Source of the DNA: a virus
Strand: one strand, 5' to 3'
Length of the DNA: 64,000 bases
Virus record (IMG/VR): IMGVR_UViG_3300046542_000291
Coordinates: 51,641-115,640 of that record
Shown here: positions 1-64,000 of the stretch, in pieces
Numbering within the stretch: the first letter of the stretch is position 1
Layout of the letters: each line of letters begins with the position of its first letter
Position numbers and translations under genes: made by a program
The notes under the pieces: model-generated
What the model was told of the DNA's origin: nothing
What the model saw: the letters and a program-made list of their open reading frames with translations, nothing else
Database searches by the model: none

Positions 1-1
1 T

Positions 2-163
2 TACCGGGGCTTTGATGGATGGAAGAACTTCTTTGACCGTAACTTCATCCTGGAGATGGACCCTTATGAAAATGGGGGTTCAGCAACCGAACGCAATGCG
101 CGTAAGAAATCAGCTAAGTTGTCAATGTCTCGTCAAATGACTAAAGCTGGTATTACAGCGTAA
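2..163 (+). CDS. 3' end of a gene that starts upstream of the window (partial, 53 codons + stop)
   Basis: Open frame from the window edge to TAA at 161-163. It is followed by AAGAGGAA and the next ATG. Confidence 0.35.
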   Translation, partial: YRGFDGWKNFFDRNFILEMDPYENGGSATERNARKKSAKLSMSRQMTKAGITA

Positions 164-176
164 AGAGGAACAACGC

Positions 177-299
177 ATGGAACCGTACATGACCATCCTA
201 GGGATGGGTTTCACAGAACACGAGCTGACGGTTTGGCTGGCTACCTTTGCAGCGTGCTGTATGGTGGGTATGTTTGCAATGATTGCCTTTAACGACTAG
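177..299 (+). CDS. small hydrophobic protein (40 aa)
   Basis: ATG at 177 preceded by AAGAGGAA; single hydrophobic segment; below the ORF-track size cutoff, found by reading. Confidence 0.35.
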   Translation: MEPYMTILGMGFTEHELTVWLATFAACCMVGMFAMIAFND

Positions 300-308
300 G
301 AAAAGAAT

Positions 309-620
309 ATGTCATGTGAAGATCTTCTGTTTCATGGTAAGCGTACAACTCAAGGCGTAAAGATCCTAGAGTATCCAACCTACACCATCGCTAATCTAAC
401 GGGTAACCGTTGGAACGTTCTGTGTCGTATGTACGGTGACTCGGGTTATCAACCCAGTGAAGCGGCCTGTAAGGAGTGGGTGCGTCGCCACATCAATCAT
501 TACGTACGTTTGGAAGAGCTTACCAAACTGCAAGACAAACTGGACCGGATAGAAAAACACATCAAAGGCCTCGGTTATAACTCCATTGAAGAATTTGCGG
601 TTGAGCACACAGGTGACTAG
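309..620 (+). CDS. hypothetical protein (103 aa)
   Basis: ORF-track ORF; AGGAAAAG RBS 5 nt upstream of ATG. Confidence 0.5.
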   Translation: MSCEDLLFHGKRTTQGVKILEYPTYTIANLTGNRWNVLCRMYGDSGYQPSEAACKEWVRRHINHYVRLEELTKLQDKLDRIEKHIKGLGYNSIEEFAVEHTGD

Positions 621-623
621 ACC

Positions 624-746
624 ATGGAAATAGTAATGACCCTGTTTGGCGCACCCATTACTGGCGAGCAGTTAGTTTTCGGTATAGCTGCTCTTTGTAT
701 AGCCACCGCATTTATCTGCGTGGGTTTAATCGTATCTGGAGATTGA
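624..746 (+). CDS. small membrane protein (40 aa)
   Basis: ATG at 624; hydrophobic 40-aa product; stop overlaps start of next ORF (TGATATG). Confidence 0.35.
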   Translation: MEIVMTLFGAPITGEQLVFGIAALCIATAFICVGLIVSGD

Positions 747-747
747 T

Positions 748-1002
748 ATGGTACAGGCATGTTGCGACAGCGTAGGTAAGTACATCAGTGAAGAAGGTGT
801 CCTGGATACCGAGAAGGTACGGGAACGGTTTGGGCTGGACGCGGTAATCGAAGTACGTGAGGATAAAGAATCTGAACTGGCCAAATGGATATTCACCAGG
901 GAAGCACGCTACCCCTCAGAGACATTTGTGATTGTCGGGGAAGTGGAATCGAAACTCTGTGTTTGCCCATGCCACCGAGTTGGTTTGATGGTGATGCATT
1001 AA
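748..1002 (+). CDS. hypothetical protein (84 aa)
   Basis: ORF-track ORF; tight spacing with neighbours. Confidence 0.45.
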   Translation: MVQACCDSVGKYISEEGVLDTEKVRERFGLDAVIEVREDKESELAKWIFTREARYPSETFVIVGEVESKLCVCPCHRVGLMVMH

Positions 1003-1070
1003 TAGGGAGCCTTAGGGCTCCTTTTATGCCCTATCGTTATGTTATTAAATTTACCGTTTACGAGGCAACT

Positions 1071-1793
1071 ATGATCGAGCAAATGCTGAATCCAGGTGTA
1101 TTGCTCCCCGAGGATACCGGCGACGTGATTTTTCTTTACGACCCCGTTACGAATACGGATCTCATCGGCGGCCCTGCGGTGAGTACGTTATCAGGGGGCG
1201 CAATCGCCGACTCAACTATCCTGATCAATAACCAGCCCACACTTAAGTTCCCAACTACAAACGCAAAGCATGTCATCACGTGGCCAACGGATCTAAACTT
1301 GGCTATCGGCAACTGGACATTAGAATGGTCTTTTATCAATGACAGCACACCGGCGGCGTACGGCAACGATCTTGTAATGTATTCCAGGTCAGGTGGTTCG
1401 GGTGTAGGTGTTTATATGCGCTTCGGCAACACGGGTTTTGGTAATCGTTATTTCATGTCCGATCCGAGGGGTGCGGTTGACCAAACTTTAACACAACCTC
1501 TACCGATTGCTAACTCATCACTGACCGGGGTCACCACTAACATAGCCTTGGTGAGTATTCAAGGTGTTATCCGAATCTACGTCAACGGCGTAGCTCAAAT
1601 GATGGCCCTAGGTGTAAGCACTAATACTTACGACAGACCAAGCATGATAGCTCAGGGAATGGATAAGATTTATTCCATTGGTCTGGGGTGGGCTGTTTCT
1701 GCTGTCCCCGCGGTACCAGGTCACCGCGGACGAATTAGGTTGAGTAACTTCGCCAGATACAGACGGAGCTATACGCCAGGACCGTTGGTGTAG
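1071..1793 (+). CDS. hypothetical beta-rich protein (240 aa), possibly jelly-roll/lectin-like
   Basis: ORF-track 885..1793 trimmed to the internal ATG at 1071 (MIEQML...), which has a GAGG RBS. The Gly/Thr/Asn-rich composition is typical of concanavalin-like folds; the fold call is a weak inference. Confidence 0.5.
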   Translation: MIEQMLNPGVLLPEDTGDVIFLYDPVTNTDLIGGPAVSTLSGGAIADSTILINNQPTLKFPTTNAKHVITWPTDLNLAIGNWTLEWSFINDSTPAAYGNDLVMYSRSGGSGVGVYMRFGNTGFGNRYFMSDPRGAVDQTLTQPLPIANSSLTGVTTNIALVSIQGVIRIYVNGVAQMMALGVSTNTYDRPSMIAQGMDKIYSIGLGWAVSAVPAVPGHRGRIRLSNFARYRRSYTPGPLV

Positions 1794-2063
1794 AATAAAA
1801 ATACTGGTCAGGTAATACTATACAGGAGACTGCACTCAAACCTGTCTCTGTTGGAAGGTGCCTAAACTCAACCTAGGCAACGGGCTGCACAGCCAATAGA
1901 GTAGAAGCCCTACGACCACGTCAAGCTGTCTATAGTGAAGCCGTGATCAGGGAAGCCCACCGCCGTACCCTTAGTATATCGAATCCGGGATAGACCCTGG
2001 TGAAGACCCAATAATCACCCGAAGGGCAAAGAAGGTGGACGGTACTACAGCGTATCTGTAGTA

Positions 2064-2137
2064 GCTCTGATCGTCTAACGGTAAGACAGTTGCCGCCCAG
2101 GCAACGTACATGGGTTCGACTCCCGAGATGAGCACCA
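2064..2137 (+). tRNA. tRNA-like element (74 nt), possible pseudo-tRNA: anticodon-loop triplet CCC with G at position 33, acceptor stem only 4/7 paired
   Basis: D-stem GTCT/AGAC, anticodon stem GTTGC/GCAAC with 7-nt loop CGCCCAG, T-arm ATGGG-TTCGACT-CCCGA and 3' ACCA are all in canonical register. The 5' GCTCTGA does not pair with the 3' GATGAGC beyond 4 bp. Confidence 0.35.
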
Positions 2138-2344
2138 TTTATAGATTCAATTGCCCCCGGAGGCATTTGCGTCGAATTTGAAAGATATAGTGGGTATCAC
2201 TGGCCTGACCGTGGTTGGTCCTAATGCTGGTTTCCCTCTTAATGAGAGGTAGGTATCTCTTTCAAATACAGTCGCTCTTCTTACCCAAGATCGGCAACCT
2301 ACGAGAATTAAGTGCACTGCTTATAAAGAGTGCCAGAGTTTGTG

Positions 2345-2430
2345 AGCGGGGTCGTCTAGCGGCCTAGGACACCGGTGGCCACCATAGCACCAAGCCGGAA
2401 ACACAGGTTCGATTCCTGTCCCCAATCCCA
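2345..2430 (+). tRNA. tRNA-like element (86 nt): tRNA-Glu-like D-arm and canonical T-arm, but no foldable anticodon arm and 2 acceptor mismatches
   Basis: T-arm ACAGG-TTCGATT-CCTGT followed by CCCCAAT-C-CCA; D-arm GTCT-AGCGGCCTA-GGAC resembles tRNA-Glu. A 31-nt middle segment containing the palindrome GGTGGCCACC cannot form a standard anticodon arm. Confidence 0.25.
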
Positions 2431-2437
2431 AAGTTTA

Positions 2438-2513
2438 GGATCAGTAGCTCAATTGGCAGAGCAACCGATTCCAAATCGGTAGGTTCCAAGTTCGACTCCT
2501 GGCTGGTCCGCCA
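2438..2513 (+). tRNA. trnW: tRNA-Trp (anticodon CCA), 76 nt with encoded CCA
   Basis: Hand-folded: acceptor GGATCAG/CTGGTCC (one G-U), D-arm GCTC-AATTGGCA-GAGC, anticodon arm ACCGA-TTCCAAA-TCGGT, variable AGGTT, T-arm CCAAG-TTCGACT-CCTGG, discriminator G, CCA. Confidence 0.85.
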
Positions 2514-2670
2514 GTTTTAAGAATCTGCTGCAGCAGATAGTGTGAGACATTCGGTCTGCGATAGTGCCAGCGCCTCGTAAGCGTGAGAAGACCCTAGGCC
2601 TCAGGATGAGGGAAAAGACCCGTAGCCGACGGAGAGCATCACACTAACACCATCCCCATTGGAGTATCCC

Positions 2671-2856
2671 ATGACGTCAGTAGTTACCATCAAAGCACAC
2701 CCGGTTGAAGGCAAGCAGGTCCAAGTGACCGTGAGTGACCCAACCATGAACCAGGAAGTCCTGGAACAGTTCTATCTGCAGAACGGTGAAAGCGCAGAAC
2801 GCGTTGTCTACGAAGACCGTGTGGTATCCGTTCGTGAAGTTTCCAAACCTGCGTAA
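2671..2856 (+). CDS. hypothetical protein (61 aa)
   Basis: ORF-track 2659..2856; first ATG is the 5th codon, preceded by GGAG. Confidence 0.45.
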   Translation: MTSVVTIKAHPVEGKQVQVTVSDPTMNQEVLEQFYLQNGESAERVVYEDRVVSVREVSKPA

Positions 2857-2877
2857 TGCACGCACCAGAGAGTAAAG

Positions 2878-3552
2878 ATGTTCGTCGATATCAGTGCCTA
2901 TTTGATCGCCACTCCTCTTCCAGTCTCCGATGAAAATCCGGTAGCGCTGGAACTCCTCGGCTCGGAAGCCTTGGTAAACTGCAAGGACGTGATCTGTCAA
3001 CTGGAAGACGGCTCCATACAACTCTCCGCTCCCACGTTGGGGGCATCTAGCAAAAGTACACACCGCACTCGGTGTGAATGGAAAGAGCCAGCTTACTGGG
3101 CTCTCGCTAGTGCCGCACATCACTGGTCTCGCCAAGAGATGGCTGTTACTCAGGTCAACTCAGCTCAGAAAGTAGTGATTGCACAAACACATGTGAAAGG
3201 CGCCACTACTCCGCCCCTGAAAGTCTTCTGGAATAAAGGGAAGATTACAGCTGGATTCCGTTCGAGTTTCGTTGATCCCACGATCAACAACTTTACCCTA
3301 CTCGAAGACGTGCCTCTCGGCATACTCTTCAAAGTAAGCCTGCATGTAACAGCGGCGGGTTCTGTTTCCGTCAATGTCCTTTGCGAAGGGCGTAAATCGG
3401 TGTGTCCGGTGTTGAAATTGGACAGCTCGTGGAAAGACCAGACCTTCCAGTTCCATGGGGGTGTTTACAACCAGATCGATTACAGCGATACGACACCGCC
3501 AGAAGATGGTTCTATCTGCATAATCACCGAGTTGTCAACAACGCATTACTAA
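2878..3552 (+). CDS. hypothetical protein (224 aa)
   Basis: ORF-track ORF; GAGAGTAAAG RBS region before ATG. Confidence 0.55.
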   Translation: MFVDISAYLIATPLPVSDENPVALELLGSEALVNCKDVICQLEDGSIQLSAPTLGASSKSTHRTRCEWKEPAYWALASAAHHWSRQEMAVTQVNSAQKVVIAQTHVKGATTPPLKVFWNKGKITAGFRSSFVDPTINNFTLLEDVPLGILFKVSLHVTAAGSVSVNVLCEGRKSVCPVLKLDSSWKDQTFQFHGGVYNQIDYSDTTPPEDGSICIITELSTTHY

Positions 3553-3606
3553 ACGTGATCGGAACCTTCGGGTTCCGTTTATGCCCACCAACAAAGAGTA
3601 ACTAAA

Positions 3607-4185
3607 ATGAAAGAGCCTAAGACGTTCGAGCTAATCGATCATTACGTGAACGGCATGAAAGAATATATCGCCACCAATCGCGAATACTGGCGAAGATCGA
3701 CCGGTGATGATCAAGCAACCTTCCTGAAAGACTTCGCTACCATCGGCGTAACGGTTCCTCGACAATCCGGAGCAACCTTCTGGGTACATACTCGTGCCAT
3801 TGCCGATAAGGACTCAATGGTTATTGTCTTCGGGCAACGCGATAAAGACGCGGCTTACAATAACTTTACCCACGCGGGGGAATACATTCCAATCCACTGC
3901 GGTAGGGAAGTTACAGCGGAAGAATGGCTACGTCGTAATGAGCAACGTGGACTTGGGGCTAAGTTCCTAGGTCGCTTCTTCACCACCGATGACGTGTTCC
4001 AGGAAATGAATAGTTGGTCCGAAGGGTTACAGGGGCACTCTCCATGGATTCGCGGACTGGGTATTAACAAAACGATTTACCTCATGGGGGCAGGTGCTAT
4101 CATGAGTAAGGTGAAACGTAACAAGCTGTATAACTGGCTTGCTAACTTCACTGACCCCGACAGCGTTATCATCACGGTGAACTAA
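3607..4185 (+). CDS. hypothetical protein (192 aa)
   Basis: ORF-track ORF; stop abuts start of next ORF (TAAATG). Confidence 0.55.
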   Translation: MKEPKTFELIDHYVNGMKEYIATNREYWRRSTGDDQATFLKDFATIGVTVPRQSGATFWVHTRAIADKDSMVIVFGQRDKDAAYNNFTHAGEYIPIHCGREVTAEEWLRRNEQRGLGAKFLGRFFTTDDVFQEMNSWSEGLQGHSPWIRGLGINKTIYLMGAGAIMSKVKRNKLYNWLANFTDPDSVIITVN

Positions 4186-4371
4186 ATGAGAGTCAAAGCT
4201 ACAATCGAAGCCGTTGCAAAGAACATCGAATTTCACAAGATCGATCTGGACAAAGACAACCGCATGGTGCGCCTGGGCGTAGGTCGACATGACGGTAAGT
4301 GGTTTGTTCGTGCCGACCTCTGGTTTGCGGGCTTCCGTCTCAACCAACGCGACTATACGTTGTTCGCGTAA
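4186..4371 (+). CDS. hypothetical protein (61 aa)
   Basis: ORF-track ORF directly coupled to the upstream gene; followed by a terminator hairpin. Confidence 0.45.
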   Translation: MRVKATIEAVAKNIEFHKIDLDKDNRMVRLGVGRHDGKWFVRADLWFAGFRLNQRDYTLFA

Positions 4372-4397
4372 CTGGTTGATTTTTCTGTAATAGTATG

Positions 4398-4438
4398 TAG
4401 GTAGTGCCCGAGCCTGGACACTACCTACAGCGTTTTAT
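4398..4438 (+). terminator. intrinsic terminator: 10-bp stem GTAGGTAGTG/CACTACCTAC, then AGCGTTTTAT
   Basis: Perfect inverted repeat with 12-nt loop followed by a T-run, 27 nt after the stop of 4186..4371. Confidence 0.6.
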
Positions 4439-4515
4439 GTCGCTTTGAATAATAAACAAATACTGACAACCACCCCGTATGTGGATGACCCACGCAAAAA
4501 GAAAGGACCTTTATC

Positions 4516-6372
4516 ATGCAACTCACACCAGAAATTTTGGCTGTCATCGATACAGCCCCAGAAGAGCGTAAAGAAAGTCTCACCGAACTCATCAAAAACA
4601 CCATCGCAAGCAACCTGGATAAGGATGCTTTGGCTATTGCGCAACACCTTGTGGCCTTTGGCCACTTCCACGACATGACCCGTTCGATCGTACACCCCGA
4701 TGAATTGTGGGATGCGGTCTCTGCGGTCGAGGAAGAGTTGCCTGAATACTGGCAGAGCACATCGGACGCCATCCAGGTCTGCCGCGGTGGCAACCAGATC
4801 ATCACCGAGAAGCTCGGTATCTGGCAAGCAGCCATGGATAAATACCAATCCACTAAAGAAGGTACCATCGATCCAAAGGTCATCTCCCCACTACCAGAAG
4901 AAGCTCCTGGAGACGCTCTCCTGGCTGAGTGCGACGTAACCCCTACCGTTGAGGTGGATAAACATCCAGACCTCTTCCAAACGCCTATCAGCGACGTACA
5001 CAGCTTCATGAAGCTTCTGGACGAAACGTTGAACCGGTATTTCGGCATTGACAACCTCCCAGTTGGCATGATCAGCGATGAACTCGCTCGCCTGGTCCAC
5101 AACAAGCTCTACGAACACTTCCTGGATCGCTACTGGGTAGAAGGCCATAACTACGCTTGGCCAAAGCGTGACCACGTTGAGCTCCGTCCTCGGAAGGTCG
5201 TTCGTATCTTCCTCGATGAGCATGATCCAGCGCCAGATCAAACACTGGCGTTCATCAAGAAAGAACTGGCCAAGTTGGATAAGGTCACCATCCTCGATTT
5301 ACTGAGTAATGGCACCGTCATCGAATGTGACGTCGACCAACCAATCAATGATGCAATCGATTCGGTTGAGTGTGAAGCCACTGCGCTGCCACACGACCCA
5401 CATTCCGATGAAGACACAGCGAAGATGTTGGAAAGTCTGGAGGACCCGTCCAAGTTGTACATGATGAAAGTCGATGGCGAACCCACCATCCTTTACATGG
5501 ATGGCGATGAAGCGGAACTGGCCAAAGAAGTATCGGCCGGTTTGCATAAGGACATCGAACTGCTGGCTGCCGAAGGCGCTGATGCATTGATGTTTGAACA
5601 CGGCCTGATCAGTAACATCCCGGATGGCTTCCCGAACGCCGAGAAATGGCGGACACTCATTCGTGAGAACTGCAGCCGCGCTTTCCGGAAGATCCTTCTG
5701 GAAAACGGTGAGCATGAAGAACTGGCTAAGCTGGATGCAGAAGCTGGCGAGAAAGTAGTTGGTCATATCGCTGGTGCCGAGATCCTCGCTCCAGAGAAAC
5801 CAAGCGAACAAATCGCTCAAGCTTCCATCGTCCCGAATGAACCGCAGGTAGATCCACTGACCTCGTTGGTGGAACCAAAGTTCTATCGTCCACTCAGCCT
5901 GTACGACATTGATCAATTCGATATCCCGGAAGGGAAAACCGAGTTGTTCGAATCGACCTGGAACATGATTCGTCAACCCGACATGCAAGTTTGGCTGGCT
6001 GGTCGTTACGATGTTCCTGATCTGCCATGCACTCCAGCTGACCTGGTTACCGTACAACGCTTCCTGACTCCTGTTCAGGAACACCCACAGCAGGAAGTCA
6101 TGTTCCGTCGTGTGCTGGAAAAGATCGGTGAAGAAGAACCGGAAATCAAGGAATGGTTGGAAAAGCGTGACGCTGCCCAAACTTCCCTGGAGTTCGATCT
6201 GACCGTCACTCCCGAAGGCCGTGCCCGTCAAAAGGTGATTGTACCGGCTGGTGTATCTGACCCACAGACACTGCTGCGTGAGATGGGGGACTTCCTCCAC
6301 ACTGACGAAGGTGTGTTCATGAGTCGTGATGCTGTCGAAGCCAAGTTCGGCGTGAAGATCATCGACGTTTAA
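4516..6372 (+). CDS. large acidic hypothetical protein (618 aa)
   Basis: Long ORF with AAGAAAGGA RBS; Asp/Glu-rich; no motif recognised; terminated by the bidirectional hairpin. Confidence 0.7.
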   Translation: MQLTPEILAVIDTAPEERKESLTELIKNTIASNLDKDALAIAQHLVAFGHFHDMTRSIVHPDELWDAVSAVEEELPEYWQSTSDAIQVCRGGNQIITEKLGIWQAAMDKYQSTKEGTIDPKVISPLPEEAPGDALLAECDVTPTVEVDKHPDLFQTPISDVHSFMKLLDETLNRYFGIDNLPVGMISDELARLVHNKLYEHFLDRYWVEGHNYAWPKRDHVELRPRKVVRIFLDEHDPAPDQTLAFIKKELAKLDKVTILDLLSNGTVIECDVDQPINDAIDSVECEATALPHDPHSDEDTAKMLESLEDPSKLYMMKVDGEPTILYMDGDEAELAKEVSAGLHKDIELLAAEGADALMFEHGLISNIPDGFPNAEKWRTLIRENCSRAFRKILLENGEHEELAKLDAEAGEKVVGHIAGAEILAPEKPSEQIAQASIVPNEPQVDPLTSLVEPKFYRPLSLYDIDQFDIPEGKTELFESTWNMIRQPDMQVWLAGRYDVPDLPCTPADLVTVQRFLTPVQEHPQQEVMFRRVLEKIGEEEPEIKEWLEKRDAAQTSLEFDLTVTPEGRARQKVIVPAGVSDPQTLLREMGDFLHTDEGVFMSRDAVEAKFGVKIIDV

Positions 6373-6373
6373 G

Positions 6374-6424
6374 CAAAAAAAAAATACGGCATAAGGCCAG
6401 CCCCGTTAAGGGCTGGCTTTTATG
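6374..6424. terminator. bidirectional intrinsic terminator at the strand switch (A10 - GGCCAGCCC-GTTAA-GGGCTGGC - TTTTAT)
   Basis: 8-9 bp GC stem flanked by an A-tract upstream and a T-tract downstream, so it can terminate both convergent transcripts (4516..6372 + and 6429..6665 -). Confidence 0.7.
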
Positions 6425-6428
6425 TCGT

Positions 6429-6665
6429 CTAACGGTACAGGAGAGCAAAGGTACCGTAGAGAGCCATTACCGTCACACCATGCAGAGCATAGGTTTCACT
6501 AGTGGACCAATACAGCAGACGAGCCTGAACGTGAGCGATACGTTCCTGGAACTTAGCCTTCTTGGATTGCTTGGTCCAGTAGTATTGCATCAGGAGACAG
6601 AAGACTGCCACTACGATCAATGCACCGCTGAACCACCAGAACGATTCGTGGATGTTCGCCCTCAT
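6429..6665 (-). CDS. small membrane protein (78 aa)
   Basis: ORF-track ORF; two hydrophobic segments; last gene of the minus-strand block. Confidence 0.5.
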   Translation of the reverse strand: MRANIHESFWWFSGALIVVAVFCLLMQYYWTKQSKKAKFQERIAHVQARLLYWSTSETYALHGVTVMALYGTFALLYR

Positions 6666-7429
6666 TCAATCACTTCCCATACATCGTAGGAGAGGTCAGT
6701 CTCCAGGTTAAAGGTATCCGCCGTCAGGCAGGCGGTGTAACCAACATAGTCGCTCGGCGATTCCGGGTTCAGGACCAGAGCGTACGCATTGTCGCTAGGG
6801 AACATCGTACGGAGGTTGCGAGCGATGGCGATGCCTGTGGTAGGCAAGACTGCGATCATGTCTTTGAAGTCCACCTGAGCGCGTTCCACGAGGTAAGCAC
6901 GCAGATGATCGACAACCATTTCGATCAGTGGGTCACCAAGCATGAGCGACACACCCACACCTTGGTTATCCATGACGTGGAAAGGACCTTGACCATCGGC
7001 CAGTGTCACACGTCCCTTGTCGACCGAATCAACAGCCACCACCGCAGTTGTACCAGTTGCATACGTGATCTGCACCTGGAAGCCAATGCCGAACATTTGC
7101 GATGCCAACATCAGGCGATCGATAGGATGCTCGACTTCCGCCAGCGTCTTGCCGTAGGCCGACTTGGTGGACAGGAAGTTAGCCATCTTGTTGTACTCGT
7201 CGCGATCGGCGTCACTCAGACACCAGACGTTGATGTTGTGCATGCCAGTACCGATGTTCACATCGACTTTGGCTTCAACCTGACCGTTGTCCGTATAGAC
7301 TTGGGCCATGTCGTTGTTGGCGCTCACCAGTCGACCAATCTGGGTAGTACCCATGACGTTGGTCTTGTGGACAAAGATGGTACGTTCGGATTGCCGACGT
7401 GCATCGATGAAGAGTTTAAGCTTGGACAT
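6662..7429 (-). CDS. hypothetical protein (255 aa)
   Basis: ORF-track ORF; AGGAGC RBS before ATG; overlaps downstream gene by 4 nt. Confidence 0.6.
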   Translation of the reverse strand: MSKLKLFIDARRQSERTIFVHKTNVMGTTQIGRLVSANNDMAQVYTDNGQVEAKVDVNIGTGMHNINVWCLSDADRDEYNKMANFLSTKSAYGKTLAEVEHPIDRLMLASQMFGIGFQVQITYATGTTAVVAVDSVDKGRVTLADGQGPFHVMDNQGVGVSLMLGDPLIEMVVDHLRAYLVERAQVDFKDMIAVLPTTGIAIARNLRTMFPSDNAYALVLNPESPSDYVGYTACLTADTFNLETDLSYDVWEVIE

Positions 7430-7442
7430 TTGAAGCTCCTGG

Positions 7443-7619
7443 TTAGAAAGCGGGTTCGACGATGTACATTTCCCATTCCTTCACGGCTTGACCAACGATC
7501 AAGTCGACGTTCGGATACTGCTCTTCGATATCAGAACCGCGGGCAGTGATTTGACGCTGTTCATCGCCAGACAGGTTCTTGACAGTGAGGGTGTACATTT
7601 GGTTTGGTTGCAGGGACAT
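7443..7619 (-). CDS. small hypothetical protein (58 aa)
   Basis: Read manually (below track cutoff): AAGGAA RBS 7 nt before ATG at 7619; fills an otherwise empty 190-nt gap. Confidence 0.4.
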   Translation of the reverse strand: MSLQPNQMYTLTVKNLSGDEQRQITARGSDIEEQYPNVDLIVGQAVKEWEMYIVEPAF

Positions 7620-7630
7620 GGAACGGTTCC

Positions 7631-7912
7631 TTATTTAAAGTGGTTGTAAATATCCAGGCCGGCTTCGATACCGGCAAGGAATAAGCAGAGGGTCGCAGAT
7701 TGAAGCAGGAGACGATCTATGTTCGCCACCCAGGGTTTGCGTAGCCATTGGATCATAAGCAGCTCACCGAGCGCACGGCGCTTCTCAGGGGTATCTATAG
7801 GCTCACCAGCCCACGTTATACGGTGGACAACGTACCAACGCATTACTTTACGCCAGATCATCCAGATGAGTGCGATGACAATGAACGGCTTGATGAAGTA
7901 AGCTTGCTCCAT
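7631..7912 (-). CDS. membrane protein (93 aa)
   Basis: ORF-track ORF; hydrophobic N- and C-terminal segments. Confidence 0.5.
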   Translation of the reverse strand: MEQAYFIKPFIVIALIWMIWRKVMRWYVVHRITWAGEPIDTPEKRRALGELLMIQWLRKPWVANIDRLLLQSATLCLFLAGIEAGLDIYNHFK

Positions 7913-7916
7913 GGAG

Positions 7917-8225
7917 TTAACCTTGAACGTAGGGGTAAATAAGAAAAATCAGGCAAAGACCACTCAGGATGATCAAGGTGTTCAGCGCAAAGCGCGTCGC
8001 GTCATACCAGATCTTGGCTTCGATATAATCAACATGAGCATTGACCATATCCACCAACCACGTTCGGGTATAGCCTTTGTCCTTGTCTTCTTTCAAGCCC
8101 TTCATGAAAGGTCCCCAAAGACGGTATTGTCGAACACAGCAGTAAATCCAAGTGCCCATAGGCAGAGCGATTCTGAGAATCAACCCCACAACGAACAGTA
8201 CTACGTAAACTGCAATGGGTGTCAT
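7917..8225 (-). CDS. membrane protein (102 aa)
   Basis: ORF-track ORF; two or three predicted TM helices. Confidence 0.5.
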   Translation of the reverse strand: MTPIAVYVVLFVVGLILRIALPMGTWIYCCVRQYRLWGPFMKGLKEDKDKGYTRTWLVDMVNAHVDYIEAKIWYDATRFALNTLIILSGLCLIFLIYPYVQG

Positions 8226-8416
8226 GGTGTTCCCCTAGTTACTTGAATAGTAGTTGAAAAAGTACAAACGTAACACAGATAGTCAGTAGTACCCACAAGC
8301 CAATTCGTTGCAGCTTGTCTTTACGCATCTCCCATTGGCGACGCTTAAGTCGCTCTAACAAAACGTTGGTCACAATGTATCTCCAGTTAGTGATACAGGC
8401 TTGAGATTTTTTTGGA

Positions 8417-9088
8417 TTACTTATCAAGTTGCATGTAAGACTTACGGATAGGAGTGGGATCAATGGCCAGCCATTTGGACACACGGGCACAGACTTTCTC
8501 GGCGTAGTCGTCACGAAAGGTGTTACCACCCACAACGTGGCCACTGTCCCGGACATAATAGTCATACTCTTCACTCACGGTGTTAGAGCGACGATTACCT
8601 AAGATGTGATAGTCCAGTGGGGTCATGCGGTAGTCGTCTGGAAGCAACTCCCGGATTTCTTTGAAGTACTCACGCGTACCACCAATGATAACCGGAACAC
8701 CCGTGCCATGACAGATGACATTGAAATTACCACTGTCCGTGTCAACAGAACCATGAAGGGTTTTACCGTCTGCGGTTAAACAAACGAAACTGATTTCCTT
8801 CACTGTTTTCAAGCCGAACCAGTTTTCATATTGGAGCAGGTGCTTTAACGAACCACCCGAATCCAGGAACTGAAGAAACTTCTTTTTGTTAGTGGTAAGT
8901 CCGGCAATGCCAATGGCCAGTAACACGTGCCCGAACGCCTCTACTTCACGTTGGAATAAATGGATCTTGTCTGAATCATTGGTGGTATAACGAACAACAC
9001 CGCCACCATCTTCGTTTTGCAGGGCGTGCGACCACGAGCTATGGCGATCAGCCAACATGACATTTCCGTCACAGTAAATTTGAGTCAT
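8417..9088 (-). CDS. hypothetical protein (223 aa); weak resemblance to HslV/proteasome-beta-type Ntn hydrolases
   Basis: AGGGAAAG RBS. The N-terminus M-T-QIYCDGNVMLAD and later Gly-rich blocks loosely match the HslV pattern; similarity judged by eye only. Confidence 0.6.
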   Translation of the reverse strand: MTQIYCDGNVMLADRHSSWSHALQNEDGGGVVRYTTNDSDKIHLFQREVEAFGHVLLAIGIAGLTTNKKKFLQFLDSGGSLKHLLQYENWFGLKTVKEISFVCLTADGKTLHGSVDTDSGNFNVICHGTGVPVIIGGTREYFKEIRELLPDDYRMTPLDYHILGNRRSNTVSEEYDYYVRDSGHVVGGNTFRDDYAEKVCARVSKWLAIDPTPIRKSYMQLDK

Positions 9089-9097
9089 AATCTTTCC

Positions 9098-9307
9098 CTA
9101 GAAACCGTTAACGTAACGCCAGTGACCTAGATGCAAACAGATAGCTGACATGAACATAGTCAGCAACATGATCGACCCGGACATGGCCACCAGTGGATGA
9201 TTATCTTTCAGCTTGATGCACGACCAGATAAACGTAATGGTCGAGAGCACACAGAGCGTACAGATGAAGATCAGGATGTACAGCTTTTCTGTAGAGAGTC
9301 CCCACAT
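9098..9307 (-). CDS. small membrane protein (69 aa)
   Basis: ORF-track ORF; strongly hydrophobic. Confidence 0.45.
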   Translation of the reverse strand: MWGLSTEKLYILIFICTLCVLSTITFIWSCIKLKDNHPLVAMSGSIMLLTMFMSAICLHLGHWRYVNGF

Positions 9308-9328
9308 ACCGAAGGCCTTTTGTTTGGA

Positions 9329-9667
9329 TTAGACCCGGCGATAAGACCGAGGAGAAAGCGGAACCGATCGTGAACGTATTGGAACTGGCTTCACTCGAAA
9401 GATACGGTCATGCAATGCAACCGCTAAGACAATACCAATCGAACTACCTAATGCCCCAGTCACCATAATCCAACGACCACCTGCAACCGATGTCTGTGCA
9501 GCCAGTACCTCAGATGCCCCGATGATGGCGCCAATGATAGCCATGGGTAGATACTTCCCCGCTACCATGTTCTTTACTTGAAAGCTTTTCATGAACACAA
9601 CAGAAAACGTGATCGAGAAGCTCAACATGAACAACCAAGCTTGATGCATAAAAACTCCAGAGGACAT
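9329..9667 (-). CDS. membrane protein (112 aa)
   Basis: ORF-track 9329..9718 trimmed to ATG at 9667, which has a GGAGGG RBS. The RBS lies in the 3' arm of a UUCG-type hairpin. 3-4 TM helices predicted. Confidence 0.5.
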   Translation of the reverse strand: MSSGVFMHQAWLFMLSFSITFSVVFMKSFQVKNMVAGKYLPMAIIGAIIGASEVLAAQTSVAGGRWIMVTGALGSSIGIVLAVALHDRIFRVKPVPIRSRSVPLSPRSYRRV

Positions 9668-9803
9668 AAAGCCCTCCCGAAGGAGAGCTCTATGCGTTAG
9701 ACGGGGGTCACCAGGCATCCACCTATTCGTGGACGGGGGAGAGAGGTGGAGAGATTGCCCTGGGGCCCCCTAAGCCGATAATCTTACATATAGTACTGTA
9801 AGA

Positions 9804-10307
9804 TTATTGATAGTGAGTTAACCCATCGCTCCCCAACGTCCCGCCTGACAACGAACTGGTGCCTAACAACAGTTCGATAATGCGCTGCTGCACATCGTCG
9901 TACATCGACTCGTTGGCCAGGGCGCTAGTGCCATCTGTAAAGTTCATGAGATACTTTACACCTACCTTCCCACCACCGTATTCCCCAGCCCCTGCTTCAA
10001 AATGGATCAGTGTTTCACCCGCTCCAAATTTAGGAGCGCAGAACCGGGTGAACGGAGCCAGTTGTCCAAAGGCACTCATCACGAAGATGACCTTCTCGTT
10101 TGCTTCAACGAGGTTTCGCATTCTCGCAACATGGGCTTGGTTGCTTTCCCACTTCACCAACCATTCGTCATACATCCGACGAAGTTCTGGACCGGCAGAG
10201 GAAGGTGGTTTATCGAAGACCCGTTGTGAACGCAGGTATTCCTCAACCTCATCGTACTCCTTACGTAAGTCGGTGATGGCTGGGTACTGTAGAATGAAAC
10301 GTTCCAT
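9804..10307 (-). CDS. hypothetical protein (167 aa)
   Basis: ORF-track ORF trimmed to internal ATG with GGGGG RBS; TAATG overlap with upstream gene. Confidence 0.55.
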   Translation of the reverse strand: MERFILQYPAITDLRKEYDEVEEYLRSQRVFDKPPSSAGPELRRMYDEWLVKWESNQAHVARMRNLVEANEKVIFVMSAFGQLAPFTRFCAPKFGAGETLIHFEAGAGEYGGGKVGVKYLMNFTDGTSALANESMYDDVQQRIIELLLGTSSLSGGTLGSDGLTHYQ

Positions 10308-10480
10308 TACTTTACCCCCACTTGCGTAGTAGCAATGGCAATGCATGCCAACATAGCCAGGTTGGTGTAGAAAAGGTACTTACGTGTTTGGCTATCCGAT
10401 GAACCGTTGATCAGGTGGAACACGGTCAACAATCCAATGAACCCCCAAACCGAAAACAGTTGATCAATCACTGCGGGCAT
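10307..10480 (-). CDS. small membrane protein (57 aa)
   Basis: ORF-track 10307..10549 trimmed to ATG with GGGAGG RBS; start overlaps stop of upstream gene. Confidence 0.4.
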   Translation of the reverse strand: MPAVIDQLFSVWGFIGLLTVFHLINGSSDSQTRKYLFYTNLAMLACIAIATTQVGVK

Positions 10481-10776
10481 TGAGCCTCCCAGACATCTTT
10501 CGGAAACCACAGAGTTGCGTAGTTCAGACCGATGGTCATGTGATGCCATCCCGCTTTCTGGAAGCGATCACACACGAGTTCACGCAAGCCTTCATCAGGT
10601 ACCATGCCTTCGGTCAGCGGGATGTGGATGGAACGCCACTCCCCTTCACGCATGATTCCAGGATAGGCTTCGAGGTGGGTGTTAATGTAAGCAACCACTG
10701 CATCGAGGTTGTCGAGCTTGTTGCGTTTCAAGAAGTCCAGAGTGGACATCGGTTGGGTATGTGAATGATCAGCCAC
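10468..10776 (-). CDS. hypothetical protein (102 aa)
   Basis: ORF-track ORF. Confidence 0.55.
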   Translation of the reverse strand: MADHSHTQPMSTLDFLKRNKLDNLDAVVAYINTHLEAYPGIMREGEWRSIHIPLTEGMVPDEGLRELVCDRFQKAGWHHMTIGLNYATLWFPKDVWEAQCPQ

Positions 10777-11041
10777 GGAGCCTCGTTGGAATCATGAACA
10801 TGATTCGGTCAAAGAATTTGAAGGAGATGTTCTTCCAACCGCGAGGCTCGTAGAGCTCGTCGATCAGAGGTTGCATCCAGTCTTCCGTGCTAACATCAAC
10901 ACGGATGTGTTTGCCATAGCCGTTGCATGGATCGTCAACTATACGACCTCTCTTTAAAGCTTCCTCGATCTTTTCGAGTACGGCCTTAAAGTCAGGGTCA
11001 TTCATCACGACCTCTTGAGCACTGGTGCGTTCTATTTGCAT
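10769..11041 (-). CDS. hypothetical protein (90 aa)
   Basis: ORF-track ORF; overlaps neighbours by a few nt. Confidence 0.55.
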   Translation of the reverse strand: MQIERTSAQEVVMNDPDFKAVLEKIEEALKRGRIVDDPCNGYGKHIRVDVSTEDWMQPLIDELYEPRGWKNISFKFFDRIMFMIPTRLRG

Positions 11042-11277
11042 ATTTGATCCTTGAAGCGGAAGAGGTGTTTAGCCCCCACGCCGAAGGCAACACATAGGAC
11101 CAGGCACAGCACTGCCCACCATGGGGACTGGTCATTCATGCTACTGAACATCGAGCCGAAGCTTATACCCGATGCCAGCGCCAGTAGGATGAAAACCAGC
11201 CAGAAGAACACTTCGCGGAGGTACATCCAGATTACTTGTTTGACGGTAACTTCACGGGCCATATTTACGTCTGCCAT
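11032..11277 (-). CDS. membrane protein (81 aa)
   Basis: ORF-track ORF; two TM segments. Confidence 0.5.
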   Translation of the reverse strand: MADVNMAREVTVKQVIWMYLREVFFWLVFILLALASGISFGSMFSSMNDQSPWWAVLCLVLCVAFGVGAKHLFRFKDQICK

Positions 11278-11750
11278 ATTGGAGGTTGAAGATGAGTGAA
11301 CAGGCTCAGCATGTTATCAAGGGTGGCATGGTCCATTTGGTACAGTAGTTTGGCGATACGAACACCAACGTCCCAGTTCTTTTCAACGATCGTGATTCGC
11401 TGATCACCGTCAGAGAGCACAAAACAAAAATTGAACTCTCCGTTCGAAGGTACCATCATGTGTTTTGCTGTGACGTAACTACCCTGACGGTAGAACTCAT
11501 CCAACTGGATAAGTGCAGTCATGTCACCAAACACACGCATCAGGTCACCAATAATCGTATTGAGTTCGATAAAACGACTGAGTTGGTGATGCCGTGGAGA
11601 ATGCGTTTCGATGAACTGCTTACGGGTATCGCCATCCAGAACCATCAACTCATTCTGAAAAGCCTCCGCTTCCTGGGTAAGGTTGTAGACAACGCCATAG
11701 ACTGCGTGGTACTCATTACCGTCAATACCAACATGATCATCATTCCACAT
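11265..11750 (-). CDS. hypothetical protein (161 aa)
   Basis: ORF-track ORF; first gene after the hairpin at 11788. Confidence 0.55.
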   Translation of the reverse strand: MWNDDHVGIDGNEYHAVYGVVYNLTQEAEAFQNELMVLDGDTRKQFIETHSPRHHQLSRFIELNTIIGDLMRVFGDMTALIQLDEFYRQGSYVTAKHMMVPSNGEFNFCFVLSDGDQRITIVEKNWDVGVRIAKLLYQMDHATLDNMLSLFTHLQPPIWQT

Positions 11751-11787
11751 AGATCACCTATTTGCCAAAATTAAAGTGGGACATAAT

Positions 11788-11805
11788 GCCTCCCCGAAGG
11801 GAGGC
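11788..11805 (-). terminator. GC-rich hairpin GCCTCCC-CGAA-GGGAGGC (UUCG loop in minus-sense RNA): putative terminator or RNA-stabilising stem
   Basis: Member of the repeated hairpin family; lies in an intergenic gap between 11960..12382 and 11265..11750. Confidence 0.5.
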
Positions 11806-11959
11806 AAGAAGCGGACCTAGCAACCTAGGACCAGGGGAAGGTCGATTACAATCCCCAAAGTGTACGGACTCGAACCGCACGTGTCACACGCTACATTGTT
11901 AAAGAGCATCGTAAAGGAGCAGAGGTAACCAGGAACCAATAGCTCTATATAATTACACA

Positions 11960-12382
11960 CTAAACGATTGGATCATGGCCAACGGGTTCAACCGTGGTCC
12001 ATGCCAGATCAGTCGGTGTAATGAGTGCCTCACCCAAACGGATGAGAGACTCTGTTCGTAGGTATTGATGATTCACGATATTGAACCGACCACCCACCGC
12101 ATGTTCATATTGCTTGAACAAACGATTGATAGCCAGATCCCGATCCGATTGGACCTCGTCGTCTTTCCGAGGAAGCGGCCGTTCATCTTCAGGCCACAGT
12201 ACAATAAAGCGGTAGTTGTCTACACCGTATTCCACGTGGTATGAATATTGATGCACGTTGAAATGTTCGCACTCCAGTTCGGTGTACGATTCGATAGTTG
12301 TCGTTGACTCACCAGTTAAAGCATTAAACGAGGCAAGCCTACGTCCCTTGGTTGTATCTACGATAACCAGGCTGGCCGACAT
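11960..12382 (-). CDS. hypothetical protein (140 aa)
   Basis: ORF-track ORF. Confidence 0.55.
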   Translation of the reverse strand: MSASLVIVDTTKGRRLASFNALTGESTTTIESYTELECEHFNVHQYSYHVEYGVDNYRFIVLWPEDERPLPRKDDEVQSDRDLAINRLFKQYEHAVGGRFNIVNHQYLRTESLIRLGEALITPTDLAWTTVEPVGHDPIV

Positions 12383-13038
12383 TACGCGGCCACTGCTTGG
12401 CGGTTGTGCTTGTTGCGGGTACGGATCACTTCACGGGTCAGTTGAATCTGCACTTCTTCCGAGAAGATCTCCGGGAATGCCCGACTCAACGCCACCGCAG
12501 CCATTTCTTCAGCTTGCTGGATGTCGATGTAGTTCGTCAGGATGATCCCGCGGTGATAGATGAAACAGTGGTGCCAGCTACCGTTCAGGTACAGGTCACC
12601 TTCGAAACCACCATAGGTGAGGGTTTCGTCGTTAGGACCGTCGCGGTACACATCCAGCTGTACGTTGCGATCCATGTGCATTTGCAGCAGGTCATTGCCC
12701 GTACCACCGAAGATGGTCGGACGCTTACGGCCGGTTACCACGTCCTGGATGGAATCCATCAGGCGAGGCAGTTCAGAAACCAGCTCCTGGAGATCACAAG
12801 CTTTGCTCATGGCATCCATGAATCGTTTGGCCAGGAAGTCGTACTCCGGGCCAGTCCACTGCCGTTGTTCGGCAGCGATGATGTGTACGCCGAACCAAGC
12901 ATAGCCGTTGGCATGCTTTGCCTTCACACAGAGGTGAGGGATGTTGTCTTCACCCGACTGATGATTCGTGGTGTAGTTTTCGATGCGTTTGATGACCAGG
13001 GTAATCAAACCCTTTTCGTCGATAATTTGAGTAGACAT
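12382..13038 (-). CDS. hypothetical protein (218 aa)
   Basis: ORF-track ORF; GGAACC RBS region. Confidence 0.6.
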   Translation of the reverse strand: MSTQIIDEKGLITLVIKRIENYTTNHQSGEDNIPHLCVKAKHANGYAWFGVHIIAAEQRQWTGPEYDFLAKRFMDAMSKACDLQELVSELPRLMDSIQDVVTGRKRPTIFGGTGNDLLQMHMDRNVQLDVYRDGPNDETLTYGGFEGDLYLNGSWHHCFIYHRGIILTNYIDIQQAEEMAAVALSRAFPEIFSEEVQIQLTREVIRTRNKHNRQAVAA

Positions 13039-13132
13039 GGGTGGTTCCTTTTGAACTTAGAATCTCTGGGTGGAGTTGAGGCCTCTTTTATCTCAACAAA
13101 TAATAATCGTACGTAGTTCTTTAAAAGGAAAC

Positions 13133-13801
13133 TCAGTCGCGATTGAGACAGTTGCCGAACTTTTGTTCTGCTTGGTATTGAATCTTCTTGGTGATGCTGT
13201 CCAACGTACTATCGAAGTTGCACACGAAGTCAATGGTGAAGTTGATCCCTTTGAGGATGTCTTCGCTATTGTCCGTGATGAACTGCGCCAGCTTCTTGTT
13301 GGAATGACCTGTATCAGTTGCTGCGTCTTCCTGCATCCGGGTAAGTAAACGTTGGATTACAGTTGAGTCAGCCAGATCGGCAATCCGGGTAGTGGTCAGG
13401 AAGTAATCGTTGGTGCCCTTATGACGGACAACAAACAAACGACCAGCCCCTTTACTCGAATATTCTTTACGATCTAACAGAAGACTTTCATCGATCAGGT
13501 CCCCTTCCAGCTCTGCAGCCGAGAAACGATGTGGTTGAGTAAGCATCCACAGTTCCAGCTCAGCGCCGCGTTCAATATGTTTAGCCAGCTCCCCGCCAAA
13601 CTGTTTTGGATGACGCCCCATCACCCGACGAATAACGGTGGTCCAATTGTTCGTTTCCGACAACCACACATCGCCAGTGTCCTTGACCACGATAGCGTAG
13701 AAGCCACCGGGGATCTTGGTCTTTGGTGCGGTGGTCTGGCCGGTCCAGTTAGCCATGTAACGCTTCAACACACCACGTGCAGTGTTATAACGGTTGAACA
13801 T
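13133..13801 (-). CDS. putative GIY-YIG-type (homing) endonuclease (222 aa)
   Basis: GFYAIVVKDTGDVWLSETNN...RR...H...E pattern resembles the GIY...YIG...R...H...E core. Basic C-terminal half fits a DNA-binding tail. First gene after a promoter-like motif. Confidence 0.45.
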   Translation of the reverse strand: MFNRYNTARGVLKRYMANWTGQTTAPKTKIPGGFYAIVVKDTGDVWLSETNNWTTVIRRVMGRHPKQFGGELAKHIERGAELELWMLTQPHRFSAAELEGDLIDESLLLDRKEYSSKGAGRLFVVRHKGTNDYFLTTTRIADLADSTVIQRLLTRMQEDAATDTGHSNKKLAQFITDNSEDILKGINFTIDFVCNFDSTLDSITKKIQYQAEQKFGNCLNRD

Positions 13802-13867
13802 GTAATACTCCTAGTTCCTATTGTTCTATTGAATGGTGTAGCTGAGTCTTTCTTTATTTACACGATT

Positions 13868-13876
13868 GTAATATAG
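13868..13876 (-). promoter_or_regulatory. conserved promoter-like motif CTATATTAC (minus sense), 67 nt upstream of the 13801 start
   Basis: One of five near-identical copies, each 25-45 nt downstream of a UUCG hairpin. Confidence 0.5.
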
Positions 13877-13897
13877 CTTTTAAATCACGTCCAATAA

Positions 13898-13917
13898 GGC
13901 CTCCCCGAAGGGAGGCG
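13898..13917 (-). terminator. UUCG-loop GC hairpin (GGCCTCCC-CGAA-GGGAGGC), putative terminator
   Basis: Repeated hairpin family; directly after the stop of 13924..14181. Confidence 0.55.
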
Positions 13918-13923
13918 CTTATG

Positions 13924-14181
13924 TCAGTTCTCCTGGCTAGAATCGATCAGGGGTACACAGTCCAGCTTGTAGTCGTCGTTAAACCCAGGGATCTCGTCTT
14001 CTACGAGCCAGCGCTTATCACTGATCCGCTTAACCGAGGGTTCCTTCAGAGTCGAGATGAAAGCATCACGCACAGCGTAACACTTATCCATCGACGACAC
14101 TACCTGTACGGTACGGGAACCGATTTCTGCATTACCCGACCCACCACTGAACACCATCACGAACAACGCTTCAACTAACAT
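13924..14181 (-). CDS. hypothetical protein (85 aa)
   Basis: ORF-track ORF. Confidence 0.5.
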   Translation of the reverse strand: MLVEALFVMVFSGGSGNAEIGSRTVQVVSSMDKCYAVRDAFISTLKEPSVKRISDKRWLVEDEIPGFNDDYKLDCVPLIDSSQEN

Positions 14182-15029
14182 GCTTTTTCCTTACGCTCAT
14201 TGCGAGCAGCCAGATAGAGTTCAACCGCTTCGGCAAACTCTTTCCATTCCTGGACGTATGCTTCACCGAGGACTTGTGGCAAGACACGCCACAGTTCATC
14301 GTTAGATGGGAGACCTGCTTCGGCGCAGGAAATCTTCCAGCTGTTGCGAAGCTTACGCAGACCGGACCCATAACGGGCTTTGTGCAAGATCACCGACCCG
14401 GACATTTCTGCCCCAGCTACCTTACCTAACTTCAAACCACCACCAGGGCCCAGCGAATGCCGAGAAGCATAGTTGATCAGATCACGGGTTAATGGACCCA
14501 GTTCATCAACGAGCTCTTCAAGGGTACGGGTACTGTCGTAGTGAATACCACCTGGGAAGTGACCCATCCAGAAAGGAAACATCTCTTTCAGATAGACCGC
14601 TTGCGCACGACGATGTTCACGGTGCTCTTCTTCACATTGTCGGGTGACGATTTCCTCGAACTCTTTGGTCATGCCATTAAAGAATTGACCAGTGGCGTTC
14701 ACGCTTTGCCACAGAATCGGCTTATACCGATCCGACAAAGCCACCCGGTCGATTACACGACAGACTTCGATCATGTAAGCGGAATGAGGTTCTTCCCATT
14801 CTTCCAGAGTAGCCTGGTATTCTTCGAAGTTCTTTTTGATGGCCGGTTTGACGAAGTTGATCAACGCCGGGAAGTCATGTGGATCTTGCGACCACTGTGC
14901 ACCCAGCTTCATCATCTCCATGGGAATCAGATTCCCTTCGTTGGTGATGGTGTACGTCTTATGGTCATCCGCTCGGCGAACACACCAAATGTAACCGAGC
15001 ATCACACCGCGTTCTTTTTCAACTGCCAT
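14175..15029 (-). CDS. hypothetical protein (284 aa)
   Basis: ORF-track ORF. Confidence 0.6.
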   Translation of the reverse strand: MAVEKERGVMLGYIWCVRRADDHKTYTITNEGNLIPMEMMKLGAQWSQDPHDFPALINFVKPAIKKNFEEYQATLEEWEEPHSAYMIEVCRVIDRVALSDRYKPILWQSVNATGQFFNGMTKEFEEIVTRQCEEEHREHRRAQAVYLKEMFPFWMGHFPGGIHYDSTRTLEELVDELGPLTRDLINYASRHSLGPGGGLKLGKVAGAEMSGSVILHKARYGSGLRKLRNSWKISCAEAGLPSNDELWRVLPQVLGEAYVQEWKEFAEAVELYLAARNERKEKAC

Positions 15030-15038
15030 GAGTCATCC

Positions 15039-15557
15039 TTACTTGAAAGAGTGACGAACCGTTTTATCCCCATGCTCACGCACCAGCTTAACTGGATCAA
15101 TGTGAATAGGTGCCCGGGTGAAGGTGAGGTTCTTACCGACGAGGAACTTCTTGAGGTCAATGCGTTCAACGGTAATGTTGCGCACGGTCTCCTGAGTCTT
15201 CCATTCGGTTTCGATGTTGTTGTGAGGGTTCATGACCTTAACCCAGCCATCATCCCCACGGAATGGGAAGGTGTACAGGTAGATGGTCATGTCGAAGAAC
15301 GCCGACAAGTCGATAGGCTTCCGGCAGTAGATGTAGATGTCGTCGCCAATGGTCGCGTAACGCTCACTGTCGAATGCTTTCTCCGTACCGCTACCGATGC
15401 CGAGACGAATGGCTTCTTCACGCTCAGAAGTCGCATAGAGCCACTGATTGGATTCGGTAACGTCCCACTGAACCAACTTCTTGGTGTGATTGAACCCAGG
15501 TTGGATCTCGTTTTGCTTAAACAGAGATCCGTGATACAGCGTTGTTGGTTGTTCCAT
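15039..15557 (-). CDS. hypothetical protein (172 aa)
   Basis: ORF-track ORF. Confidence 0.55.
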   Translation of the reverse strand: MEQPTTLYHGSLFKQNEIQPGFNHTKKLVQWDVTESNQWLYATSEREEAIRLGIGSGTEKAFDSERYATIGDDIYIYCRKPIDLSAFFDMTIYLYTFPFRGDDGWVKVMNPHNNIETEWKTQETVRNITVERIDLKKFLVGKNLTFTRAPIHIDPVKLVREHGDKTVRHSFK

Positions 15558-15807
15558 GTTGGTTTTCCACGAAGAAGAAGTCAGGGTGTTCGACCGAAGC
15601 AGCCCACCGGCGAATGGTTTTGGTGCTGATGTTTACAGCTGCCGCTGCCCGAGTGAGGTTCGGATAAACCACACCACGGATAGAAACGTGTTTCCGGATG
15701 GTTGCTTCACGAAGCAGAGAGGCAGCACGAATGTTCGCGATCTGTTCTTTGGTACGGACCTGACCTTCGTTCGGGTGTTCTTTCGGAAAGCTGTAGTGCG
15801 TGTTCAA
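15517..15807 (-). CDS. small helix-turn-helix DNA-binding protein (96 aa)
   Basis: Segment AAAAVNISTKTIRRWAAS looks like a typical HTH recognition helix. Confidence 0.5.
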   Translation of the reverse strand: MNTHYSFPKEHPNEGQVRTKEQIANIRAASLLREATIRKHVSIRGVVYPNLTRAAAAVNISTKTIRRWAASVEHPDFFFVENQHGTTNNAVSRISV

Positions 15808-16250
15808 ATCCCTGTTTCCTTGTCACGGTGTGCTTTAATCAATGGCAAAACTTGCTCATTGAGTGAAGGGTTGTAACTCCAGTCCTTTCCTGTCAAAGGC
15901 TGCTTGTCAAACAGTACCCGCTCTAAGCGGTTGAACTGATCGCAATAAGCTTCCAGGTTATGGACCATGTGGGTTTCATTCATGAAGTATTCGATCACTT
16001 GATAAGCAGTCCAATACTCCATCGAAGGGACCTGGTTGTCGTGGTCAAAGTTCAACCCCGCTTCCTCAGCCGCCCGCATCATTGTTTGCGTACGCCGAAC
16101 CAGCAGATCGATTTGCATCGGTTCCACTGGATAGGCCAAGAACCGACCACCTGGCATCCAATGGAGCCAATTCAGGAAGGTGCTATAGAAGTACGTGTGT
16201 TGATTGCGCTTCTGTGCTTCCGCCTTCTTCTGTTCCTTAGACTTTGCCAC
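15804..16250 (-). CDS. hypothetical protein (148 aa)
   Basis: ORF-track ORF. Confidence 0.55.
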   Translation of the reverse strand: MAKSKEQKKAEAQKRNQHTYFYSTFLNWLHWMPGGRFLAYPVEPMQIDLLVRRTQTMMRAAEEAGLNFDHDNQVPSMEYWTAYQVIEYFMNETHMVHNLEAYCDQFNRLERVLFDKQPLTGKDWSYNPSLNEQVLPLIKAHRDKETGI

Positions 16251-16890
16251 CGCGATTCTCCTTGGCGTCTGCGTAGTACTTGGCTTTGGACCCGGTACCT
16301 ACCACGCGATAATGATCGCGGATAGGCTCGATCCCTTCCGACACACCAGACATGGGGCGTGGGATGTGTTCAGATGGATGGGGCATACGGGCGGTGATCT
16401 GAGAGAACTTCATCTCACCCATTTCCGCCCGAAGTTTATCCCAGTCGTAGATGACCGAAGCGTTCGCCAAAGCTGGGCTGTCACTGTAGACATCAACCAA
16501 CTCCTGAGTGTAAGAACTCAGAAGAACGGTTGGACGTTTATCAATGATACCCTGACGGTAACACTCGTTCTCGAAATGGTTGATCAACACCATCCGACGG
16601 ATAGGGCTGGTGATCTTCGATGGAAACGTACCCACCCCGCGAGAACGCAGCCGATCGAGATCGTCTTCAGGCCAAGGTTGACCAGTGATACTCACCTGGG
16701 CTTCAATGGCGGCTTGAGCCAACTGTGCGGACAACTCAATGAAAGCTTCACTGAGAATATCCCCTTGCTCATACGACAGCAGTGCCCACTGCGGGAACAG
16801 GTCAGTCATATAAGCTTTGCGCTTCGCGTTAATATCCCCATCGCGTTTGCGCACTGCTACTGTAATGGTCGGCTTCAACTTCTTTTTCAT
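16237..16890 (-). CDS. hypothetical protein (217 aa)
   Basis: ORF-track ORF. Confidence 0.55.
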   Translation of the reverse strand: MKKKLKPTITVAVRKRDGDINAKRKAYMTDLFPQWALLSYEQGDILSEAFIELSAQLAQAAIEAQVSITGQPWPEDDLDRLRSRGVGTFPSKITSPIRRMVLINHFENECYRQGIIDKRPTVLLSSYTQELVDVYSDSPALANASVIYDWDKLRAEMGEMKFSQITARMPHPSEHIPRPMSGVSEGIEPIRDHYRVVGTGSKAKYYADAKENRGGKV

Positions 16891-16916
16891 GATTGCATCC
16901 AGCTTGTTATTAGTGG

Positions 16917-17360
16917 TTATTCTACAGCGGCATCCAGTTCTTCCAGATAAGGAAGCATATCGGTCAGAACAGCACGGAACTCAATCCACTTTTTCTTACC
17001 GAACTGATCCGGTACTTCAGGTTGCCATGGAAAGAAGGCATGGAACATCTTGTTATTCGCCATGACCTCTTTCCAGTGCTTCCGGTCGTTCCGCATCTTG
17101 CCTGAGTTCAGGTAACGCGCCATCACCTTGGTAGGGGTGGTCAGTCGACGCCCACGCAGGCGATCGAGCAACAAGCTGTTACCGGCAACACGGCAGTTGA
17201 GCAGCATCATCGCCGCTACCAGTTCCTTGGTCTTGGTGTGTACCACCAGAACACGCTCACGCATTGGAATGGTTTCGTCGTAATCGTTACCACCTGGAAA
17301 CAAAGCCATCCAGTCCGGGAACAACTTAGTGATGTACTCGTGATGGGTTACTTCAGACAT
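16917..17360 (-). CDS. hypothetical protein (147 aa)
   Basis: ORF-track ORF. Confidence 0.55.
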   Translation of the reverse strand: MSEVTHHEYITKLFPDWMALFPGGNDYDETIPMRERVLVVHTKTKELVAAMMLLNCRVAGNSLLLDRLRGRRLTTPTKVMARYLNSGKMRNDRKHWKEVMANNKMFHAFFPWQPEVPDQFGKKKWIEFRAVLTDMLPYLEELDAAVE

Positions 17361-17610
17361 CCGTTGCTTCCTTTTGCGAATTTTGGTATTTACTGCGGCC
17401 CATCATGGCGTCCACGAATTCCCGAGGACAGATAGGTACAATGGCGTTGTGCTCGACTCGAATGATATCGTCATGACGATTACCTTTCTTATCGAAGTAA
17501 GCGTAGATGGTCAGCAGGTATTGATTGCCTAACCGATCAACATCGAAAGCTTTGTAAGTCTCGATGTGTTTGTTAGTGGGAGCCTTGAACCAAGGCGCGT
17601 ACTTAGCCAT
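17353..17610 (-). CDS. hypothetical protein (85 aa)
   Basis: ORF-track ORF. Confidence 0.5.
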   Translation of the reverse strand: MAKYAPWFKAPTNKHIETYKAFDVDRLGNQYLLTIYAYFDKKGNRHDDIIRVEHNAIVPICPREFVDAMMGRSKYQNSQKEATDV

Positions 17611-17899
17611 TGGCTTGATCCGGCGTGTAACATGGAGGGCAATGCTTTACCCATTCCTGTTTTTCCCACGTGTCGATCGCCATCTGCCGCATACCCGGTA
17701 GACTGAGAAGGGCCACAGCCTCGTTTACACTAAGCGCGCGCTCACCCCGGATCATGGTGCCACTGATATTCAAGCCAAGTCGGCTTGCCTCAGTTGCCAA
17801 CTCAAGGGTGTACTGCATGTAATCCGGGTGGTCCATACCGACATGGGACCACTCCACGAACAACCCACACCGGTATTTCCAGAAATATTCGTAATCCAT
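17603..17899 (-). CDS. hypothetical protein (98 aa)
   Basis: ORF-track ORF trimmed to ATG with AGGTG RBS. Confidence 0.5.
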   Translation of the reverse strand: MDYEYFWKYRCGLFVEWSHVGMDHPDYMQYTLELATEASRLGLNISGTMIRGERALSVNEAVALLSLPGMRQMAIDTWEKQEWVKHCPPCYTPDQANG

Positions 17900-17906
17900 G
17901 GAGCAC

Positions 17907-18326
17907 CTATTTAAAAATGTAAAGGGTGGTTGCCAGTAGGGCACAGCCAATTACTGTGCCAAGCATTTTATTCATCTGCCGGATAGAGGCTCGACCATGG
18001 TCGATAAAGATGCAGAAGAGCAGATACCCCAGCGTCAAAGTGCCAAAGGTGGCTGACCCAACAAAGCTAAGTGCCGCAATAGCTTCGAGGTTATCGCGAC
18101 CAAAGGTGGCGAGGTAGGTGATGATTACACCGATGCAGCAAACGATAGCTGCCCACCACCAACGATAGCCGTTCTTCACGGCTTTCTTGTTCTCGGGGTC
18201 CCAGAGCAAATAAGCCCCGATGACCAAGAAGAAGATGCCGAATAGGGAGAAGCTGGTGATCAGTGCTTCCGGTATGGTGATCGGGTCGTATGCTGGGCGG
18301 TCACGCATGAGGATCATTACGCTCAT
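17907..18326 (-). CDS. membrane protein (139 aa)
   Basis: ORF-track ORF; 4 predicted TM helices. Confidence 0.55.
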   Translation of the reverse strand: MSVMILMRDRPAYDPITIPEALITSFSLFGIFFLVIGAYLLWDPENKKAVKNGYRWWWAAIVCCIGVIITYLATFGRDNLEAIAALSFVGSATFGTLTLGYLLFCIFIDHGRASIRQMNKMLGTVIGCALLATTLYIFK

Positions 18327-18652
18327 GATTCCACCACAACCAGTGGGTGATAGTCAGGTGAAGTTTCCCACAGGCGAACAACCCCAGTGAGTTTCTCCGC
18401 GATAACATCGGCCACGAAGCCATCACGGTTTTCGTACTTTACGAATTCCGCCAGTTTCTCTTTCGGAATTTCTTTGGCTTTATCCAACTGAAAGCCATCG
18501 GCGTTGTAGTCTTCTACAATCACCAAGTTACCCGATGCCAGAACACTCAGTACAACGAGGTATGGAACCGAAAAGAGTTCGTGCCAATAGTCACCTGGTT
18601 TTGGATCTTCCAGGTGGAGGCGATTTAATGCTTCCTGGTCGGCGTAGTTCAT
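18323..18652 (-). CDS. hypothetical protein (109 aa)
   Basis: ORF-track ORF. Confidence 0.55.
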   Translation of the reverse strand: MNYADQEALNRLHLEDPKPGDYWHELFSVPYLVVLSVLASGNLVIVEDYNADGFQLDKAKEIPKEKLAEFVKYENRDGFVADVIAEKLTGVVRLWETSPDYHPLVVVES

Positions 18653-18674
18653 AGATTCCTCTTTGCGTTATAAG

Positions 18675-18694
18675 GACCGCCCCGAAGGGCGGCC
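18675..18694 (-). terminator. UUCG-loop GC hairpin (CCGCCC-CGAA-GGGCGG)
   Basis: Repeated hairpin family; intergenic. Confidence 0.5.
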
Positions 18695-18700
18695 AGGTTG

Positions 18701-18988
18701 TTAACCTTCGAAGTCAAATGACATTCGAAGTTCTTCGGCCCCACGGGGCATGTTCCACAGAACGAGAGCGTACTGACCTGCAGGCTTTTCCAGCTTGCGG
18801 AGCAGTTTGTACATCCACTCGGGTTCGTTCATGTAGGCATGTGCCGTGTACATGCAGAGATCCCAGTCAGCACTGTGCCAGTGGTCGTTGGTTGGTTTCG
18901 GAGCCTTCCAGAGAAGGATCTTCGACGCCGTACCCTGACACAGTTGACCGATGACCTCGGTACCGTCATACAACCGGATGGAGTGCAC
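18701..18988 (-). CDS. hypothetical protein (95 aa)
   Basis: ORF-track ORF. Confidence 0.5.
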   Translation of the reverse strand: MHSIRLYDGTEVIGQLCQGTASKILLWKAPKPTNDHWHSADWDLCMYTAHAYMNEPEWMYKLLRKLEKPAGQYALVLWNMPRGAEELRMSFDFEG

Positions 18989-18990
18989 GT

Positions 18991-19467
18991 TTATGCGTCC
19001 TTCAGGAACTGAGACGAGAACGAACGGTCGGTTTCGTTGACCCAGTGTGGGTCCATCGTTGCCGACAGCACCGGATCAACACGCAGGTTGAACAACAGTT
19101 GATCGATGACATTGCCTTTACGGTTGTGCACGTTCAGGTCACCATTGACGAACATGTACACCATGGTCGGGGTGATCAGGAAGAAGTCACCGATGGTCAT
19201 CATCGAGAAGTCTTTCAGATCGTCAACGCGCTGCAGCTCACGTTTGACCAGATCACGGTAGACCGCTTCTGCGTGGTGGTTACCCAGGACAGCCAGGCCA
19301 GTCAGCTTTTCACCGTTGAACTCGTAGTCAACCGGACGGTTCAGGTAGTTGTGCTCGGAACACACGCTTTCTTGGAACAGATTCACACCAGTCGGACGAA
19401 CCGACAGGATGTAGTTGTGGGCCGATGGGTTGAACACGTACAGTGCTTGGGTTTTCTCTTGAGGCAT
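18991..19467 (-). CDS. hypothetical protein (158 aa)
   Basis: ORF-track ORF. Confidence 0.55.
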   Translation of the reverse strand: MPQEKTQALYVFNPSAHNYILSVRPTGVNLFQESVCSEHNYLNRPVDYEFNGEKLTGLAVLGNHHAEAVYRDLVKRELQRVDDLKDFSMMTIGDFFLITPTMVYMFVNGDLNVHNRKGNVIDQLLFNLRVDPVLSATMDPHWVNETDRSFSSQFLKDA

Positions 19468-19479
19468 TGAAGATCTCTC

Positions 19480-19803
19480 CTAGTTTGTGAATGGTACCGT
19501 AACCATAAGCTCCTGTTGCCATACGGCGTGGAGCCCGTATAGATAGTTGCCGGCCGGTAGATTTTTAACACAGCCAGATGGTGCACTGGCCAGTTGGATG
19601 AGCGCTTGTCTTGCAACAAAGAAGTTGTTGAAGATTACACGCTCGTGTTGGTCTTCTGGCTTGACCCAGTCAGCCTTGTTGGACCCCTTCAGCCTCGAGT
19701 ACTCGCAGACAAGTCGGCGATCGGGTGAAAGGATAGTAAGGTAGTACTGGGGTTCCGGCTGGTGGATATGCCACGTTTGCCGTGATTCGTCGAACCCCTC
19801 CAT
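19480..19803 (-). CDS. hypothetical protein (107 aa)
   Basis: ORF-track ORF. Confidence 0.5.
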   Translation of the reverse strand: MEGFDESRQTWHIHQPEPQYYLTILSPDRRLVCEYSRLKGSNKADWVKPEDQHERVIFNNFFVARQALIQLASAPSGCVKNLPAGNYLYGLHAVWQQELMVTVPFTN

Positions 19804-19805
19804 GA

Positions 19806-20048
19806 TTACAGCCCCTGCGGTGTTTCCGGGAATGGAATCGTACCGTGTTCAACAAGGTCGCCTTCGGCCACCCAGTTCTTTGCAAAGTTTTCGTTGTCTT
19901 TGCGAACCAGATACGGACTGGATTTCTCGGGGTAGAACGCCATTACCATGACGCTTTCCCCTTTGGCCAACGTTCCGGACGGATTAGCGACCTGAACTTG
20001 TTGCTTGGTGCGCCATGTACGAATTGGATTAACTGCATCAGGGTGCAT
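19806..20048 (-). CDS. hypothetical protein (80 aa)
   Basis: ORF-track ORF. Confidence 0.45.
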   Translation of the reverse strand: MHPDAVNPIRTWRTKQQVQVANPSGTLAKGESVMVMAFYPEKSSPYLVRKDNENFAKNWVAEGDLVEHGTIPFPETPQGL

Positions 20049-20055
20049 AGGGTCC

Positions 20056-20661
20056 TCAGTGGTATTTTGGATTGATGAGGTTACTTGCTTTAATACCTAC
20101 CCCGAAAGGTTCAGTGTCGAACAAGTGTTGCGTGACGCCACATTGGGGATCGTCAGGGAAGCGACCTTGATAGTCGGACAGGATGATCTGGTAGATCTCT
20201 GCCTTCGCCATCGTGTCACGGGTCAGCAACTTACTGGCCATCTTGCCGTAGCCTTCGTAATGACGCTGGGTATCCAGCTTTCGCAAACGCACATACGGAT
20301 GATTGTAAGCGCGTTCTGGGTCATCCTTGCCGTAGTGCAAATGGAGGAAAGTCGCAAAGCGCTCTTTCCCTTCGTCGTCGTCCAGATTAGTGAAGCCATG
20401 GTTGTGCTCGTAAAACTCCAGTACCAACTCAAACAAATCGTTGACACCGCCATTCAGGATGTTCCCACCGAACAGCAAATCCGGAAGACCACGTGTCGCA
20501 AGGCCAGCGGTGAATTGGAATGGTGGGACGGCTGGATCATGACTGTACGTCACCAGGCTGAAGCGATGGTGCGACAACACGCTGTGGAACGAATGGACCA
20601 TTGATTCCAAGTAGTCTTCGACATCGGAACCAGTTGTTGGCCACTGTAGTACGTTGAGCAT
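20056..20661 (-). CDS. hypothetical protein (201 aa)
   Basis: ORF-track ORF. Confidence 0.55.
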   Translation of the reverse strand: MLNVLQWPTTGSDVEDYLESMVHSFHSVLSHHRFSLVTYSHDPAVPPFQFTAGLATRGLPDLLFGGNILNGGVNDLFELVLEFYEHNHGFTNLDDDEGKERFATFLHLHYGKDDPERAYNHPYVRLRKLDTQRHYEGYGKMASKLLTRDTMAKAEIYQIILSDYQGRFPDDPQCGVTQHLFDTEPFGVGIKASNLINPKYH

Positions 20662-20675
20662 GGCTTCCTCTTTTT

Positions 20676-21023
20676 CTAGTTAAGCAAACAATAAGGCGTA
20701 TCGTTTGTCTTGCGGATTTCTTTTTCCAACGCTTTGCTTTCTTTGTCAGAGCTGGTTGGGAACTCCAACATCCGAAGCTCAGGTTCCCAGTCCCACTGAG
20801 CCTGCAGCTTCTTGTTTGGGTGCTTGCCATTAGCGAGCATTGCCAAATGTCGATCTACGTCATTACTGACGACGCGAGAAGTCCCAACAATAAACTTCCC
20901 CGTTGAAATTGTTTCGATCAGGTACACTCCACGCGTCACTGGCGTGGATCGCCCAGACTTCCCACGCTCACGTCCCCAAATGGTCGTGGTCCACGTGTGG
21001 GCCTTTGCTTCTGTTTTAAACAT
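20676..21023 (-). CDS. small GIY-YIG nuclease (115 aa)
   Basis: Clear GIY-YIG core: GVYLIETISTGKFIVGTS...R..H.....N..L, with downstream E and N. Confidence 0.65.
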   Translation of the reverse strand: MFKTEAKAHTWTTTIWGRERGKSGRSTPVTRGVYLIETISTGKFIVGTSRVVSNDVDRHLAMLANGKHPNKKLQAQWDWEPELRMLEFPTSSDKESKALEKEIRKTNDTPYCLLN

Positions 21024-21068
21024 GACAATCTCCTAAACCTATAGATTTAGGTCCATAGTACTACTTCC

Positions 21069-21272
21069 CTAGCCAGGACTGACCTGACTAGAGGAGCAGT
21101 AGAAGTCACACGCTGGATAAGCTTCCGGGTGCACCTTCAGGGATTCAGAACCCCCTTCAACGACCGTCAGACGCTCACCAGCAGACGCCATCAACAAAGG
21201 AGCCTCGTTATCAGGCCCATTGTTGTAGATGGCTTTCTTGGCGATCACAGTGTCCCCTGAGGAATAACTCAT
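21069..21272 (-). CDS. hypothetical protein (67 aa)
   Basis: ORF-track ORF. Confidence 0.4.
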   Translation of the reverse strand: MSYSSGDTVIAKKAIYNNGPDNEAPLLMASAGERLTVVEGGSESLKVHPEAYPACDFYCSSSQVSPG

Positions 21273-21466
21273 TTCTTCACCTCGAACAACGACAGGTCAG
21301 ACCAGTATTGCTTTTTATCGCGATGGGGTTGGAGCAGAACAAGTTGTTTACCCATCCACACATTAAAGCCAACTGCAACCGCCTTAGCATCTTTCTTCAG
21401 AACAGTCTTCTCATTCAGATCGACGTCCTGTTTCGCAACAATTACCATACCTGCATGACAGTACAT
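21269..21466 (-). CDS. hypothetical protein (65 aa)
   Basis: ORF-track ORF; 4-nt overlap with downstream gene. Confidence 0.4.
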   Translation of the reverse strand: MYCHAGMVIVAKQDVDLNEKTVLKKDAKAVAVGFNVWMGKQLVLLQPHRDKKQYWSDLSLFEVKK

Positions 21467-21478
21467 ACGTTCCCTTAC

Positions 21479-21991
21479 TTAGGCTGTGGCCTCCGTTACC
21501 TTCTTGGCATAGGTGGCTAGGTAGAATTCGAAACAATCCAGATCCCTGGAGTAGTTCATCCAATTGGACCGGATATTGATTTCTTTGGCATAACCATTGA
21601 TACCATCCTCCACAACGGTCGTGTGAATTGGCTGCAGGGCTTGTTGGAAAGCTTCAGCAGCCGAGATAGGAGCATCGCCAAACATCTCGATCCACGTAGT
21701 TAAACGATCACCCAACCCAGGGGTAGCGTAACGAGAGAACCACAACGCGGAGATCTCATGACCGTATTCCCGAGCCATTGCTTCCAGATGAAAGTAGGAT
21801 GGGTTTAAAGACAATAGATCTTCATGATTGTCGATCAAGCACGGTTGGATGGACATGGTGAAAGCGTCACGCACTTCAACCTTGACCAGACCTTTATCCC
21901 AGCAGATGAATCGAACACGGTCACCGGCTTTTGCAACGCGGATATCGTTGAGGCGTATCTCACTTCCCAACCGCAACATAATCTTTTTCAA
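21479..21991 (-). CDS. hypothetical protein (170 aa)
   Basis: ORF-track ORF. Confidence 0.55.
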   Translation of the reverse strand: MKKIMLRLGSEIRLNDIRVAKAGDRVRFICWDKGLVKVEVRDAFTMSIQPCLIDNHEDLLSLNPSYFHLEAMAREYGHEISALWFSRYATPGLGDRLTTWIEMFGDAPISAAEAFQQALQPIHTTVVEDGINGYAKEINIRSNWMNYSRDLDCFEFYLATYAKKVTEATA

Positions 21992-22368
21992 TTGGTGTAG
22001 TCCTTGAATGGGTCTTCCAGGTCACCGGCACGTACCGCACCGATCTCACCATGGTTTTCGTTGTTCTTGACTGTGAAGAAATCTTCGCCACGGTGAATGT
22101 CTTCACCCAGCACTTCGATCTGATCACCTTCGTTCGCGTACTTAACTTCCGTGTAACCGTTCTCACGGTCGAACAACAGGATGTAGATGTCGCGCGCAGC
22201 GGTCAGGATCATCCCCTGACCTACTTCGGATCGAGCGAGTTGACCGAGAAGACTCAGACCCCCACTCAGGTTTTGCATCATGTTCATACGGTGTACCTCT
22301 ATGTGGTTTGACAGATCTGTAATGTAGATCTGAGATCGGTTGAGATGAAGCGACATAAGCGGACCCAA
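21988..22368 (-). CDS. hypothetical protein (126 aa)
   Basis: ORF-track ORF. Confidence 0.5.
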   Translation of the reverse strand: MGPLMSLHLNRSQIYITDLSNHIEVHRMNMMQNLSGGLSLLGQLARSEVGQGMILTAARDIYILLFDRENGYTEVKYANEGDQIEVLGEDIHRGEDFFTVKNNENHGEIGAVRAGDLEDPFKDYTN

Positions 22369-22383
22369 ATGGGCCCACTCAGT

Positions 22384-22920
22384 TTATGCAAAGTGCAGCT
22401 TAAGACCGACCACCGGAGACTCTTTGTCCGAGGTGATCTTGCAAAGGCCGGTGTTGATGTTGAACTCCAGATTGAAGCCCCAACGCAAACCGTTCAGCTT
22501 GGTAACGAAACCAGTCTTCACGATGCGTTCATTGCCTACGTTGTAGGCTTTGTCACTCAGTTCGATGACAGCCATCTTGTTGAGGGGGTGAATCTTGAGG
22601 TTGTCGCCGTCATCAACGTAGGCGAGTTCCTTCAAGTACAGCTTGCTCGGGATCTTGCCGAGTTGGCAGATATCGTAGAGCTTTACACCGGCTTCGGACA
22701 GTTTGAGATAACCGGTAAGGGCAATCTCCCCGTTCGATTCCACGCGCTGTGGCATGGACTGGCTATGCTGAACGAACAGCTCGCCATTGGTGTCCCGGTT
22801 AAACACAGGAAACATCCCTGGCATGTGTTTTTCGATCATCAGGATTTTCCTGTAAGGGTTGATAAAGTAGCCGCACCTAATATCAGCATGAGGCCAAGCA
22901 GTAACTGAACTTCGGACCAA
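22384..22920 (-). CDS. hypothetical protein (up to 178 aa; start uncertain)
   Basis: ORF-track ORF with several candidate internal ATGs. Confidence 0.5.
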   Translation of the reverse strand: MVRSSVTAWPHADIRCGYFINPYRKILMIEKHMPGMFPVFNRDTNGELFVQHSQSMPQRVESNGEIALTGYLKLSEAGVKLYDICQLGKIPSKLYLKELAYVDDGDNLKIHPLNKMAVIELSDKAYNVGNERIVKTGFVTKLNGLRWGFNLEFNINTGLCKITSDKESPVVGLKLHFA

Positions 22921-22935
22921 GACTGAAACATAGTG

Positions 22936-23352
22936 TCACTCCTTGATGGCCCGTCTCCAAGTTAACTGGGCATTCAGTCCAGACAGGTTAGTAACGTTCA
23001 CCCGCGTTATCCGCTCGTGCTGTACCCTAACACTGACCTTCAGTAGCACCACGTCTTCAGAACCACGTAATATTGGTTTCAGAAGATACGGATCAGACGT
23101 GTGGTGCCAACTAGCCTTCTGCTTATCGATGATCAAGTAAAACTGGCTGAGACCATTCATCAGTGGAATCAAACCGCTTTCCATTGAAATGGGCCATTTT
23201 GAGGTCAGCCTTTGGTTGGCGTATTCCGTATGAACTGTCAGGTGAATTGGTTGGAACCAGCAAACCGGTTTAGCCAATATCCTGAAAACGACCCAGCCGG
23301 CGAGGCAGAGCAGTACTGCCAGCAGCGAACTGTTTATCGGGTTCATGTACAC
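22936..23352 (-). CDS. membrane protein (138 aa)
   Basis: ORF-track ORF; N-terminal TM segment. Confidence 0.5.
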   Translation of the reverse strand: MYMNPINSSLLAVLLCLAGWVVFRILAKPVCWFQPIHLTVHTEYANQRLTSKWPISMESGLIPLMNGLSQFYLIIDKQKASWHHTSDPYLLKPILRGSEDVVLLKVSVRVQHERITRVNVTNLSGLNAQLTWRRAIKE

Positions 23353-23359
23353 TCCTTAT

Positions 23360-23680
23360 TTACGCAGCCGCTTGTCCCACGGCCATCAGCATTGCGAGCT
23401 GGCTGTTTTTGGGTATTTCCAGCTCAGTCAGTTCTTCACCGGTTTTGCACAGTGTAAGTGTTTCCAGGTTTCCCCGGAGATCACAGGTGAACTCCACTGC
23501 GCCCTCCGGGTGTAACCCGAACGAGCGCCAGTTGCTATTATCGGAGATGTCAAAGGTAAAGAGTCGCTCCTTACCGAGAAATTCCGTTACCCAAGCTTCT
23601 CCGCGTTTAATCAATCTGACGCTTGCCATATTGTTACCCTTCGGCTTTGGTGAGATCCTCCTTTGTAAGAGAGATCCCAA
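23360..23680 (-). CDS. hypothetical protein (106 aa)
   Basis: ORF-track ORF. Confidence 0.5.
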   Translation of the reverse strand: MGSLLQRRISPKPKGNNMASVRLIKRGEAWVTEFLGKERLFTFDISDNSNWRSFGLHPEGAVEFTCDLRGNLETLTLCKTGEELTELEIPKNSQLAMLMAVGQAAA

Positions 23681-24095
23681 TGGTAGTTGAGGTTTCTTTC
23701 TTACCGCCGACGTAATGATCGTGTTCGATCACTTCTTCAGCATTGTTTGCTTCAAACCATTGGTGTGCCCGCTCGATAACTTCGGCGTGAGTACGACCGT
23801 AAACAGCTACAGTCAGCTTACTCTTCACCTTAGTGGTAGCGCCCCAACGTTTGCCATGTTCTGGATTAGGTACCATCTGGAACGTATCGAAATATCCGAC
23901 ACAGATGACGCCGTTAGCGAGGATCTCTTTCCAAAGCTCAGGATCTTCAGAGGCGTTATGAATCGCCCCGAAGGCCATCTTCTGGATACTGGTGATGCGG
24001 TCAAAGGACGAATCGGAATCGCAGTCCTTCACCCACATGTGCATGGTTACCCGAGTAACCCACTTGGTGAGTTGTTTCTCGAGACTGCTCATCAC
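23634..24095 (-). CDS. hypothetical protein (153 aa)
   Basis: ORF-track ORF. Confidence 0.55.
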   Translation of the reverse strand: MMSSLEKQLTKWVTRVTMHMWVKDCDSDSSFDRITSIQKMAFGAIHNASEDPELWKEILANGVICVGYFDTFQMVPNPEHGKRWGATTKVKSKLTVAVYGRTHAEVIERAHQWFEANNAEEVIEHDHYVGGKKETSTTIGISLTKEDLTKAEG

Positions 24096-24832
24096 ACGGC
24101 TTCCATCTCGCCATGCAGACTGCGCGATTCCAACTGGATGTCGCGCAGGATATCTGCTGGCATCAGGTTGAAGGCAACGATCAGGATGGAACGGTTCTCA
24201 CCATTCACCGGGTTGTATTGATGCAGGCAGATGGAGTGCTCATCTTTGTCGATGGCGGTGATCCGAGTGCCTTTGTTCTGCATGGAGTGCGCAATCGTCA
24301 TCATGGTGCTATTGACTTGGATCGCGTCGTCTTCAGGCATGTTGGTAATGTAGTGCCCGACTTCTTTCAGCACTTCACCAATCGAGTAATCCCCAGTGCG
24401 CCCGACACTTACCGGGGCAAAGGAAACCACCGAAGGCATGCCGATAGCTTGATATGCCTTTTCCAATTTGATAGCCTTTTCGAGATCTTTGAGGATCTCT
24501 GTTTCAGTGGGCCATTGGTGCATGACCCAATCCACAGAACCGATTTGTTCACGACTGTCCGGATTGACCGGAATCAAGCTAACCAGGAACCGACGACATT
24601 GATTGAAGTCGGTATCGCAAATAGCCAGAATGGTCAACTCCATGCTGTCGGCAAGTTGATCGAATGCAGCCTTCGCTTTCTCGTACGAGAAAAGCTCACA
24701 GTTGTAACGGTCTGCAAAGTACCACTGACTGAAGTTAGTCATGTTGACTTCGGTTTCCCCATTGCGTGGAGTAACGAAGCCAACTTCCTGACCGTCGGCC
24801 ATAATTTGCAGAACGTAATTTTCGTGAGGCAT
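24092..24832 (-). CDS. hypothetical protein (246 aa)
   Basis: ORF-track 24092..24892 trimmed to ATG with AAGGGA RBS. Confidence 0.55.
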   Translation of the reverse strand: MPHENYVLQIMADGQEVGFVTPRNGETEVNMTNFSQWYFADRYNCELFSYEKAKAAFDQLADSMELTILAICDTDFNQCRRFLVSLIPVNPDSREQIGSVDWVMHQWPTETEILKDLEKAIKLEKAYQAIGMPSVVSFAPVSVGRTGDYSIGEVLKEVGHYITNMPEDDAIQVNSTMMTIAHSMQNKGTRITAIDKDEHSICLHQYNPVNGENRSILIVAFNLMPADILRDIQLESRSLHGEMEAV

Positions 24833-24845
24833 GGGTAAATCCCTT

Positions 24846-25427
24846 TTAGATTGTTTTTGGTGGTGCTGGAGCGATCTTGTAGATATGCTCAAACATCAGT
24901 GAGTCAAGGTGAACATCGCTACGCCGAGTGACGTGGTGGATGCAGTTGGTTTGTTCGGTGAACAGTTGATGAAGGCGATCCCAATGGACCTCCAAGTTAT
25001 TTGCCCAGGCTGGACCCATCTTGCGACGAGCGTCAGTAAGCCAAGCTTCTTTGAAACCCTTGCGGGGGTAAACGACCGTGTAGGCGAGATTCATTTCTCG
25101 AAGACGGTCAAAGCTTTGTTTACCCCATGCTTCAATGGTAACCAGCCGGTCCATGTTGACCCCGCGCCAGATACGCATTTCTTCCGGTGGATGAAAAGCC
25201 CAACGCCCGGTGATCGGCACTTGCCCATATTGTGCAGATCCCAAATCCAACCCAGGCATCATCACTAAGATTCGATCACACTTAGGTCGAACCTCACCGT
25301 CAAAGCTTTCCTTGATGTAACACGCTTTCGAACGGTCTGTACGTTTCAGGATCAAGTCCAGGTACAGATCGTGGTTTCGGCGATCAGGAAACTCTACTTG
25401 TGGAAATGTACTCACAAGATCCCCCAA
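24846..25427 (-). CDS. hypothetical protein (193 aa); C-terminal domain paralogous to the C-terminus of 25412..26353
   Basis: Shared block VVYPRKGFKEAWL...NNLEVHWDRLHQLF...N.IHHV vs VIYPTRELFIEWL...LAVNWEKLQQFF...NCKHIEL. Confidence 0.55.
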   Translation of the reverse strand: MGDLVSTFPQVEFPDRRNHDLYLDLILKRTDRSKACYIKESFDGEVRPKCDRILVMMPGLDLGSAQYGQVPITGRWAFHPPEEMRIWRGVNMDRLVTIEAWGKQSFDRLREMNLAYTVVYPRKGFKEAWLTDARRKMGPAWANNLEVHWDRLHQLFTEQTNCIHHVTRRSDVHLDSLMFEHIYKIAPAPPKTI

Positions 25428-26353
25428 GACTTCAGATCATCCAACGTGATGGAGGCGTCGTGAAGTTCAATGTGTTTGCAGTTGTTGGACCGACGGAAGA
25501 ACTGCTGAAGCTTCTCCCAGTTAACAGCCAGCATACCTTCGTCTACCAGTGAATTGTTTGCCTTGTAGCGTTGCAGCCATTCAATGAAGAGTTCACGGGT
25601 TGGGTAGATAACCGTAAACGGCATCCCCTTTTCGTGAAGGATCGTGGAGACATCGCCAAAGGTTGTATAAACAACCGTTAACTTGTCTCGTTGAACCAAT
25701 TGCATTTTGACAATGAACTCGTCTGTGATGGTGCCGTAGCGCGTCGAGAACTCAGGACTGGTAAGCGCAGTAAAGGTACCCGGGAAACATACGAGAAACT
25801 TTGTCTGCTCCCGTTGGGTATCGAGCATCTTGGCCTTATCCAAGGCGTAGTCAACCCACGAAGTTGGCGTCTTGAGTGCCGGGTCATTCCGCACGTAGGT
25901 ACGCTTGTCCACTACAGTGAATAGTGGTGGCAAGTTATTCAAATCCACCGGTTCATTACGGTCAACTTCGTTCAGGTCTTCCGTAAGGATAGCCCGGTGG
26001 GGTGTTGGTAGACGACCCTTCGTACCGAGCTCCCAAACATTACCGAATTCCTTGTACTCGGTGCATGCTGGATTTACCCCAGTGATACGCCCTGACAGCT
26101 TTTCAGGAACTTTTTCAACGCCGAGGTAGGCGGCCAGTTTGTCCAATGGCAGACCCTTCAACCAGGCCAAGACGCCACACGCTTTCGGCCAGGAAGTGAA
26201 GACGTAAGCCTCACTGATACCTTGGACACAGGCCGCATCCACAAGAGCCTTCAGTCCACGTGAACTGTGGTAGCGATCAGGTTGACCGTACTGTGTGATA
26301 ACTACAACGAAGCCGCCTGCATTACCTGGGTTTGTTTCAGTTGTCATGTGCAT
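25412..26353 (-). CDS. two-domain hypothetical protein (313 aa)
   Basis: ORF-track ORF trimmed to ATG with AGGAAA RBS. N-terminal GGFVVVITQYG Rossmann-like start; C-terminal domain paralogous to 24846..25427. Confidence 0.6.
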   Translation of the reverse strand: MHMTTETNPGNAGGFVVVITQYGQPDRYHSSRGLKALVDAACVQGISEAYVFTSWPKACGVLAWLKGLPLDKLAAYLGVEKVPEKLSGRITGVNPACTEYKEFGNVWELGTKGRLPTPHRAILTEDLNEVDRNEPVDLNNLPPLFTVVDKRTYVRNDPALKTPTSWVDYALDKAKMLDTQREQTKFLVCFPGTFTALTSPEFSTRYGTITDEFIVKMQLVQRDKLTVVYTTFGDVSTILHEKGMPFTVIYPTRELFIEWLQRYKANNSLVDEGMLAVNWEKLQQFFRRSNNCKHIELHDASITLDDLKSWGIL

Positions 26354-26366
26354 TTTATTTTCCTGT

Positions 26367-26669
26367 TTACTTAAAGTAGTAGGTGCGGGAAACCATCTTA
26401 CTGCTGCGGGGGTCATCCCGGTGGAGCGAGTAGCTGAGGAACGCGGGTTTCTTGTCCAACTTCAGAAGCGCCAGCTTAACCAGATCTGGATAGTCAAACA
26501 CGGACGCAAACAATTCACGGGCGCGACTGTAGTCCCGCATACGAAACGCTTTCGCATGATCGGGCGTGGTGGTCAGGATCAGTGAATCCACATCAGGGCG
26601 AGCAACCGCGATGTAGTGGGCACCTTCCTCTCCAGGAACTTTGATAGTGATGAAGAATGGGTAGTTCAT
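26367..26669 (-). CDS. hypothetical protein (100 aa)
   Basis: ORF-track ORF. Confidence 0.5.
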   Translation of the reverse strand: MNYPFFITIKVPGEEGAHYIAVARPDVDSLILTTTPDHAKAFRMRDYSRARELFASVFDYPDLVKLALLKLDKKPAFLSYSLHRDDPRSSKMVSRTYYFK

Positions 26670-26728
26670 GATAATCCTTATTTACACAAAAAGAAAAGGG
26701 TCCTTGGTGGGACCCTACTCAACACGAC

Positions 26729-27052
26729 TTAATCAACTTCCACGCCAACTTCCGAGATGGAAGCGGTGGAGATGATTTCGGTCGTACCGAATATGGCTTG
26801 GTTAAAACGGTTGAACATGTACTCGTGCATTTCCTCAGAGCGGTCATAAACAATTCCATCCGCTTTGCCATCAATGTGGACAAACCGGTAGGTGACCAAC
26901 TCCGGTAGAAGATGATCAATGGTCAGGACGATCTTTTGAAAGCCGCGCATGTCCACCCCATAAAGAGGAGAACCTTGCCCGAGAATGGTAGTGACATTCA
27001 CAACCTTAGCCGTGAGGTCTTTGTTGAACTTACCGGTAGACTGAGATTGCAT
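26729..27052 (-). CDS. hypothetical protein (107 aa), first gene of a promoter-driven unit
   Basis: ORF-track ORF; GGAG RBS; 35 nt downstream of the CTATATTAC motif. Confidence 0.5.
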   Translation of the reverse strand: MQSQSTGKFNKDLTAKVVNVTTILGQGSPLYGVDMRGFQKIVLTIDHLLPELVTYRFVHIDGKADGIVYDRSEEMHEYMFNRFNQAIFGTTEIISTASISEVGVEVD

Positions 27053-27086
27053 ATGTAACTCCTGTTTTCTGGTTTAGATTCACAAA

Positions 27087-27095
27087 AGTAATATA
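27087..27095 (-). promoter_or_regulatory. conserved promoter-like motif CTATATTAC inside a 41-nt block nearly identical to 42685-42725
   Basis: Same motif as the other copies. Flank TTCAAAGCATTTAAAAGCCTATATTACTTTTGTGAATCTAA is near-identical to the copy at 42685-42725. Confidence 0.55.
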
Positions 27096-27134
27096 GGCTT
27101 TTAAATGCTTTGAATGTACAAAAAGAAAATGGCA

Positions 27135-27158
27135 TAAGGCCTCCCCGAAGGGAGGCTT
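27135..27158 (-). terminator. UUCG-loop hairpin CATAAGGCCTCCC-CGAA-GGGAGGCTTTATG (13-bp stem)
   Basis: Repeated hairpin family; follows the stop of the Big_2 protein gene; T-rich on the minus strand afterwards. Confidence 0.6.
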
Positions 27159-27163
27159 TATGT

Positions 27164-27703
27164 TTAAGCGGTAACGGTAACAGTCTTGTCGACGCTGTAC
27201 TTGCCAGCTTCTGCAACAGTGATAACCGAAGTACCAGCAGCAACACCGGTAACCAGACCGCTCGAAGAGACGGTGGCTTTGGCCGGGGTAGCCGAGGTGT
27301 AGGTTGGAGCAGGGGTGTACGCTTCGCCGTTCTTGGTAACGGTCAGGACGAGTTGTACAGTACCAGCAACAGCAACCGACGGAGTAGCCGGAGCCAGAGT
27401 GGCGACGTATACATCAACCTTTGGCTTCACCGAGAAGGCAACGACAACGCGTTTGGCTTCCTGGATGACTTCCACGTCTTTCCAGCCGGCTGCTTCGATG
27501 GCTTCTTTGAGGGAAGCCTGAGCAGCGGTGGTCAGCTGAACGCCATCGGCGATGACGCGCAGGTTCGGGTTGTCGATTTCGGCGTTGGTGACGTAGTCGA
27601 CGGTAGTTTGTTTGGTCAGGTGAGCATTGATTGCCGCTTCGATAGGACCAACGTCCAGGGCGACGCGGGCAGCAATGGCATCAGCTTTGTTCAGTACAGC
27701 CAT
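27164..27703 (-). CDS. Ig-like (Big_2-type) domain protein, possible virion surface/decoration protein (179 aa)
   Basis: C-terminal ATVSSSGLVTGVAAGTSVITVAEAGKYSVDKTVTVTA is a textbook bacterial Ig-like group-2 motif. Ala/Val/Thr-rich. GAGGAG RBS. Confidence 0.6.
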   Translation of the reverse strand: MAVLNKADAIAARVALDVGPIEAAINAHLTKQTTVDYVTNAEIDNPNLRVIADGVQLTTAAQASLKEAIEAAGWKDVEVIQEAKRVVVAFSVKPKVDVYVATLAPATPSVAVAGTVQLVLTVTKNGEAYTPAPTYTSATPAKATVSSSGLVTGVAAGTSVITVAEAGKYSVDKTVTVTA

Positions 27704-27894
27704 GTTGAAACTCCTCAAATGATGCATTCACAACGAATACATAAGATCAGGTAAAAGCCGCTTCAACGTGGTTAACTGACACCGCTAAGACGGGTCACAC
27801 CCATATAAAAAGTCCCGATGGCTAGCATCGAGAGTGGTCCACGGTATTCAAACGCGAGGACCGCTATCTTGTAAAACATGTTTCGTTCGATCAC

Positions 27895-28242
27895 CTACGT
27901 GTTAATGGATTCAGCGAATGCTTTACCCAGACTACATAAGGTGATATCGGTATCGCTGAAGTCAGCGTTGATCATGACTTCACCACGGAGCATTACAATC
28001 TCGCGTGCGTCTATGACATCGAATACCGTTTGAGCACCTTCCTTCAATCCATCTGCATAAGCGGCTTTGGCCTCGTCACTTCCACGATCGGTGGATTCTA
28101 CGGCCGCTTTATCAGTAAGGGAATCGACGACAGCCCCGAGCAACCGGGTTTGCTGTTCAAGGGACTCTTTCTTCTGTTCTTCTTCCAAGTCATTCAAGAT
28201 CTTGATAGCCTCTTGAAGACCGTCTGACATCATGAGTGACAT
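27895..28242 (-). CDS. paralogue family member (115 aa), C-terminus ...SLGKAFAESINT
   Basis: GAAGGA RBS; N-terminus MSLM; shares a ~40-aa core (AYADGLKEGAQTVFDVID...) and the C-terminal tail with 5-6 neighbours. Confidence 0.6.
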   Translation of the reverse strand: MSLMMSDGLQEAIKILNDLEEEQKKESLEQQTRLLGAVVDSLTDKAAVESTDRGSDEAKAAYADGLKEGAQTVFDVIDAREIVMLRGEVMINADFSDTDITLCSLGKAFAESINT

Positions 28243-28259
28243 GATAATACCGTCCTTCT

Positions 28260-28613
28260 TTACGTGTTGATTGATTCAGCGAAAGCCTTCGCCAGGCTAA
28301 TGCGGTGATGATCGTCAGTCGTGTAATCGATGTTGATCAGAGCCTCGCCCTTACCCAGAATGATGTCCTGCTCGTCAATGACTTCCAGAGTTTTGATAAC
28401 CCCTGCACGCAGACCCTCATTATAAGCTATCGCTTCGTATTGGTTAATGAAACCGCCGTTGTCGTGTTTCCCATCGACGAGTACATTTGACAGTGAACCC
28501 AGGAACGTTGTTTTCGCTGCTCCTGCTACAACCATCTGCTCACGCTCTACCCGTTCGAGGATGTCCACGGCACGTTGAAGGTCAGCTTTGTTGATTGGGC
28601 GCATTAGGCTCAT
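28260..28613 (-). CDS. paralogue family member (117 aa), C-terminus ...SLAKAFAESINT
   Basis: ORF-track 28260..28676 trimmed to the MSLM start with GGAG RBS. The frame stays open up to 28676, so the start is uncertain. Confidence 0.55.
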   Translation of the reverse strand: MSLMRPINKADLQRAVDILERVEREQMVVAGAAKTTFLGSLSNVLVDGKHDNGGFINQYEAIAYNEGLRAGVIKTLEVIDEQDIILGKGEALINIDYTTDDHHRISLAKAFAESINT

Positions 28614-28742
28614 GGTGTTCGTCTCCATAGACAGGTAGGCAATACCTACACTTCTTTTTGTCGGAGCACACCCCAATGATTTCCATCAAGGGTGCACTTC
28701 TATTGAGACGGCTGTCGAGTTTATTCGGCAACCACGCCAGAC

Positions 28743-29003
28743 TCAGCTATTGATTGCGTCAGCGAACGCTTTGCTGAGTTTGACGCTCTCGTTGATTACA
28801 CCAGCCGGGGAGACCAGTTGCAGGCCGACGGTGTCGATGACTTCCAGTACATGGTTGACACCGAACAGGCTACCAGCAACAAAAGCCGCTTTGTCGTGGT
28901 CGCCGTTGTTGTCTGCAGCCGATTCAGTTACAACGCCAACAGCGGCGATGAAAGCAGCTTGATCGACAGCCTGGTCTTCGGTAGTGGTGATTACGTCGTT
29001 CAT
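28743..29003 (-). CDS. paralogue family member (86 aa), C-terminus ...LSKAFADAINS
   Basis: AGGAG RBS; shares core and tail. Confidence 0.6.
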   Translation of the reverse strand: MNDVITTTEDQAVDQAAFIAAVGVVTESAADNNGDHDKAAFVAGSLFGVNHVLEVIDTVGLQLVSPAGVINESVKLSKAFADAINS

Positions 29004-29068
29004 GCGGTAAAACTCCTGGGTACTACTGCTAATGGCCTCTCTCGGTAAAATCCGGAGAGTGATTTGTT

Positions 29069-29554
29069 TTACGTATTGATTGCGTCAGCCCAGCATTGGC
29101 CGAGACTGATGAGCGTTTCGTCGTCGTTGTAATCCACGTTGATTGGGGTTTCCCCATCCATCGTAGTTACAATGAGTTTTCGTTTGTCGAGTGCGTTGAA
29201 CACTACACCCGCGCCTTCTTTCAGACCGGCTTTGAAGGCGACGTACGCTTCCGGGTTGCCTTGAAAGAACGTCCCGGTATTGCCTTTTTCTTGAAGATCT
29301 TCGATGACCTGCGTCATCAACCGCGTTCGTTCAACACCTGTGGTTTCGTTGTAAGCTGTTTCAAGATCACGGAGCTTCTGCTCTATGCGCTTATGCTCAT
29401 CCGATTTTTCAACAACAACCGTCATCGTTACCTCCGGCTCTGGTTGTATCACGCCTTGCATGAGTTGAATGTTAGCCCAGGTTGCCCCGAGCAGTTCTGC
29501 GATTGGAAAAGGGGCCGGGGTAGCCGGAACCAAATCCGAACAACTGTAGTTCAT
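29069..29554 (-). CDS. paralogue family member (161 aa), C-terminus ...SLGQCWADAINT
   Basis: ORF-track 29069..29572 trimmed to the ATG that overlaps the upstream stop (ATGA) and has a GGGAGGA RBS. Confidence 0.6.
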   Translation of the reverse strand: MNYSCSDLVPATPAPFPIAELLGATWANIQLMQGVIQPEPEVTMTVVVEKSDEHKRIEQKLRDLETAYNETTGVERTRLMTQVIEDLQEKGNTGTFFQGNPEAYVAFKAGLKEGAGVVFNALDKRKLIVTTMDGETPINVDYNDDETLISLGQCWADAINT

Positions 29555-30042
29555 GTATTGATGTCCTCCCACAGATTACTAATTATCCCCCAAACCGGAT
29601 TATGGTAATCATCGACCAAGTCAAGGTGACCCTGTAGGATTGTTACTGTGTCCGAGATAGATGTCTGAATACTTTCCTCGACCAGTGGCATAACCATGGC
29701 GTGGAGTTCTTTAGGCAACTGATCCTGGACAAATGTCGCTTGTGACTTGAAGAGGTCTTGTAACTCATCCCGTATAGGTCCTAAGACCGGTGACACACTT
29801 TCGTATGCATACCACGGGGCACTGCCGTCGGACGGGGGAGGTTCTACGCCTAGTTTTTCATAGGCCACCCGAATTGCCGGGTCAAGCCACTCATCTGGTT
29901 CGAGGTCCTCATCGGGCTCTACCATTACGTGCTCATCCCACGGCAAATCTTCATCACCAACGTCGTCTTCAAAGTCCCGACGAAAGTCCTCCTCGTCATC
30001 CATGGCATTGCCAAGCATGATCCCATCCAACGACATGTTCAT
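29551..30042 (-). CDS. acidic paralogue family member (163 aa), C-terminus ...IISNLWEDINT
   Basis: Asp/Glu-rich; ATGA overlap with both neighbours; divergent but recognisable tail. Confidence 0.55.
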   Translation of the reverse strand: MNMSLDGIMLGNAMDDEEDFRRDFEDDVGDEDLPWDEHVMVEPDEDLEPDEWLDPAIRVAYEKLGVEPPPSDGSAPWYAYESVSPVLGPIRDELQDLFKSQATFVQDQLPKELHAMVMPLVEESIQTSISDTVTILQGHLDLVDDYHNPVWGIISNLWEDINT

Positions 30043-30344
30043 GAATTAATCGCCTCTACAAACGCGTCTGCGATGTCTTCGAGGAATGGGAAGCAACCCA
30101 TATCCCCAGGCGATATAAACGCCAGCTGACAGCTGGCCTCTATCGTACTGCAGGTTCCGATTACAGCAGAGTGGATGGCGTCTTGTGCACACTCCTTCAC
30201 CCATTTGGTAGCATCATCGTTGATGTCCCAAAGAGCGCAGATGCGGTCATTGTTGATGAACTGTTCCACCGCAGCAGATGCTACGCCTTGCAGTTCACTA
30301 ACCAAGTCTTTCTTGCCTTGGGCGAGAATTTCATTTTCCATCAT
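30039..30344 (-). CDS. paralogue family member (101 aa), C-terminus ...IADAFVEAINS
   Basis: GAGGTG RBS; shares tail. Confidence 0.6.
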   Translation of the reverse strand: MMENEILAQGKKDLVSELQGVASAAVEQFINNDRICALWDINDDATKWVKECAQDAIHSAVIGTCSTIEASCQLAFISPGDMGCFPFLEDIADAFVEAINS

Positions 30345-30378
30345 TCACCTCTAGAGTATCACTCTGATAGGTATTTGT

Positions 30379-30651
30379 TTACAGGGTCAATAGTGGCCCC
30401 TTACCGTTGTGGATAGTAATCCCACCTTCACTGAGTTCTACCCGGTTACGTTCCAACCAATCCAGGGCATGTTGCACGCCCTGCTTGATCCCTTCGGCAA
30501 CATCACCATTGGGATCGGGTACTTTGGGCTGTGGTAAAGCCCGCAGTTCGTTTAGCAACGCTGAACGGCGATTAGATGTTGGTGTCTTTACAGTCACCAA
30601 TCCATGCGCTTCCAGCGTTGCCAGAAATGGATCATCTTCAACATCCTTCAC
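30379..30651 (-). CDS. hypothetical protein (90 aa)
   Basis: ORF-track ORF. Confidence 0.5.
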   Translation of the reverse strand: MKDVEDDPFLATLEAHGLVTVKTPTSNRRSALLNELRALPQPKVPDPNGDVAEGIKQGVQHALDWLERNRVELSEGGITIHNGKGPLLTL

Positions 30652-30985
30652 GGAGCGCTACTCCCGTCACGACTTGAATGAACATCTCCTTGCGTTCCCG
30701 TTCGTCCGTTAAAGGACCAACGTAAAACACCAAGTGAGGTTGTCCGGTAAAGTCAGGCTGCATGTATTCAGTGTACGCAATCCCTGCAGCCACTAAGTGA
30801 TGCCGACGACGATTGGCTGTGCGGTTAGGGCACATGTCTTCATCGGCCAGCATATAGAAGCTGTGCTCTCCATAAGAGAACTTCCCTTCCCCCTCACAGG
30901 GTTCGGTTGGAGGCAATCGCCACCAATCCTGTTTAACAGAGCCGTCGTTAACGACCCCCATGTATCCGACTGAGTTCAATGGCAT
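30638..30985 (-). CDS. hypothetical protein (115 aa)
   Basis: ORF-track ORF. Confidence 0.5.
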   Translation of the reverse strand: MPLNSVGYMGVVNDGSVKQDWWRLPPTEPCEGEGKFSYGEHSFYMLADEDMCPNRTANRRRHHLVAAGIAYTEYMQPDFTGQPHLVFYVGPLTDERERKEMFIQVVTGVALREGC

Positions 30986-31505
30986 TGGCCCGTGTTTCCT
31001 TTTTCAGCATGTGGTTACTTGAAACCCGCAGATGGTAATGCAACCCACCGTTAACCCAGGAAGAGATCTTGTCGTCAAACCCAAACGAGTTCAGGACTTG
31101 CTCCGCCAATTCGGCATCCACGTAGAACCACACCTGGGCTATCCCTTGTGGAGTCGACCAGATAATCGAGTTCTCACCGTCGATGACTGTATAACCCGCC
31201 ACGTGATTACCAGCTACGTAATCTTGACACCACTGGGCAATCAACATTGGTAACTTCGATGGTGGGTGGTTTGGATGACGGGGAATGTCACAGGCAGGAC
31301 CCATGTACGTGTAGTACGTACCATCCGTCAATTGACCATTGGCTTGGTCAAAAATACCACGACCTTTCAGTTCACGGATCTTACGGAGACCATCCTCTTT
31401 AGTTCGGTAGAGGTATACCGTTCCAGTCATCGGTGACGAGTCGGTAACAGTGACTTGGGTCAACTGCTCTACTTCGTTCCGAATAGCGATCGCCTGTAGG
31501 ATCAC
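30948..31505 (-). CDS. hypothetical protein (185 aa)
   Basis: ORF-track ORF. Confidence 0.55.
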   Translation of the reverse strand: MILQAIAIRNEVEQLTQVTVTDSSPMTGTVYLYRTKEDGLRKIRELKGRGIFDQANGQLTDGTYYTYMGPACDIPRHPNHPPSKLPMLIAQWCQDYVAGNHVAGYTVIDGENSIIWSTPQGIAQVWFYVDAELAEQVLNSFGFDDKISSWVNGGLHYHLRVSSNHMLKKETRANAIELSRIHGGR

Positions 31506-31536
31506 AGTAGCTTCCTTTTATAGTAGACGGCATAGA

Positions 31537-31556
31537 GCTACTCCCGAAGGAGCAGC
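31537..31556 (-). terminator. UUCG-loop hairpin (GCTACTCC-CGAA-GGAGCAGC, one mismatch)
   Basis: Hairpin family; directly after the SPFH gene. Confidence 0.45.
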
Positions 31557-31568
31557 ACTACACGTGGA

Positions 31569-32429
31569 TCAGTTGCCGCCGTTGAAGACTTTGTTGCTCA
31601 TGCCGGGGGTACCGAACGCTTGGTACGGTGCGAACACCACGTTCTTGTTCTCCGCCATCAGAGCTTGAACTTTCAGCGCTTCGTACGCCAGCAGATTCGG
31701 GCTGATACCCGCCGCCGTGATTTCGTTTTGATCGCGCAGAGTGCGAGCAACAGTCAGATCGATTTCACGTTGTGCTTGAGCCAGCTTCAGCGAGTTTTCA
31801 CGCTTGACCATTTCAATGGCCTGCTGGTTTTCTTCGGTCTTGATCGCCAGTTCACGTTCGGACTGTTTCTCGATCGCCTGCGTGATCACGTCCGGATACT
31901 TCAGATTGGCCAGGGTAACGTTGGAGACTTCCAGAGGAGAGTTCGCCATCGCTTCTTTCAGCTTGATCTGAAGATCTTTGTTGATCTGATCGAAGTTGGT
32001 ACCGACGTCTTCGGTGCGATATTTTCCAACGACAGAGCGAGCCACGGTTTGAACCATGTCACGGCCGTAGACACCGTACACCTGTTGCAGCGATACCAGG
32101 TTGTCTTGCACCTTGATGTCGTTGAACATGGAGTTGATGGTCTTGTCACCACCGCCGATACGAGTACGGAAACGGATCTCGAACTGGAGATCCATCCGAT
32201 CGAGCATCTTCACCCGCATCGTTTCCGAAACGGTTTGCGTCGACGTATCGAGCAGAACCAGTTCTTCACGCATGCCGATGGTGTACTTGCCGGTTTGCTT
32301 CACTTCGGTCGAGTAGCCATCAGGCGACAGGATTTTGCCGAGGTGTGCAGGGGGAACGGTCACGCGGTTGCAACCAGCGACTGCCAGCAGGCACAGCGAA
32401 ACGATCAGCGCTTTGATTCCGTACTTCAT
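31569..32429 (-). CDS. SPFH/band-7 (prohibitin/HflK-like) domain lipoprotein (286 aa)
   Basis: Signal peptide with lipobox LAVAG-C. Characteristic SPFH region (...VTLANLKYPDVITQAIEKQSERELAIKTEENQQAIEMVKRENSLKLAQAQ...) with coiled-coil tail. Confidence 0.75.
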   Translation of the reverse strand: MKYGIKALIVSLCLLAVAGCNRVTVPPAHLGKILSPDGYSTEVKQTGKYTIGMREELVLLDTSTQTVSETMRVKMLDRMDLQFEIRFRTRIGGGDKTINSMFNDIKVQDNLVSLQQVYGVYGRDMVQTVARSVVGKYRTEDVGTNFDQINKDLQIKLKEAMANSPLEVSNVTLANLKYPDVITQAIEKQSERELAIKTEENQQAIEMVKRENSLKLAQAQREIDLTVARTLRDQNEITAAGISPNLLAYEALKVQALMAENKNVVFAPYQAFGTPGMSNKVFNGGN

Positions 32430-32770
32430 TTAGCATTTTCCTTAACAGCGTTTTCGAGGGTTTTCTTGAAGCTTTCTTCCGCAGAAGCTTTGTTGGTACC
32501 GGTGGTAGCAGACGCCTTTGGTTCAGGCACTGTGTAATCCGGAGCATCAAAGCTTGCCCGAGGCAGAGAACTTTGCTTGTGACCGATGTTGACGTTCCAG
32601 GCAACCAGTACGGCCAGCGCAATCACCGAAATCCATACCCGCTGAGGCTTACCCAGCTGGACGATTTTGTTCTTGGTGAAGATGAGCCAACCACTGACCG
32701 CCAGGGTAAGTACCAGGTCAATAACGAACTTAACCGGGCTACCGGAGAAGTACATTGCGAAGAGATCCAT
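32426..32770 (-). CDS. small two-TM membrane protein (114 aa), possible NfeD-like partner of the SPFH protein
   Basis: Two hydrophobic helices then a soluble Lys/Ala-rich tail; 4-nt overlap with the SPFH gene start. The partner role is inferred from the usual SPFH-NfeD operon architecture. Confidence 0.5.
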   Translation of the reverse strand: MDLFAMYFSGSPVKFVIDLVLTLAVSGWLIFTKNKIVQLGKPQRVWISVIALAVLVAWNVNIGHKQSSLPRASFDAPDYTVPEPKASATTGTNKASAEESFKKTLENAVKENAK

Positions 32771-32833
32771 GGGATTCCTTAGAGTGTGATGTCAGAGGGC
32801 TAGTAACACAGTATGACTAAGCCCAGTATTTTG

Positions 32834-33055
32834 TTACCGTAAAGCTTTTGCCGTAATGAACCTTACATTTTTGGTCCTGGCCATGAAACCTTTTACCCGG
32901 TCAGCCATAGCCCGTATTTCTTCCTTGGAGGGCTCACATGCTCTCTTTGGCAGAAAGGCGCTGTCAGGGTAGTCCACAATCACAAAACCGTTCACAATGC
33001 TTACAGGGCAGTTACCGAGCAACATAGGCCACCTATGAGTTAATGGAAGCAGCAA
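32834..33055 (-). CDS. hypothetical protein (73 aa)
   Basis: ORF-track ORF. Confidence 0.4.
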   Translation of the reverse strand: MLLPLTHRWPMLLGNCPVSIVNGFVIVDYPDSAFLPKRACEPSKEEIRAMADRVKGFMARTKNVRFITAKALR

Positions 33056-33302
33056 ACGCTTCCGAGATCAGGCCGCCATCACGAATGATGCCTTCGTTAG
33101 CCAGGGTATCCACGGCAGTCCACATGGCCAGACCGATGACGTTGGTCACGATGTTCTCCACCCGCTTTTGTACTTCTGGATCATCGAAGCGGAAATGGCA
33201 CCGGCTGTCTGTGGCGTAGTTCTTAACCAGGTGATCTTTTGCCTTGGTCAATTGCTCAACCATTTTAGCACTGTCGTCAACTGGTTCATCGTTGTCGTGC
33301 AT
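33033..33302 (-). CDS. paralogue family member (89 aa), C-terminus ...ISEAFAASINS
   Basis: ORF-track 33033..33434 trimmed to ATG with AGGGGAA RBS located just after the stop of the upstream gene. Confidence 0.55.
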   Translation of the reverse strand: MHDNDEPVDDSAKMVEQLTKAKDHLVKNYATDSRCHFRFDDPEVQKRVENIVTNVIGLAMWTAVDTLANEGIIRDGGLISEAFAASINS

Positions 33303-33312
33303 GTCGTTCCCC

Positions 33313-33672
33313 TTAGGAATTAACCATTCGGAAGTGTTCGCACAGATTGCCCGCGATACTGGCGTTCTCTTCAACGAACGGGAGCCAGTTACCACCAGCT
33401 TCGATCGCTTCCTGTTTTTCAGTTTCGCCCACATCGGGCATCATGTTGAAGCCTGGGCAATTGGGATGATCGCCATCCAGGATCATGAAGATCCGGTCGC
33501 ACATGCCCGTAGCTACCGCCAGTGCCAGCTCCGCCGAATCATCGATGGCCTGAATGGCCGGAGAAGCCAACAGGTCGTCGCGTTCTGCTTTCACCGTATC
33601 AATGAACAGTTCGGTGACTTCACTGAAAGCAGCTTCACGGGATTGACCATTACCTTCGAAGTACACAGTCAT
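33313..33672 (-). CDS. hypothetical protein (119 aa); C-terminus ...CEHFRMVNS, possibly a distant family member
   Basis: Trimmed to the ATG that overlaps the upstream stop (ATGA). Confidence 0.5.
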   Translation of the reverse strand: MTVYFEGNGQSREAAFSEVTELFIDTVKAERDDLLASPAIQAIDDSAELALAVATGMCDRIFMILDGDHPNCPGFNMMPDVGETEKQEAIEAGGNWLPFVEENASIAGNLCEHFRMVNS

Positions 33673-34007
33673 GGTTTTGCTCCTTCGGTCCACTGTTTGA
33701 AGTAGTCCGAGTTATTGCCTTGGACATCCCGGAGTTTACCGAGAAGGCGTAAATCGCTAATGCCACCCAGCGAGTTACGGCAGGAAGCATGGTGCTGTTC
33801 TTGTAACACCGCTTTCCGCTCCAAGGTAACGTAGGTAATGGTTACCTTACCGTTGGTGCCAGTGCGGTTAAGCCCATAAGCCACGTAACCTTCTGCTTCA
33901 AGCGCTTTGTTAATAAGTGCATTGAACTCGGTGGTTGCATCGGACATGGTTACATGGTAGTAACCATCCTCCACCGGGAATTCTTTGTACGAGTCGATGT
34001 TAAGCAT
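33669..34007 (-). CDS. hypothetical protein (112 aa)
   Basis: ORF-track ORF. Confidence 0.5.
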   Translation of the reverse strand: MLNIDSYKEFPVEDGYYHVTMSDATTEFNALINKALEAEGYVAYGLNRTGTNGKVTITYVTLERKAVLQEQHHASCRNSLGGISDLRLLGKLRDVQGNNSDYFKQWTEGAKP

Positions 34008-34009
34008 CG

Positions 34010-34333
34010 TTATTGCCCCTGTTCTTCTTGCTCTTCCACAAAGCGCTGGTCATCCAGAGCAATAGTCAACGTGTGGCGGCCACTGTCTTCATCACGCGTC
34101 CAGACGTAGTTCCAACCGGCACTCTCCAACAGCAGATTAACCCGATCACGCAGTTTCTGACGCATTGGAAAGGTCAGATCGAAACGCCAGGTGGGTTCAA
34201 CGCGGGCATCGACCCTGTCGTCAGCTACCGTCTCTTTGCAGATACGTGCGATTAACGCTTGATACTTCAGTTCATCCACGTGTTTTTGGATGTACTCTTT
34301 GGTGGGAATCGGGAATGCTACAGCATCGGACAT
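34010..34333 (-). CDS. hypothetical protein (107 aa)
   Basis: ORF-track ORF. Confidence 0.5.
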   Translation of the reverse strand: MSDAVAFPIPTKEYIQKHVDELKYQALIARICKETVADDRVDARVEPTWRFDLTFPMRQKLRDRVNLLLESAGWNYVWTRDEDSGRHTLTIALDDQRFVEEQEEQGQ

Positions 34334-34345
34334 TACATACTCCTG

Positions 34346-34864
34346 TTATGACTGTTGAGGGCCAGGTTTAATAGTTTTGAGTTTCTTGATGAGGTCCTGT
34401 TCAATGCCTTCTTCGGCATCGTCCATTAACTCGTCAAGCGTATAAGCGAACATTGACTTGTCGTAGGTGCCTTCCGGCACACGGACGGTATTGGGTACGA
34501 ACAACATCACATCAAACAAATCGTGCTCATCTCGGAACTCGCCTAGATTATGAGCGGTCAGAGTAGAAGAGTGCATCTCACCGTATTTCAGTTCAAAGGT
34601 CGGGCCATCCTTATTGAAGTCTAAGCTCCAATCCTGAAAGGCGAAACCGTAACGATCTGGATCAGCGCGTGCTGTCGTAACGTCAGCATCAGATACGTTC
34701 TTGTAGCTGGCGTATCGATCGAAGAATTCTTTACTGAATGCTGAGACGTAGGCTAATTTTCCATCACCTCCGAAAACATACATCTCTGGGTACACACGTA
34801 ACTCAAGCGGACCGTCGTTGGTTGCCCATACTCCTTTTATGACGACAAGCTTTTGGTAGCTCAT
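34346..34864 (-). CDS. hypothetical protein (172 aa), first gene after a promoter motif
   Basis: ORF-track ORF; AGGAAG RBS; 28 nt downstream of CTATATTAC. Confidence 0.55.
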   Translation of the reverse strand: MSYQKLVVIKGVWATNDGPLELRVYPEMYVFGGDGKLAYVSAFSKEFFDRYASYKNVSDADVTTARADPDRYGFAFQDWSLDFNKDGPTFELKYGEMHSSTLTAHNLGEFRDEHDLFDVMLFVPNTVRVPEGTYDKSMFAYTLDELMDDAEEGIEQDLIKKLKTIKPGPQQS

Positions 34865-34891
34865 AGGAAGTTCCTTTTTGGTTGCCTGGTA

Positions 34892-34900
34892 GTAATATAG
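34892..34900 (-). promoter_or_regulatory. conserved promoter-like motif CTATATTAC
   Basis: Flank CATTTTATTTCAGATCTATATTACTAC is shared with the copy at 52949. Confidence 0.5.
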
Positions 34901-34935
34901 ATCTGAAATAAAATGGAGTAAAAAAGAAAAAAGTA

Positions 34936-34957
34936 AAGGCCTCCCCGAAGGGAGGCT
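34936..34957 (-). terminator. UUCG-loop hairpin GGCCTCCC-CGAA-GGGAGGC(TTTATG)
   Basis: Hairpin family; directly after the stop of 34966..35418. Confidence 0.55.
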
Positions 34958-34965
34958 TTATGTGG

Positions 34966-35418
34966 TTATGGGGCTTTAGCAAAGTTACGTTTCATTGCCT
35001 TAGCGGGTTTACCCACCATACCGGCACAGCCAATCTTAGTTGCCCTGTTAACAGCATCGGGGTAAGACACGCCAGCCTGAACTTGTTTAGCGATGACTGG
35101 GTTACCGAGCATGGAAACAATGTTGGCATCAAAACGCATTGCCATGTTAGTAGCTGCCCATCGGTCATCGTTGGCCGCTTCCGCCGCGGTGAGGTCAACC
35201 AACGCGGTAGTTCTTTCGTCAGCGTTTTTACCGTCCATGTACCATCGAGTGATTAATGTAGTCAACTCGGTGTAACGCTTGCAGGTTAGTGGGGTGATAG
35301 TGAGGTCGACGTCAACTTCAGTATCGAGACTTTGTACGACCCGTGGAGTGTCGTTAGCCGAAGCCAGACCCGTGAGGAACAACAGTCCTACGATCATGAG
35401 TGTAATTACGTTTTTCAT
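34966..35418 (-). CDS. secreted/periplasmic protein (150 aa)
   Basis: N-terminal signal peptide (MKNVITLMIVGLLFLTGLASA); paralogous to 35456..35890. Confidence 0.55.
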   Translation of the reverse strand: MKNVITLMIVGLLFLTGLASANDTPRVVQSLDTEVDVDLTITPLTCKRYTELTTLITRWYMDGKNADERTTALVDLTAAEAANDDRWAATNMAMRFDANIVSMLGNPVIAKQVQAGVSYPDAVNRATKIGCAGMVGKPAKAMKRNFAKAP

Positions 35419-35455
35419 GTCTTGCCTTTTGGTTTGTATTGAAAGGGGCGTAGTT

Positions 35456-35890
35456 TTATTCGCTAACGCGTAAAGGTACAGCGTACTTCGAGTTTTCGTT
35501 GAGAGCGCAGCGATTCTGCATTTCCAGGCCGAAAGCTTCTGGGGTTTTGTAACCAGCCTTCACCCGTTCCTTGACATTCTTATCAGTCAGAATCGTGTAG
35601 AAGTTATCGACCGCTGCAACCAACATGGCGTGTGCCAGGTATTGTGGATCGTCGTTCAGTACTTCGACCGAGTTGGTGGCTGTTTGCAGTTGCTCACTGA
35701 TTGACTCCAGTGGAACTTCTTCCACCAGTTGCCCACCGATAGTAACCGCCATGTCACGTACGACCGCACAGACTGGAGCCGTTACCAGCATCTCCGTTCT
35801 TTCGGTCGGTGAGATACCCGTGTAGATCTTTACTTCAGCGTGCGCAGGTTGCATGGTAAGTGCAGCTGCCATTACGAGACTAAGCATCAT
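35456..35890 (-). CDS. secreted/periplasmic protein (about 144 aa), paralogue of 34966..35418
   Basis: ORF-track ORF trimmed to MMLSLVMAAALTMQPAHA signal peptide; start overlaps upstream stop. Confidence 0.5.
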   Translation of the reverse strand: MMLSLVMAAALTMQPAHAEVKIYTGISPTERTEMLVTAPVCAVVRDMAVTIGGQLVEEVPLESISEQLQTATNSVEVLNDDPQYLAHAMLVAAVDNFYTILTDKNVKERVKAGYKTPEAFGLEMQNRCALNENSKYAVPLRVSE

Positions 35891-36338
35891 GTTCAGTACT
35901 CTCTTCTTTGGGGACGTACACGAAGGCATCCAGGTTAAAGCAGATAGCTTGGATGTCCATTCTTTTGGCCTCAATCTGGCGAGCTTCATGCTCAATCTGA
36001 GACCGGTTGGGGTTTCCCTTGAACAGGGTCATTTCAATGTGCCACCCCATTTGTTTCAGGCGGAACACCAGATGACGTGGCCCGTTGTACGGATCGATCT
36101 TTTGTGGCTGACCTGTTTCCAGTTCAATCACCTTCAGGTAGTGCTCGTAATGGGCACGAACCAGATCCTGACCACCAACTTCGTGACCATTGATGATTAC
36201 CCACAGGCAAGGCTTGCAGTTGTTGAACGGTGTTTCTGCTTTCACACACAGCGAACGTGTAAACAGATCCGTTGAACTGAGGAACTTGTCGCCGTACAGC
36301 TCGCCCAAGATCTTTGGGGTATTGATGAAGTTCTTCAT
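35880..36338 (-). CDS. hypothetical protein (152 aa)
   Basis: ORF-track ORF. Confidence 0.55.
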   Translation of the reverse strand: MKNFINTPKILGELYGDKFLSSTDLFTRSLCVKAETPFNNCKPCLWVIINGHEVGGQDLVRAHYEHYLKVIELETGQPQKIDPYNGPRHLVFRLKQMGWHIEMTLFKGNPNRSQIEHEARQIEAKRMDIQAICFNLDAFVYVPKEESTEHDA

Positions 36339-36643
36339 TGTACTTCCTTCTTTGCGGATATCAATACTTCGTTTTTCACTTGAAGCTCTTTGTTCTCGGT
36401 GACCAGCATCGCCACAAAGAAAAGAACCGTGAGTGCTGCAACAGGCTTAAGTACGGTCATCCCCACCCGGACGAATGACATTGACTTCTTAATGGGACGT
36501 TCAGCCTCCAGCCCATCGAAGTTGTACTTGAAAAGCTTATGTCGTAAAATCACAGCGTCAATGAGCAAGCCCGCCACAAAGATCAGGGTGATCAAACCGA
36601 AGCTGATAAAGAACACTTGTGCATACGGGATTTGGTCACTCAT
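36335..36643 (-). CDS. membrane protein (102 aa)
   Basis: ORF-track ORF; TM helices. Confidence 0.5.
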   Translation of the reverse strand: MSDQIPYAQVFFISFGLITLIFVAGLLIDAVILRHKLFKYNFDGLEAERPIKKSMSFVRVGMTVLKPVAALTVLFFVAMLVTENKELQVKNEVLISAKKEVQ

Positions 36644-36999
36644 TTTGGGCAGATATCCTTGAGGTTAATAGCAGCTGGCTTTTCCACACCCACCAGTTGG
36701 GAGGTCAGGAGCTGGTTACTTTCGAGCAGACGTTCGTTTTTCTCGATAAGCCCCCGAACATACAGCATGTTGAAAGTCACCAATCCGAAGAACAACATGA
36801 ACGAGGCGGCAATCGTACAAGTGCGGCCCAAGTCAATCATGGACTGCCAACGTTCTTCAAGAAGGTTGAATGTGTAATTAACCTTCTTACCCTGCGATCT
36901 GGTGTGGGATAGCTGGAGCTTAGCGTAGAACCACATCACCCCACCGAAGAAAAAGATAAGGCATGCAACGGTAAAAGCAATTGCAAACAAAAGAGGCAT
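36640..36999 (-). CDS. membrane protein (119 aa)
   Basis: ORF-track ORF; TM helices. Confidence 0.5.
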   Translation of the reverse strand: MPLLFAIAFTVACLIFFFGGVMWFYAKLQLSHTRSQGKKVNYTFNLLEERWQSMIDLGRTCTIAASFMLFFGLVTFNMLYVRGLIEKNERLLESNQLLTSQLVGVEKPAAINLKDICPK

Positions 37000-37025
37000 A
37001 ACGCATTCCTATTAGACGGTTAGAA

Positions 37026-37046
37026 AGGGTTCCCCGAAGGGAACCC
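37026..37046 (-). terminator. UUCG-loop hairpin GGGTTCCC-CGAA-GGGAACCC
   Basis: Hairpin family; after the stop of the 37055..38431 gene. Confidence 0.5.
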
Positions 37047-37054
37047 AGTATAGA

Positions 37055-38431
37055 TCAATCGATTGGGGTACCTTCGTCATCGTTGTCAGGTTCACCAGCA
37101 ACGACGTAGTCCAGATGGATGGCCACCTTAGACCCGTACGGTGATTGACGGCACAGTTCCCAAGCCCCATTACAGGTGGGTTTGTCACTGACAAACTTGA
37201 AACCCAGATCGTAGAGGTACTTCACAACCGGATCTTCCAGTTGCTTCTCGTGGATAGGTTTCAGGTTAATCCACCACGTGCGGTTGTTACGCCCTTCCGG
37301 CAAACGGAACTCCAAAAGAGTGTGGGCCAATGGAGCAGTGATCTCAATCACTTCGCCATTCCGCAGGGTAGTGCCTTGACGCTTCACGTGATCAGCCAGC
37401 CCGGTAGGAACAACGTTGCGGGTCATCAGGTAACCCTGAGTGATCGATGCAATGTCATTGGCTACGTAGCTGTGGAACTCCTCCGATTGGAACATGTCGC
37501 AGATACTGAGACGAACCATATCGGTGGACAGACGTTCGAAGTCAGAGTCGTAGTTCATGCGAATCTCATTAAGACGATTCTCCATGTACTCGATTTCGAC
37601 GTCGGTTTGACTTTCTTCGTGAAGCTTCCGCAACCAGTTAGGCATTTCACCGTAGCGGCGAGAGATGAGGTGTGTCAACAAACGTAACGGACCGATATGA
37701 GAGACGCCGCCGGTCGACTTGTGGATCACGCGCAACATGCTCAGCAACTTGTCTTCAGTGATACCGAGATGATCGGCTACGCAGTTGAAACGCACCGAGA
37801 CACTGAACGCAGCGCGCTCAACCAGGTAGTTGTGCAGTTGCATGAACAAGTTCTGGTTCCGTGACATGGCTTCAGCATGAGCCATGGTGTCGACTTCGAT
37901 GATCGGATCTTCAACACGATCCCAGCCATCACCAGGAATGTCATCAAGCGAAGTACCAAAACTGTCATCCTCTGGAGGAGCGTCAGTCAGTTGTGGCGTA
38001 CCGCCACTGGCGAGTACGTGACGAACATCCCAGAGAGGCTGGTGAAGCATGTCGTGGAGATCCTTTGGGTCAGGAATAGCCATTGCCTGAACTTGAAGGA
38101 TCTTTAGCGAGTTGATGAGTTGGGTGTAGAAGCCCCCGTCAGTCAAGCTTTCTGGCAAGAGACGGGCTACCCAACCAGGGCGCTGGTCAGTACCGGTACG
38201 GTAACCGATGAGCGCCAAAGCGGCGCATGTACTGGTGAAACGACTTGCACTGAAGTATTGGAACATTTCCTGCACTGTCGTTTCGACTGTGAGGATAGAC
38301 AAATCAACCTGGTTGGCAAGCTCATCCATGGTGATTGGTGACAATGTCTTGACCCGGGGTGCCAGGATGGTGATAATGGCGATAGCGGTTTGTGTAAGCT
38401 TGCCAAGGTGTTCATTAGACAGCATGTGCAT
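37055..38431 (-). CDS. large hypothetical protein (458 aa)
   Basis: ORF-track 37055..38503 trimmed to ATG with AGGAG RBS; no motif recognised. Confidence 0.6.
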   Translation of the reverse strand: MHMLSNEHLGKLTQTAIAIITILAPRVKTLSPITMDELANQVDLSILTVETTVQEMFQYFSASRFTSTCAALALIGYRTGTDQRPGWVARLLPESLTDGGFYTQLINSLKILQVQAMAIPDPKDLHDMLHQPLWDVRHVLASGGTPQLTDAPPEDDSFGTSLDDIPGDGWDRVEDPIIEVDTMAHAEAMSRNQNLFMQLHNYLVERAAFSVSVRFNCVADHLGITEDKLLSMLRVIHKSTGGVSHIGPLRLLTHLISRRYGEMPNWLRKLHEESQTDVEIEYMENRLNEIRMNYDSDFERLSTDMVRLSICDMFQSEEFHSYVANDIASITQGYLMTRNVVPTGLADHVKRQGTTLRNGEVIEITAPLAHTLLEFRLPEGRNNRTWWINLKPIHEKQLEDPVVKYLYDLGFKFVSDKPTCNGAWELCRQSPYGSKVAIHLDYVVAGEPDNDDEGTPID

Positions 38432-38535
38432 TTGAAACTCCTGCCCGTTGGGGCTCAGGGTATAAAAGAAAAGCAGTTGTGCCTTTCTTTGAAATGTAGC
38501 CAAGCTGTTGAGCTATGGCTACAGTATTACGGATC

Positions 38536-38979
38536 TCAGTAGAATTTACCTATGGTAATGCGATTGAGGATGTTTTCAAATAACTCCTCTTTGATGTCCA
38601 GTAACCAGACAGCCCGGTATCGGAAACCTGGGCGAGGTTCCAACTCGATCTTGATGAAATCAATATCAAGCACTTCAGGTGGAACACGGCAATGATGCCG
38701 GACAACCGAGAGAGGTGGCAAGTCTTCGTTGGTGTAGAAGAGACGCCACGTTCCATCCGTTGCCATGGTTTGCGACAGCGTTGTAGATAACTGCCCTTTC
38801 TTCCAACCTGGAATCTGACAGTTCATTGTTTTGTAACCATCCCCTGTTGAAAGAGGATGTATCCGACGAATGGTAGCGATTGCAGCTATCGCTTCGTTCT
38901 GGAAGTGGTACTCTACAGCCTTAGCCCCGAGTAGCATCTTCTTCAACCAATCCTCGGTTCGCTTATCGAGATGGTCCAT
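38536..38979 (-). CDS. hypothetical protein (about 147 aa; start uncertain)
   Basis: ORF-track 38536..39132. An upstream small membrane ORF overlaps the long N-terminal extension, so an internal start was chosen. Confidence 0.45.
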   Translation of the reverse strand: MDHLDKRTEDWLKKMLLGAKAVEYHFQNEAIAAIATIRRIHPLSTGDGYKTMNCQIPGWKKGQLSTTLSQTMATDGTWRLFYTNEDLPPLSVVRHHCRVPPEVLDIDFIKIELEPRPGFRYRAVWLLDIKEELFENILNRITIGKFY

Positions 38980-38995
38980 GTGTGTAGCCCTAGTT

Positions 38996-39199
38996 TCAAG
39001 AAAAGAAAGAACACGGTACAGTACCCAGCCGGTATGAAACGATTTGTGTAACAACCCACGAACCCAAGATTGCCCAGCTTGCATTCTTGTAGTTTTCTTT
39101 CGATGGGTTTTTGCTGAACAGGTAGCAAACAAAGAACAGCACGAGCATCGACCACACCCAAAGGATGAGACCGATATCAGACAACAGTGTAGGGTTCAA
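38996..39199 (-). CDS. small membrane protein (67 aa)
   Basis: ORF-track ORF; two TM helices. Confidence 0.45.
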   Translation of the reverse strand: MNPTLLSDIGLILWVWSMLVLFFVCYLFSKNPSKENYKNASWAILGSWVVTQIVSYRLGTVPCSFFS

Positions 39200-39228
39200 T
39201 TTAGATTGGACCTATAAAGGGTGAGGGT

Positions 39229-39651
39229 TTATGCAGCGGTCCAGCGTTTATACGTGCTGACTGGGTAAGCATCGCCAGCCCAGGTCATGTCGCTTTGCAT
39301 CTTTTCAACCAGCGCACAGATACGCGTGGCCACCATACGCTTGCTGATTGGACGGATACGATCTGGATTGTCCAGAACTTCCATCCCAGTAACAGTAGTG
39401 CGGGCCATTACGTGGAAACGGAAAGTCTCCAGCTCAGCACTTGCCGTGCTTTTAATGGTGATGTCGACGTGCTTCAAGTTATCGGTGTCTTTGAACACCG
39501 ACTGAACCACAAACGTCAATACCGTTTTGTTGATGGTGAAGGTTGTGTTGAACAGCTGATGTTTCTCCAACGCTGCGGAATAGCCTTCACGCAGCAGCGC
39601 CTCTAAAGCAGTCATTGCAATGGAGGTGAACATCTTGTTAGTAAACGACAT
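39229..39651 (-). CDS. hypothetical protein (140 aa), paralogue of 42182..42667
   Basis: Shared blocks TALEALLREGYSAALEKHQLFNT / DTDNLKHVDITIKSTAS with 42182..42667. Confidence 0.55.
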   Translation of the reverse strand: MSFTNKMFTSIAMTALEALLREGYSAALEKHQLFNTTFTINKTVLTFVVQSVFKDTDNLKHVDITIKSTASAELETFRFHVMARTTVTGMEVLDNPDRIRPISKRMVATRICALVEKMQSDMTWAGDAYPVSTYKRWTAA

Positions 39652-39681
39652 AACTCTTTTCCTTGGATTGTGGGTAGTGCT

Positions 39682-40182
39682 TTACAGCGGTAGGTTTCGT
39701 ACAACAAGTTCAGTTGGAACCGTCTTGCCGGGTTTGAGTGAACCGTCAGTTTCATAACGGTCCATGATTTCCATCATGTAGTACTGGAACGCCAGTTGGG
39801 TAGACATCATCCAACCTGCACCTTTGTCGCCAAACCAGGCCGATTCGGCATGCTGGACAATGAAGTTAGCATCGACTTGAAAGCGAACAGTGTGACTGAG
39901 CTTGCTACCTCGACGACCGGTACGGGTGAAGTCAAAGAAGTGTCCGTGCTCATTACTGAACGCCACGCTGAAACGGAACGACTCAGCTGACTCCGAGGTT
40001 TCACGATCCAACACAGGCATCAACCCACCCAGCATGACCAGGTAACCATGCTGGAGAACAATGTCCAACGTAGCCCTCATGTTTGCCAGGACCATGTTTT
40101 GTACCGGGTTGGAAGCGAGCATTTCTTTGTACTCGAGTTCCGTTCCTTTGAAGCCACAGGCTACCGCTTTTACATAGTCCAT
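39682..40182 (-). CDS. hypothetical protein (166 aa), possibly distantly related to 39229/42182
   Basis: ORF-track ORF; weak similarity over the first ~60 aa. Confidence 0.5.
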   Translation of the reverse strand: MDYVKAVACGFKGTELEYKEMLASNPVQNMVLANMRATLDIVLQHGYLVMLGGLMPVLDRETSESAESFRFSVAFSNEHGHFFDFTRTGRRGSKLSHTVRFQVDANFIVQHAESAWFGDKGAGWMMSTQLAFQYYMMEIMDRYETDGSLKPGKTVPTELVVRNLPL

Positions 40183-40394
40183 GTCAACCCCTTTTCTGCA
40201 ATGATTTCTTTGAAGTACGACATCATTTTTTCGTCGTACACGTCGAATCGGTCGGCGATGTGCAGTGCAGCCATCGTAACGCTCATGCCGTCATTCTTGA
40301 CGTACTTGCGGATGAGGTCGTATTTGAAGATTTGGCACGCGGCATTCCATGGTATCTCGATACCTTTCTCGGGAACAACTTTGTTATTGCTCAT
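40170..40394 (-). CDS. hypothetical protein (74 aa)
   Basis: ORF-track ORF. Confidence 0.45.
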   Translation of the reverse strand: MSNNKVVPEKGIEIPWNAACQIFKYDLIRKYVKNDGMSVTMAALHIADRFDVYDEKMMSYFKEIIAEKGLTWTM

Positions 40395-40395
40395 A

Positions 40396-40788
40396 TCAAC
40401 CTTCTGCTGGGTAGATTATTTCAGTAACGTAGTCGGCGAAGAGTTCAGGGATAAACTTCAGGAAGTCCCAGTCTTCATCAGCCACTTCGTCAACTTCTTT
40501 GAAATCATGGAACTTGACGTTACGGCATTGGTTGTTACCCACCACGTCGAAGTCAAACGAGAAGCCGTGACCGGTTTCATCATCCAGTACAATTACCTTG
40601 ATGATGCGGCGAATCAAACGACCCACGCCATTGATGGCGCTGATCGAGATGTGGTAACCGTCGGTGTGTTCGAAGATTGGGGTATCGTTGATTGCGTCGG
40701 TGTTCTTGTCACCCAGACGAGCACCGATTGCAGCAATGGAATCTTTGATCAGCATGAAGCGAGTACGGCGATGAGAATTCAGGTCCAT
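40396..40788 (-). CDS. hypothetical protein (130 aa)
   Basis: ORF-track ORF. Confidence 0.5.
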   Translation of the reverse strand: MDLNSHRRTRFMLIKDSIAAIGARLGDKNTDAINDTPIFEHTDGYHISISAINGVGRLIRRIIKVIVLDDETGHGFSFDFDVVGNNQCRNVKFHDFKEVDEVADEDWDFLKFIPELFADYVTEIIYPAEG

Positions 40789-40831
40789 GGTGTTGCTCCT
40801 TGTTTATGAATTAAGTATAACAGCTTTTCAG

Positions 40832-41149
40832 TTAGATAGCACTATCTACTGCGCCGTTTGTGTTGAAGTCCAGAATGAACTGCATGTCAGGCATTACGTG
40901 GGTGAAAGCCCAATCGGGTTCGGTGCCTTCTGGGAAGCGGCTGAAGGTAAACGTCCCAGCCTCTTTATTCGGCTCGACCAGTTCGCCGGTAACCAACCAG
41001 AGGCGATCTTTCTTGTCGTCACCCTGAACAGTGTACGCGTGTGCGAAGATAGGTTCAAGCCAGTTCACAGCAATTTCAGTGATGTTGTTACCCAACACCA
41101 AGGATACGAATTTGAGATGCTCAGCAAGGATTTCGGGATCTTTGTTCAT
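40832..41149 (-). CDS. hypothetical protein (105 aa)
   Basis: ORF-track 40832..41245 trimmed to the ATG downstream of the hairpin at 41167. Confidence 0.45.
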   Translation of the reverse strand: MNKDPEILAEHLKFVSLVLGNNITEIAVNWLEPIFAHAYTVQGDDKKDRLWLVTGELVEPNKEAGTFTFSRFPEGTEPDWAFTHVMPDMQFILDFNTNGAVDSAI

Positions 41150-41166
41150 GTTGTTCTCAAAGAAAA

Positions 41167-41182
41167 GGGCCCCGAAGGGCCC
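41167..41182 (-). terminator. UUCG-loop hairpin GGGCC-CCGAA-GGGCCC
   Basis: Hairpin family; between 41188..41556 and the next gene. Confidence 0.45.
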
Positions 41183-41187
41183 GTAGA

Positions 41188-41556
41188 TTAATCGTCGCAG
41201 AGAATGCCGATGGAATCGTAGAAGCAAGCGGATGCAGAGCTCCACGATGTACCGTAGAAGCTCTCCAGATCCTCTTCAGAGGCGTTCTTTGTCAGCTCGG
41301 CATACATTGCCTTACCCAGACCAGTACGGCGCGCCTCTGGGCTTACGTAAGACATTACCCAGTAACGGCAGTGAAGCATTACAGCTACCGGTTTGCCATC
41401 CTTCATGGCCAACACGCTGTCTGTCGAAGGGATGTGAAAGTCGTCAGCTAATACCCGGCGAAGAATGAAGCTACGACCCGGGGTGTCTTTGCAGTGCAAG
41501 CCAGCTTCCAGTGCCAGCTGAAGTTTCTCTTCATGAGAGCCTTGATGAAATTCCAT
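41188..41556 (-). CDS. small GNAT-family acetyltransferase-like protein (122 aa)
   Basis: Segment VSPEARRTGLGKAMYAEL matches the GNAT acetyl-CoA-binding motif A (R-x-x-G-x-G/A). Confidence 0.5.
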   Translation of the reverse strand: MEFHQGSHEEKLQLALEAGLHCKDTPGRSFILRRVLADDFHIPSTDSVLAMKDGKPVAVMLHCRYWVMSYVSPEARRTGLGKAMYAELTKNASEEDLESFYGTSWSSASACFYDSIGILCDD

Positions 41557-41635
41557 GTTGATTTCCTAGTTGCGTTTTGATGTGGTGATTATACGGGTGT
41601 AACAAACAGTCGTCAAGCTTTTTATTGCTCCAAGA

Positions 41636-41658
41636 AAAGCCCCCTTTCGGAGGCCTTC
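41636..41658 (-). terminator. GAAA-loop hairpin (GCCTCC-GAAA-GGGGGC in minus sense) followed by T-run: intrinsic terminator
   Basis: 6-bp stem with one G-U, GNRA loop, TTTTCTT after it on the minus strand; directly after the stop of 41664..41864. Confidence 0.5.
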
Positions 41659-41663
41659 CTTAG

Positions 41664-41864
41664 TTACGCACTACGAAGAAGAGCTTCTTCCCGGAGAGCG
41701 TCCCGTTCCTTATCGGAGAGGCTAAATGCAGCCAGTACACGATCAACGGTTTCTTCGGCGGTGTCCTCGGATTCCCCGACTTCACCAACAGCCGCGCTGA
41801 CGATGGAGACCAGATACGAAACACGTACCTGAGTGGACTTGAACAGCAGCTCTTCGTATTTCAT
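41664..41864 (-). CDS. hypothetical acidic protein (66 aa)
   Basis: ORF-track ORF. Confidence 0.45.
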   Translation of the reverse strand: MKYEELLFKSTQVRVSYLVSIVSAAVGEVGESEDTAEETVDRVLAAFSLSDKERDALREEALLRSA

Positions 41865-41945
41865 TTACTTCTTCCTGTTTGCTTGTTTGGAGATTAGATT
41901 TTAAGGCATAGCTCAAGGGGAGTCAACCCTTTTCTTCAACTATTT

Positions 41946-42185
41946 TTATTCCTTACTGATAATGACGCATGAAGTTTCACGGCGGAGACGACCGTCTTCA
42001 GATACGCTCCGATTGCCAATGAGCTTCGTAGGCAAGCCTGCGTGTTGACCACGAGCGTAGTCTTGACACATAGGCAAGGCATCAGGTCCTTCGAACTGCA
42101 AGGTACCTGTCGCTACCATTCCCGGCGGGGGACTGGCCATGTTTCCGATTGTGGTGAGAACGGTGAAGAATGCAACCTTGATCAT
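41946..42185 (-). CDS. small secreted protein (79 aa)
   Basis: N-terminal signal-peptide-like segment. Confidence 0.45.
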   Translation of the reverse strand: MIKVAFFTVLTTIGNMASPPPGMVATGTLQFEGPDALPMCQDYARGQHAGLPTKLIGNRSVSEDGRLRRETSCVIISKE

Positions 42186-42667
42186 CGTCTGGTTCCTTTA
42201 CGGCTGACATTCCCACGGTCAGTGAGAATCTGGGTTAGAATGGATGAGGAGTAATACTGTATCTCTGTGTTGCGTGGTTCACCGTCGACGGTAAAGTCCT
42301 CGTAGATTTTGATGACCAGGTGAGTGAGTACCCGACTGATACGGGCGTAGTTGACCGGGTATGGCTTGAAGGAATCCTGTTGGATCGACAAGACAAACAC
42401 GTTATTGCTTTCTTGTGGGAAGTCCAGCTTTACAATTTCACTCCAACCACTGGTGTGTGCCAGTTGAATGGTAAGGAAGCGAAGGTTGTCTGTGTCATCG
42501 GCCTTTGCATCAGCCAGGATGGTGATCGAATAGTTAGCCTTGCCATCAGGCACGATAGTGTTGAACTTACCATGACGCAGGAACATATCTGCGTAGCCAG
42601 CCAACAGGATCTTTTGCAGAGCAAATTGTAGTTGCCCTAAGTGAATTTCTTTGCTAAACTCTTTCAT
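42182..42667 (-). CDS. hypothetical protein (161 aa), paralogue of 39229..39651; first gene after a promoter motif
   Basis: ORF-track ORF; 33 nt downstream of CTATATTAC. Confidence 0.55.
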   Translation of the reverse strand: MKEFSKEIHLGQLQFALQKILLAGYADMFLRHGKFNTIVPDGKANYSITILADAKADDTDNLRFLTIQLAHTSGWSEIVKLDFPQESNNVFVLSIQQDSFKPYPVNYARISRVLTHLVIKIYEDFTVDGEPRNTEIQYYSSSILTQILTDRGNVSRKGTRR

Positions 42668-42699
42668 ACTGCTTTATTTCCTGGGTTAGATTCACGAAA

Positions 42700-42708
42700 G
42701 TAATATAG
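42700..42708 (-). promoter_or_regulatory. conserved promoter-like motif CTATATTAC inside the duplicated 41-nt block
   Basis: Near-identical to 27071-27111. Confidence 0.55.
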
Positions 42709-42750
42709 GCTTTTAAAACGTTTGAATAGACAAAAAGAAAACGGCATACA

Positions 42751-42768
42751 CCAGCCCCGAAGGGCTGG
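42751..42768 (-). terminator. UUCG-loop hairpin CCAGCCC-CGAA-GGGCTGG(CTTATG)
   Basis: Hairpin family; after the stop of 42780..43124. Confidence 0.55.
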
Positions 42769-42779
42769 CTTATGTGAGC

Positions 42780-43124
42780 TTAACCTTCGACTGTTTCAAC
42801 ATCCAGGAAAAGCTTGACAGCATCACCGACTACGGGTAACATCTTGTCACTCACCAGAATGATGACATCGCCCGGGTAGAGCAAAGTGGTGTACTGGTGG
42901 TTGTCGCCATGGGTCAACTGCCAGACGACGTAGTCAACAGCGGCATCAGCCCGGAAGAAGACTTTATCCCGCGTCAGGACACGTTGAAAGTTTTCGAGAT
43001 CCAGACCAACTGTTGGGTAGAACTGTTGCCCGTCGGTCTCCCCATCCCCGCACACTTCGGCATGGCCGACTTGAAGACCAGAGTGGGTAGTACCGAATTT
43101 GTCTTTGATGATTACTTTAGTCAC
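42780..43124 (-). CDS. hypothetical protein (114 aa)
   Basis: ORF-track ORF. Confidence 0.5.
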   Translation of the reverse strand: MTKVIIKDKFGTTHSGLQVGHAEVCGDGETDGQQFYPTVGLDLENFQRVLTRDKVFFRADAAVDYVVWQLTHGDNHQYTTLLYPGDVIILVSDKMLPVVGDAVKLFLDVETVEG

Positions 43125-43136
43125 GACAACACTTCC

Positions 43137-43562
43137 TTACATTACGCGGAATTCACCGCTAGCCAGTTCAACGATCTTGATTTGCTCACCGCCACGGATC
43201 TGATGGTCCGCTGAAGCCGTTAGCATTTGGGTACTGCCATTGAAGCTGACCAGCAGGTTACACCCCCAGGTTTCTTTGCCCATGGAGTTACCAACCGCAC
43301 CGCCAGCCAAACCACCTGCGATACCACCCAGCAGGCCACCAGCACCTTTGCCGAATAACATCTTGCCAACGATAGCGCCACCCACAGCACCAACACCACC
43401 ACCCACTACCGTTTTGCCAGTAGTGTCTTCTTTGTTTACCAGTTGACACGATGCCGTATCAACGGTAGCATGAGTTACCGATTTGACGCCTTCTGCTTTG
43501 GCGCAGGCAGACAGCAACATTGCAGCAGTGGCTACCGCAACCAGCAGTACACGATTTTTCAT
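43137..43562 (-). CDS. glycine-zipper outer-membrane lipoprotein (SlyB/17-kDa-antigen-like), 141 aa
   Basis: Lipobox LLSA-C. Long Gly-x-x-x-Gly zipper (GGGVGAVGGAIVGKMLFGKGAGGLLGGIAGGLAGGAVG). Confidence 0.65.
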   Translation of the reverse strand: MKNRVLLVAVATAAMLLSACAKAEGVKSVTHATVDTASCQLVNKEDTTGKTVVGGGVGAVGGAIVGKMLFGKGAGGLLGGIAGGLAGGAVGNSMGKETWGCNLLVSFNGSTQMLTASADHQIRGGEQIKIVELASGEFRVM

Positions 43563-43571
43563 TTCAGTTCC

Positions 43572-43841
43572 TTAGTAGAGGATGAGTTTGACTTTTACAG
43601 CGTTGTAGGTGAACGTCCAGACTTCCCCTTCCGTTGTCCAGTGAGGACGCATGGTGATATCGACAGGTTGGTTAGGACGGGTAACGTTTCGGATATGCCG
43701 AAGCATTTCCTTCACGGAGGAATCGAAGAACAGATTCTCGTTTTCCACCGTACACTTCCAGTGCTTGGTACGGGTGAACGGAATTTTGATTGCATGACAC
43801 AACCAGATCCAGAAGATGTAAGGAATCGCCCAGAGACTCAT
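43572..43841 (-). CDS. membrane protein (89 aa)
   Basis: ORF-track ORF; N-terminal TM helix. Confidence 0.45.
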   Translation of the reverse strand: MSLWAIPYIFWIWLCHAIKIPFTRTKHWKCTVENENLFFDSSVKEMLRHIRNVTRPNQPVDITMRPHWTTEGEVWTFTYNAVKVKLILY

Positions 43842-44554
43842 TAGCGTTCCCCGGCAGCGTCACACACATCGAAACGTTCAACACCCGTTTCATCGGGTAG
43901 TTCTTCACGCACAACCACCGGTTTTAGTGGTGGTAGTTCGGGAGCTTTACCGAAACCTTCGATGGCAGCTGCTTTGAGCGCAGCGCTCTCCATCTCCGAT
44001 TCACCCTGGAAGTTGCTGAAGGTGATGGTCTTCGTTACTTCATTGTTACGGAAGACGAAATCTTTCATGCCCAGACCTGGATGCCCACCAGTGGCATGAG
44101 CCAACAAGCAATGCATAGCCTGGACGCGGGACAACTTGTCAGGGGTGGCCTCGAACTTATAGATGAGGGGTTCCCCGTAGAATTCTCCACGGTCATTCTG
44201 GGAGTGTAGATGAACCACACCAGTAGCGACGCCATTGATCATCAAGATCTCAGCGAAGGTGTGGCGCCAGAAGTCACCACCTGGCCAGTGGTAGTGGGGC
44301 CAGCTGTTATCACCGAACAGCGAGTTGAACGCACCCGTCAAAGTGTCACGGGTTCCGTAATGACCACTGCCACGACCGAAGACGGTTTCACGAGCATGGG
44401 CCAGAATGCCGATGTTGATCCCGTGAACATCACCTGTAGGGCCGACGATGTGAATATCAGGTTGAAGGTGCCCGGCATCATTGACCAACTGATCAATTAC
44501 GAGGGCAAGTTTCTCACGCGATTCACCTTTAATATCCGCTGTGTTGCGTTGCAT
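43841..44554 (-). CDS. hypothetical protein (237 aa) with a GDVHG motif; possible phosphoesterase
   Basis: VGPTGDVHG resembles metallophosphoesterase motif I, but motifs II/III are not canonical. Sits immediately downstream of the ligase and RtcB genes. Confidence 0.55.
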   Translation of the reverse strand: MQRNTADIKGESREKLALVIDQLVNDAGHLQPDIHIVGPTGDVHGINIGILAHARETVFGRGSGHYGTRDTLTGAFNSLFGDNSWPHYHWPGGDFWRHTFAEILMINGVATGVVHLHSQNDRGEFYGEPLIYKFEATPDKLSRVQAMHCLLAHATGGHPGLGMKDFVFRNNEVTKTITFSNFQGESEMESAALKAAAIEGFGKAPELPPLKPVVVREELPDETGVERFDVCDAAGER

Positions 44555-44577
44555 GTTATTCTACCTGTTGTCAAAAG

Positions 44578-44594
44578 CAGGCCCCGAAGGGCCC
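44578..44594 (-). terminator. UUCG-loop hairpin GGCCC-CGAA-GGGCC
   Basis: Hairpin family; after the ligase gene stop. Confidence 0.45.
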
Positions 44595-44600
44595 ACTTGA

Positions 44601-46001
44601 TTATTCTTCGTCGTCTTTCTTCTTTTCCAAATACTGAGTACTTACAGCTTTAAAGCTGAACACTCGGTCGGTGCACTTGAACACCAGTCCTTCGCGGTAA
44701 GTTTTCTTCGGTTGTTTCGGATCGACATTGAACGCACGCGGACCTTCAGCCATCAGGAGAATATCCTGAATAGTAGTGCCCACCGGAATAACAAACTTCT
44801 CATGCATGACCGGGACGTAAGGAAGGCCGATGGCAGCACATACACCACGAGCTTCTTCCGGCAACAACTCCTGGCTACCATTGCGGTATACGCTGTAGAC
44901 ATGGTATTCAACATCTTCCACGCCTTCGAAGCCAGACTGGATATCTGGACCGATCAGCTCGCCTTGAACAGTGATGTATTCACCTGTCTCTTCCTGGTAC
45001 GCCTTCAGCTTCTCAACCACCTTGTTCTTGGTGACGTAGCGGGTGAAGTTCCGGGAGGTGCTGTCGCCAATACCGGTGTTGGCTTTCCATTCAGGGACGT
45101 GAAGGTTGTTCATACGGAACGCCCATTTGCCATCTTCGTCCTTGAAGAACCACGACTTCGGTTTTAGGAAGTTGCGGTTGCGCGCCAGGAGGGTACCGAT
45201 CCAGTAACGGATCTGATCTGGTTTGGACCATTCCTCGTCACCGATAACCAACTCGTAGTTACGCGAGCAAACGCCAGTACGAACACCACCATCATCCAGG
45301 CAGAATACCGTCATGGAGCTACCGTCGAGTTTCCAGGTAACTTCGAATTCAGTGCCTTCCGCCTTTGCCGCTTCGAACGCGACTGTCTTGTTCTGGATAC
45401 GATCCTGATCAGACTTGAGCAGTTGCTTCGGCCATGGCAGGAGAGCATTACCCACGTTACCGAGGATCTTACGTACCAGACGCATGTACCAGCCAGAACC
45501 AGCTGCAGCCTGTTGCGCCGGCGACATGAGTGGCTTGGCTGCAAACTTCAGGATGCCCAGCTCCAACGTCATGTTGGTTTCAGCTGGAAGGTCTTTGTAT
45601 TTCTCTGGGAGTGGTACAACCAACCCCTGGGCCAGCTCCTTACGAAGACGGAGCGTGCGCAAACGGTGATAAGCCTTACCGTTGATCAGGCGGTTATCGG
45701 AACGGCGTGCCTCGAGGAACCCGAACAGTGGGTTATCGATTGGCAACAGCGAGTCGATCTCGCAGTACACCACACGGTCACCCTTCTTGTATTCGTCCAG
45801 CTTGACCACGCACTGCCAGCCGCCGATGATTGCCAGAGACAAGGCATCAGCATTTGGATGTTTGATCACGTCGTCAAGTACGACGATACGCGCCAGTTTG
45901 CGGTCGGTTTCAACCACCCCGTTCCCCTCACGGATTGGTTTGAGTTCAGCAGCTACATCGGGGGTAGCGGTTGCGACTTCGATCTTTTCTACGACAGACA
46001 T
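44601..46001 (-). CDS. ATP-dependent polynucleotide (RNA/DNA) ligase with an N-terminal OB domain resembling tRNA-binding (Myf/EMAP-like) domains, 466 aa
   Basis: Nucleotidyltransferase motif I WKLDGSS (KxDG) and motif IV EGLVFK. N-terminus (ARIVVLDDVIKHPNADALSLAIIGGWQCVV...KKGDRVVY) follows the HP.AD.L pattern of tRNA-binding OB domains. Confidence 0.75.
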   Translation of the reverse strand: MSVVEKIEVATATPDVAAELKPIREGNGVVETDRKLARIVVLDDVIKHPNADALSLAIIGGWQCVVKLDEYKKGDRVVYCEIDSLLPIDNPLFGFLEARRSDNRLINGKAYHRLRTLRLRKELAQGLVVPLPEKYKDLPAETNMTLELGILKFAAKPLMSPAQQAAAGSGWYMRLVRKILGNVGNALLPWPKQLLKSDQDRIQNKTVAFEAAKAEGTEFEVTWKLDGSSMTVFCLDDGGVRTGVCSRNYELVIGDEEWSKPDQIRYWIGTLLARNRNFLKPKSWFFKDEDGKWAFRMNNLHVPEWKANTGIGDSTSRNFTRYVTKNKVVEKLKAYQEETGEYITVQGELIGPDIQSGFEGVEDVEYHVYSVYRNGSQELLPEEARGVCAAIGLPYVPVMHEKFVIPVGTTIQDILLMAEGPRAFNVDPKQPKKTYREGLVFKCTDRVFSFKAVSTQYLEKKKDDEE

Positions 46002-46017
46002 GTTTCTTCCTTAGGTC

Positions 46018-46266
46018 TTATTGCAAAGGTTTGCAGGTTACAGTGATTTTTGCCATACGGCTCGACAGTGCGCCACCATCGACTCTCGATTCAACGTAGT
46101 CTTTGGTTTCTTTGACGAGGTAAGGCTTCATGCCGTATGTCTCTACGACTTGTTCAATTGCGGCTGGACACGTGTTGGCATCTGACAGTTCTGTGACTGT
46201 TGGTGCACCACCAGGTCCTGCGCCTGTATTGAACGCAAATGCGATAACAAGTAACGCTTTCATCAT
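46018..46266 (-). CDS. small secreted protein (82 aa)
   Basis: Signal peptide MMKALLVIAFAFNTGAG; two Cys. Confidence 0.5.
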   Translation of the reverse strand: MMKALLVIAFAFNTGAGPGGAPTVTELSDANTCPAAIEQVVETYGMKPYLVKETKDYVESRVDGGALSSRMAKITVTCKPLQ

Positions 46267-47546
46267 TACCCCTTAACGCAGAGAACCTGCTTCAGCGTGT
46301 GGACGATCTCGACGAGTTCAGCCTGAGCTGCCATCACGTCTTCGATGTTCTTGTACGCCTTCGGGGTCTCATCGAGCACACCTTCATCTTTACGGCATTC
46401 AACACCAGCCGTATCGCGGATGTGATCTTCGATGGTGAAGTTACGGTTAGCCGCTTTACGCGACATCACACGACCAGCACCATGCGAACAGGAGCAGAAC
46501 GACTCACGGTTGCCCTTACCACGAACGATGAACGACTTCGCACCCATCGACCCTGGGATAATACCCAGAGTACCTTCCTCGGCGTTTACGGCACCTTTAC
46601 GGGTAACCAGAACGTTCTCACCGAAGTGACGTTCCTGGGACACGTAGTTGTGGTGGCAATTGATTGCCGCCATGTCGGTGTCGATTGGCAGGTTCAGGGT
46701 TTTGTGGATCGCCCCCAGAACAGCCTTCATCATGAGCGTACGATTCAGTGCTGCGAAACGCTGTGCCCACGATACCGCCTGCAGGTAGTCGTCGTAGTAC
46801 TTGGTACCGTGTGGCAGGTAAGCCAGATCTTGGTCTGGTAGATGGATAAAGAAACGACCCATCTCTTCCTTTGCCTTGTTGATGAAGTACTGACCGATCG
46901 CATTCCCGATACCACGGGAACCAGAGTGCAGCATTACCCACACACGCTGTTCCTCGTCCAAGCACAGCTCAACGAAGTGGTTACCGGTACCGAGAGTACC
47001 CACATGGTTCCACGCCCGTTGTGCAGCCTTGGTGAGCTTCGGGTGTTTCTCAACGATTTGGTTCAGTTGCGTTCGCAACTTCTCCGCTTCAGCAGCGATC
47101 ATGATGTCCTTGTTATCGAACACAGTCACCTTACCGAAAGCACCACGGTCGTTTGGACCACCGTTGTCAGTACGGCCATGTGGTACTACCGCTTCGATAG
47201 CTGCCCGCAGATGGCCGAGGCTATCTGGCAGTTGGTCTGCACCGAACGTCAAGCGACGAGCGGCCATTCCGCACCCGATATCGACCCCCACCGCAGCGGG
47301 AATGATTGCACCTTTAGTAGCAATGACGCTACCGACAGTGGCACCCAACCCGAAGTGTACGTCCGGCATTACTGCAACGTGCGAATGGATGAACGGCAAC
47401 GACGCCAGGTTCTTCAACTGCTTGACTGCGGTCTCTTCGACTGGAACCCCCACGGTCCAGCCTTTAATCGGCTTCGAACCCGGTTCAGGTTCGCCACCAA
47501 TGATTTCGAAAGACTTATCTTGCTGCTGGGATTTCTTTTGTTTCAT
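46266..47546 (-). CDS. rtcB: RtcB-family RNA ligase (3'-phosphate/5'-OH ligase), 426 aa
   Basis: Blocks HFGLGATVGSVIA, DIGCGMAA, GTLGTGNHFVEL and HSGSRGIGN match conserved RtcB metal/GTP-binding motifs. Confidence 0.9.
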   Translation of the reverse strand: MKQKKSQQQDKSFEIIGGEPEPGSKPIKGWTVGVPVEETAVKQLKNLASLPFIHSHVAVMPDVHFGLGATVGSVIATKGAIIPAAVGVDIGCGMAARRLTFGADQLPDSLGHLRAAIEAVVPHGRTDNGGPNDRGAFGKVTVFDNKDIMIAAEAEKLRTQLNQIVEKHPKLTKAAQRAWNHVGTLGTGNHFVELCLDEEQRVWVMLHSGSRGIGNAIGQYFINKAKEEMGRFFIHLPDQDLAYLPHGTKYYDDYLQAVSWAQRFAALNRTLMMKAVLGAIHKTLNLPIDTDMAAINCHHNYVSQERHFGENVLVTRKGAVNAEEGTLGIIPGSMGAKSFIVRGKGNRESFCSCSHGAGRVMSRKAANRNFTIEDHIRDTAGVECRKDEGVLDETPKAYKNIEDVMAAQAELVEIVHTLKQVLCVKG

Positions 47547-47578
47547 AACTACCTCACGCGGATGGAAAGAGGGTGTAG

Positions 47579-47830
47579 CTAAACGTTGTTTATTTCTTTG
47601 ATGTAAGCAAAGGCCTCATCACGGTAGAAGACATGACCATTATGGTTACCCATGTCCGCTACCGCTTCATTGAGTTCCCTTTCGAACCACCAGTACCACT
47701 CCGGCCCCTTTGGTTGATAACGGGCACACCACTTAGCGTATTCCAGCAAGTTGCATGCACAGTTACCACGAGGGACCTGGGGCTCTTTAGGTGGAGTCTT
47801 ACCAAAGACTCGGCGTAACCATTCGACCAT
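47579..47830 (-). CDS. hypothetical Cys/Trp-rich protein (83 aa)
   Basis: ORF-track ORF. Confidence 0.45.
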   Translation of the reverse strand: MVEWLRRVFGKTPPKEPQVPRGNCACNLLEYAKWCARYQPKGPEWYWWFERELNEAVADMGNHNGHVFYRDEAFAYIKEINNV

Positions 47831-48210
47831 TACGCCACTGCCGCCTCACCAAACGTCAGCTCTTTGTAAAGCTGCGGTTTCGGAGGCATCAGGGTGATAC
47901 CACTGCAAGCACTGAAATGGGCCTGAATGGTTTCGTTGCGTTCCTGGCGGATGTAATCGTAGTTGAACAGGAACCCGTCCAACTCAACTTGATTAATCGC
48001 CTTGGTCGGATCGATGTAACTGGTTTCCCACGGACCAACCTCATGGTTAACCGAATGGAACAGCACACCGGCTGTTTTCTCAGCCAGGGATTGCATCCCG
48101 GTCATGACCTTGGAATAGAAGCGTTCGATCAACAAGCGTTGCTGCTTAGGAGAACTGGCACTCCAGATAGCCGAGCCATAATGTTCTACAACCTGTTCTG
48201 TACGTTCCAT
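47830..48210 (-). CDS. hypothetical protein (126 aa)
   Basis: ORF-track ORF. Confidence 0.5.
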   Translation of the reverse strand: MERTEQVVEHYGSAIWSASSPKQQRLLIERFYSKVMTGMQSLAEKTAGVLFHSVNHEVGPWETSYIDPTKAINQVELDGFLFNYDYIRQERNETIQAHFSACSGITLMPPKPQLYKELTFGEAAVA

Positions 48211-48225
48211 CGGATACCTCTTGAG

Positions 48226-49542
48226 TTATGCCGCTTTGAGAAGGGGCAATGTGGGGATGGATGCAATAAAGGCATCCGGGTCACGGCGATGTTCAAGGAA
48301 CAACGCTTGCAGGTCACAGCCCGCTATGTCCTCGAAACACCCACTGAATTCGTAGGTATGCTCCGGGAACACAACATGGATGTACTCGCGTACTTCTACA
48401 TCGGTCAAGTAACCGATTTCCATCAGGTGGTCCACTCGACCTTTACGAACTACCGCATCATCGATCTTGTCGATGTGGTTGGTAGTCATGAAGATCACCG
48501 TGCCGTTCAGCGAAACCACCCCGTCCAACACGTTGAGCACTTTGCTCAGGGTCAACCGGGAGAACTCTTCGTTCAGGGCTTCGAAGATGTTTGCTTCCGC
48601 AACTTTCTTCTTGGCTGGCGCCGCCGGTAAAGCACCGAGTGTTTCCACCGGTTCAACCTTTGGCTTCTTCGGTGTACGCGCCTTGAAGGCAGCCGAACTG
48701 TCGAAGTCTTCGATCAACACCACCGAGTTCGGGGGCAGGTGACTGAGGGCTTTCTCGAATGACGTATCGTCCATCGAGTTGATGTTGATGGTGCAGATGT
48801 TCTTGCCGAAGTGGGCAGCCAGTGCCTTGATGATACTGGTCTTGCCTGTACCTGGCTTACCGTGGATAACAAACGTCGACTTGTAAGCCATGCCACGTTC
48901 GTTGTACCACTCTTCACTTTCGTAGAACTGTTCCAGCTCGAAGATCAACTTATCCTTCGTAGCTTTGTTCATCGCTACCGTCTTGAGAGGACGCTTCTTG
49001 ATCTCACACAGGTACTGCCAGCCTTGATCACCGGTGTACGTATAGATGCGGGACTTCAGTGAGTTCTCTTTCGGCATGAACGAACTGACCAGGTCCTTCA
49101 ACACTTGTTGATTACGACCCCAGGTGAAAATCGTGACGCGTTCTTTCTCGTTGGTTGACCCTTGACTGTTCAATGCTTCTTTCTTGAACCAGTACAGGCG
49201 TCTCTTATAAACGAAGAAGTGTGTGCCGAAACCAGGGCCTATAATTGTCCGGCTGTTGGGTGACTCCAAGCTGATGTTCCGCGAGTAGCGTGACCAGGGT
49301 TGTTCACAGAACCACTGCATGAAGGACGTGAAGTGAACACGGTCTTCTGACCAAGCGGTGGCGTTGTTGAACGTCAGGCTGGTCATGCATTGTTTCAGTG
49401 TGGCCGAGTACACCGTTTTGGGCACCTGCCGCAGTATCGCGTACAGGAACCCCATTAGGCCAGCAAGGACGATGCCTGCTGCCCAGGGGGAAACCTTGTT
49501 GAATGTCAGGTATTGCTGCTGAAGCCAATCAATAAATTCCAT
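48226..49542 (-). CDS. membrane-anchored AAA+ ATPase, BCS1-like (438 aa)
   Basis: N-terminal TM helix plus a BCS1-N-like region. Walker A IHGKPGTGKTSII, Walker B VVLIEDFD, arginine-finger region. Confidence 0.75.
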   Translation of the reverse strand: MEFIDWLQQQYLTFNKVSPWAAGIVLAGLMGFLYAILRQVPKTVYSATLKQCMTSLTFNNATAWSEDRVHFTSFMQWFCEQPWSRYSRNISLESPNSRTIIGPGFGTHFFVYKRRLYWFKKEALNSQGSTNEKERVTIFTWGRNQQVLKDLVSSFMPKENSLKSRIYTYTGDQGWQYLCEIKKRPLKTVAMNKATKDKLIFELEQFYESEEWYNERGMAYKSTFVIHGKPGTGKTSIIKALAAHFGKNICTININSMDDTSFEKALSHLPPNSVVLIEDFDSSAAFKARTPKKPKVEPVETLGALPAAPAKKKVAEANIFEALNEEFSRLTLSKVLNVLDGVVSLNGTVIFMTTNHIDKIDDAVVRKGRVDHLMEIGYLTDVEVREYIHVVFPEHTYEFSGCFEDIAGCDLQALFLEHRRDPDAFIASIPTLPLLKAA

Positions 49543-49610
49543 GTCACATAGCTCTCTGTGTTAAACCGGCATAGATCGCCCCTTCCCTGGAGCGGTTCTA
49601 TGTTGGGGTG

Positions 49611-51392
49611 TTATGCAGCTTCGCGCAGGGTTGCACGAACTTCTTCGAAGGTCACTTCGTTCGGGAACGTGCCGTCTTTGTAGATCGGACGCAGTTCACC
49701 CGAGTGAGTGTCGAGGTCAGCGATTTCGAACTTCTGCTCTTGGAGCAGCTCAAAGTCACCGGCTTCGTTCTTCACAACCTTCAGGAAGCCCTTGGCCGAC
49801 TTCTTGTTGGTTTCGCCTTCGGTCTTCGGCGCCTTGAACAGCTCAACGAACACGTCGTCCACTTGAACGGCGGTAGCCTTGATGGCGTAGCCGAAGGTGT
49901 CACGAGTGTTGTGCTGATAGGTGTACGAACCGATACCCAGAACCCAGTTGCACGAAGCGAAGCCTTTCTTCATCAGGCGACGCATGATTTCCTGGGTACG
50001 TTCCACAGTGATCGAATCACCGTAGATCAGGCCAACACGTTCGTGCAGCACTTTGAAGCCCTTGTCGGTCATGGTGCCACCGAAAGTGTTCCACAGGCAT
50101 TCCACCGCACCGATCTGTTCGGCGTTCAGTTCTACCGGAGCCCACAGGTAGCCCAGAGCCGTGTAGTACTTCTCGGCGTCTTCAGCACTGATCGGATTTT
50201 CGTAGCGGGTTGCTTTGTACGTCATGCCGTTCAACAGAACGTACTCGACGTCTTTCGCTTTGCCGTTGTTGACCAGTTCGCTGAATTCCAGCGAGTTGTG
50301 AACTTCCACACCGCAGATGACTTCAACAGGATCACCGGAATCCGGACGGAACACCACTTTGGCCAGGCCGTTGGCGTCTGGTTGACGAGCCAGGATTTCT
50401 TCCTTCAGGGAAGGGGCAACAATGGTCAGGACACCCCAGAAGTCGAAGCTGTCGCAGACCAGGCTGATGATGCCAGTAGGACACTTGACGGTAATGGCAT
50501 CCAGGATGAACTGACGCTCGGCCAGCAGTTGCGCTTTGCCGTATGCATCGGGATCGAGGTCACCACCAGTCAGGCCTTTTTCCAGCAGCCACTTGGTCAT
50601 GTTGTACAGGATGTTCGAAGTAGCAACGGCGTGTTCGGTAGCACGCACCGATACAGCCAGGAACTCGACGTCGCTGTTGGCGAAGTACATGTCTTCGGCG
50701 TAGTCGATGGCCGGCAGGGTATCGGTACCCACGAAGCTGGTCAGGTGACCGGCGCCAGTACGAGCAGCATCTTCAGGACCGGACAGGCCACGGAAGGCGA
50801 AGTCATGCCCTTGCAACGCAACGAAGTCACGAGGCGAACCAGTCAGGTCAGCGAAGTGTTCCAGGATGCGACGGTATTCGTAAGCGATGGTGGCGTTGCA
50901 GACCATTTTCCAGATCAGCGACGACATCAGGGTTTCCAGGTAGTTCACTACCCAGAAGAATTCCGGTACGGTGTTGTAGATCACGTAGCCCGGAACGTTC
51001 ATGTTCAGGCGAGAGCCTTCCGGTACCGACAGGATGGTAACCGGTAAGTAACCCAGGTCATGCAGTGCTGCCATGGCTTCGATGTCAACCATACCTTCAC
51101 CGAGGTAGTTCTTCATGCGGCGAGCGTAGCGACGGATCACTTGCTCTTTCGGCTTGCTGAAGAACGAATCGTGCCACAGGCCGTGAACTTCACGCATCAC
51201 GCCTTGGATACCGAACCAGACGACTTTGCTATCCCAGAGGTAGGACTGGGACTTGCTGCCCTTGAACAGACGGTCTGCACGTGGAGTGCCGTTACCGTAG
51301 GCGAAGTTGGTGCCGTTCGGGTACAGAGGGCCGTGACCCATTTTGTAACCGTCTGCTGCAGTCGGGCCAAACAGTTTGAAAGAAGTGCTCAT
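49611..51392 (-). CDS. nadV: nicotinamide phosphoribosyltransferase-family enzyme (NadV/Nampt-like; could be a Namat-type variant), 593 aa
   Basis: Conserved Nampt blocks including VFRPDSGDP and the GS...DSFD region. ORF-track 49611..51443 trimmed to ATG with AAGGAAA RBS. Confidence 0.85.
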   Translation of the reverse strand: MSTSFKLFGPTAADGYKMGHGPLYPNGTNFAYGNGTPRADRLFKGSKSQSYLWDSKVVWFGIQGVMREVHGLWHDSFFSKPKEQVIRRYARRMKNYLGEGMVDIEAMAALHDLGYLPVTILSVPEGSRLNMNVPGYVIYNTVPEFFWVVNYLETLMSSLIWKMVCNATIAYEYRRILEHFADLTGSPRDFVALQGHDFAFRGLSGPEDAARTGAGHLTSFVGTDTLPAIDYAEDMYFANSDVEFLAVSVRATEHAVATSNILYNMTKWLLEKGLTGGDLDPDAYGKAQLLAERQFILDAITVKCPTGIISLVCDSFDFWGVLTIVAPSLKEEILARQPDANGLAKVVFRPDSGDPVEVICGVEVHNSLEFSELVNNGKAKDVEYVLLNGMTYKATRYENPISAEDAEKYYTALGYLWAPVELNAEQIGAVECLWNTFGGTMTDKGFKVLHERVGLIYGDSITVERTQEIMRRLMKKGFASCNWVLGIGSYTYQHNTRDTFGYAIKATAVQVDDVFVELFKAPKTEGETNKKSAKGFLKVVKNEAGDFELLQEQKFEIADLDTHSGELRPIYKDGTFPNEVTFEEVRATLREAA

Positions 51393-51405
51393 TACTTTGT
51401 TTTCC

Positions 51406-52281
51406 TTACGCATTGATCCAGGTGAGTTTGTTATCGACAACACCGTCTGGGCGAGTACTGCCCTGTGCTGTCGGATGGAACGAGTTGGTGGTGTAGACGT
51501 GGTCGTACTTTTCAGTAACCAGGTCGAAACCGTACGAGAAGATCCCGTGCGTTACCAACAGTTCCAATCGTGCTGGATTATGCTTGCGGATTTCTTCAGC
51601 CAGTTGGATGAAGGTCCGTCCACCATCACAGATGTCGTCACAGACCAGCAGTCGTTTGCCAGTTACATCGGCATCGAACTTGGTCTTGGTGATTTCCATC
51701 GTTTCCAGGTCACGCTCTTTAGTAGCCGTGATGTAACCAGCGCAGCCCAGGTGAGCAGCCAACGCTTTCACTTTCTTGACAGCCCCTGCATCAGGAGCCA
51801 CCAGCCAGGTATCGTGCAGTTCGTTTGCCGTAGCATCCAACATGTGCACGATGTCAGCCTGGGTCTTGACGATCACGCGGTTGATCAACGCCGGCGTAGT
51901 GTCGCTGTGCGGGTCCAAAATGGTCACACTGACGAACTCACAGAGGTTGATCAACTTCGCTGCTACCGCAATACCCAACGACTCCCCGGGGTTACACACG
52001 CGGTCCTGCCGGGCGTAAGGGACATAAGGGATATATGCGCTTACCGGTACGTCGGGACGAATGCGACGGATCGCATCGGTAACGTGCAGTAAAGCGAGGA
52101 AGTCAGTTGGGGTACGGAGGTTGGCCATGACTTGAATGTCCATGCAACCGCGGATTTTGTTGTGGAACTCTTTCGGAATAAGTGGGTTAACTTCCCCACC
52201 TTTGAACGTGCTCACGTCAACGATAGTCTGCGCCACTCCCCAGTGGTCGCCATTGCCGCGTCGGATACTTAAACGAATCAT
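51406..52281 (-). CDS. prs: ribose-phosphate pyrophosphokinase-family enzyme (PRPP synthetase, or ADPR-pyrophosphokinase-type homologue), 291 aa
   Basis: YARQDR motif and PRPP-binding loop LLVCDDICDGGRTF; immediately upstream of the nadV-like gene. Confidence 0.85.
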   Translation of the reverse strand: MIRLSIRRGNGDHWGVAQTIVDVSTFKGGEVNPLIPKEFHNKIRGCMDIQVMANLRTPTDFLALLHVTDAIRRIRPDVPVSAYIPYVPYARQDRVCNPGESLGIAVAAKLINLCEFVSVTILDPHSDTTPALINRVIVKTQADIVHMLDATANELHDTWLVAPDAGAVKKVKALAAHLGCAGYITATKERDLETMEITKTKFDADVTGKRLLVCDDICDGGRTFIQLAEEIRKHNPARLELLVTHGIFSYGFDLVTEKYDHVYTTNSFHPTAQGSTRPDGVVDNKLTWINA

Positions 52282-52332
52282 TACGGTAGCCTTTTGCTAT
52301 GGTCTTGTATTATTCGGGACGCAGGTATTCCT

Positions 52333-52563
52333 TTACGCTGCGACCTGTAACAATGCTGGGTTCCATGGAATACGGCCTTCGAACATCTGTTCACGTTCAG
52401 AGAGTTCGGCCACAGGTTTACGGCCTTCCAGCTTACGCCAGGCCTTATCAAGGTCAGCCATGTGCTTGTCCAGTTCTTTGGTTTTCTTGAGTGTTGCCAA
52501 CTCATAACCACCCGAACCAGGCATCATCATGGTGCCGTCTTTATAGCGGATTGGCTTAGCCAT
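52333..52563 (-). CDS. hypothetical protein (76 aa)
   Basis: ORF-track ORF. Confidence 0.45.
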   Translation of the reverse strand: MAKPIRYKDGTMMMPGSGGYELATLKKTKELDKHMADLDKAWRKLEGRKPVAELSEREQMFEGRIPWNPALLQVAA

Positions 52564-52916
52564 CAGTAACCCACCGAGCGTTGGATGAAGGCGATGAATG
52601 CCGGGAAGTTCTCTTCCATTACTTTAACGATAGTATCGGGATCAGTTTCAATCCCCATGTCGTTATCGTAAAGGGAAGGATCTTTGTAGGTGAAGTGACT
52701 ACCGGAATTGTCAATCCGGAACTCCAGGGTAAGCTTACCCTTCTTCAATGTGTAGGCGGCATAAGCGGTAGATTGACTACCATAATCCAAACGACGGCAT
52801 TGGATGGTTACACCCGAATGCATTTGTGGTTCGGATTGGATCTTGTCCGCTTCTTCCCGGTGGTGAATGATAGCCGCTTTGTAGAGAGCAGCCCACAATC
52901 TGAGTTTATAGTGCAT
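52563..52916 (-). CDS. hypothetical protein (117 aa), first gene after a promoter motif
   Basis: ORF-track ORF; 33 nt downstream of CTATATTAC. Confidence 0.5.
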   Translation of the reverse strand: MHYKLRLWAALYKAAIIHHREEADKIQSEPQMHSGVTIQCRRLDYGSQSTAYAAYTLKKGKLTLEFRIDNSGSHFTYKDPSLYDNDMGIETDPDTIVKVMEENFPAFIAFIQRSVGY

Positions 52917-52948
52917 TACATTTTCCTCTTGGTTTTAGACACAAAGTA

Positions 52949-52957
52949 GTAATATAG
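52949..52957 (-). promoter_or_regulatory. conserved promoter-like motif CTATATTAC
   Basis: Flank shared with the copy at 34892. Confidence 0.5.
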
Positions 52958-52995
52958 ATTTCAAATAAAATGGAGTAAAAAAGAAACGGAATAAA

Positions 52996-53015
52996 GCCTC
53001 TCCCGAAGGAGAGGC
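52996..53015 (-). terminator. UUCG-loop hairpin GCCTCTCC-CGAA-GGAGAGGC
   Basis: Hairpin family; after the stop of 53046..53387. Confidence 0.55.
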
Positions 53016-53045
53016 AATATCTTTAGATGTCAGGACGAACGTCCA

Positions 53046-53387
53046 TCACACCCAATCTTCTTCGCGACCAGCACCGGTGCCAATATCTTGACTACCGATC
53101 TCTTCGCAGCCGATACCTTCACCGACTCCATGATCCATCTCTTTCATGTTACACTCCCATGCCTCATCGGCTTTTAATTCAGCAACAGTAATCAAACCCC
53201 ATTGCCGTCGTGGATTCCCCCACAACCGACACCGAAAGCAACTGCAGTTAAAGGCATTACGTTTCCGTAAGCGCCCAGGCACTGCAACGACCTCCCCAAC
53301 ACGGGCTTTGTAAATCTGCATGTGTTTATGCACAACCCGATCATTGTGGTGTTGGCGCAGTTGTGCGAGAGATTTGTTACTTGACAT
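53046..53387 (-). CDS. Cys-rich hypothetical protein (113 aa)
   Basis: CSCFRC...C..W pattern suggests a small zinc-binding module. Confidence 0.5.
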   Translation of the reverse strand: MSSNKSLAQLRQHHNDRVVHKHMQIYKARVGEVVAVPGRLRKRNAFNCSCFRCRLWGNPRRQWGLITVAELKADEAWECNMKEMDHGVGEGIGCEEIGSQDIGTGAGREEDWV

Positions 53388-53435
53388 GCTTGTTCCTCAA
53401 CACGAGCCTACAGCACAACGCTGTAGGCTATCGTA

Positions 53436-53903
53436 TCAAGAAGCTTTGCCCCATTGCGAGATGTTCCATACTGCGAGCTCCTCGGCGGTCATGTCGATGG
53501 TTTCATAAGGTTTGTCAACCATCTCCGTCCAAAGGGTTGGGTTCAGCCAAATCCCCCGGTCTTCGAAGACGTTGTTCCCTTTATCGGCCCAGTTCTGAAG
53601 AAGCCGTTTGCGGTATTGCCACGGCATCAACTTGTACCAGACCTTGTTGAACCATTCCACAGTAATAGGCCATTCATCAAGGCGATCCCGTGGAATAGCT
53701 AACATCACCTGGGTGTGCCAACTCAAGTTGATACTCGCGCGAACTGGCCCGGGTTGTGCCCCAATCAACTTACGGCACATTCTCTGGACAACGTACATGA
53801 ACTTGTTCAACCGCACTTCATCGAGGAAGATGAAATTGGAGAGATCCCCGACACCACGTTCCCGTACGATTGCTGTCAACCTTTCCCGTTCGGTCAGTTG
53901 CAT
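53436..53903 (-). CDS. hypothetical Trp-rich protein (155 aa)
   Basis: ORF-track ORF. Confidence 0.55.
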   Translation of the reverse strand: MQLTERERLTAIVRERGVGDLSNFIFLDEVRLNKFMYVVQRMCRKLIGAQPGPVRASINLSWHTQVMLAIPRDRLDEWPITVEWFNKVWYKLMPWQYRKRLLQNWADKGNNVFEDRGIWLNPTLWTEMVDKPYETIDMTAEELAVWNISQWGKAS

Positions 53904-54036
53904 CTTAGACCTTTCCTTTATTCAGCTTTGTGGTTTTGAACAACCACGTTATTGAGGGTGACCCCAATACCCGCTGTGACGAACGTACCTACCACCAGAG
54001 CGACGGTAAAGAATGCAGCGCGAACTACTTTCCGGT

Positions 54037-54357
54037 TCATACGTAAATCACCTCGAGCTTGTTGCCACCCCATTTAGCACGAAAGACATGCCGTCCGTAC
54101 TTCCACGGGTGTGGGTAGTTCTCGATCGTGATGGAGATAGTTGGTTCATCTTCCACCAGTTCTTGAACTTTCTGCAACACCTCACCGATTGCTCGGTGAG
54201 GATACACAGGTACGTAATTGCTCAGGTCTTCCTTGTGACGAATCACGACGGTGTTTTTGCCCAGGTAAAGGTGGTACGGAAACATCAGTCCCCATACCAA
54301 ACTACCCAAGGTCATTGCCGCCACTTCTTCCCACAGTGGTCTTTTAGGGCGATGCAT
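54037..54357 (-). CDS. hypothetical protein (106 aa)
   Basis: ORF-track ORF; N-terminal hydrophobic segment. Confidence 0.5.
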   Translation of the reverse strand: MHRPKRPLWEEVAAMTLGSLVWGLMFPYHLYLGKNTVVIRHKEDLSNYVPVYPHRAIGEVLQKVQELVEDEPTISITIENYPHPWKYGRHVFRAKWGGNKLEVIYV

Positions 54358-54360
54358 GGT

Positions 54361-55704
54361 TTAGATCCCGTTGGCACCACACGACTTCAGTACGGACTGA
54401 AGGGTGGCATTGGTGGTTGACCCGCGTTCAAAGATTGCAATGCGGAAGTGTTTGCTCAGCTCGGTGAGTACATCATCCAGCTTGGTAGCCGGATAGAGAT
54501 TGTTGCCACCGTCTGGGAGTTGCTGCATGAACACGGCGTCCTCTTTGATCCCCACGCCGCCGACCAGATAATTACAGATCTGTTGCACGAGGGCCGTTTT
54601 ACCGGAGTGAGGAGCCGCGACGATTGCGATGTTGGTGACGCCATGTGCGAGGTCGCGGACGGGGGCTGGATAGACGCGCATGGCTTCGTCCAAAGGGAGT
54701 GGGCGTGCCGGATCTACCGAGAATCGCTGAACGATACGGTGCTCACTCACAATGTACTCTTTGGTGGGAACATAGTTCTTCACCGATTCCATCAGAGCAT
54801 CACGACCCATCAAGCCAATGTCAGCTTGCAGATCCTGGGCCACTACTTCAAAACCAGCGTCGCTCAGCATGTGTGCCAGCTTCGCCGACAAAGCCGTTTT
54901 ACCCGAACCCGTTTCACCGGTGATGATGATAGCCACTTGTTGCTTTTCTTTTGGCTTCTCTTCAACCACACGTCGCGCCACTGGAGCAGCCAACGCACGG
55001 ATTTGCATCCGACTGACCTGAACAAGGCCAGCCGACATGACGAACGGATCGCTACCACTGTAGAGCAGGATCAAATCACCCGCTTCCATCTTGCGCCCAC
55101 GGGGCTCACCACCTGGATGACTCGCCGGTGGATGCCCACCATTGAAGTACCACACACCTTCCCATTGTGTCAACGTTTTCGAATCGACCCAGTTGGTAAA
55201 TGTAGCCACAGCGTTGGTAGTAACACCAATACCCACATGGCCTTCTTCGTCGTTGAAGTAGACACCTTCATAGGAATGCTCCAGTGCGTCAGTGATTTTG
55301 ATAGCCGTGTGATTAGCACGCTTGTCTTCTGGCGAAGTGATCGAGAACTTGGCGTTAGCCCTTGAACGACTGTAGTGTTCTGGATCACCGTCGGGCTCAC
55401 TGAGGATCAACACATCCCCAACATAAACCTGGATGTTTCGGGTGGACCCCTGACTGTTGATGAGGCGGGCGTATACGCTGAACTCACGCCCGCCATGGAG
55501 GGCAAAGAACTCCAGACGATAGACTTTCTGCAACACAGCAAACAGCGCTTCAGCCGCAGCGCTGGTGTATGCCAGTTCCACCACCGCTTTACCCTCAAAC
55601 ACCGAGACGGCTTTGATGAGTGCCCCTTCCATCGTTACAGCTTTGGCGTCAGATGGACGATGCTGTTCGATGCGGATACACGGAAACTTAATTGGGTTTT
55701 GCAT
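54361..55704 (-). CDS. P-loop NTPase-domain protein with two Walker-A motifs (447 aa)
   Basis: GETGSGKTAL and APHSGKTAL in the C-terminal half; beta-rich N-terminal half; no specific family recognised. Confidence 0.6.
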   Translation of the reverse strand: MQNPIKFPCIRIEQHRPSDAKAVTMEGALIKAVSVFEGKAVVELAYTSAAAEALFAVLQKVYRLEFFALHGGREFSVYARLINSQGSTRNIQVYVGDVLILSEPDGDPEHYSRSRANAKFSITSPEDKRANHTAIKITDALEHSYEGVYFNDEEGHVGIGVTTNAVATFTNWVDSKTLTQWEGVWYFNGGHPPASHPGGEPRGRKMEAGDLILLYSGSDPFVMSAGLVQVSRMQIRALAAPVARRVVEEKPKEKQQVAIIITGETGSGKTALSAKLAHMLSDAGFEVVAQDLQADIGLMGRDALMESVKNYVPTKEYIVSEHRIVQRFSVDPARPLPLDEAMRVYPAPVRDLAHGVTNIAIVAAPHSGKTALVQQICNYLVGGVGIKEDAVFMQQLPDGGNNLYPATKLDDVLTELSKHFRIAIFERGSTTNATLQSVLKSCGANGI

Positions 55705-55730
55705 GGATCACCTTGTTAAGGAATGAATGG

Positions 55731-56534
55731 TTACTCGGCAGCTTTCAATTCACTACCAGGTTCGATTATGAGCCATCCGAACGTGTCCGTGCGGAGATCT
55801 TCTGTGTCGCGTCTTGCGCCATTGAATGGATTGTAGAACCAGGCAACCGTAGGGAATGTGCACCGGAAGATATCTACGGTCCAGCCACTGTCCATCTTCG
55901 ATCCAGTGTGTGGATGAAAGGCAAGCTTAGCCCCATGGATATCGCGCTTCTCCGGATAGATCTTACCGCCGTTGGCAACGATTTCCTCACGCTTGCATTT
56001 CTTCATGAGGTCGTTGAAAGGCATGCCCGAGTCGGCGGCGCAGATACGTACGTCGACAACAATACCGCGTTCCACCAGGCGTTGAATTTGATCAACCACA
56101 CGCACTTCGGTGTAGTCGATATTCAAATCATCGTCAAGTGAAGTAATGATGATGCGTGCTGGATCAACGTCGAGTTTCATCAACTCCAGCTTAACGTACT
56201 CCATAAGAGTACTCTTGCCAGTATTTGGTAATCCGATCGAGAAGAGACTCATCTGACTGCGAACTGACGGCTGCAACACCACCGATGGACGGATACGGTG
56301 ATCCGGTTTGTCAACGTCAGCCTGGAACAGCCCCATCGACAAACCATGTTCGCTGAACCGGAAGTTCATCCCGCGCAAACGACCCATGTCAGCGATGTTC
56401 TCATCCCCGATCGCAGTTACGCCGAAATTGACGGTCAAACCTGCTTCACGCAGCTTCTTGGTGATCCAGGCAGCGAAGTGACCTTTACCATGGCCAACAT
56501 GTGCGCTAATGATCAACGTTACTTTATTTTCCAT
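55731..56534 (-). CDS. P-loop protein with tandem nucleotide-binding motifs, possible nucleoside/nucleotide kinase (267 aa)
   Basis: ISAHVGHGKGH and GLPNTGKSTL (Walker A) about 100 aa apart. A kinase role in the nucleotide/NAD context is inference only. Confidence 0.6.
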   Translation of the reverse strand: MENKVTLIISAHVGHGKGHFAAWITKKLREAGLTVNFGVTAIGDENIADMGRLRGMNFRFSEHGLSMGLFQADVDKPDHRIRPSVVLQPSVRSQMSLFSIGLPNTGKSTLMEYVKLELMKLDVDPARIIITSLDDDLNIDYTEVRVVDQIQRLVERGIVVDVRICAADSGMPFNDLMKKCKREEIVANGGKIYPEKRDIHGAKLAFHPHTGSKMDSGWTVDIFRCTFPTVAWFYNPFNGARRDTEDLRTDTFGWLIIEPGSELKAAE

Positions 56535-56552
56535 TTTGTATCTCCGACATAA

Positions 56553-56572
56553 GGCCTCCCCGAAGGGAGGCG
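56553..56572 (-). terminator. UUCG-loop hairpin GCCTCCC-CGAA-GGGAGGC between thyA-like gene and the next gene (terminator or attenuator/processing site)
   Basis: Hairpin family. Only 18 nt before the RBS of 55731..56534, so read-through is probably needed for the downstream gene. Confidence 0.45.
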
Positions 56573-56578
56573 GTACGT

Positions 56579-57952
56579 TTAAACTGCCACTGGAGCAGGG
56601 ATATGGGGATGGCTATCGTAACCGACCAATTTAAAGTCGTTGATATCCATGTCCAGAACATCACGCTTATTCGGATTTATCCAAATAGTGCACGGCTGTT
56701 TTGGTGTACGGGTTTGTTGCAGAGCCACCTGGTCCATGTGGTCCAGATAGATGTGGGCATCACCAACTTGATGAATCAGTTCTTCAGCCCAGTAGTTGCA
56801 CTCATGAGCCAACAGGTGAGTGAGAATCGAGTACTGGGTGAGATTGAAGGGCGCGCCCAAAAAGATGTCATTGGAACGCATCCAGAACAAACACTTCAAT
56901 GCACGACGTGGAACCTTCATGCTGTCGAGGTCGAGGTGTTGTTCCTCTTCGGTGCGGTCAGGAAAGCGGAGCATCTTGCTGAGGTTCATGTACATACCGT
57001 ACAGAGGCTCCTCAGGATGGTCTGCTGCCTGTTTGTAGATCTCGGCCTGGTGACGATCATGGATCTTGTCGTAGATCGCCCAGCGCTCTTCCAGGGACAG
57101 CACACGGGTCCAGAACTGAACCATGGCATGGCATGGCGGCAGGGCTTGTTGATCCACGTAAGCCGGATTCCAGAAACACAGAATGTGACGTCGGGAGTCA
57201 GGGCTGTTCTTCAGCGAGTGCTGCAGATCTTTAAACTGGTCGATGGTTCGGGTAATGATGAACTTACCCTTGTTCCGGCAAAGCTTCTTGTAACCCAGCT
57301 TCTGCATCTCCGGCCATTCTTTTGGCGAGATAACGCGGGTGTCTTCCAGGTTACGGATCATCTTGCCGTAAACGTGACCCAGAGGACCTTCAGTCACTTC
57401 CTGGTCGGAAATACCAATGTGGCGGAAGAAGTCCTTCCACAACGGATGTTCCTTGTCATCGTGCATTGCCTGGGCATTGTCCGTCGACGTCTCGATCAAA
57501 TAGTTCGGGATCATCTTGTCGCTACCAGGCACTTCAGTGTAGTTGACGTAAGAATGAAACTTCTCGCCAACATTACCAAAGTGAATACCCGCAGGATAAC
57601 CCTTCAGTTCGATCTCACCCCAACCGAAGTGCTTGCGCTTGTATTGCTTGCGCATTTCAGCCGCAGTACGAGGACGGTACTTGGCCCCTTCTGGCTTGAC
57701 CCAGTCATCCCAGATGCCACAGTTGTTGTCTTTCAGGTACTTGACGTTGGTGTCGCCGGAGAGCACCCACTTGAGTTCGACCTTGTTGTCGTTCTCAGGT
57801 ACGAACTTTGTCGTTGGTCTGGCTACGGTCCAGTCGGAGATGTCGTAGCGATGCATGGCGCCGAAGCTGGAGATCGTTCCTGTATTGGTCCGGTCCCCCT
57901 TGGCCACGCCGTGCTTCAAAGTGTTTTCCTGGTACTGAAGGTATTGATGCAT
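56579..57952 (-). CDS. thyA: thymidylate synthase-family enzyme with two large insertions (ThyA or dUMP/dCMP hydroxymethylase-type), 457 aa
   Basis: GDRTNTGT N-terminal motif, catalytic LPPCH, DIFLGAPFN...YSILTHLLAHEC block, and C-terminal HPHIPAPVAV. About 90-aa and 85-aa insertions relative to 264-aa E. coli ThyA. Confidence 0.85.
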   Translation of the reverse strand: MHQYLQYQENTLKHGVAKGDRTNTGTISSFGAMHRYDISDWTVARPTTKFVPENDNKVELKWVLSGDTNVKYLKDNNCGIWDDWVKPEGAKYRPRTAAEMRKQYKRKHFGWGEIELKGYPAGIHFGNVGEKFHSYVNYTEVPGSDKMIPNYLIETSTDNAQAMHDDKEHPLWKDFFRHIGISDQEVTEGPLGHVYGKMIRNLEDTRVISPKEWPEMQKLGYKKLCRNKGKFIITRTIDQFKDLQHSLKNSPDSRRHILCFWNPAYVDQQALPPCHAMVQFWTRVLSLEERWAIYDKIHDRHQAEIYKQAADHPEEPLYGMYMNLSKMLRFPDRTEEEQHLDLDSMKVPRRALKCLFWMRSNDIFLGAPFNLTQYSILTHLLAHECNYWAEELIHQVGDAHIYLDHMDQVALQQTRTPKQPCTIWINPNKRDVLDMDINDFKLVGYDSHPHIPAPVAV

Positions 57953-58245
57953 CGTATTTCCCTAGTAGTTCTGTAACAGCAAAATTGGAATTGCGGAGGC
58001 TATACGAATTGATGAGTGCACCCAAGGCAGCAGCCATCGACACTTGATCCGGTAGCCCAATGAAACCTTTTGGTGCCTCCATCAACCAAGGCCTGACGCG
58101 CCTGAAAGGAGGCATGCAATAAAAGCCATCGATGTCTGTGTAAGGCTTAGGGGCCTCAAGGCAACGATAACTGATAAGGTACTTCTTTACAGGACCAGGT
58201 AAGGCCCACGGGGTTTGTCGCCGTTCATAGCACATCGCGGCACCT

Positions 58246-58818
58246 TTAAACGAAGCCACCTACCTGCAGGACGGCGTAGGGGATGATGATTGCTTCTGGG
58301 TCCATACCCGAACGCTCGAAGTACAACAGCGCTGGGAAGTCATGGTCCTTCGGAATCGTAGCCAAACTACCCGGCAGATTAGCGTCGTCAAACGCTTGGT
58401 CCAGACCAATACGGTCATTGACCCGATAAGTCCATGGAGCCATCTTGATGAAGTGGACTTTCTTTGGAGTTTCCACTTCCAGGTCCATCGCCAGGGTTGC
58501 CCCTTTTGGCAGTGGCCGAAGCTTGGTCAGCAACCAGGTACCCAGATGAAGATCCAGGGTCAGGTAAGCTGCCATCTGATCACCGTCAGCGAAACGCTGG
58601 AAGATGGTCACAGTAAAGCGTCCGTCGGCGCTTGTAGTGCCACCACGGACGTAATAGTCATTGGAGGCCAGTGGCATGCCACGAAGATAAACGCCAGCCT
58701 CTGAGAGCTTCACAGACTTGTCACGGATACCATCAACACCAGCGGACGCATCCAGTGGCATAGAAACTTGTAAAGTGCGCGCTTTGGTAGTGGCGTCGCA
58801 TTCAGTGCAGCAAGCCAT
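58246..58818 (-). CDS. hypothetical protein (190 aa)
   Basis: ORF-track 58246..58872 trimmed to ATG with AAGGAGG RBS. Confidence 0.55.
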   Translation of the reverse strand: MACCTECDATTKARTLQVSMPLDASAGVDGIRDKSVKLSEAGVYLRGMPLASNDYYVRGGTTSADGRFTVTIFQRFADGDQMAAYLTLDLHLGTWLLTKLRPLPKGATLAMDLEVETPKKVHFIKMAPWTYRVNDRIGLDQAFDDANLPGSLATIPKDHDFPALLYFERSGMDPEAIIIPYAVLQVGGFV

Positions 58819-58872
58819 TGGGGCCTCCTTGCTAAAAGAAAAGGATGAAAGGGGGAGCCAGGCTCCCCGCAT

Positions 58873-59613
58873 TCAATATTTGCCGTGGATGTGGAAGATC
58901 AAGCTGATGTTCTCATCGTGACGCAGAGCGATCAGGCCGTGTTCCAGTTCGTAGGTTTGCTTGTCCATGTCGAATGTGATGAACGTGTGGTCCATCGCAG
59001 CGTCGATACGGAAGCGCGCTTTACGTGCATCATCGCTGGCAACCGGAACAACCTGGATGTCATTGATCAGCGTGGTGCCTTCAAAGACACCTGTCGCCGT
59101 AACACGTTCGATAGTAGCTTGCTCATGGGGCTCGATGAAACGAGTTTCCCCCACCAGCACACTGCCGTCGATGGTGAGCTGCCGACGCAGTTCGTCATTG
59201 CCGCGATTCTCTGGCAACCGCATGGGTTCCAGGATGAGGTTGACCTGTGCGGTCTTTGGTCCGTTGTGCATTTGGTTGATGTTCTCGCTTGGTTCCACTT
59301 CTACCAACTTTTCCGGGAAGCATGCGCTAACACTAATGCACATCTCGACACCATGTATATTGAATACATAGTTGTCTTTTGCAAACCAGGCACTCTCCGA
59401 CTTATGAATCACATCGGGGTAAATTGGATCGTCGAACATGTTCAGGAAGGTGACTCCCGAAAGGCCGGTAATGATCCAGCCCTCGGGAATGTTACTGGTG
59501 TTGACAACGGCACCGTCACGGGTAATGTCTACCGGGTAGGTGACCAACTGAGCCAGCAGGTTGGTGTGTGGGTGATACACAACATCAAGACGGTGGTTCT
59601 CGGGCTCTTGCAT
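58873..59613 (-). CDS. hypothetical protein (246 aa)
   Basis: ORF-track ORF. Confidence 0.6.
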   Translation of the reverse strand: MQEPENHRLDVVYHPHTNLLAQLVTYPVDITRDGAVVNTSNIPEGWIITGLSGVTFLNMFDDPIYPDVIHKSESAWFAKDNYVFNIHGVEMCISVSACFPEKLVEVEPSENINQMHNGPKTAQVNLILEPMRLPENRGNDELRRQLTIDGSVLVGETRFIEPHEQATIERVTATGVFEGTTLINDIQVVPVASDDARKARFRIDAAMDHTFITFDMDKQTYELEHGLIALRHDENISLIFHIHGKY

Positions 59614-60323
59614 CAGTCGAGTCTCGGTTTGAGGAAGATGGCTTTCGCCGCCCCCACGGCTTGAATGTGATCGAACAGAGCGCTGTTGCCAACGTTCTGC
59701 AAGACCTGCAGTTGTTCTTCGTTGATGGGTGAACCATTCCAGTTGAACCCAGCACGATCCTTGATGTCCCAGAAGGTTTCCAGGAGACGGTTAGGGATCA
59801 AATGCACACAGTGAATAGTAAGCACTTTCTCCGTGGTCGGAAAACGACGAAGGTAGTTGGTATCCTGCGCATGGAGCGTAGTCCCCACAACAATGGTTTC
59901 TACGTTCTCTTCCAACACATTAAGAGGAGTCTCGTAAAACTCCCCACCGCGTGTTTCGTACCGACAGCGATAACTGGCCAAAACGTCTTTGTTAACGTAA
60001 CGGATGTAGTCCTGGATCGGGGTTCCCGTTCCGTCATCCATGGTGCTCTTGGCCTGGATTTCTTCGGTCGTGTTCAGCGCCATGCGCAGCACGTCGAATG
60101 TGTCTTGGCCGGTCATGGTGATAGCCGTGAAGGCGAACTGAATTTTGACGAGTTCCTTGGAATCTTTGAACGCATCTTCCGGCGCATACAGAATGTGCTG
60201 GGCGAAGGTGTCTTGGATTTCGTAGATTTCGCTATCGTTCATCGACACCTCCTTCGTCAGGCGTGCCAAGTTCAGGAATTCACCAACAGGATTATTGCGA
60301 ATCCCAGCGAAGAGTTCAATCAT
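59613..60323 (-). CDS. hypothetical protein (236 aa)
   Basis: ORF-track ORF. Confidence 0.6.
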   Translation of the reverse strand: MIELFAGIRNNPVGEFLNLARLTKEVSMNDSEIYEIQDTFAQHILYAPEDAFKDSKELVKIQFAFTAITMTGQDTFDVLRMALNTTEEIQAKSTMDDGTGTPIQDYIRYVNKDVLASYRCRYETRGGEFYETPLNVLEENVETIVVGTTLHAQDTNYLRRFPTTEKVLTIHCVHLIPNRLLETFWDIKDRAGFNWNGSPINEEQLQVLQNVGNSALFDHIQAVGAAKAIFLKPRLD

Positions 60324-61087
60324 TGTTTACCGCCTTGAAGGAGGGTGAGTTTAGGGGGACCCTTATAACGCGAAGGGCCTTTGAATACAGGGGTGGTTGG
60401 AAGATCACCGAAGTCCAGCAATGGGCTTGGCATTTCCAGAGCCGCGGAGAGGAAGTCTTCTTCCGTCCCAGTGAAGCCTTTTGCACGGGCCAGGTCGTAA
60501 GCCGACATGTGGTCACCCTTCGAGGCAACCTGCGTAGTGCGTTCTTCGAGCGATGGACGCTTCATCAACGCATCCCGCACCTGACCAGCCTTTTCACGGA
60601 AAGTCGCAGTGAACTTTTTCGGATAAACGTCGTTCGCTGCACCCGGTCCCATGAACGGTGGGTTACCAATGTCGTCTTTCTGCTCCGGGGTGAATACCGG
60701 AAACAGGTCCAGCGGAATACCACCGTTGTTAGCCATCATCTCCAGTTCCGCTTCCACCCCAGGGAACGGCGCCAGAGTTGTGTGCATTTCGTCCAGTGGA
60801 ACTTGAACGGCCAGCAGAGAATGCCAAGGGGCTTCCACCTGTTGTACGACACCACCAGATTTGCAGCTGAAACTGAAACCTTCGTCGGTGTACTTCAGGT
60901 CACGAATGGCCTGCATCGACATGTTGATTACAGAAACCCCGGTGTCATCACAGACGGAGTTCAGGTATGCGTTGTCGGAATCCCAGGCACGAATCACTAC
61001 GTTCATGCGCCCGAAACCGTTCTCACCAAACCACTCGTAAAAAGCGTTCAGGATGACGTGGTTCAGCGAGGTCAAAGGCTTGCTCAT
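60320..61087 (-). CDS. SspB-like ClpXP adaptor homologue (255 aa)
   Basis: N-terminal 110 aa align to stringent-starvation-protein-B substrate-binding domain: LNAFYEWFGENG, VINMSMQAIRDL, FSCKSGG, VPLDEM vs E. coli LRAFYEWLLDN, VLNIAPRAVGNL, FNARFGG. Followed by a long flexible acidic/Pro-rich tail. Confidence 0.6.
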   Translation of the reverse strand: MSKPLTSLNHVILNAFYEWFGENGFGRMNVVIRAWDSDNAYLNSVCDDTGVSVINMSMQAIRDLKYTDEGFSFSCKSGGVVQQVEAPWHSLLAVQVPLDEMHTTLAPFPGVEAELEMMANNGGIPLDLFPVFTPEQKDDIGNPPFMGPGAANDVYPKKFTATFREKAGQVRDALMKRPSLEERTTQVASKGDHMSAYDLARAKGFTGTEEDFLSAALEMPSPLLDFGDLPTTPVFKGPSRYKGPPKLTLLQGGKQ

Positions 61088-61099
61088 GTTTACTCCTAG

Positions 61100-61348
61100 T
61101 TAGTTATGTTCTTCAACTGTAGGCTCAAGAATCCACTTGAAGGGAATACCGAGTCTATCGACGTACCCCAAAAGGGTTTCCAAACGTACAGCCCCGTCTT
61201 CGCGGTTTACTTTGAGGCGGCTATAAGTCTCCCTGCTAATGCAGAGAAGACTGGCCATTTGCTTGCCGTACAGGCGGTGCTTCTTTTGGTAACTAAACAC
61301 GGCATCGATCAGCATCTGCTTCACTGCCGGGATTTGGTCACTCAACAT
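61100..61348 (-). CDS. small HTH (XRE/Cro-like) transcriptional regulator (82 aa)
   Basis: MASLLCISRETYSRLK matches a helix-turn-helix. Confidence 0.5.
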   Translation of the reverse strand: MLSDQIPAVKQMLIDAVFSYQKKHRLYGKQMASLLCISRETYSRLKVNREDGAVRLETLLGYVDRLGIPFKWILEPTVEEHN

Positions 61349-61388
61349 ATTTGGAACCCCAGTATATTTACGAGATTGTATTCAACGT

Positions 61389-61397
61389 TGTAATGTA
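61389..61397 (-). promoter_or_regulatory. variant of the promoter-like motif (CTACATTAC), 41 nt upstream of the HTH gene
   Basis: One mismatch to CTATATTAC; not preceded by a UUCG hairpin. Confidence 0.3.
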
Positions 61398-61621
61398 GAC
61401 TTGAAACTTTTTGCGTTAATTCTTGCGGAACAGGCCCAACATACCGGCGACAGCGCCGAGCATAATGAGGCTACCGATAGCCATCAGACCGTATTGAAAG
61501 AAGTCGTGCATTGTTCACCCGATTGGATAATGGAAGAGGCCGAAGATACCGGCCAAGGTTAGGACAACCCCGAGAACGTAAACGTCACCGCCGGGGTATT
61601 TGTATGGGTTAAAGCAGCCAT

Positions 61622-61870
61622 TCAGGACGACACACAGTACACCCGCAAAGAAGCAGACCAATGAAAGCTGGAACATTCGATATTCACCAAGTAGCCCGAG
61701 ATAGCGAAGAGGGCAACAGCCGCCCCCATCAAGTAATAAGAGAACGTTCGTAATTCTTTTAGTTCGTTACGCCCATCATCTCCGTGAGAAGTTACTACCC
61801 AGAAGACCATCCCGAAACACAGGCAGATTACCCCGGTGGAAAACATTAGAGCTGTCCAGTTAATATCCAT
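61622..61870 (-). CDS. small membrane protein (82 aa; frame near the 3' end uncertain)
   Basis: ORF-track ORF. An alternative overlapping frame also encodes a hydrophobic peptide, so there is a possible frameshift or two small genes. Confidence 0.4.
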   Translation of the reverse strand: MDINWTALMFSTGVICLCFGMVFWVVTSHGDDGRNELKELRTFSYYLMGAAVALFAISGYLVNIECSSFHWSASLRVYCVSS

Positions 61871-61886
61871 GTTTAGTCTCTAATAA

Positions 61887-61911
61887 GCGACATAACGCCT
61901 CCCCGGAGGGA
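61887..61911 (-). terminator. hairpin GCCTCCC-CGGA-GGGAGGC (UCCG loop in minus sense)
   Basis: Hairpin family variant; after the stop of 61922..62329. Confidence 0.5.
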
Positions 61912-61921
61912 GGCTTATGTT

Positions 61922-62290
61922 TCAGTATGTCAAAACCACAGCCTTGCCGTAGTCGTTCATCATGCAGGAATTGTACGACGCCATGTAGGTGTCCATTGGG
62001 GAAAGTTTGTTATTCCACACTGGATCGACGTCTTGGATTACTTTAGGAAGAACACTGTAAAGAACGTTATCTTTATTCTTCACAACGTAGCCCTTGAGAG
62101 CCTGGAGATTTTTACGCCAAGACTCTTCAGTCTCGCCGCGCTGCTTTGCTTCCGTGGTAGCCTTGGTCATTAGCGCCAAGCCTTCACAGTAGTTCAGATC
62201 AGCCATCACCGCTGTAGCCATTGCTTGCATTGGAACTGAGAACAGAACCAGTACAACCAAAAGCCGCATTACGTGTGTTAAACATTGCAT
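61922..62290 (-). CDS. secreted protein (about 122 aa)
   Basis: ORF-track 61922..62329 trimmed to signal-peptide start MQCLTHVMRLLVVLVLFSVPMQAMA. Confidence 0.5.
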   Translation of the reverse strand: MQCLTHVMRLLVVLVLFSVPMQAMATAVMADLNYCEGLALMTKATTEAKQRGETEESWRKNLQALKGYVVKNKDNVLYSVLPKVIQDVDPVWNNKLSPMDTYMASYNSCMMNDYGKAVVLTY

Positions 62291-62328
62291 CACGTTGTAC
62301 CTTGGTTGAGGGATCAGAATATAGGACA

Positions 62329-62829
62329 CTACTCGGAGTCTTCACCGGACATATAGAAGAGAGCATTGTTGTGATTAAACCCATCGGTAGCGACACGGAA
62401 GATGTAACTCAACCGACTTATTCCGTCACCAATGTAGTCGTATGCGCTGATGCCACAATAGAGCCGGTTAGGGTTCTTGGCATCCAATGTACTCACCAAC
62501 GAGTCGATGTACTCCATGGCGGGCACAAAGCCAAACGTTTTCTCGTCCTGTCTCCAAGAGTCATTCGTTAGGCTGGTAATGTACCGTTCCGTGACGTCAT
62601 CGCTTTGATCTTGACAGAAGCCTGCAACCGCAGACAAGATGTATAGATCGGGATCGAGGTCCATGTGTGCATACGTTTCATTAAACGCGTACAACCACTC
62701 ACCTTTCTCAGCAATGATCTTTTCTAACCACCCGTGTTCAGCCGTACCATTAACGACAACGTCTGTAAAGAGCTCAGGGCAAGCTGCCGCAAGATACTCT
62801 TTACGAATAATGCGAAACCGTTGAGCCAT
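62329..62829 (-). CDS. hypothetical protein (166 aa)
   Basis: ORF-track ORF. Confidence 0.55.
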   Translation of the reverse strand: MAQRFRIIRKEYLAAACPELFTDVVVNGTAEHGWLEKIIAEKGEWLYAFNETYAHMDLDPDLYILSAVAGFCQDQSDDVTERYITSLTNDSWRQDEKTFGFVPAMEYIDSLVSTLDAKNPNRLYCGISAYDYIGDGISRLSYIFRVATDGFNHNNALFYMSGEDSE

Positions 62830-62831
62830 TA

Positions 62832-62990
62832 TTATTGTCCCAGTGAACAGAGTTGTTTACACTCCGACACTTGTTTAGCCAGCTTCTGCAAAAGATCAGC
62901 CTGGTTGTTCGTGAGTTCCTTAAGTTCAAGGACCTCTTCTTCCAACTTGGCAATACGCTCTTCTTTCTTTGCTTTCTCTGGACAGCCCAT
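62832..62990 (-). CDS. small coiled-coil protein (52 aa)
   Basis: Read manually: GGAG 8 nt before ATG; heptad-like KLEEEVLELKELT; fills the gap between two genes. Confidence 0.35.
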   Translation of the reverse strand: MGCPEKAKKEERIAKLEEEVLELKELTNNQADLLQKLAKQVSECKQLCSLGQ

Positions 62991-63003
62991 AGGGATTCTC
63001 CGA

Positions 63004-63420
63004 CTAGATATTTAACCGATAATTCCAGTCCCCGTGATGGGTACCGTTATTAAAGGCTTCGATCTGATGCGGCTCCATACCTGTCGCGTGCAGGTGGAAC
63101 GTCATGTTCAAGCGACGGGTCATGTACCGCTCCGACAACTCTACCGCATAAGTGTCGTCATTGCAGTTAATGGTTACCTTCGCCACGTGGATGGGTTTCA
63201 TCTTGCACGACTTATCCCAGATGTCAAAAACCTTAATGTCCTCGTACCGATCCAACTTGGGAACAATACGAAAAGCAAAAATGGGAACTTCGTTCACACC
63301 ACTCACTCGGTCTGGTGTAATCCAAACCGGATGGCCAATGTGCTTCTGACAGAATCCACGGATACTGTCATTGAGGTCTCCCTTCACCCCACTGTACAAG
63401 GGAAGATGAACGACGATCAT
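63004..63420 (-). CDS. hypothetical protein (138 aa)
   Basis: ORF-track ORF. Confidence 0.55.
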   Translation of the reverse strand: MIVVHLPLYSGVKGDLNDSIRGFCQKHIGHPVWITPDRVSGVNEVPIFAFRIVPKLDRYEDIKVFDIWDKSCKMKPIHVAKVTINCNDDTYAVELSERYMTRRLNMTFHLHATGMEPHQIEAFNNGTHHGDWNYRLNI

Positions 63421-63812
63421 ACAGCGATACTCCCTTGATACTGTTGCTTACCGAGTTCTTGAGTAATCTCCAAGACAGCGGTAAATGGGCGGGTCTTCTG
63501 GTTAGCCTTGGGTTTAACCCACCAATACTTTTTCTTCTGCATGTCGAACTCGAGTTCAACCACAGGGGCATTGTCTTCCTCGTCGAAGAAGGTGAACACT
63601 GTACGGGCGGGTCGTTCAATAGGGACTTCCCGGTACCACTGAACCTTACTGACTTGTTGCATGTCAGGTGGGTAAGCGGTAGCCAGGATGTCTACGGATT
63701 CAAAACTGGATAGCTTGTCCCCGTAATGGGCGAGGCTGATCGGGTACCCGGACTTGGAGAAGTCCAAGAGGTAGTTCAACGTCACCAGCGTTTTGAGAAT
63801 CTTCGGTTCCAT
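63417..63812 (-). CDS. hypothetical protein (131 aa)
   Basis: ORF-track ORF. Confidence 0.5.
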   Translation of the reverse strand: MEPKILKTLVTLNYLLDFSKSGYPISLAHYGDKLSSFESVDILATAYPPDMQQVSKVQWYREVPIERPARTVFTFFDEEDNAPVVELEFDMQKKKYWWVKPKANQKTRPFTAVLEITQELGKQQYQGSIAV

Positions 63813-64000
63813 CTGGCAGTTTCTCTCGAATGAAGAACATCATATCGATAGGCCAGGTTTCACTTGGATCAGTCCAGGTCAGGACAATACGCTTGTTGAT
63901 ACGGCTGGTACGAACAAACGCCACTTCCCGTCCTTCACGAACAACGGAGATGAGTTCAGACTTCTCACCTTCACCACGTGTAATGGTGAATGTAAAGCCC
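63700..64000 (-). CDS. 3' part of a gene starting beyond the window (frame open to 64000); true 3' end unclear
   Basis: ORF-track 63700..63924 stays open upstream to the window edge. It overlaps 63417..63812 by about 110 nt, so one of the two C-termini is probably wrong. Confidence 0.35.
   Translation of the reverse strand, partial: GFTFTITRGEGEKSELISVVREGREVAFVRTSRINKRIVLTWTDPSETWPIDMMFFIREKLPDGTEDSQNAGDVELPLGLLQVRVPDQPRPLRGQAIQF

Follow-up and report, generated by a model that had tools for sequence, protein, structure and literature searches.

A probable NARP1-type NAD+ reconstitution gene pair (adps-namat) in an uncultivated Phabio-like jumbo phage

The DNA analyzed here, a 64-kb stretch that we refer to as the window, comes from an uncultivated Phabio-like jumbo phage with a genome of ~310 kb and carries two neighboring genes on its minus strand. 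The first, adps (52281..51406; 291 aa), encodes a PRPS-like protein, a putative ADP-ribose pyrophosphokinase (ADPR-PP synthetase), as judged from the ORF, family profiles, Prs-model scores, a tree, and an AF2 model. The second, namat (51392..49611; 593 aa), encodes a Nampt-like protein, a putative nicotinamide ADP-ribose transferase, as judged from the ORF, family profiles, PDB and fold matches, a tree, and an AF2 model. Adjacent, co-oriented Nampt- and PRPS-family ORFs had been reported here in the initial annotation, and we confirm them, adding that on the minus strand the PRPS-like gene comes first. The same 291-aa and 593-aa genes were called independently on a public contig. They are separated by a 13-nt spacer (51393..51405, minus strand), with a Shine-Dalgarno-like element (AAGGA) that overlaps the adps stop codon, and the junction reads TAA-GGAAAACAAAGTA-ATG. 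The namat start codon at 51392 is backed by the N terminus of the Phabio homologue (MSTNFQLF... versus MSTSFKLF...); an alternative, longer start at a GTG codon (51443) would overlap adps.

Upstream of the pair, and on the same strand, lie a terminator-like hairpin (52996..53015) with an 8-bp stem, a TTCG loop, and a T tract and, after it, a promoter-like site (52951..52979). Both are consensus matches only, and since the counts from the sigma-70 and terminator scans did not exceed the shuffled expectation, the single strong hairpin is suggestive at most. The two genes would be read as one unit. Their adjacency is kept in a 324,912-bp relative (genes L010 and L011), and published work finds 97% of Adps genes adjoining a Namat gene. 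The NARP1 criterion places namat no more than 10 genes from adps, with adps first; in the window the two are direct neighbors on the same strand, in that order.

Family profiles were matched far beyond chance by both proteins (NCBIfam NF006629, E = 5.5e-133, for the Nampt-like protein; TIGR01251, E = 2.4e-34, for the PRPS-like protein), as were PHROG 448 (E = 1e-176) and PHROG 619 (E = 1e-81), and the motifs quoted previously, YARQDR and DDICDGGRT(F), are indeed present. A megablast search with positions 49000 to 53000 against 50,697 phage records returned zero matches; therefore, relatives are detectable at the protein level only. The closest deposited relatives are Pseudomonas phage Phabio and Ralstonia phage RP12/RP31, with identities of 69.5% and 59% for Namat and 55.5% and 50% for Adps, respectively, and these share with the window the clamp sequence SYTYQHNTRD and an identical PP loop (see below). 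They differ in that the surrounding gene order is shuffled and in that Phabio has three small ORFs between adps and namat. The Phabio and RP12 homologues appear in published tables under the label "Adps-associated," with "Yes" entered for a Namat within 10 genes (bioRxiv 10.1101/2024.02.11.579819).

Among PDB sequences searched by phmmer, the Nampt-like protein scored highest against the Namat of Bacillus phage SPbetaL1 (9W5W/9W5X, entries that we confirmed to be Namat; 373 bits), followed by Xcc Nampt (140 bits) and mammalian Nampt (~131 bits). With the AF2 model (pLDDT 94.2) as the query, the best Foldseek matches of the predicted fold were again 9W5X/9W5W (E = 1e-51, TM 0.95). By blastp, the protein scored 283 to 349 bits against NARP1-encoded Namats (SPbetaL1, Bas63, and ICP1) and 69 to 91 bits per aligned segment, with two segments each at 26 to 34% identity, against NARP2-type Nampts. 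The NARP2 references were the KVP40-like K566 and Matisse/leE Nampts, which were used instead of KVP40 nadV, a gene not found in the 150- to 199-kb region of KVP40. In the tree, the NARP2 Nampts were split from a Namat-like clade containing the window protein with 100% bootstrap support. However, Haemophilus ducreyi NadV (HdNadV), a working Nampt, nests within the Namat-like clade, so clade position alone is no proof. The profile NF006629 was dropped as a discriminator because verified Namats and NARP2 Nampts alike score 444 to 594 on it (window protein, 444 bits; cutoff, 405).

The Namat selectivity-clamp loop (SCL; aa 38 to 56, 51225..51281, minus strand; RADRLFKGSKSQSYLWDSK), located by residue mapping (PMC12774641), has R41 aligned with the adenine-stacking R40 of SPbetaL1 Namat, and its third residue is of the kind (Arg, Lys, or Tyr) described as giving an auxiliary stack on adenine; compared with SPbetaL1, the loop has 9 additional residues. 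The selectivity-clamp helix (SCH; aa 488 to 498, 49899..49931, minus strand), GSYTYQHNTRD, matches the signature GS-X-Phi1-X-Phi2-X-Phi3-TRD (PMC12774641), with T, Q, and N at Phi1 to Phi3, as in the consensus. The clamp residues are thus R41, S489, Y490, Y492, and H494, with TRD retained. Helix positions 3 and 7 are described as Tyr or Phe residues that stack on adenine. Position 3 is aromatic in the window protein (Y490), and position 7 is H494, at most a candidate for such stacking, versus Tyr or Phe in verified Namats. This position varies among close homologues (H, Y, C, M, or F), and His is the commonest residue there in the window protein's clade (44/120). The clamp is missing from both negative controls: these positions read G/G/L/L/E-Q in NARP2 Nampts, with GGGLLQ(E/Q)..RD at the SCH site, and E/A/Q/R in HdNadV, with Glu at the SCL position of R41 and GAQTYQRNTRD at the SCH site. 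PDB entry 9ke8, considered at one point as a phage enzyme, is HdNadV and then served as this control. The catalytic core of the window protein is complete (D14, Y16, H196, F198, R201, D224, R349, and D351; SPbetaL1 numbering D13, Y15, catalytic His, F189, R192, D215, R306, and D308) and invariant in 56 homologues. It includes the conserved catalytic His of the Nampt core, H196 in GHDF (50805..50807, minus strand), placed by residue mapping (PMC12774641).

Two insertions, identified by alignment and in the AF2 model, add to the length of the protein. Insertion 1 (aa 261 to 298, 50499..50612, minus strand) lengthens a helical hairpin and occurs at the same site in Bas63 Namat but is absent from SPbetaL1 Namat. 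Insertion 2 (aa 363 to 426, 50115..50306, minus strand) folds into a small alpha/beta subdomain. It lies between RPDSGDP...ICG and LW..FGG, at a site common to Bas63 Namat and other long Namats. Both are confidently folded in the model and conserved within the clade. The 593 aa had been called unusually long, which holds relative to cellular Nampt and SPbetaL1 Namat (~490 aa) but not relative to the founding Bas63 Namat, which has exactly this length, or to the clade median of 597 aa; the length is explained because the protein is a Namat of the Bas63-type long form. Relatives of 891 to 902 aa, which were considered as possible Adps-Namat fusions, proved to be Namats with an insertion of ~310 aa at RPD|SGD.

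The PRPS-like protein likewise resembles verified Adps proteins. It scored 118.6 bits on the general family model TIGR01251 (cutoff, 113) and 98.7 bits on PRK01259, below the Prs cutoff of 297; verified Adps proteins scored 98 to 139 and 74 to 101 bits and E. coli Prs 423 and 532.6 bits on the two models, respectively. In a neighbor-joining tree of 4 verified Adps proteins, 4 PRPS proteins, and 20 others, evaluated by unrooted split support, the split between PRPS and Adps received 96% support, with the window protein in the Adps clade and a group of window and Phabio proteins at 95%. The phylogenetic check suggested in the initial annotation therefore separates Adps from cellular Prs and Namat from the NARP2 Nampts, with the reservation that HdNadV falls on the Namat-like side. 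The AF2 model (pLDDT 93) has the PRPS fold, and the C-terminal helices alpha11 and alpha12 of PRPS are missing from it: the last helix spans residues 252 to 258 and is followed by short strands only, and 24 residues lie past the last conserved block, versus about 45 in E. coli Prs. PDB matches were limited to PRPS because the PDB copies searched hold no Adps structure. Cellular Prs (E. coli Prs, human PRPS1) shares with the window protein the two-domain fold (TM ~0.75) and the acceptor-side residues R91, H125, D164, and DD, but identity is only 20 to 26%, and Prs keeps the DTxGT loop and the helices alpha11 and alpha12.

Several individual residues agree with the assignment to Adps. The catalytic Lys, K188 (51718..51720, minus strand), a residue that Adps proteins carry on a beta-hairpin, maps to K185 of ICP1 Adps and K162 of SPbetaL1 Adps and is invariant in 61 homologues; the mutants K185A (ICP1) and K162A (SPbetaL1) are inactive (PMC13586617; Osterman et al. 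strain table, bioRxiv 10.1101/2024.02.11.579819). The PP (donor) loop DDICDGGRTF (aa 215 to 224, 51610..51639, minus strand) is identical to that of the verified Bas63 Adps and present in 58 of the 120 closest homologues; ICP1 Adps has DDICDGAASF and E. coli Prs DDMIDTGGTL, and the DTxGT of PRPS is replaced by DGGRT in the window protein. F26, R91, H125, D164, D215, and D216 are conserved. R91 lies within YARQDR (aa 89 to 94, 52000..52017, minus strand), a motif that cellular PRPS has in the same form, and maps to R87 of ICP1 Adps, an ADPR contact (PMC13586617). Among the adenine contacts of ICP1 Adps (F18, R87, and F92), the window protein keeps the first two as F26 and R91, and the position of F92 is occupied by Cys96. 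Because verified Bas63 and SPbetaL1 Adps have Met or Ser there, F92 is no family-defining residue. As a separate observation, the subclade of the window proteins differs from characterized enzymes in the His at clamp position 7, the Cys at the Adps F92 site, the 9 additional SCL residues, and the two conserved, folded insertions.

These data bear on whether the pair might instead encode canonical salvage, in which a genuine PRPP synthetase and a genuine Nampt would lead through PRPP to NMN, with NAD+ then completed by an NMN adenylyltransferase of the host or the phage, a route close to NARP2. We consider this very unlikely. It would agree with the passing scores of both proteins on the general models, with the shared YARQDR motif, with the placement of HdNadV in the same broad clade, and with the ability of Namat-type enzymes to retain some PRPP activity in vitro, yielding NMN (PMC12774641). 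However, the PRPS-like protein falls three- to fivefold under every Prs equivalog cutoff, as verified Adps proteins do, lacks the PRPS loop and C-terminal regulatory helices, and groups with Adps, and the Nampt-like protein shows 26% identity to the KVP40-like and Matisse-type Nampts (GGGLLQ..), from which it is fully split in the tree, and has the adenine clamp that they and HdNadV lack. Furthermore, scans of 10 neighbors singly and of 57 other ORFs of at least 114 aa in the window, which spans 64 kb of the ~310-kb genome, gave no NMNAT (CTP_transf_like), NadR, or Nudix domain, and no phage had both pathways in Osterman et al. (bioRxiv 10.1101/2024.02.11.579819). NARP2 of Vibrio phage KVP40 (Nampt plus Nmnat) resembles NARP1 in restoring NAD+ under NAD-depleting defense and in having one enzyme of Nampt fold, but it uses PRPP, passes through NMN, requires Nmnat, and has no Adps; in the window, the Nampt-like protein lies outside the KVP40 clade, Adps is present, and Nmnat was not found. 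Of the two look-alike variants of the pathway proposed earlier, Adps plus Namat is therefore NARP1, whereas Nampt plus PRPP synthetase is not a described pathway. The choice between variants had been regarded as undecidable from sequence, but published sequence and structure signatures (PMC12774641, PMC13586617, and bioRxiv 10.1101/2024.02.11.579819) make it possible, and the tests with a clear outcome all point to NARP1.

Two Walker-A genes (54361..55704 and 55731..56534) were previously described as following the pair and as a potential supply of an NMN adenylyltransferase or kinase. They are in fact located upstream, with six small ORFs and the terminator-like hairpin in between. Their products match generic P-loop models only, have no homologues in deposited phages, and are not encoded beside NARP1 in relatives; we rejected them as an NMNAT or kinase. 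NARP1 has no need of an NMNAT, and NMNATs are HxGH nucleotidyltransferases and not P-loop proteins. The lone NadR signal, in a 447-aa P-loop protein, was a Walker-A-only match (E = 0.002), and NARP3 families (PnuC-like transporter and NadR-like enzyme) were not found in the window.

From homology, the position of both proteins in the trees, their diagnostic residues and folds, and the linkage of the genes, we conclude that the pair is very probably an ordinary NARP1 module consisting of Adps and Namat, as opposed to Nampt with a true PRPP synthetase; the core of the initial annotation, a NAD+ reconstitution pair of the phage counterdefense type, thus appears to be right. The nearest verified enzymes are 33 to 40% identical to the window proteins. 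The module of Escherichia phage Bas63 (bas63_0079, Adps; bas63_0080, Namat; bioRxiv 10.1101/2024.02.11.579819) offers a close comparison, with the same order of genes, the same two insertion sites, conservation of the catalytic Lys and of every Namat core residue, and an Adps of 293 aa (versus 291 aa), at ~39 to 40% identity for both proteins. Bas63 differs at the SCL (K42/W, versus R41 in the window) and at clamp position 7 (Tyr, versus H494) and is an 87-kb Felixounavirus. SPbetaL1 (PMC12774641) shares the SCH motif frame and the stacking Arg of the SCL, but its Namat, a short form of 491 aa, lacks both insertions, and its Adps belongs to a Firmicute-phage subclade with DDLSSFGGTF as the PP loop.

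Such differences raise the question of whether the jumbo-phage Namat/Adps subclade might prefer another substrate (e.g., modified ADP-ribose) or have a regulatory or localization role, for example, one tuned to the compartmentalized infection of giant phages. This is unlikely, and that the window pair itself is a diverged, NARP1-like one, with another acceptor or donor or with insertions that regulate or localize, seems a slightly poorer prospect still. At H494 and C96, the window proteins depart from the residues that were mutated or described for solved enzymes, and the longer SCL and the folded, clade-conserved insertions would fit such a divergence. On the other hand, Bas63 Namat has the same two insertion sites, and deletion of the Bas63 operon from its phage provided in vivo validation; clamp position 7 is free to vary, single clamp mutations cost only 1.3- to 1.7-fold in activity (PMC12774641), F92 varies among verified Adps proteins, and the catalytic and ribose- and phosphate-binding residues are all intact.

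Under the NARP1 reading, a host defense of the SIR2, TIR, or SEFIR type would cleave NAD+ to ADP-ribose and nicotinamide. Adps, with ATP, would then pyrophosphorylate the free ribose of ADP-ribose to give ADPR-PP, and Namat would exchange the pyrophosphate of ADPR-PP for nicotinamide, giving NAD+ directly, by a route that would pass through no NMN and for which an NMN adenylyltransferase would be unnecessary. The predicted role of the clamp at the pocket entrance of Namat (Y490, H494, and, contributed by the partner subunit, R41) is to hold the adenine of ADPR-PP, a grip that would favor ADPR-PP over PRPP. Published work on SPbetaL1 is consistent with this specificity, as its Adps gave no product from ribose-5-phosphate and its Namat favors ADPR-PP. 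The module would represent the basic two-gene form without the accessory phosphatase Adpp or the RyDEP glycosidase. The core pair is common to NARP1-AP (with the Macro-domain ADPR-1''P phosphatase Adpp no more than two genes away) and NARP1 plus RyDEP; with an E-value limit of 1, HMMER detected no Macro family among 9 flanking ORFs or in the BCS1-like ATPase directly downstream, a search less sensitive than the HHpred detection of Macro domains in the original study, and the RyR domain (PF02026) was not found in the flanking ORFs.

The same chemistry could serve a housekeeping purpose, recycling ADP-ribose and nicotinamide from phage or host NAD-consuming enzymes for the large genome. The surroundings of the pair, with genes of nucleotide and RNA metabolism (ThyA, RtcB, and RNA ligase), would suit this, as would the existence of bacterial NARP1 homologues of unknown role (PMC12774641). 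However, phage FADO without NARP1 is reported to become DSR2 sensitive, SBSphiJ with a knock-in of SPbetaL1 NARP1 overcomes type I Thoeris, and NARP1 is inert unless NAD+ is cleaved; moreover, the window yielded no gene for an ADP-ribosyltransferase or NADase. We regard a housekeeping purpose as highly improbable and the predicted counterdefense phenotype as the better account of a NARP1 module.

Overall, the locus brings one further uncultivated jumbo phage into the group of NARP1 carriers (roughly 4% of phages) and leaves the picture of the pathway unchanged. Its closest relatives, Phabio and RP12, were already in the original NARP1 tables. It illustrates that Namat can now be told from Nampt and Adps from Prs by sequence, using clamp residues, the PP loop, absent C-terminal helices, Prs scores below the cutoff, and gene adjacency as signatures, whereas standard annotation still errs and would label these genes "nicotinamide phosphoribosyltransferase" and "ribose-phosphate pyrophosphokinase." Cleavage of the aRES type yields ADPR-1''P according to the literature, and the phage is predicted to be sensitive to such defense because no Adpp phosphatase was detected; with no Macro or RyR domain detected in the flanking ORFs, the module would be blind to aRES-type cleavage and unable to use cADPR signals. 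In contrast to this sensitivity, the phage should withstand NAD depletion of the SIR2, TIR, SEFIR, and DSR types.

Phages can rebuild NAD+ after its depletion by host defense through distinct pathways. In NARP1, the PRPS homologue Adps pyrophosphorylates ADP-ribose to ADPR-PP, and the Nampt homologue Namat combines ADPR-PP with nicotinamide to form NAD+; NARP2 consists of a KVP40-type Nampt and an Nmnat, without Adps (Osterman et al., bioRxiv 10.1101/2024.02.11.579819). In the same data set, Namat adjoins 97% of Adps-clade genes, the pair occurs in 4.3% of phages, and NARP1 and NARP2 are found together in none. The initial annotation had offered "Nampt plus a genuine PRPP synthetase" as one of two possible versions of the pathway, but this is not a described pathway, the Nampt partner in NARP2 being Nmnat. 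NARP3 consists of PnuC and NadR. Two extensions of NARP1 are known: NARP1-AP adds a Macro-domain phosphatase (15% of operons) and copes with aRES defense, and RyDEP, an RyR-domain glycosidase, feeds cADPR signals into the pathway. SPbetaL1 Adps yields no product with ribose-5-phosphate, and Namat offered PRPP and ADPR-PP jointly makes only NAD+.

In the window, the ORF listing gives a PRPS-like gene (52281..51406, minus strand, 291 aa) followed by a Nampt-like gene (51392..49611, minus strand, 593 aa counted from ATG). The initial annotation had located the pair and its motifs correctly (YARQDR at 52000..52017 and DDICDGGRTF at 51610..51639, both on the minus strand), but the strand and gene order needed correction. 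Judged from sequence, family membership of both proteins is overwhelming, with matches of the Nampt-like protein to NF006629 (E = 5.5e-133) and PF04095, of the PRPS-like protein to TIGR01251 (E = 2.4e-34) and PF00156/PF13793, and of the pair to PHROG 448 (E = 1e-176) and PHROG 619 (E = 1e-81). The mechanical ORF of the second gene reaches a GTG at 51443, a start that would overlap the first gene; the ATG at 51392 is supported because the N terminus of the Phabio homologue (MSTNFQLF; MSTSFKLF in the window) aligns there. The junction reads TAA-GGAAAACAAAGTA-ATG, with a 13-nt spacer and an AAGGA Shine-Dalgarno-like element overlapping the upstream stop codon. Both proteins were called identically, and independently, on a public Logan contig. 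The 547-position profile of PHROG 12872 matches the window Adps with its positions 17 to 222 and the window Namat with its positions 267 to 534, so that some phages must have Adps-Namat proteins that are fused or mis-joined (e.g., the Shigella phage Ag3 entry in Table S1).

Several lines of evidence place the PRPS-like protein with Adps. Against TIGR01251 and PRK01259, Escherichia coli Prs scored 423 and 533 bits, and the verified Adps proteins of Bas63, SPbetaL1, and ICP1 scored 139 and 101, 106 and 74, and 98 and 80 bits, respectively; the window protein, at 119 and 99 bits, lies far under every Prs equivalog cutoff in NCBIfam. By blastp, it matched ICP1 and Bas63 Adps at 133 and 130 bits (38 to 39% identity) and E. 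coli Prs at 65 bits (26%). The phylogenetic placement proposed in the initial annotation was carried out with 4 verified Adps, 12 Table S1 Adps, 8 metagenomic homologues, and 3 bacterial and 1 archaeal PRPS, and it put the protein on the Adps side of a PRPS-Adps split with 96% support, in a group with Phabio (95%). Adps hallmarks include the catalytic Lys185, a PP loop remodeled for ATP-donor binding, and acceptor residues shared with PRPS, and the loss of the C-terminal α11-α12 helices has been called “a defining evolutionary signature” (PMC13586617). In the window protein, the catalytic lysine is K188 (ICP1 K185, SPbetaL1 K162), and the protein retains F26, R91, H125, D164, D215, and D216. 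Bas63 Adps has exactly the same PP loop sequence, C-D-G-G-R-T-F (E. coli, I-D-T-G-G-T-L), and the ICP1 contact residue F92 is replaced by Cys in the window protein, a position occupied by Met or Ser in other verified Adps. An AlphaFold2 model (pLDDT 93, pTM 0.89) adopts the PRPS fold (TM about 0.75, 20 to 23% identity) and lacks the C-terminal helices, the last helix spanning residues 252 to 258.

In sequence and fold searches, the Nampt-like protein was closest to Namat. Among PDB sequences, phmmer ranked the SPbetaL1 Namat structures first (9W5W/9W5X, entries confirmed; 373 bits), and Xcc Nampt and mammalian Nampt scored 140 and about 131 bits. By blastp, SPbetaL1, Bas63, and ICP1 Namats scored 349, 334, and 283 bits, versus 69 to 91 bits per segment, in two segments each (26 to 34% identity), for the NARP2-type Nampts of the KVP40-like phage K566 and of Matisse. 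In a neighbor-joining tree, run as the placement check suggested for this protein, the NARP2 Nampts separated from all other sequences, the window protein included, in 100% of 300 bootstraps. The AlphaFold2 model (pLDDT 94.2, pTM 0.92) retrieved Namat crystal structures as top Foldseek matches (E = 1e-51, TM 0.95 by target), followed by Haemophilus ducreyi NadV (9e-45) and mammalian NAMPT (about 4e-37).

Clade placement alone is nevertheless insufficient for a Namat call, because H. ducreyi NadV (PDB 9ke8/9keo), a working Nampt that has been applied to NMN production (PMC6095924), nests with SPbetaL1 Namat (89% support), with 58% identity across the N-terminal 237 residues. Its position there, combined with the lack of all three clamp residues, suggests a Namat-like enzyme that has gone back to, or never departed from, PRPP use. 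Namat carries a selectivity clamp comprising the SCL loop, in which R40 stacks on adenine, and the SCH helix, with the signature GS-X-Φ-X-Φ-X-Φ-TRD; single clamp mutations lower activity only 1.3- to 1.7-fold (PMC12774641). Residue mapping showed an intact catalytic core in the window protein (D14, Y16, H196, F198, R201, D224, R349, and D351) and clamp residues in the Namat state (R41, S489, Y490, T491, and Y492), the SCH motif being GSYTYQHNTRD. The clamp state is informative because both negative controls lack it: the NARP2 Nampts read G-G-G-L-L-Q-E/Q at the clamp positions, and H. ducreyi NadV has E, A, Q, and R where SPbetaL1 Namat has R40, S391, F392, and Y396. The sole deviation in the window protein is His at clamp position 7 (H494), which is Tyr in the verified enzymes; among the 120 closest homologues, His is the commonest residue there (44/120), the others being Y, C, M, and F. 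On residue and gene-context grounds, we regard the choice between Namat and Nampt as settled by the clamp together with the adjoining Adps gene.

The length of the Namat, described initially as unusual, is indeed 593 aa, but so is that of Bas63 Namat from the founding NARP1 operon (593 aa, 1,782 nt), and the 120 closest homologues have a median length of 597 aa. Insertions occupy the same two sites in the window and Bas63 proteins; both are predicted with high confidence in the AlphaFold2 model, the first (residues 261 to 298) lengthening a helical hairpin and the second (residues 363 to 426) forming a small α/β subdomain. Large second-site insertions also occur in other “Adps-associated” Namats (Table S2, bioRxiv 10.1101/2024.02.11.579819), and the insertions are a family feature rather than an oddity of the window gene alone. 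Three close Namat homologues outside the window (P0153, P0169, and P0231) reach 891 to 902 aa. They were ruled out as Adps-Namat fusions, as they carry instead an insertion of ~310 aa precisely at the catalytic RPD|SGD (RPD, window 50340..50348) that looks like an intein.

The initial annotation had also proposed that two Walker-A proteins (54361..55704 and 55731..56534, minus strand), taken to follow the pair, might supply an NMN adenylyltransferase or kinase step. Both genes in fact lie upstream and match only generic P-loop models, with no specific Pfam family; each contains two Walker-A-like segments, and the two are colinear, weakly similar paralogues (22% across 168 aa, E = 0.003). NMNATs are HxGH nucleotidyltransferases, not P-loop proteins, and since NARP1 needs no NMNAT, such a role is unsupported. 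In neither Phabio nor a 324,912-bp relative, the latter also having adps and namat side by side, do the Walker-A genes lie close to NARP1, and tblastn against 50,697 phage records gave no match to the 447-aa P-loop protein. A strong, terminator-like hairpin (GCCTCTCC-TTCG-GGAGAGGC then TTTATT; 52996..53015, minus strand) is suggestive of a boundary between the Walker-A genes and adps-namat, and it is followed by a promoter-like site (52951..52979, minus strand); counts of such hairpin and promoter-type sites were not above chance overall. Together they could mark the start of a unit of two small ORFs, adps, namat, and an AAA ATPase. The latter, a BCS1_N + AAA protein encoded downstream of namat (48226..49542, minus strand; 68-nt gap), matches PHROG 7485, a family of unknown function (E = 4e-133), and does not adjoin NARP1 in Phabio or the 324,912-bp relative. 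No Macro, RyR, Nudix, NMNAT, NadR, or PnuC family was detected in the nine flanking ORFs (Pfam, E ≤ 1) or in 57 further window ORFs (Pfam, E ≤ 1e-3).

Just downstream of NARP1 lie RtcB (46266..47546) and an RNA ligase carrying a PHA02142 OB-fold domain (44601..46001), both on the minus strand. In a relative with adjoining adps and namat (locus L010), RtcB (4605..5849) is directly upstream of adps, and the RNA ligase (13279..14718) and ThyA are downstream. RNA-repair ligases and NARP1 form a recurring repair/counter-defense neighborhood with shuffled gene order. The window thymidylate synthase (56579..57952, minus strand, 457 aa) has a large internal insertion, with Pfam matches in two stretches; Phabio and the relative L010 likewise encode long versions (465 and 480 aa, respectively).

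No nucleotide-level match to the region was found among 50,697 deposited phages. The closest protein relative is Pseudomonas phage Phabio (69.5% for the Nampt-like and 55.5% for the PRPS-like protein), other jumbo-phage relatives being Viktualia and the Ralstonia phages RP12, RP31, and FLC, with the 300-kb PA1C/Psa21 and 93-kb PAK_P1 groups next. Because of these relatives, and because the exact PRPS-like protein is present on a 310,396-bp metagenomic contig, we assign the window to an uncultivated Phabio-like jumbo phage. Coding in the window is on the plus strand for the first ~6 kb and almost entirely on the minus strand thereafter. The presence of an alginate lyase (2878..3552, plus strand; PF08787, E = 2e-37) is a hint that the host makes alginate, as Pseudomonas does. 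The Nampt homologues of Phabio and RP12 are listed as “Adps-associated” (Table S2) and their PRPS homologues as “Namat within 10 genes: Yes” (Table S1, bioRxiv 10.1101/2024.02.11.579819), and therefore the nearest relatives of the window are already among the 859 NARP1 phages.

The gene pair is very probably a routine NARP1 module with a long Namat of the Bas63 kind, the residual doubt stemming from the His/Cys variants in this subclade. The chemistry was demonstrated with homologues, and we infer that it applies here. A host NADase would split NAD+ into ADP-ribose and nicotinamide. ADP-ribose would be held in the PRPS-derived interdomain groove of Adps by F26, R91, H125, D164, and D215/D216, with ATP at the remodeled PP loop, and Adps, with K188, would move the β,γ-pyrophosphate onto the terminal ribose. 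In a head-to-tail Namat dimer, nicotinamide would sit between F198 and Y16′ and the adenine of ADPR-PP would be gripped by Y490, H494, and R41′, displacement of pyrophosphate yielding NAD+. Because Adpp was not detected here and aRES leaves ADPR-1''-phosphate, this phage's module should be ineffective against aRES.

Follow-up and report, generated by a model that had tools for sequence, protein, structure and literature searches.

The question raised by this locus is whether a phage protein related to SspB, the bacterial ClpXP adaptor, docks on the ClpX of the host and, if so, what it brings there. The protein is encoded within the 64,000-nucleotide stretch of viral DNA analyzed here (hereafter, the window), and we assign a probability of about one half to the interpretation that it is a diverged tethering adaptor of the SspB family, from a phiKZ-like nucleus-forming jumbo phage of Pseudomonas, that docks on host ClpX with cargo chosen by the phage. 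The ORF at positions 60320..61087 (minus strand) is a genuine gene: in agreement with the first-pass annotation, down to the exact coordinates, the ORF list and the sequence give a complete coding region for 255 aa followed by a TGA stop, with a Shine-Dalgarno-like AGGAG (61093..61097, minus strand, by reading of the sequence) located 5 nt 5' of the ATG. A protein identical to this 255-aa product is encoded on a 310,396-bp JGI contig. A scan of positions 57800..62000 for sigma-70 promoters and terminators yielded nothing exceeding shuffled sequences; the sigma-70 scan has little power because phages of the phiKZ type rely on their own RNA polymerases.

[quoted passage not shown] As a single sequence, the protein is similar to SspB structures in the PDB over residues 5-107 (phmmer, E = 1.9e-4), and a profile based solely on the phage family retrieves SspB from the PDB (E = 5e-16) and no other significant match. 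The AF2 model reaches pLDDT values of 94-97 for residues 11-110, and the comparison of folds that had been suggested as a check resulted in a superposition of this predicted domain (pLDDT of at least 94) on SspB: the best 19 Foldseek matches in the PDB are all SspB, with TM scores of 0.75-0.82 and an rmsd of ~2.6 A. The N-terminal helix (residues 8-23) retains AFYEW, the beta-sandwich bears the ..VINMS..A and F..GG signatures, and an additional helix conserved in the phage family (residues 111-120) follows the FPxxE motif. The Pfam SspB profile (PF04386) is matched by 13 of the 20 members of the phage family; with 15.5 bits, the window protein by itself stays under the gathering score of 27. 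This score, along with a C-terminal peptide that is not significant on a strict scoring matrix for XB, the ClpX-docking peptide of SspB (see below), would be expected of chance resemblance or of a decaying relic, in which case the ORF would be no functional relative of SspB. The family profile and the fold, with a structural match exclusive to SspB, refute this explanation, to which we attach a negligible probability; moreover, full-length orthologues with conserved termini are present in many jumbo phages, the phiKZ orthologue is detected as a protein during infection, and the ORF itself is intact, is preceded by a ribosome-binding site and is translationally coupled to the next gene.

The relatives of the window protein came from an exhaustive HMMER search; a word-indexed protein search with this sequence returned only the query itself. 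Among the PHROG families, the best match is phrog_25970 (E = 1.1e-6; the profile is 302 positions long), and phrog_8945 is also matched (E = 3.6e-4); full-length tblastn matches include the homologues in phages PA1C, Psa21 and RVTF4 (E = 1e-12 to 5e-20). A search with E. coli SspB detected homologues in 78 phage records, phiKZ gp232 included, and a tblastn search of phage genomes with a short metagenomic SspB-like form (P0056) produced no match. The initial impression that SspB homologues had not been described in phages does not survive because such proteins have already been published and annotated. [quoted passage not shown] With the window gene, a recognized phage group gains a further, strongly diverged member; the gene is not a discovery in itself.

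Comparison with these systems places the window protein in an old, strongly diverged jumbo-phage branch. In this respect, it is unlike gp18 of the T4-like Pseudomonas phage pf16, also a phage-encoded SspB homologue but a recent, host-like one (128 aa, 53% identical to E. coli SspB, ending RKKPTLRVVK). RAY gp039 and the Ea35-70 group (PHROG 8945, 'stringent starvation protein SspB-like') are, like the window protein, SspB homologues of nucleus-forming jumbo phages; however, gp039 is shorter (150 aa), keeps 17 of the 40 conserved bacterial columns discussed below, compared to 12 of 40 in the window protein, and carries a canonical terminal XB peptide, KKPTLTVVK. The counterpart in phiKZ is gp232 (PHIKZ232, 302 aa; probably PHROG 25970), which occupies the same position between the homologues of PHIKZ229 and thymidylate synthase and has the same architecture and terminal block (...PSRPTGTPKLTVIKGGKK) at ~21% identity (BLASTP E = 1e-8). 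The linker of gp232 is different and longer, its XB core keeps V-I-K where the window protein has L-L-Q, and it lacks both the PLLDFG motif and the tail-fibre-type module that are present in the window protein. PHIKZ232 was found in the course of infection but not in virions, and its mNG fusion was distributed diffusely outside the shell (PMC10449902); the supplements of Fossati et al., which consist of tables per protein only, contain no pairwise evidence of an association between PHIKZ232 and ClpX. Bacterial SspB (E. coli P0AFZ3; P. aeruginosa PA4427/Q9HVY8; PF04386) is about 22-24% identical to the window protein and shares with it the N-terminal fold, the peptide core P-x-L-x-[VIL]-[VIL] and the general plan, namely, a folded cargo domain, a flexible linker and a short C-terminal ClpX-docking peptide (predicted in the window protein). 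The differences concern the tail, which is 135 aa long compared to about 25-55 aa in bacteria and contains an inserted repeat module as well as PLLDFG, a motif absent from bacterial SspB; the end of the protein, where GGK(Q) extends beyond the XB core, which itself has Q at the position of the terminal K that is invariant in the bacterial proteins; and the genomic location, a lytic jumbo phage as opposed to the sspA-sspB operon.

To characterize the cargo-binding surfaces, the diversity of bacterial SspB was taken from a scan of 41 genomes, given that E. coli SspB, used as the query of a word-indexed search, gave Enterobacteriaceae only. Among the 40 columns conserved in at least 90% of the bacterial proteins, the window protein keeps 12 and replaces 28. 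The retained positions are in AFYEW and ..LN..A and include F72, G78 and P86; RPY(10-12), R15, TP(27-28), RF(75-76), IYA(93-95) and ENG(97-99) are replaced, and the ARF block is gone as well. The R91/E92 pair that contacts the AlgU cargo in P. aeruginosa SspB is changed to P/L. The only strongly conserved surfaces of SspB are the ssrA-binding groove and the dimer interface (PMC9963277), so the 12 of 40 count pertains to these two surfaces jointly; efficient delivery by SspB, which forms a homodimer through its native domains, requires two tails, going by the reference list of the same article (PMC9963277). Because just 12 of the 40 near-invariant bacterial positions are kept, ssrA-tagged or RseA/MucA-type proteins appear to be unlikely cargo, and the role first ascribed to the protein, delivery of ssrA-tagged proteins, cannot be transferred from SspB. 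With its groove altered to this extent, the domain might bind nothing, which counts against an adaptor function.

The tail, 135 residues long, had been described as long, disordered, acidic and Pro-rich. It is indeed long and mostly disordered, with pLDDT of 44-65 across most of residues 121-255, and is rich in Pro (11%); however, it is not acidic, with 17 D+E and 17 K+R residues for a net charge of 0, compared to -12 for the tail of E. coli SspB. The first segment is a variable Pro-rich linker (residues 121-187, 60527..60727, minus strand; pLDDT 44-57 over residues 121-160) that differs in length and sequence across the phage family apart from LM.RKP..R, which corresponds to the semi-conserved LMKRPSLEER of the window protein (residues 174-183, 60539..60568, minus strand, from the family alignment).

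The tail ends with the conserved terminal block SRYKGPPKLTLLQGGKQ (residues 239-255, 60323..60373, minus strand, from the family alignment), in which the XB-like core PPKLTLLQ (residues 244-251) is followed by GGK(Q). Although the family members are only ~27% identical overall, this block is conserved as SRYKGxPxLT[LV]IQGGK, with GG invariant over 20 sequences, and the pattern typical of the long form from Pseudomonas phages, S-R-x-x-G-x-P-x-L-T-[LV]-I-x-G-G-K, is present in the window protein, phiKZ, PA1C, Psa21 and RVTF4. The bacterial XB consensus from the 41 genomes is [GK][RK]P.L[KRT][VI][VI]K (RPSLKVVK in Pseudomonas), and copies from the phage family, for example, GKPTLTVIK with 23 bits, score 19-23 bits on the bacterial XB PSSM, compared to a background maximum of 8.7 in 221 ORFs. 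Bacterial SspB docks on the zinc-binding N-domain of ClpX through its XB peptide, and, by this sequence comparison, the conserved terminal core P-x-L-T-[VL]-[IL]-[KQ] of the phage family coincides with that peptide. In P. aeruginosa SspB, ClpX binding is driven by residues 128-135, with the Kd changing from 27 nM to 179 nM upon Ala substitution (PMC13251409). Several phage homologues end exactly like bacterial SspB, in particular, those of RAY (KKPTLTVVK), pf16 (KKPTLRVVK) and pEa54 (SRPKLTIVK).

The window's own copy, PPKLTLLQGGKQ, is by the same comparison a weak XB variant. The first-pass annotation had placed the C-terminal end of the protein at the ClpX-binding site of SspB; this placement is borne out inasmuch as the end aligns with the conserved XB-type motif of the family, but not by PPKLTLLQ alone, which scores ~0 bits on the strict bacterial XB PSSM, a value equaled by 18% of the shuffled sequences. 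With BLOSUM smoothing, its score is reached by the tails of 4 of 220 background ORFs and by 72 of 5000 shuffled sequences (p ~0.015). The invariant bacterial [VI]-[VI]-K is represented by L-L-Q, and Q stands in place of the invariant K in most Pseudomonas-phage members of the family. Because the XB-like core precedes GGKQ, it is not at the extreme C-terminus, unlike in nearly all bacterial SspBs; short extensions beyond the XB motif are present in some bacterial-type SspBs too.

A tail of this kind could also act without delivering anything. The main rival explanation is that it merely occupies the N-domains of host ClpX as a blocker or decoy, inhibiting SspB-dependent and N-domain-dependent degradation, for example, by sparing phage proteins or by perturbing the turnover of FtsZ or of sigma-factor regulators. 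[quoted passage not shown] Competitive inhibition was proposed for pf16 SspB by its authors (PMC5587285), and the loss of most of the surfaces conserved in bacterial SspB also speaks for blocking; however, the N-domain fold is preserved in distant phages, with A60, G79, P87 and P109 nearly invariant in the family alignment among very distant homologues, which would be needless in a mere tail carrier. On balance, we consider blocking to be rather unlikely.

If the window protein is a tethering adaptor, it would act in the cytoplasm of the host, by analogy with its homologues phiKZ gp232 and RAY gp039, which are found outside the phage nucleus. The C-terminal tail would dock on host ClpX, and the remodeled N-domain would bring phage-chosen cargo, neither ssrA-tagged nor of the RseA/MucA type, to ClpXP for degradation; the occupancy of the ClpX N-domain would also put the phage protein in competition with host SspB. 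The literature searched contains no report of ClpX binding or altered degradation by any phage SspB-like protein. Conceptually, the predicted reprogramming of a Clp system resembles that by gp53 of Bacillus phage SPO1, which acts on host ClpCP through adaptor-like binding; gp53 has an unrelated fold and targets ClpC rather than ClpX, so that the parallel is an analogy only. Early phage proteins with shared C-terminal tags, the ...AFAESINT paralogues encoded at 27895..33434 in the window, had been suggested as proteins with a turnover scheduled in this way. The ...AFAESINT tails show no resemblance to ssrA (AANDENYALAA), XB or the SspB and ClpX recognition motifs tested, and nothing in the genomic context connects the two loci; we therefore reject these tails as SspB or ClpX degrons, and the suggested link is not upheld.

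The genomic neighborhood offers another candidate. The SspB-like gene corresponds in position to phiKZ gp232 within the PHIKZ222-237 block, with the same order and strand: homologues of PHIKZ223/224 (63004..63812) and PHIKZ229 (61922..62329) are located upstream, and the thymidylate synthase gene thyA, a PHIKZ235 homologue (56579..57952), downstream. The ATG of a conserved neighbor gene for a 236-aa protein (59613..60323, minus strand) overlaps the stop of the SspB-like gene (ATGA), and in Psa21 and RVTF4, a homologous gene for ~240 aa overlaps the SspB-like gene by 4 nt in the same way. The product of this gene has no match in Pfam or PHROG, its AF2 model, built from 6 sequences, is unusable (mean pLDDT 53), and a relation to phiKZ gp233 is possible (hhalign E = 1.4e-4, probability 52%); gene 427 of PA1C ('putative tail protein') was considered as a member of the same family and rejected (hhalign E = 0.14). 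We regard this neighbor as the foremost candidate partner or cargo of the SspB-like protein.

The gene pair of Psa21 and RVTF4 lies directly upstream of a gene for a BCS1-type AAA+ ATPase, and such an ATPase (48226..49542, with only the BCS1_N and AAA domains of Pfam) is encoded in the window as well. An arrangement of this kind would be consistent with an SspB-fold scaffold that acts on a receptor other than ClpX, be it the BCS1-type AAA+, the nuclear shell or another host hub, through the GGK-tail and/or PLLDFG, the XB likeness being ancestral. A conserved linkage was rejected, however, because the AAA+ gene is found in 162 phage records, many of which lack an SspB-like gene, and is not adjacent to the SspB-like gene in phiKZ (30 kb away) or in the window (11 kb); furthermore, BCS1-type ATPases are not known to have a ClpX-like zinc-binding N-domain. 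With regard to the shell, the enrichment of PHIKZ232 in a shell-enriched sample and its elution at high molecular weight favor such a scaffold, but the mNG-tagged protein is diffuse and not on the shell. The tail of the Pseudomonas-phage proteins is changed, with the invariant GG-K extension and Q for K in most members, and contains the extra conserved motif PLLDFG (residues 222-227, 60407..60424, minus strand, from the family alignment); nevertheless, several members have a core identical to that of bacterial XB, and the canonical XB is preserved at the C-terminus of homologues from phages of other hosts. On balance, we consider a different receptor to be quite unlikely. PLLDFG is conserved in most long-form members of the family, and a translation of the window in all six frames contains it once; the SspB paradigm assigns no role to this motif, which we count against an adaptor.

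SspB-like genes are common in nucleus-forming jumbo phages, the model phage phiKZ included. If docking on host ClpX is true, it would give these phages a simple handle to reprogram cytoplasmic proteolysis while the phage DNA and enzymes are shielded in the nucleus, and the cargo could indicate host factors that are important in infection. We also envisage, as an unlikely extension, that the long phiKZ-type SspB-like proteins are true cytoplasmic retargeting adaptors of chimalliviruses, with a specific host protein (for example, a defense or stress-response factor) or an early phage protein as cargo, the neighbor as co-adaptor or cargo, and GGK-XB and PLLDFG providing bivalent docking on ClpX or on ClpX and another hub. 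Retargeting, if true, would represent a variant of the adaptor code that evolved in phages, and it would be the first case in which a virus is shown to hijack ClpXP via an SspB homologue. Three features are offered for testing: the XB-type tail with its lineage-specific GGK extension, PLLDFG, and the conserved, translationally coupled neighbor.

Between the linker and PLLDFG, the tail of the window protein contains a short helical module of ~27 aa, KGDHMSAYDLARAKGFTGTEEDFLSAA (residues ~190-216, 60440..60520, minus strand, from the exhaustive search and alignment), which in the family alignment is an insertion unique to this protein. Most of the 157 matches in the exhaustive search cover only residues ~190-216, in many stretches. 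Large tail-fibre-like proteins with collagen repeats contain up to 19 copies of the module, the proteins that share it bear Collagen and Fibritin_C domains, and the window protein shows weak matches to tail-fibre families of PHROG.

The SspB-like gene occupies positions 60320..61087 on the minus strand, exactly where the first-pass annotation placed it, from an ATG start, with AGGAG 5 nt upstream, to a TGA stop, and encodes a protein of 255 aa (ORF list and sequence). The identical protein is recorded once, on a JGI metagenome contig of 310,396 bp. In a single-sequence search of the PDB, it matches ten SspB chains over residues 5-107 (E = 2e-4 to 5e-3); it scores 15.5 bits against Pfam SspB, under the 27-bit cut-off, and matches PHROG 25970 (E = 1e-6) and PHROG 8945, 'SspB-like' (E = 3.6e-4), a signal that is weak but consistent. 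An exhaustive HMMER search identified about 35 relatives (135-318 aa), and a family profile built solely from 20 phage-type sequences, 13 of which match Pfam SspB individually, hits SspB structures with E = 5e-16 and nothing else notable. The AlphaFold model (pLDDT 94-97 over residues 11-110) superimposes on SspB: the 19 best PDB fold matches are all SspB, from E. coli, H. influenzae, Agrobacterium and Caulobacter (target-normalised TM 0.75-0.82; the best at rmsd about 2.6 A), and everything ranked after them is at noise level. Because all 19 are SspB, this comparison, suggested earlier as a check of the fold, upholds the assignment: the N-terminal domain (residues ~1-120) is really SspB, the gene is a real member of the SspB family, and we regard chance resemblance or a relic as excluded.

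The accompanying claim that no phage SspB had been described does not stand. Gp18 of Pseudomonas phage pf16 has been modelled and proposed to compete with host SspB (PMC5587285); gp039 of Erwinia phage RAY, which lies outside the chimallivirus core genome, gives, as a GFP fusion, a diffuse cytoplasmic signal outside the phage nucleus (bioRxiv 10.1101/2023.02.24.529968); and GenBank carries SspB annotations for RVTF4, Churi and the Ea35-70 group. With E. coli SspB as the query, homologues are found in 78 phage records, mostly chimalliviruses, including phiKZ gp232 (PHIKZ232), the positional counterpart of the window gene. Since phage SspB homologues are thus published, annotated and grouped as PHROG 8945, the kind is already known, and the window gene adds a strongly diverged new member to the jumbo-phage SspB-like group that is already recognised; the question for the whole group is what its members do, and it is testable. 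In infected cells, PHIKZ232 was detected at high molecular weight, and its mNeonGreen fusion was diffuse; the protein was enriched in a sample enriched for the shell, and virions lacked it. No association with ClpX is reported in that study (PMC10449902). A 2026 jumbo-phage review mentions neither SspB nor ClpX.

The tail (residues 121-255) is mostly of low model confidence and Pro-rich (11%), in keeping with the disordered, Pro-rich extension described in the first-pass annotation, but its net charge is zero, so that 'acidic' is wrong. In the family alignment, the linker varies in length and sequence, and three conserved elements lie beyond it: LM.RKP..R (residues 174-183); PLLDFG (60407..60424, residues 222-227), which is conserved in most long-form members, where it precedes the XB-like block by 12-20 residues, and is absent from bacterial SspB and phiKZ gp232; and the terminal block SRYKGxPxLT[LV]IQGGK, with an invariant GG. 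The linker of the window protein also contains an inserted module of ~27 aa, SAYDLARAKGFTGTEEDFL (60440..60520, residues ~190-216), which is found in up to 19 copies in large collagen-repeat, tail-fibre-like proteins and accounts for most of the 157 matches in the exhaustive search. Vaguely similar short helical inserts occur elsewhere in the linker of PA1C-type relatives.

The bacterial reference for XB, the C-terminal ClpX-binding peptide of SspB, comprised SspB from 42 named gammaproteobacterial genomes, 41 of which end in [GK][RK]P.L[KRT][VI][VI]K (GRPSLKVVK in Pseudomonas, including P. syringae); in one Legionella SspB, the motif is internal. On a PSSM derived from these tails, the aligned phage-family copies (GKPTLTVIK, GKPKLTVIK) score 19-23 bits, against a background of 221 window ORFs with a best score of 8.7 anywhere and 1.7 in tails. 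Homologues from phages of other hosts, namely RAY gp039 (KKPTLTVVK), pf16 gp18 (KKPTLRVVK), Erwinia phage pEa54 (SRPKLTIVK) and Ralstonia phage FLC4-3B (GFLSVVK), end exactly like bacterial SspB; given these endings and scores, the phiKZ/PA1C/Psa21 lineage carries the XB core with a lineage-specific GGK extension. On the strict PSSM, the window copy, PPKLTLLQ, comes to about 0 bits, a value equalled by 18% of shuffles; a BLOSUM-smoothed score makes it the best 8-mer of the protein, but among 220 background tails 4 score as high, and among 5000 shuffles 72 do. Because this copy is degenerate, the proposal that the tail ends at the ClpX-binding peptide draws its support from orthology with the clear copies, not from the window sequence by itself. 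With the GGK extension and PLLDFG on one side and the clear XB copies on the other, the second rival reading, docking of the modified tail and PLLDFG on another receptor, seems distinctly improbable. The 188-aa SspB-like protein of Xanthomonas phage LucasX (LUCX_196), with the tail end ...MADFRARRKPSS, lacks an XB-type motif; either the ClpX-docking code would differ for Xanthomonas or this copy would not dock.

According to PMC9963277, strong conservation in SspB is confined to the ssrA groove and the dimer interface. Among 40 columns conserved at >=90% in the bacterial set, 12 are kept in the window protein, 14 in phiKZ gp232 and 17 in RAY gp039. The window protein retains AFYEW, the LN..A strand, F72, G78 and P86, which look like scaffold, and lacks RPY, R15, TP, RF, IYA and ENG; it has P/L at the positions of R91/E92, which in P. 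aeruginosa SspB contacts AlgU-MucA (PMC13251409). From the 12 columns kept and the P/L replacement, we infer that the cargo has probably changed relative to bacterial SspB; the protein should not be credited with binding substrates of the ssrA or RseA/MucA type. Such a surface, together with an XB-type tail, might also belong to a protein that does no more than block the ClpX N-domain, the main rival reading, which we consider rather unlikely. Residues 128-135 of P. aeruginosa SspB drive ClpX binding (PMC13251409). The fold, the architecture, the conserved motifs and the synteny are observed, as are, for homologues, expression and localisation; ClpX binding, delivery and cargo we infer. In the reading that we favour, at roughly even odds (about 0.5), the protein would act as a tethering adaptor, docked on host ClpX via its XB-type tail, and would carry phage-specific cargo to cytoplasmic ClpXP; competition with host SspB would be a side effect.

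At least five small paralogues (86-133 aa; 27895..33434, minus strand) form a tandem gene family with conserved C-termini (GKAFAESINT, AKAFAESINT, SKAFADAINS, ADAFVEAINS, SEAFAASINS). The family is real, but the proposed link of these tails to the SspB-like gene is unsupported: there is no sign that they act as a degron or have to do with that gene. The earlier reading thus survives in its structural part and loses this link along with the novelty claim.

DNA similarity of the window to phiKZ-like Pseudomonas phages is limited to scraps; despite this, the gene order is that of the PHIKZ222-237 block, with homologues of PHIKZ223/224 (63004..63812) and PHIKZ229 (61922..62329) and thymidylate synthase (PHIKZ235; 56579..57952). 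The SspB-like gene lies in a tight five-gene run on the minus strand (58246..61348; successive gaps 12, -4, -1 and 0 nt), in the order 82-aa HTH-like gene (61100..61348, minus strand; Pfam HTH_3 below cut-off), SspB-like, 236-aa, 246-aa and 208-aa genes, the last three with no assigned function; a 293-nt gap separates the run from thymidylate synthase. The 236-aa gene (59613..60323, minus strand) is translationally coupled to the SspB-like gene, the TGA and ATG overlapping by 4 nt as ATGA, and in Psa21 and RVTF4 its homologue follows with the same overlap. The 236-aa protein has no family match in Pfam or PHROG, and its AF2 model is of unusable quality; phiKZ gp233 may be a relative (hhalign E = 1.4e-4, probability 52%), and the RVTF4 homologue is named 'virion structural protein' in UniRef. 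A BCS1-type AAA+ ATPase (48226..49542, minus strand; Pfam BCS1_N and AAA; phrog_7485, function unknown), found directly downstream of the SspB-like/236-aa pair in Psa21 and RVTF4 only, was rejected as a linked partner because its homologues are widespread (162 phage records, including non-chimallivirus jumbo phages) and the phiKZ one, gp286, is 30 kb from gp232.

A perfect GC-rich hairpin, GCCTCCC-CGGA-GGGAGGC (61897..61914), lies in the 51-nt gap that follows the PHIKZ229 homologue and could mark a processing site or a transcript boundary. Two adjacent unassigned genes (54361..55704 and 55731..56534, minus strand) have P-loop NTPase motifs; thymidylate synthase is to one side of them, and the NAD-salvage genes (PRPP synthetase, 51406..52281; NAMPT, 49611..51443) are to the other. 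The 447-aa protein of this pair has two Walker-A-like GxxGxGKT sites and weak nSTAND3 and AAA matches.
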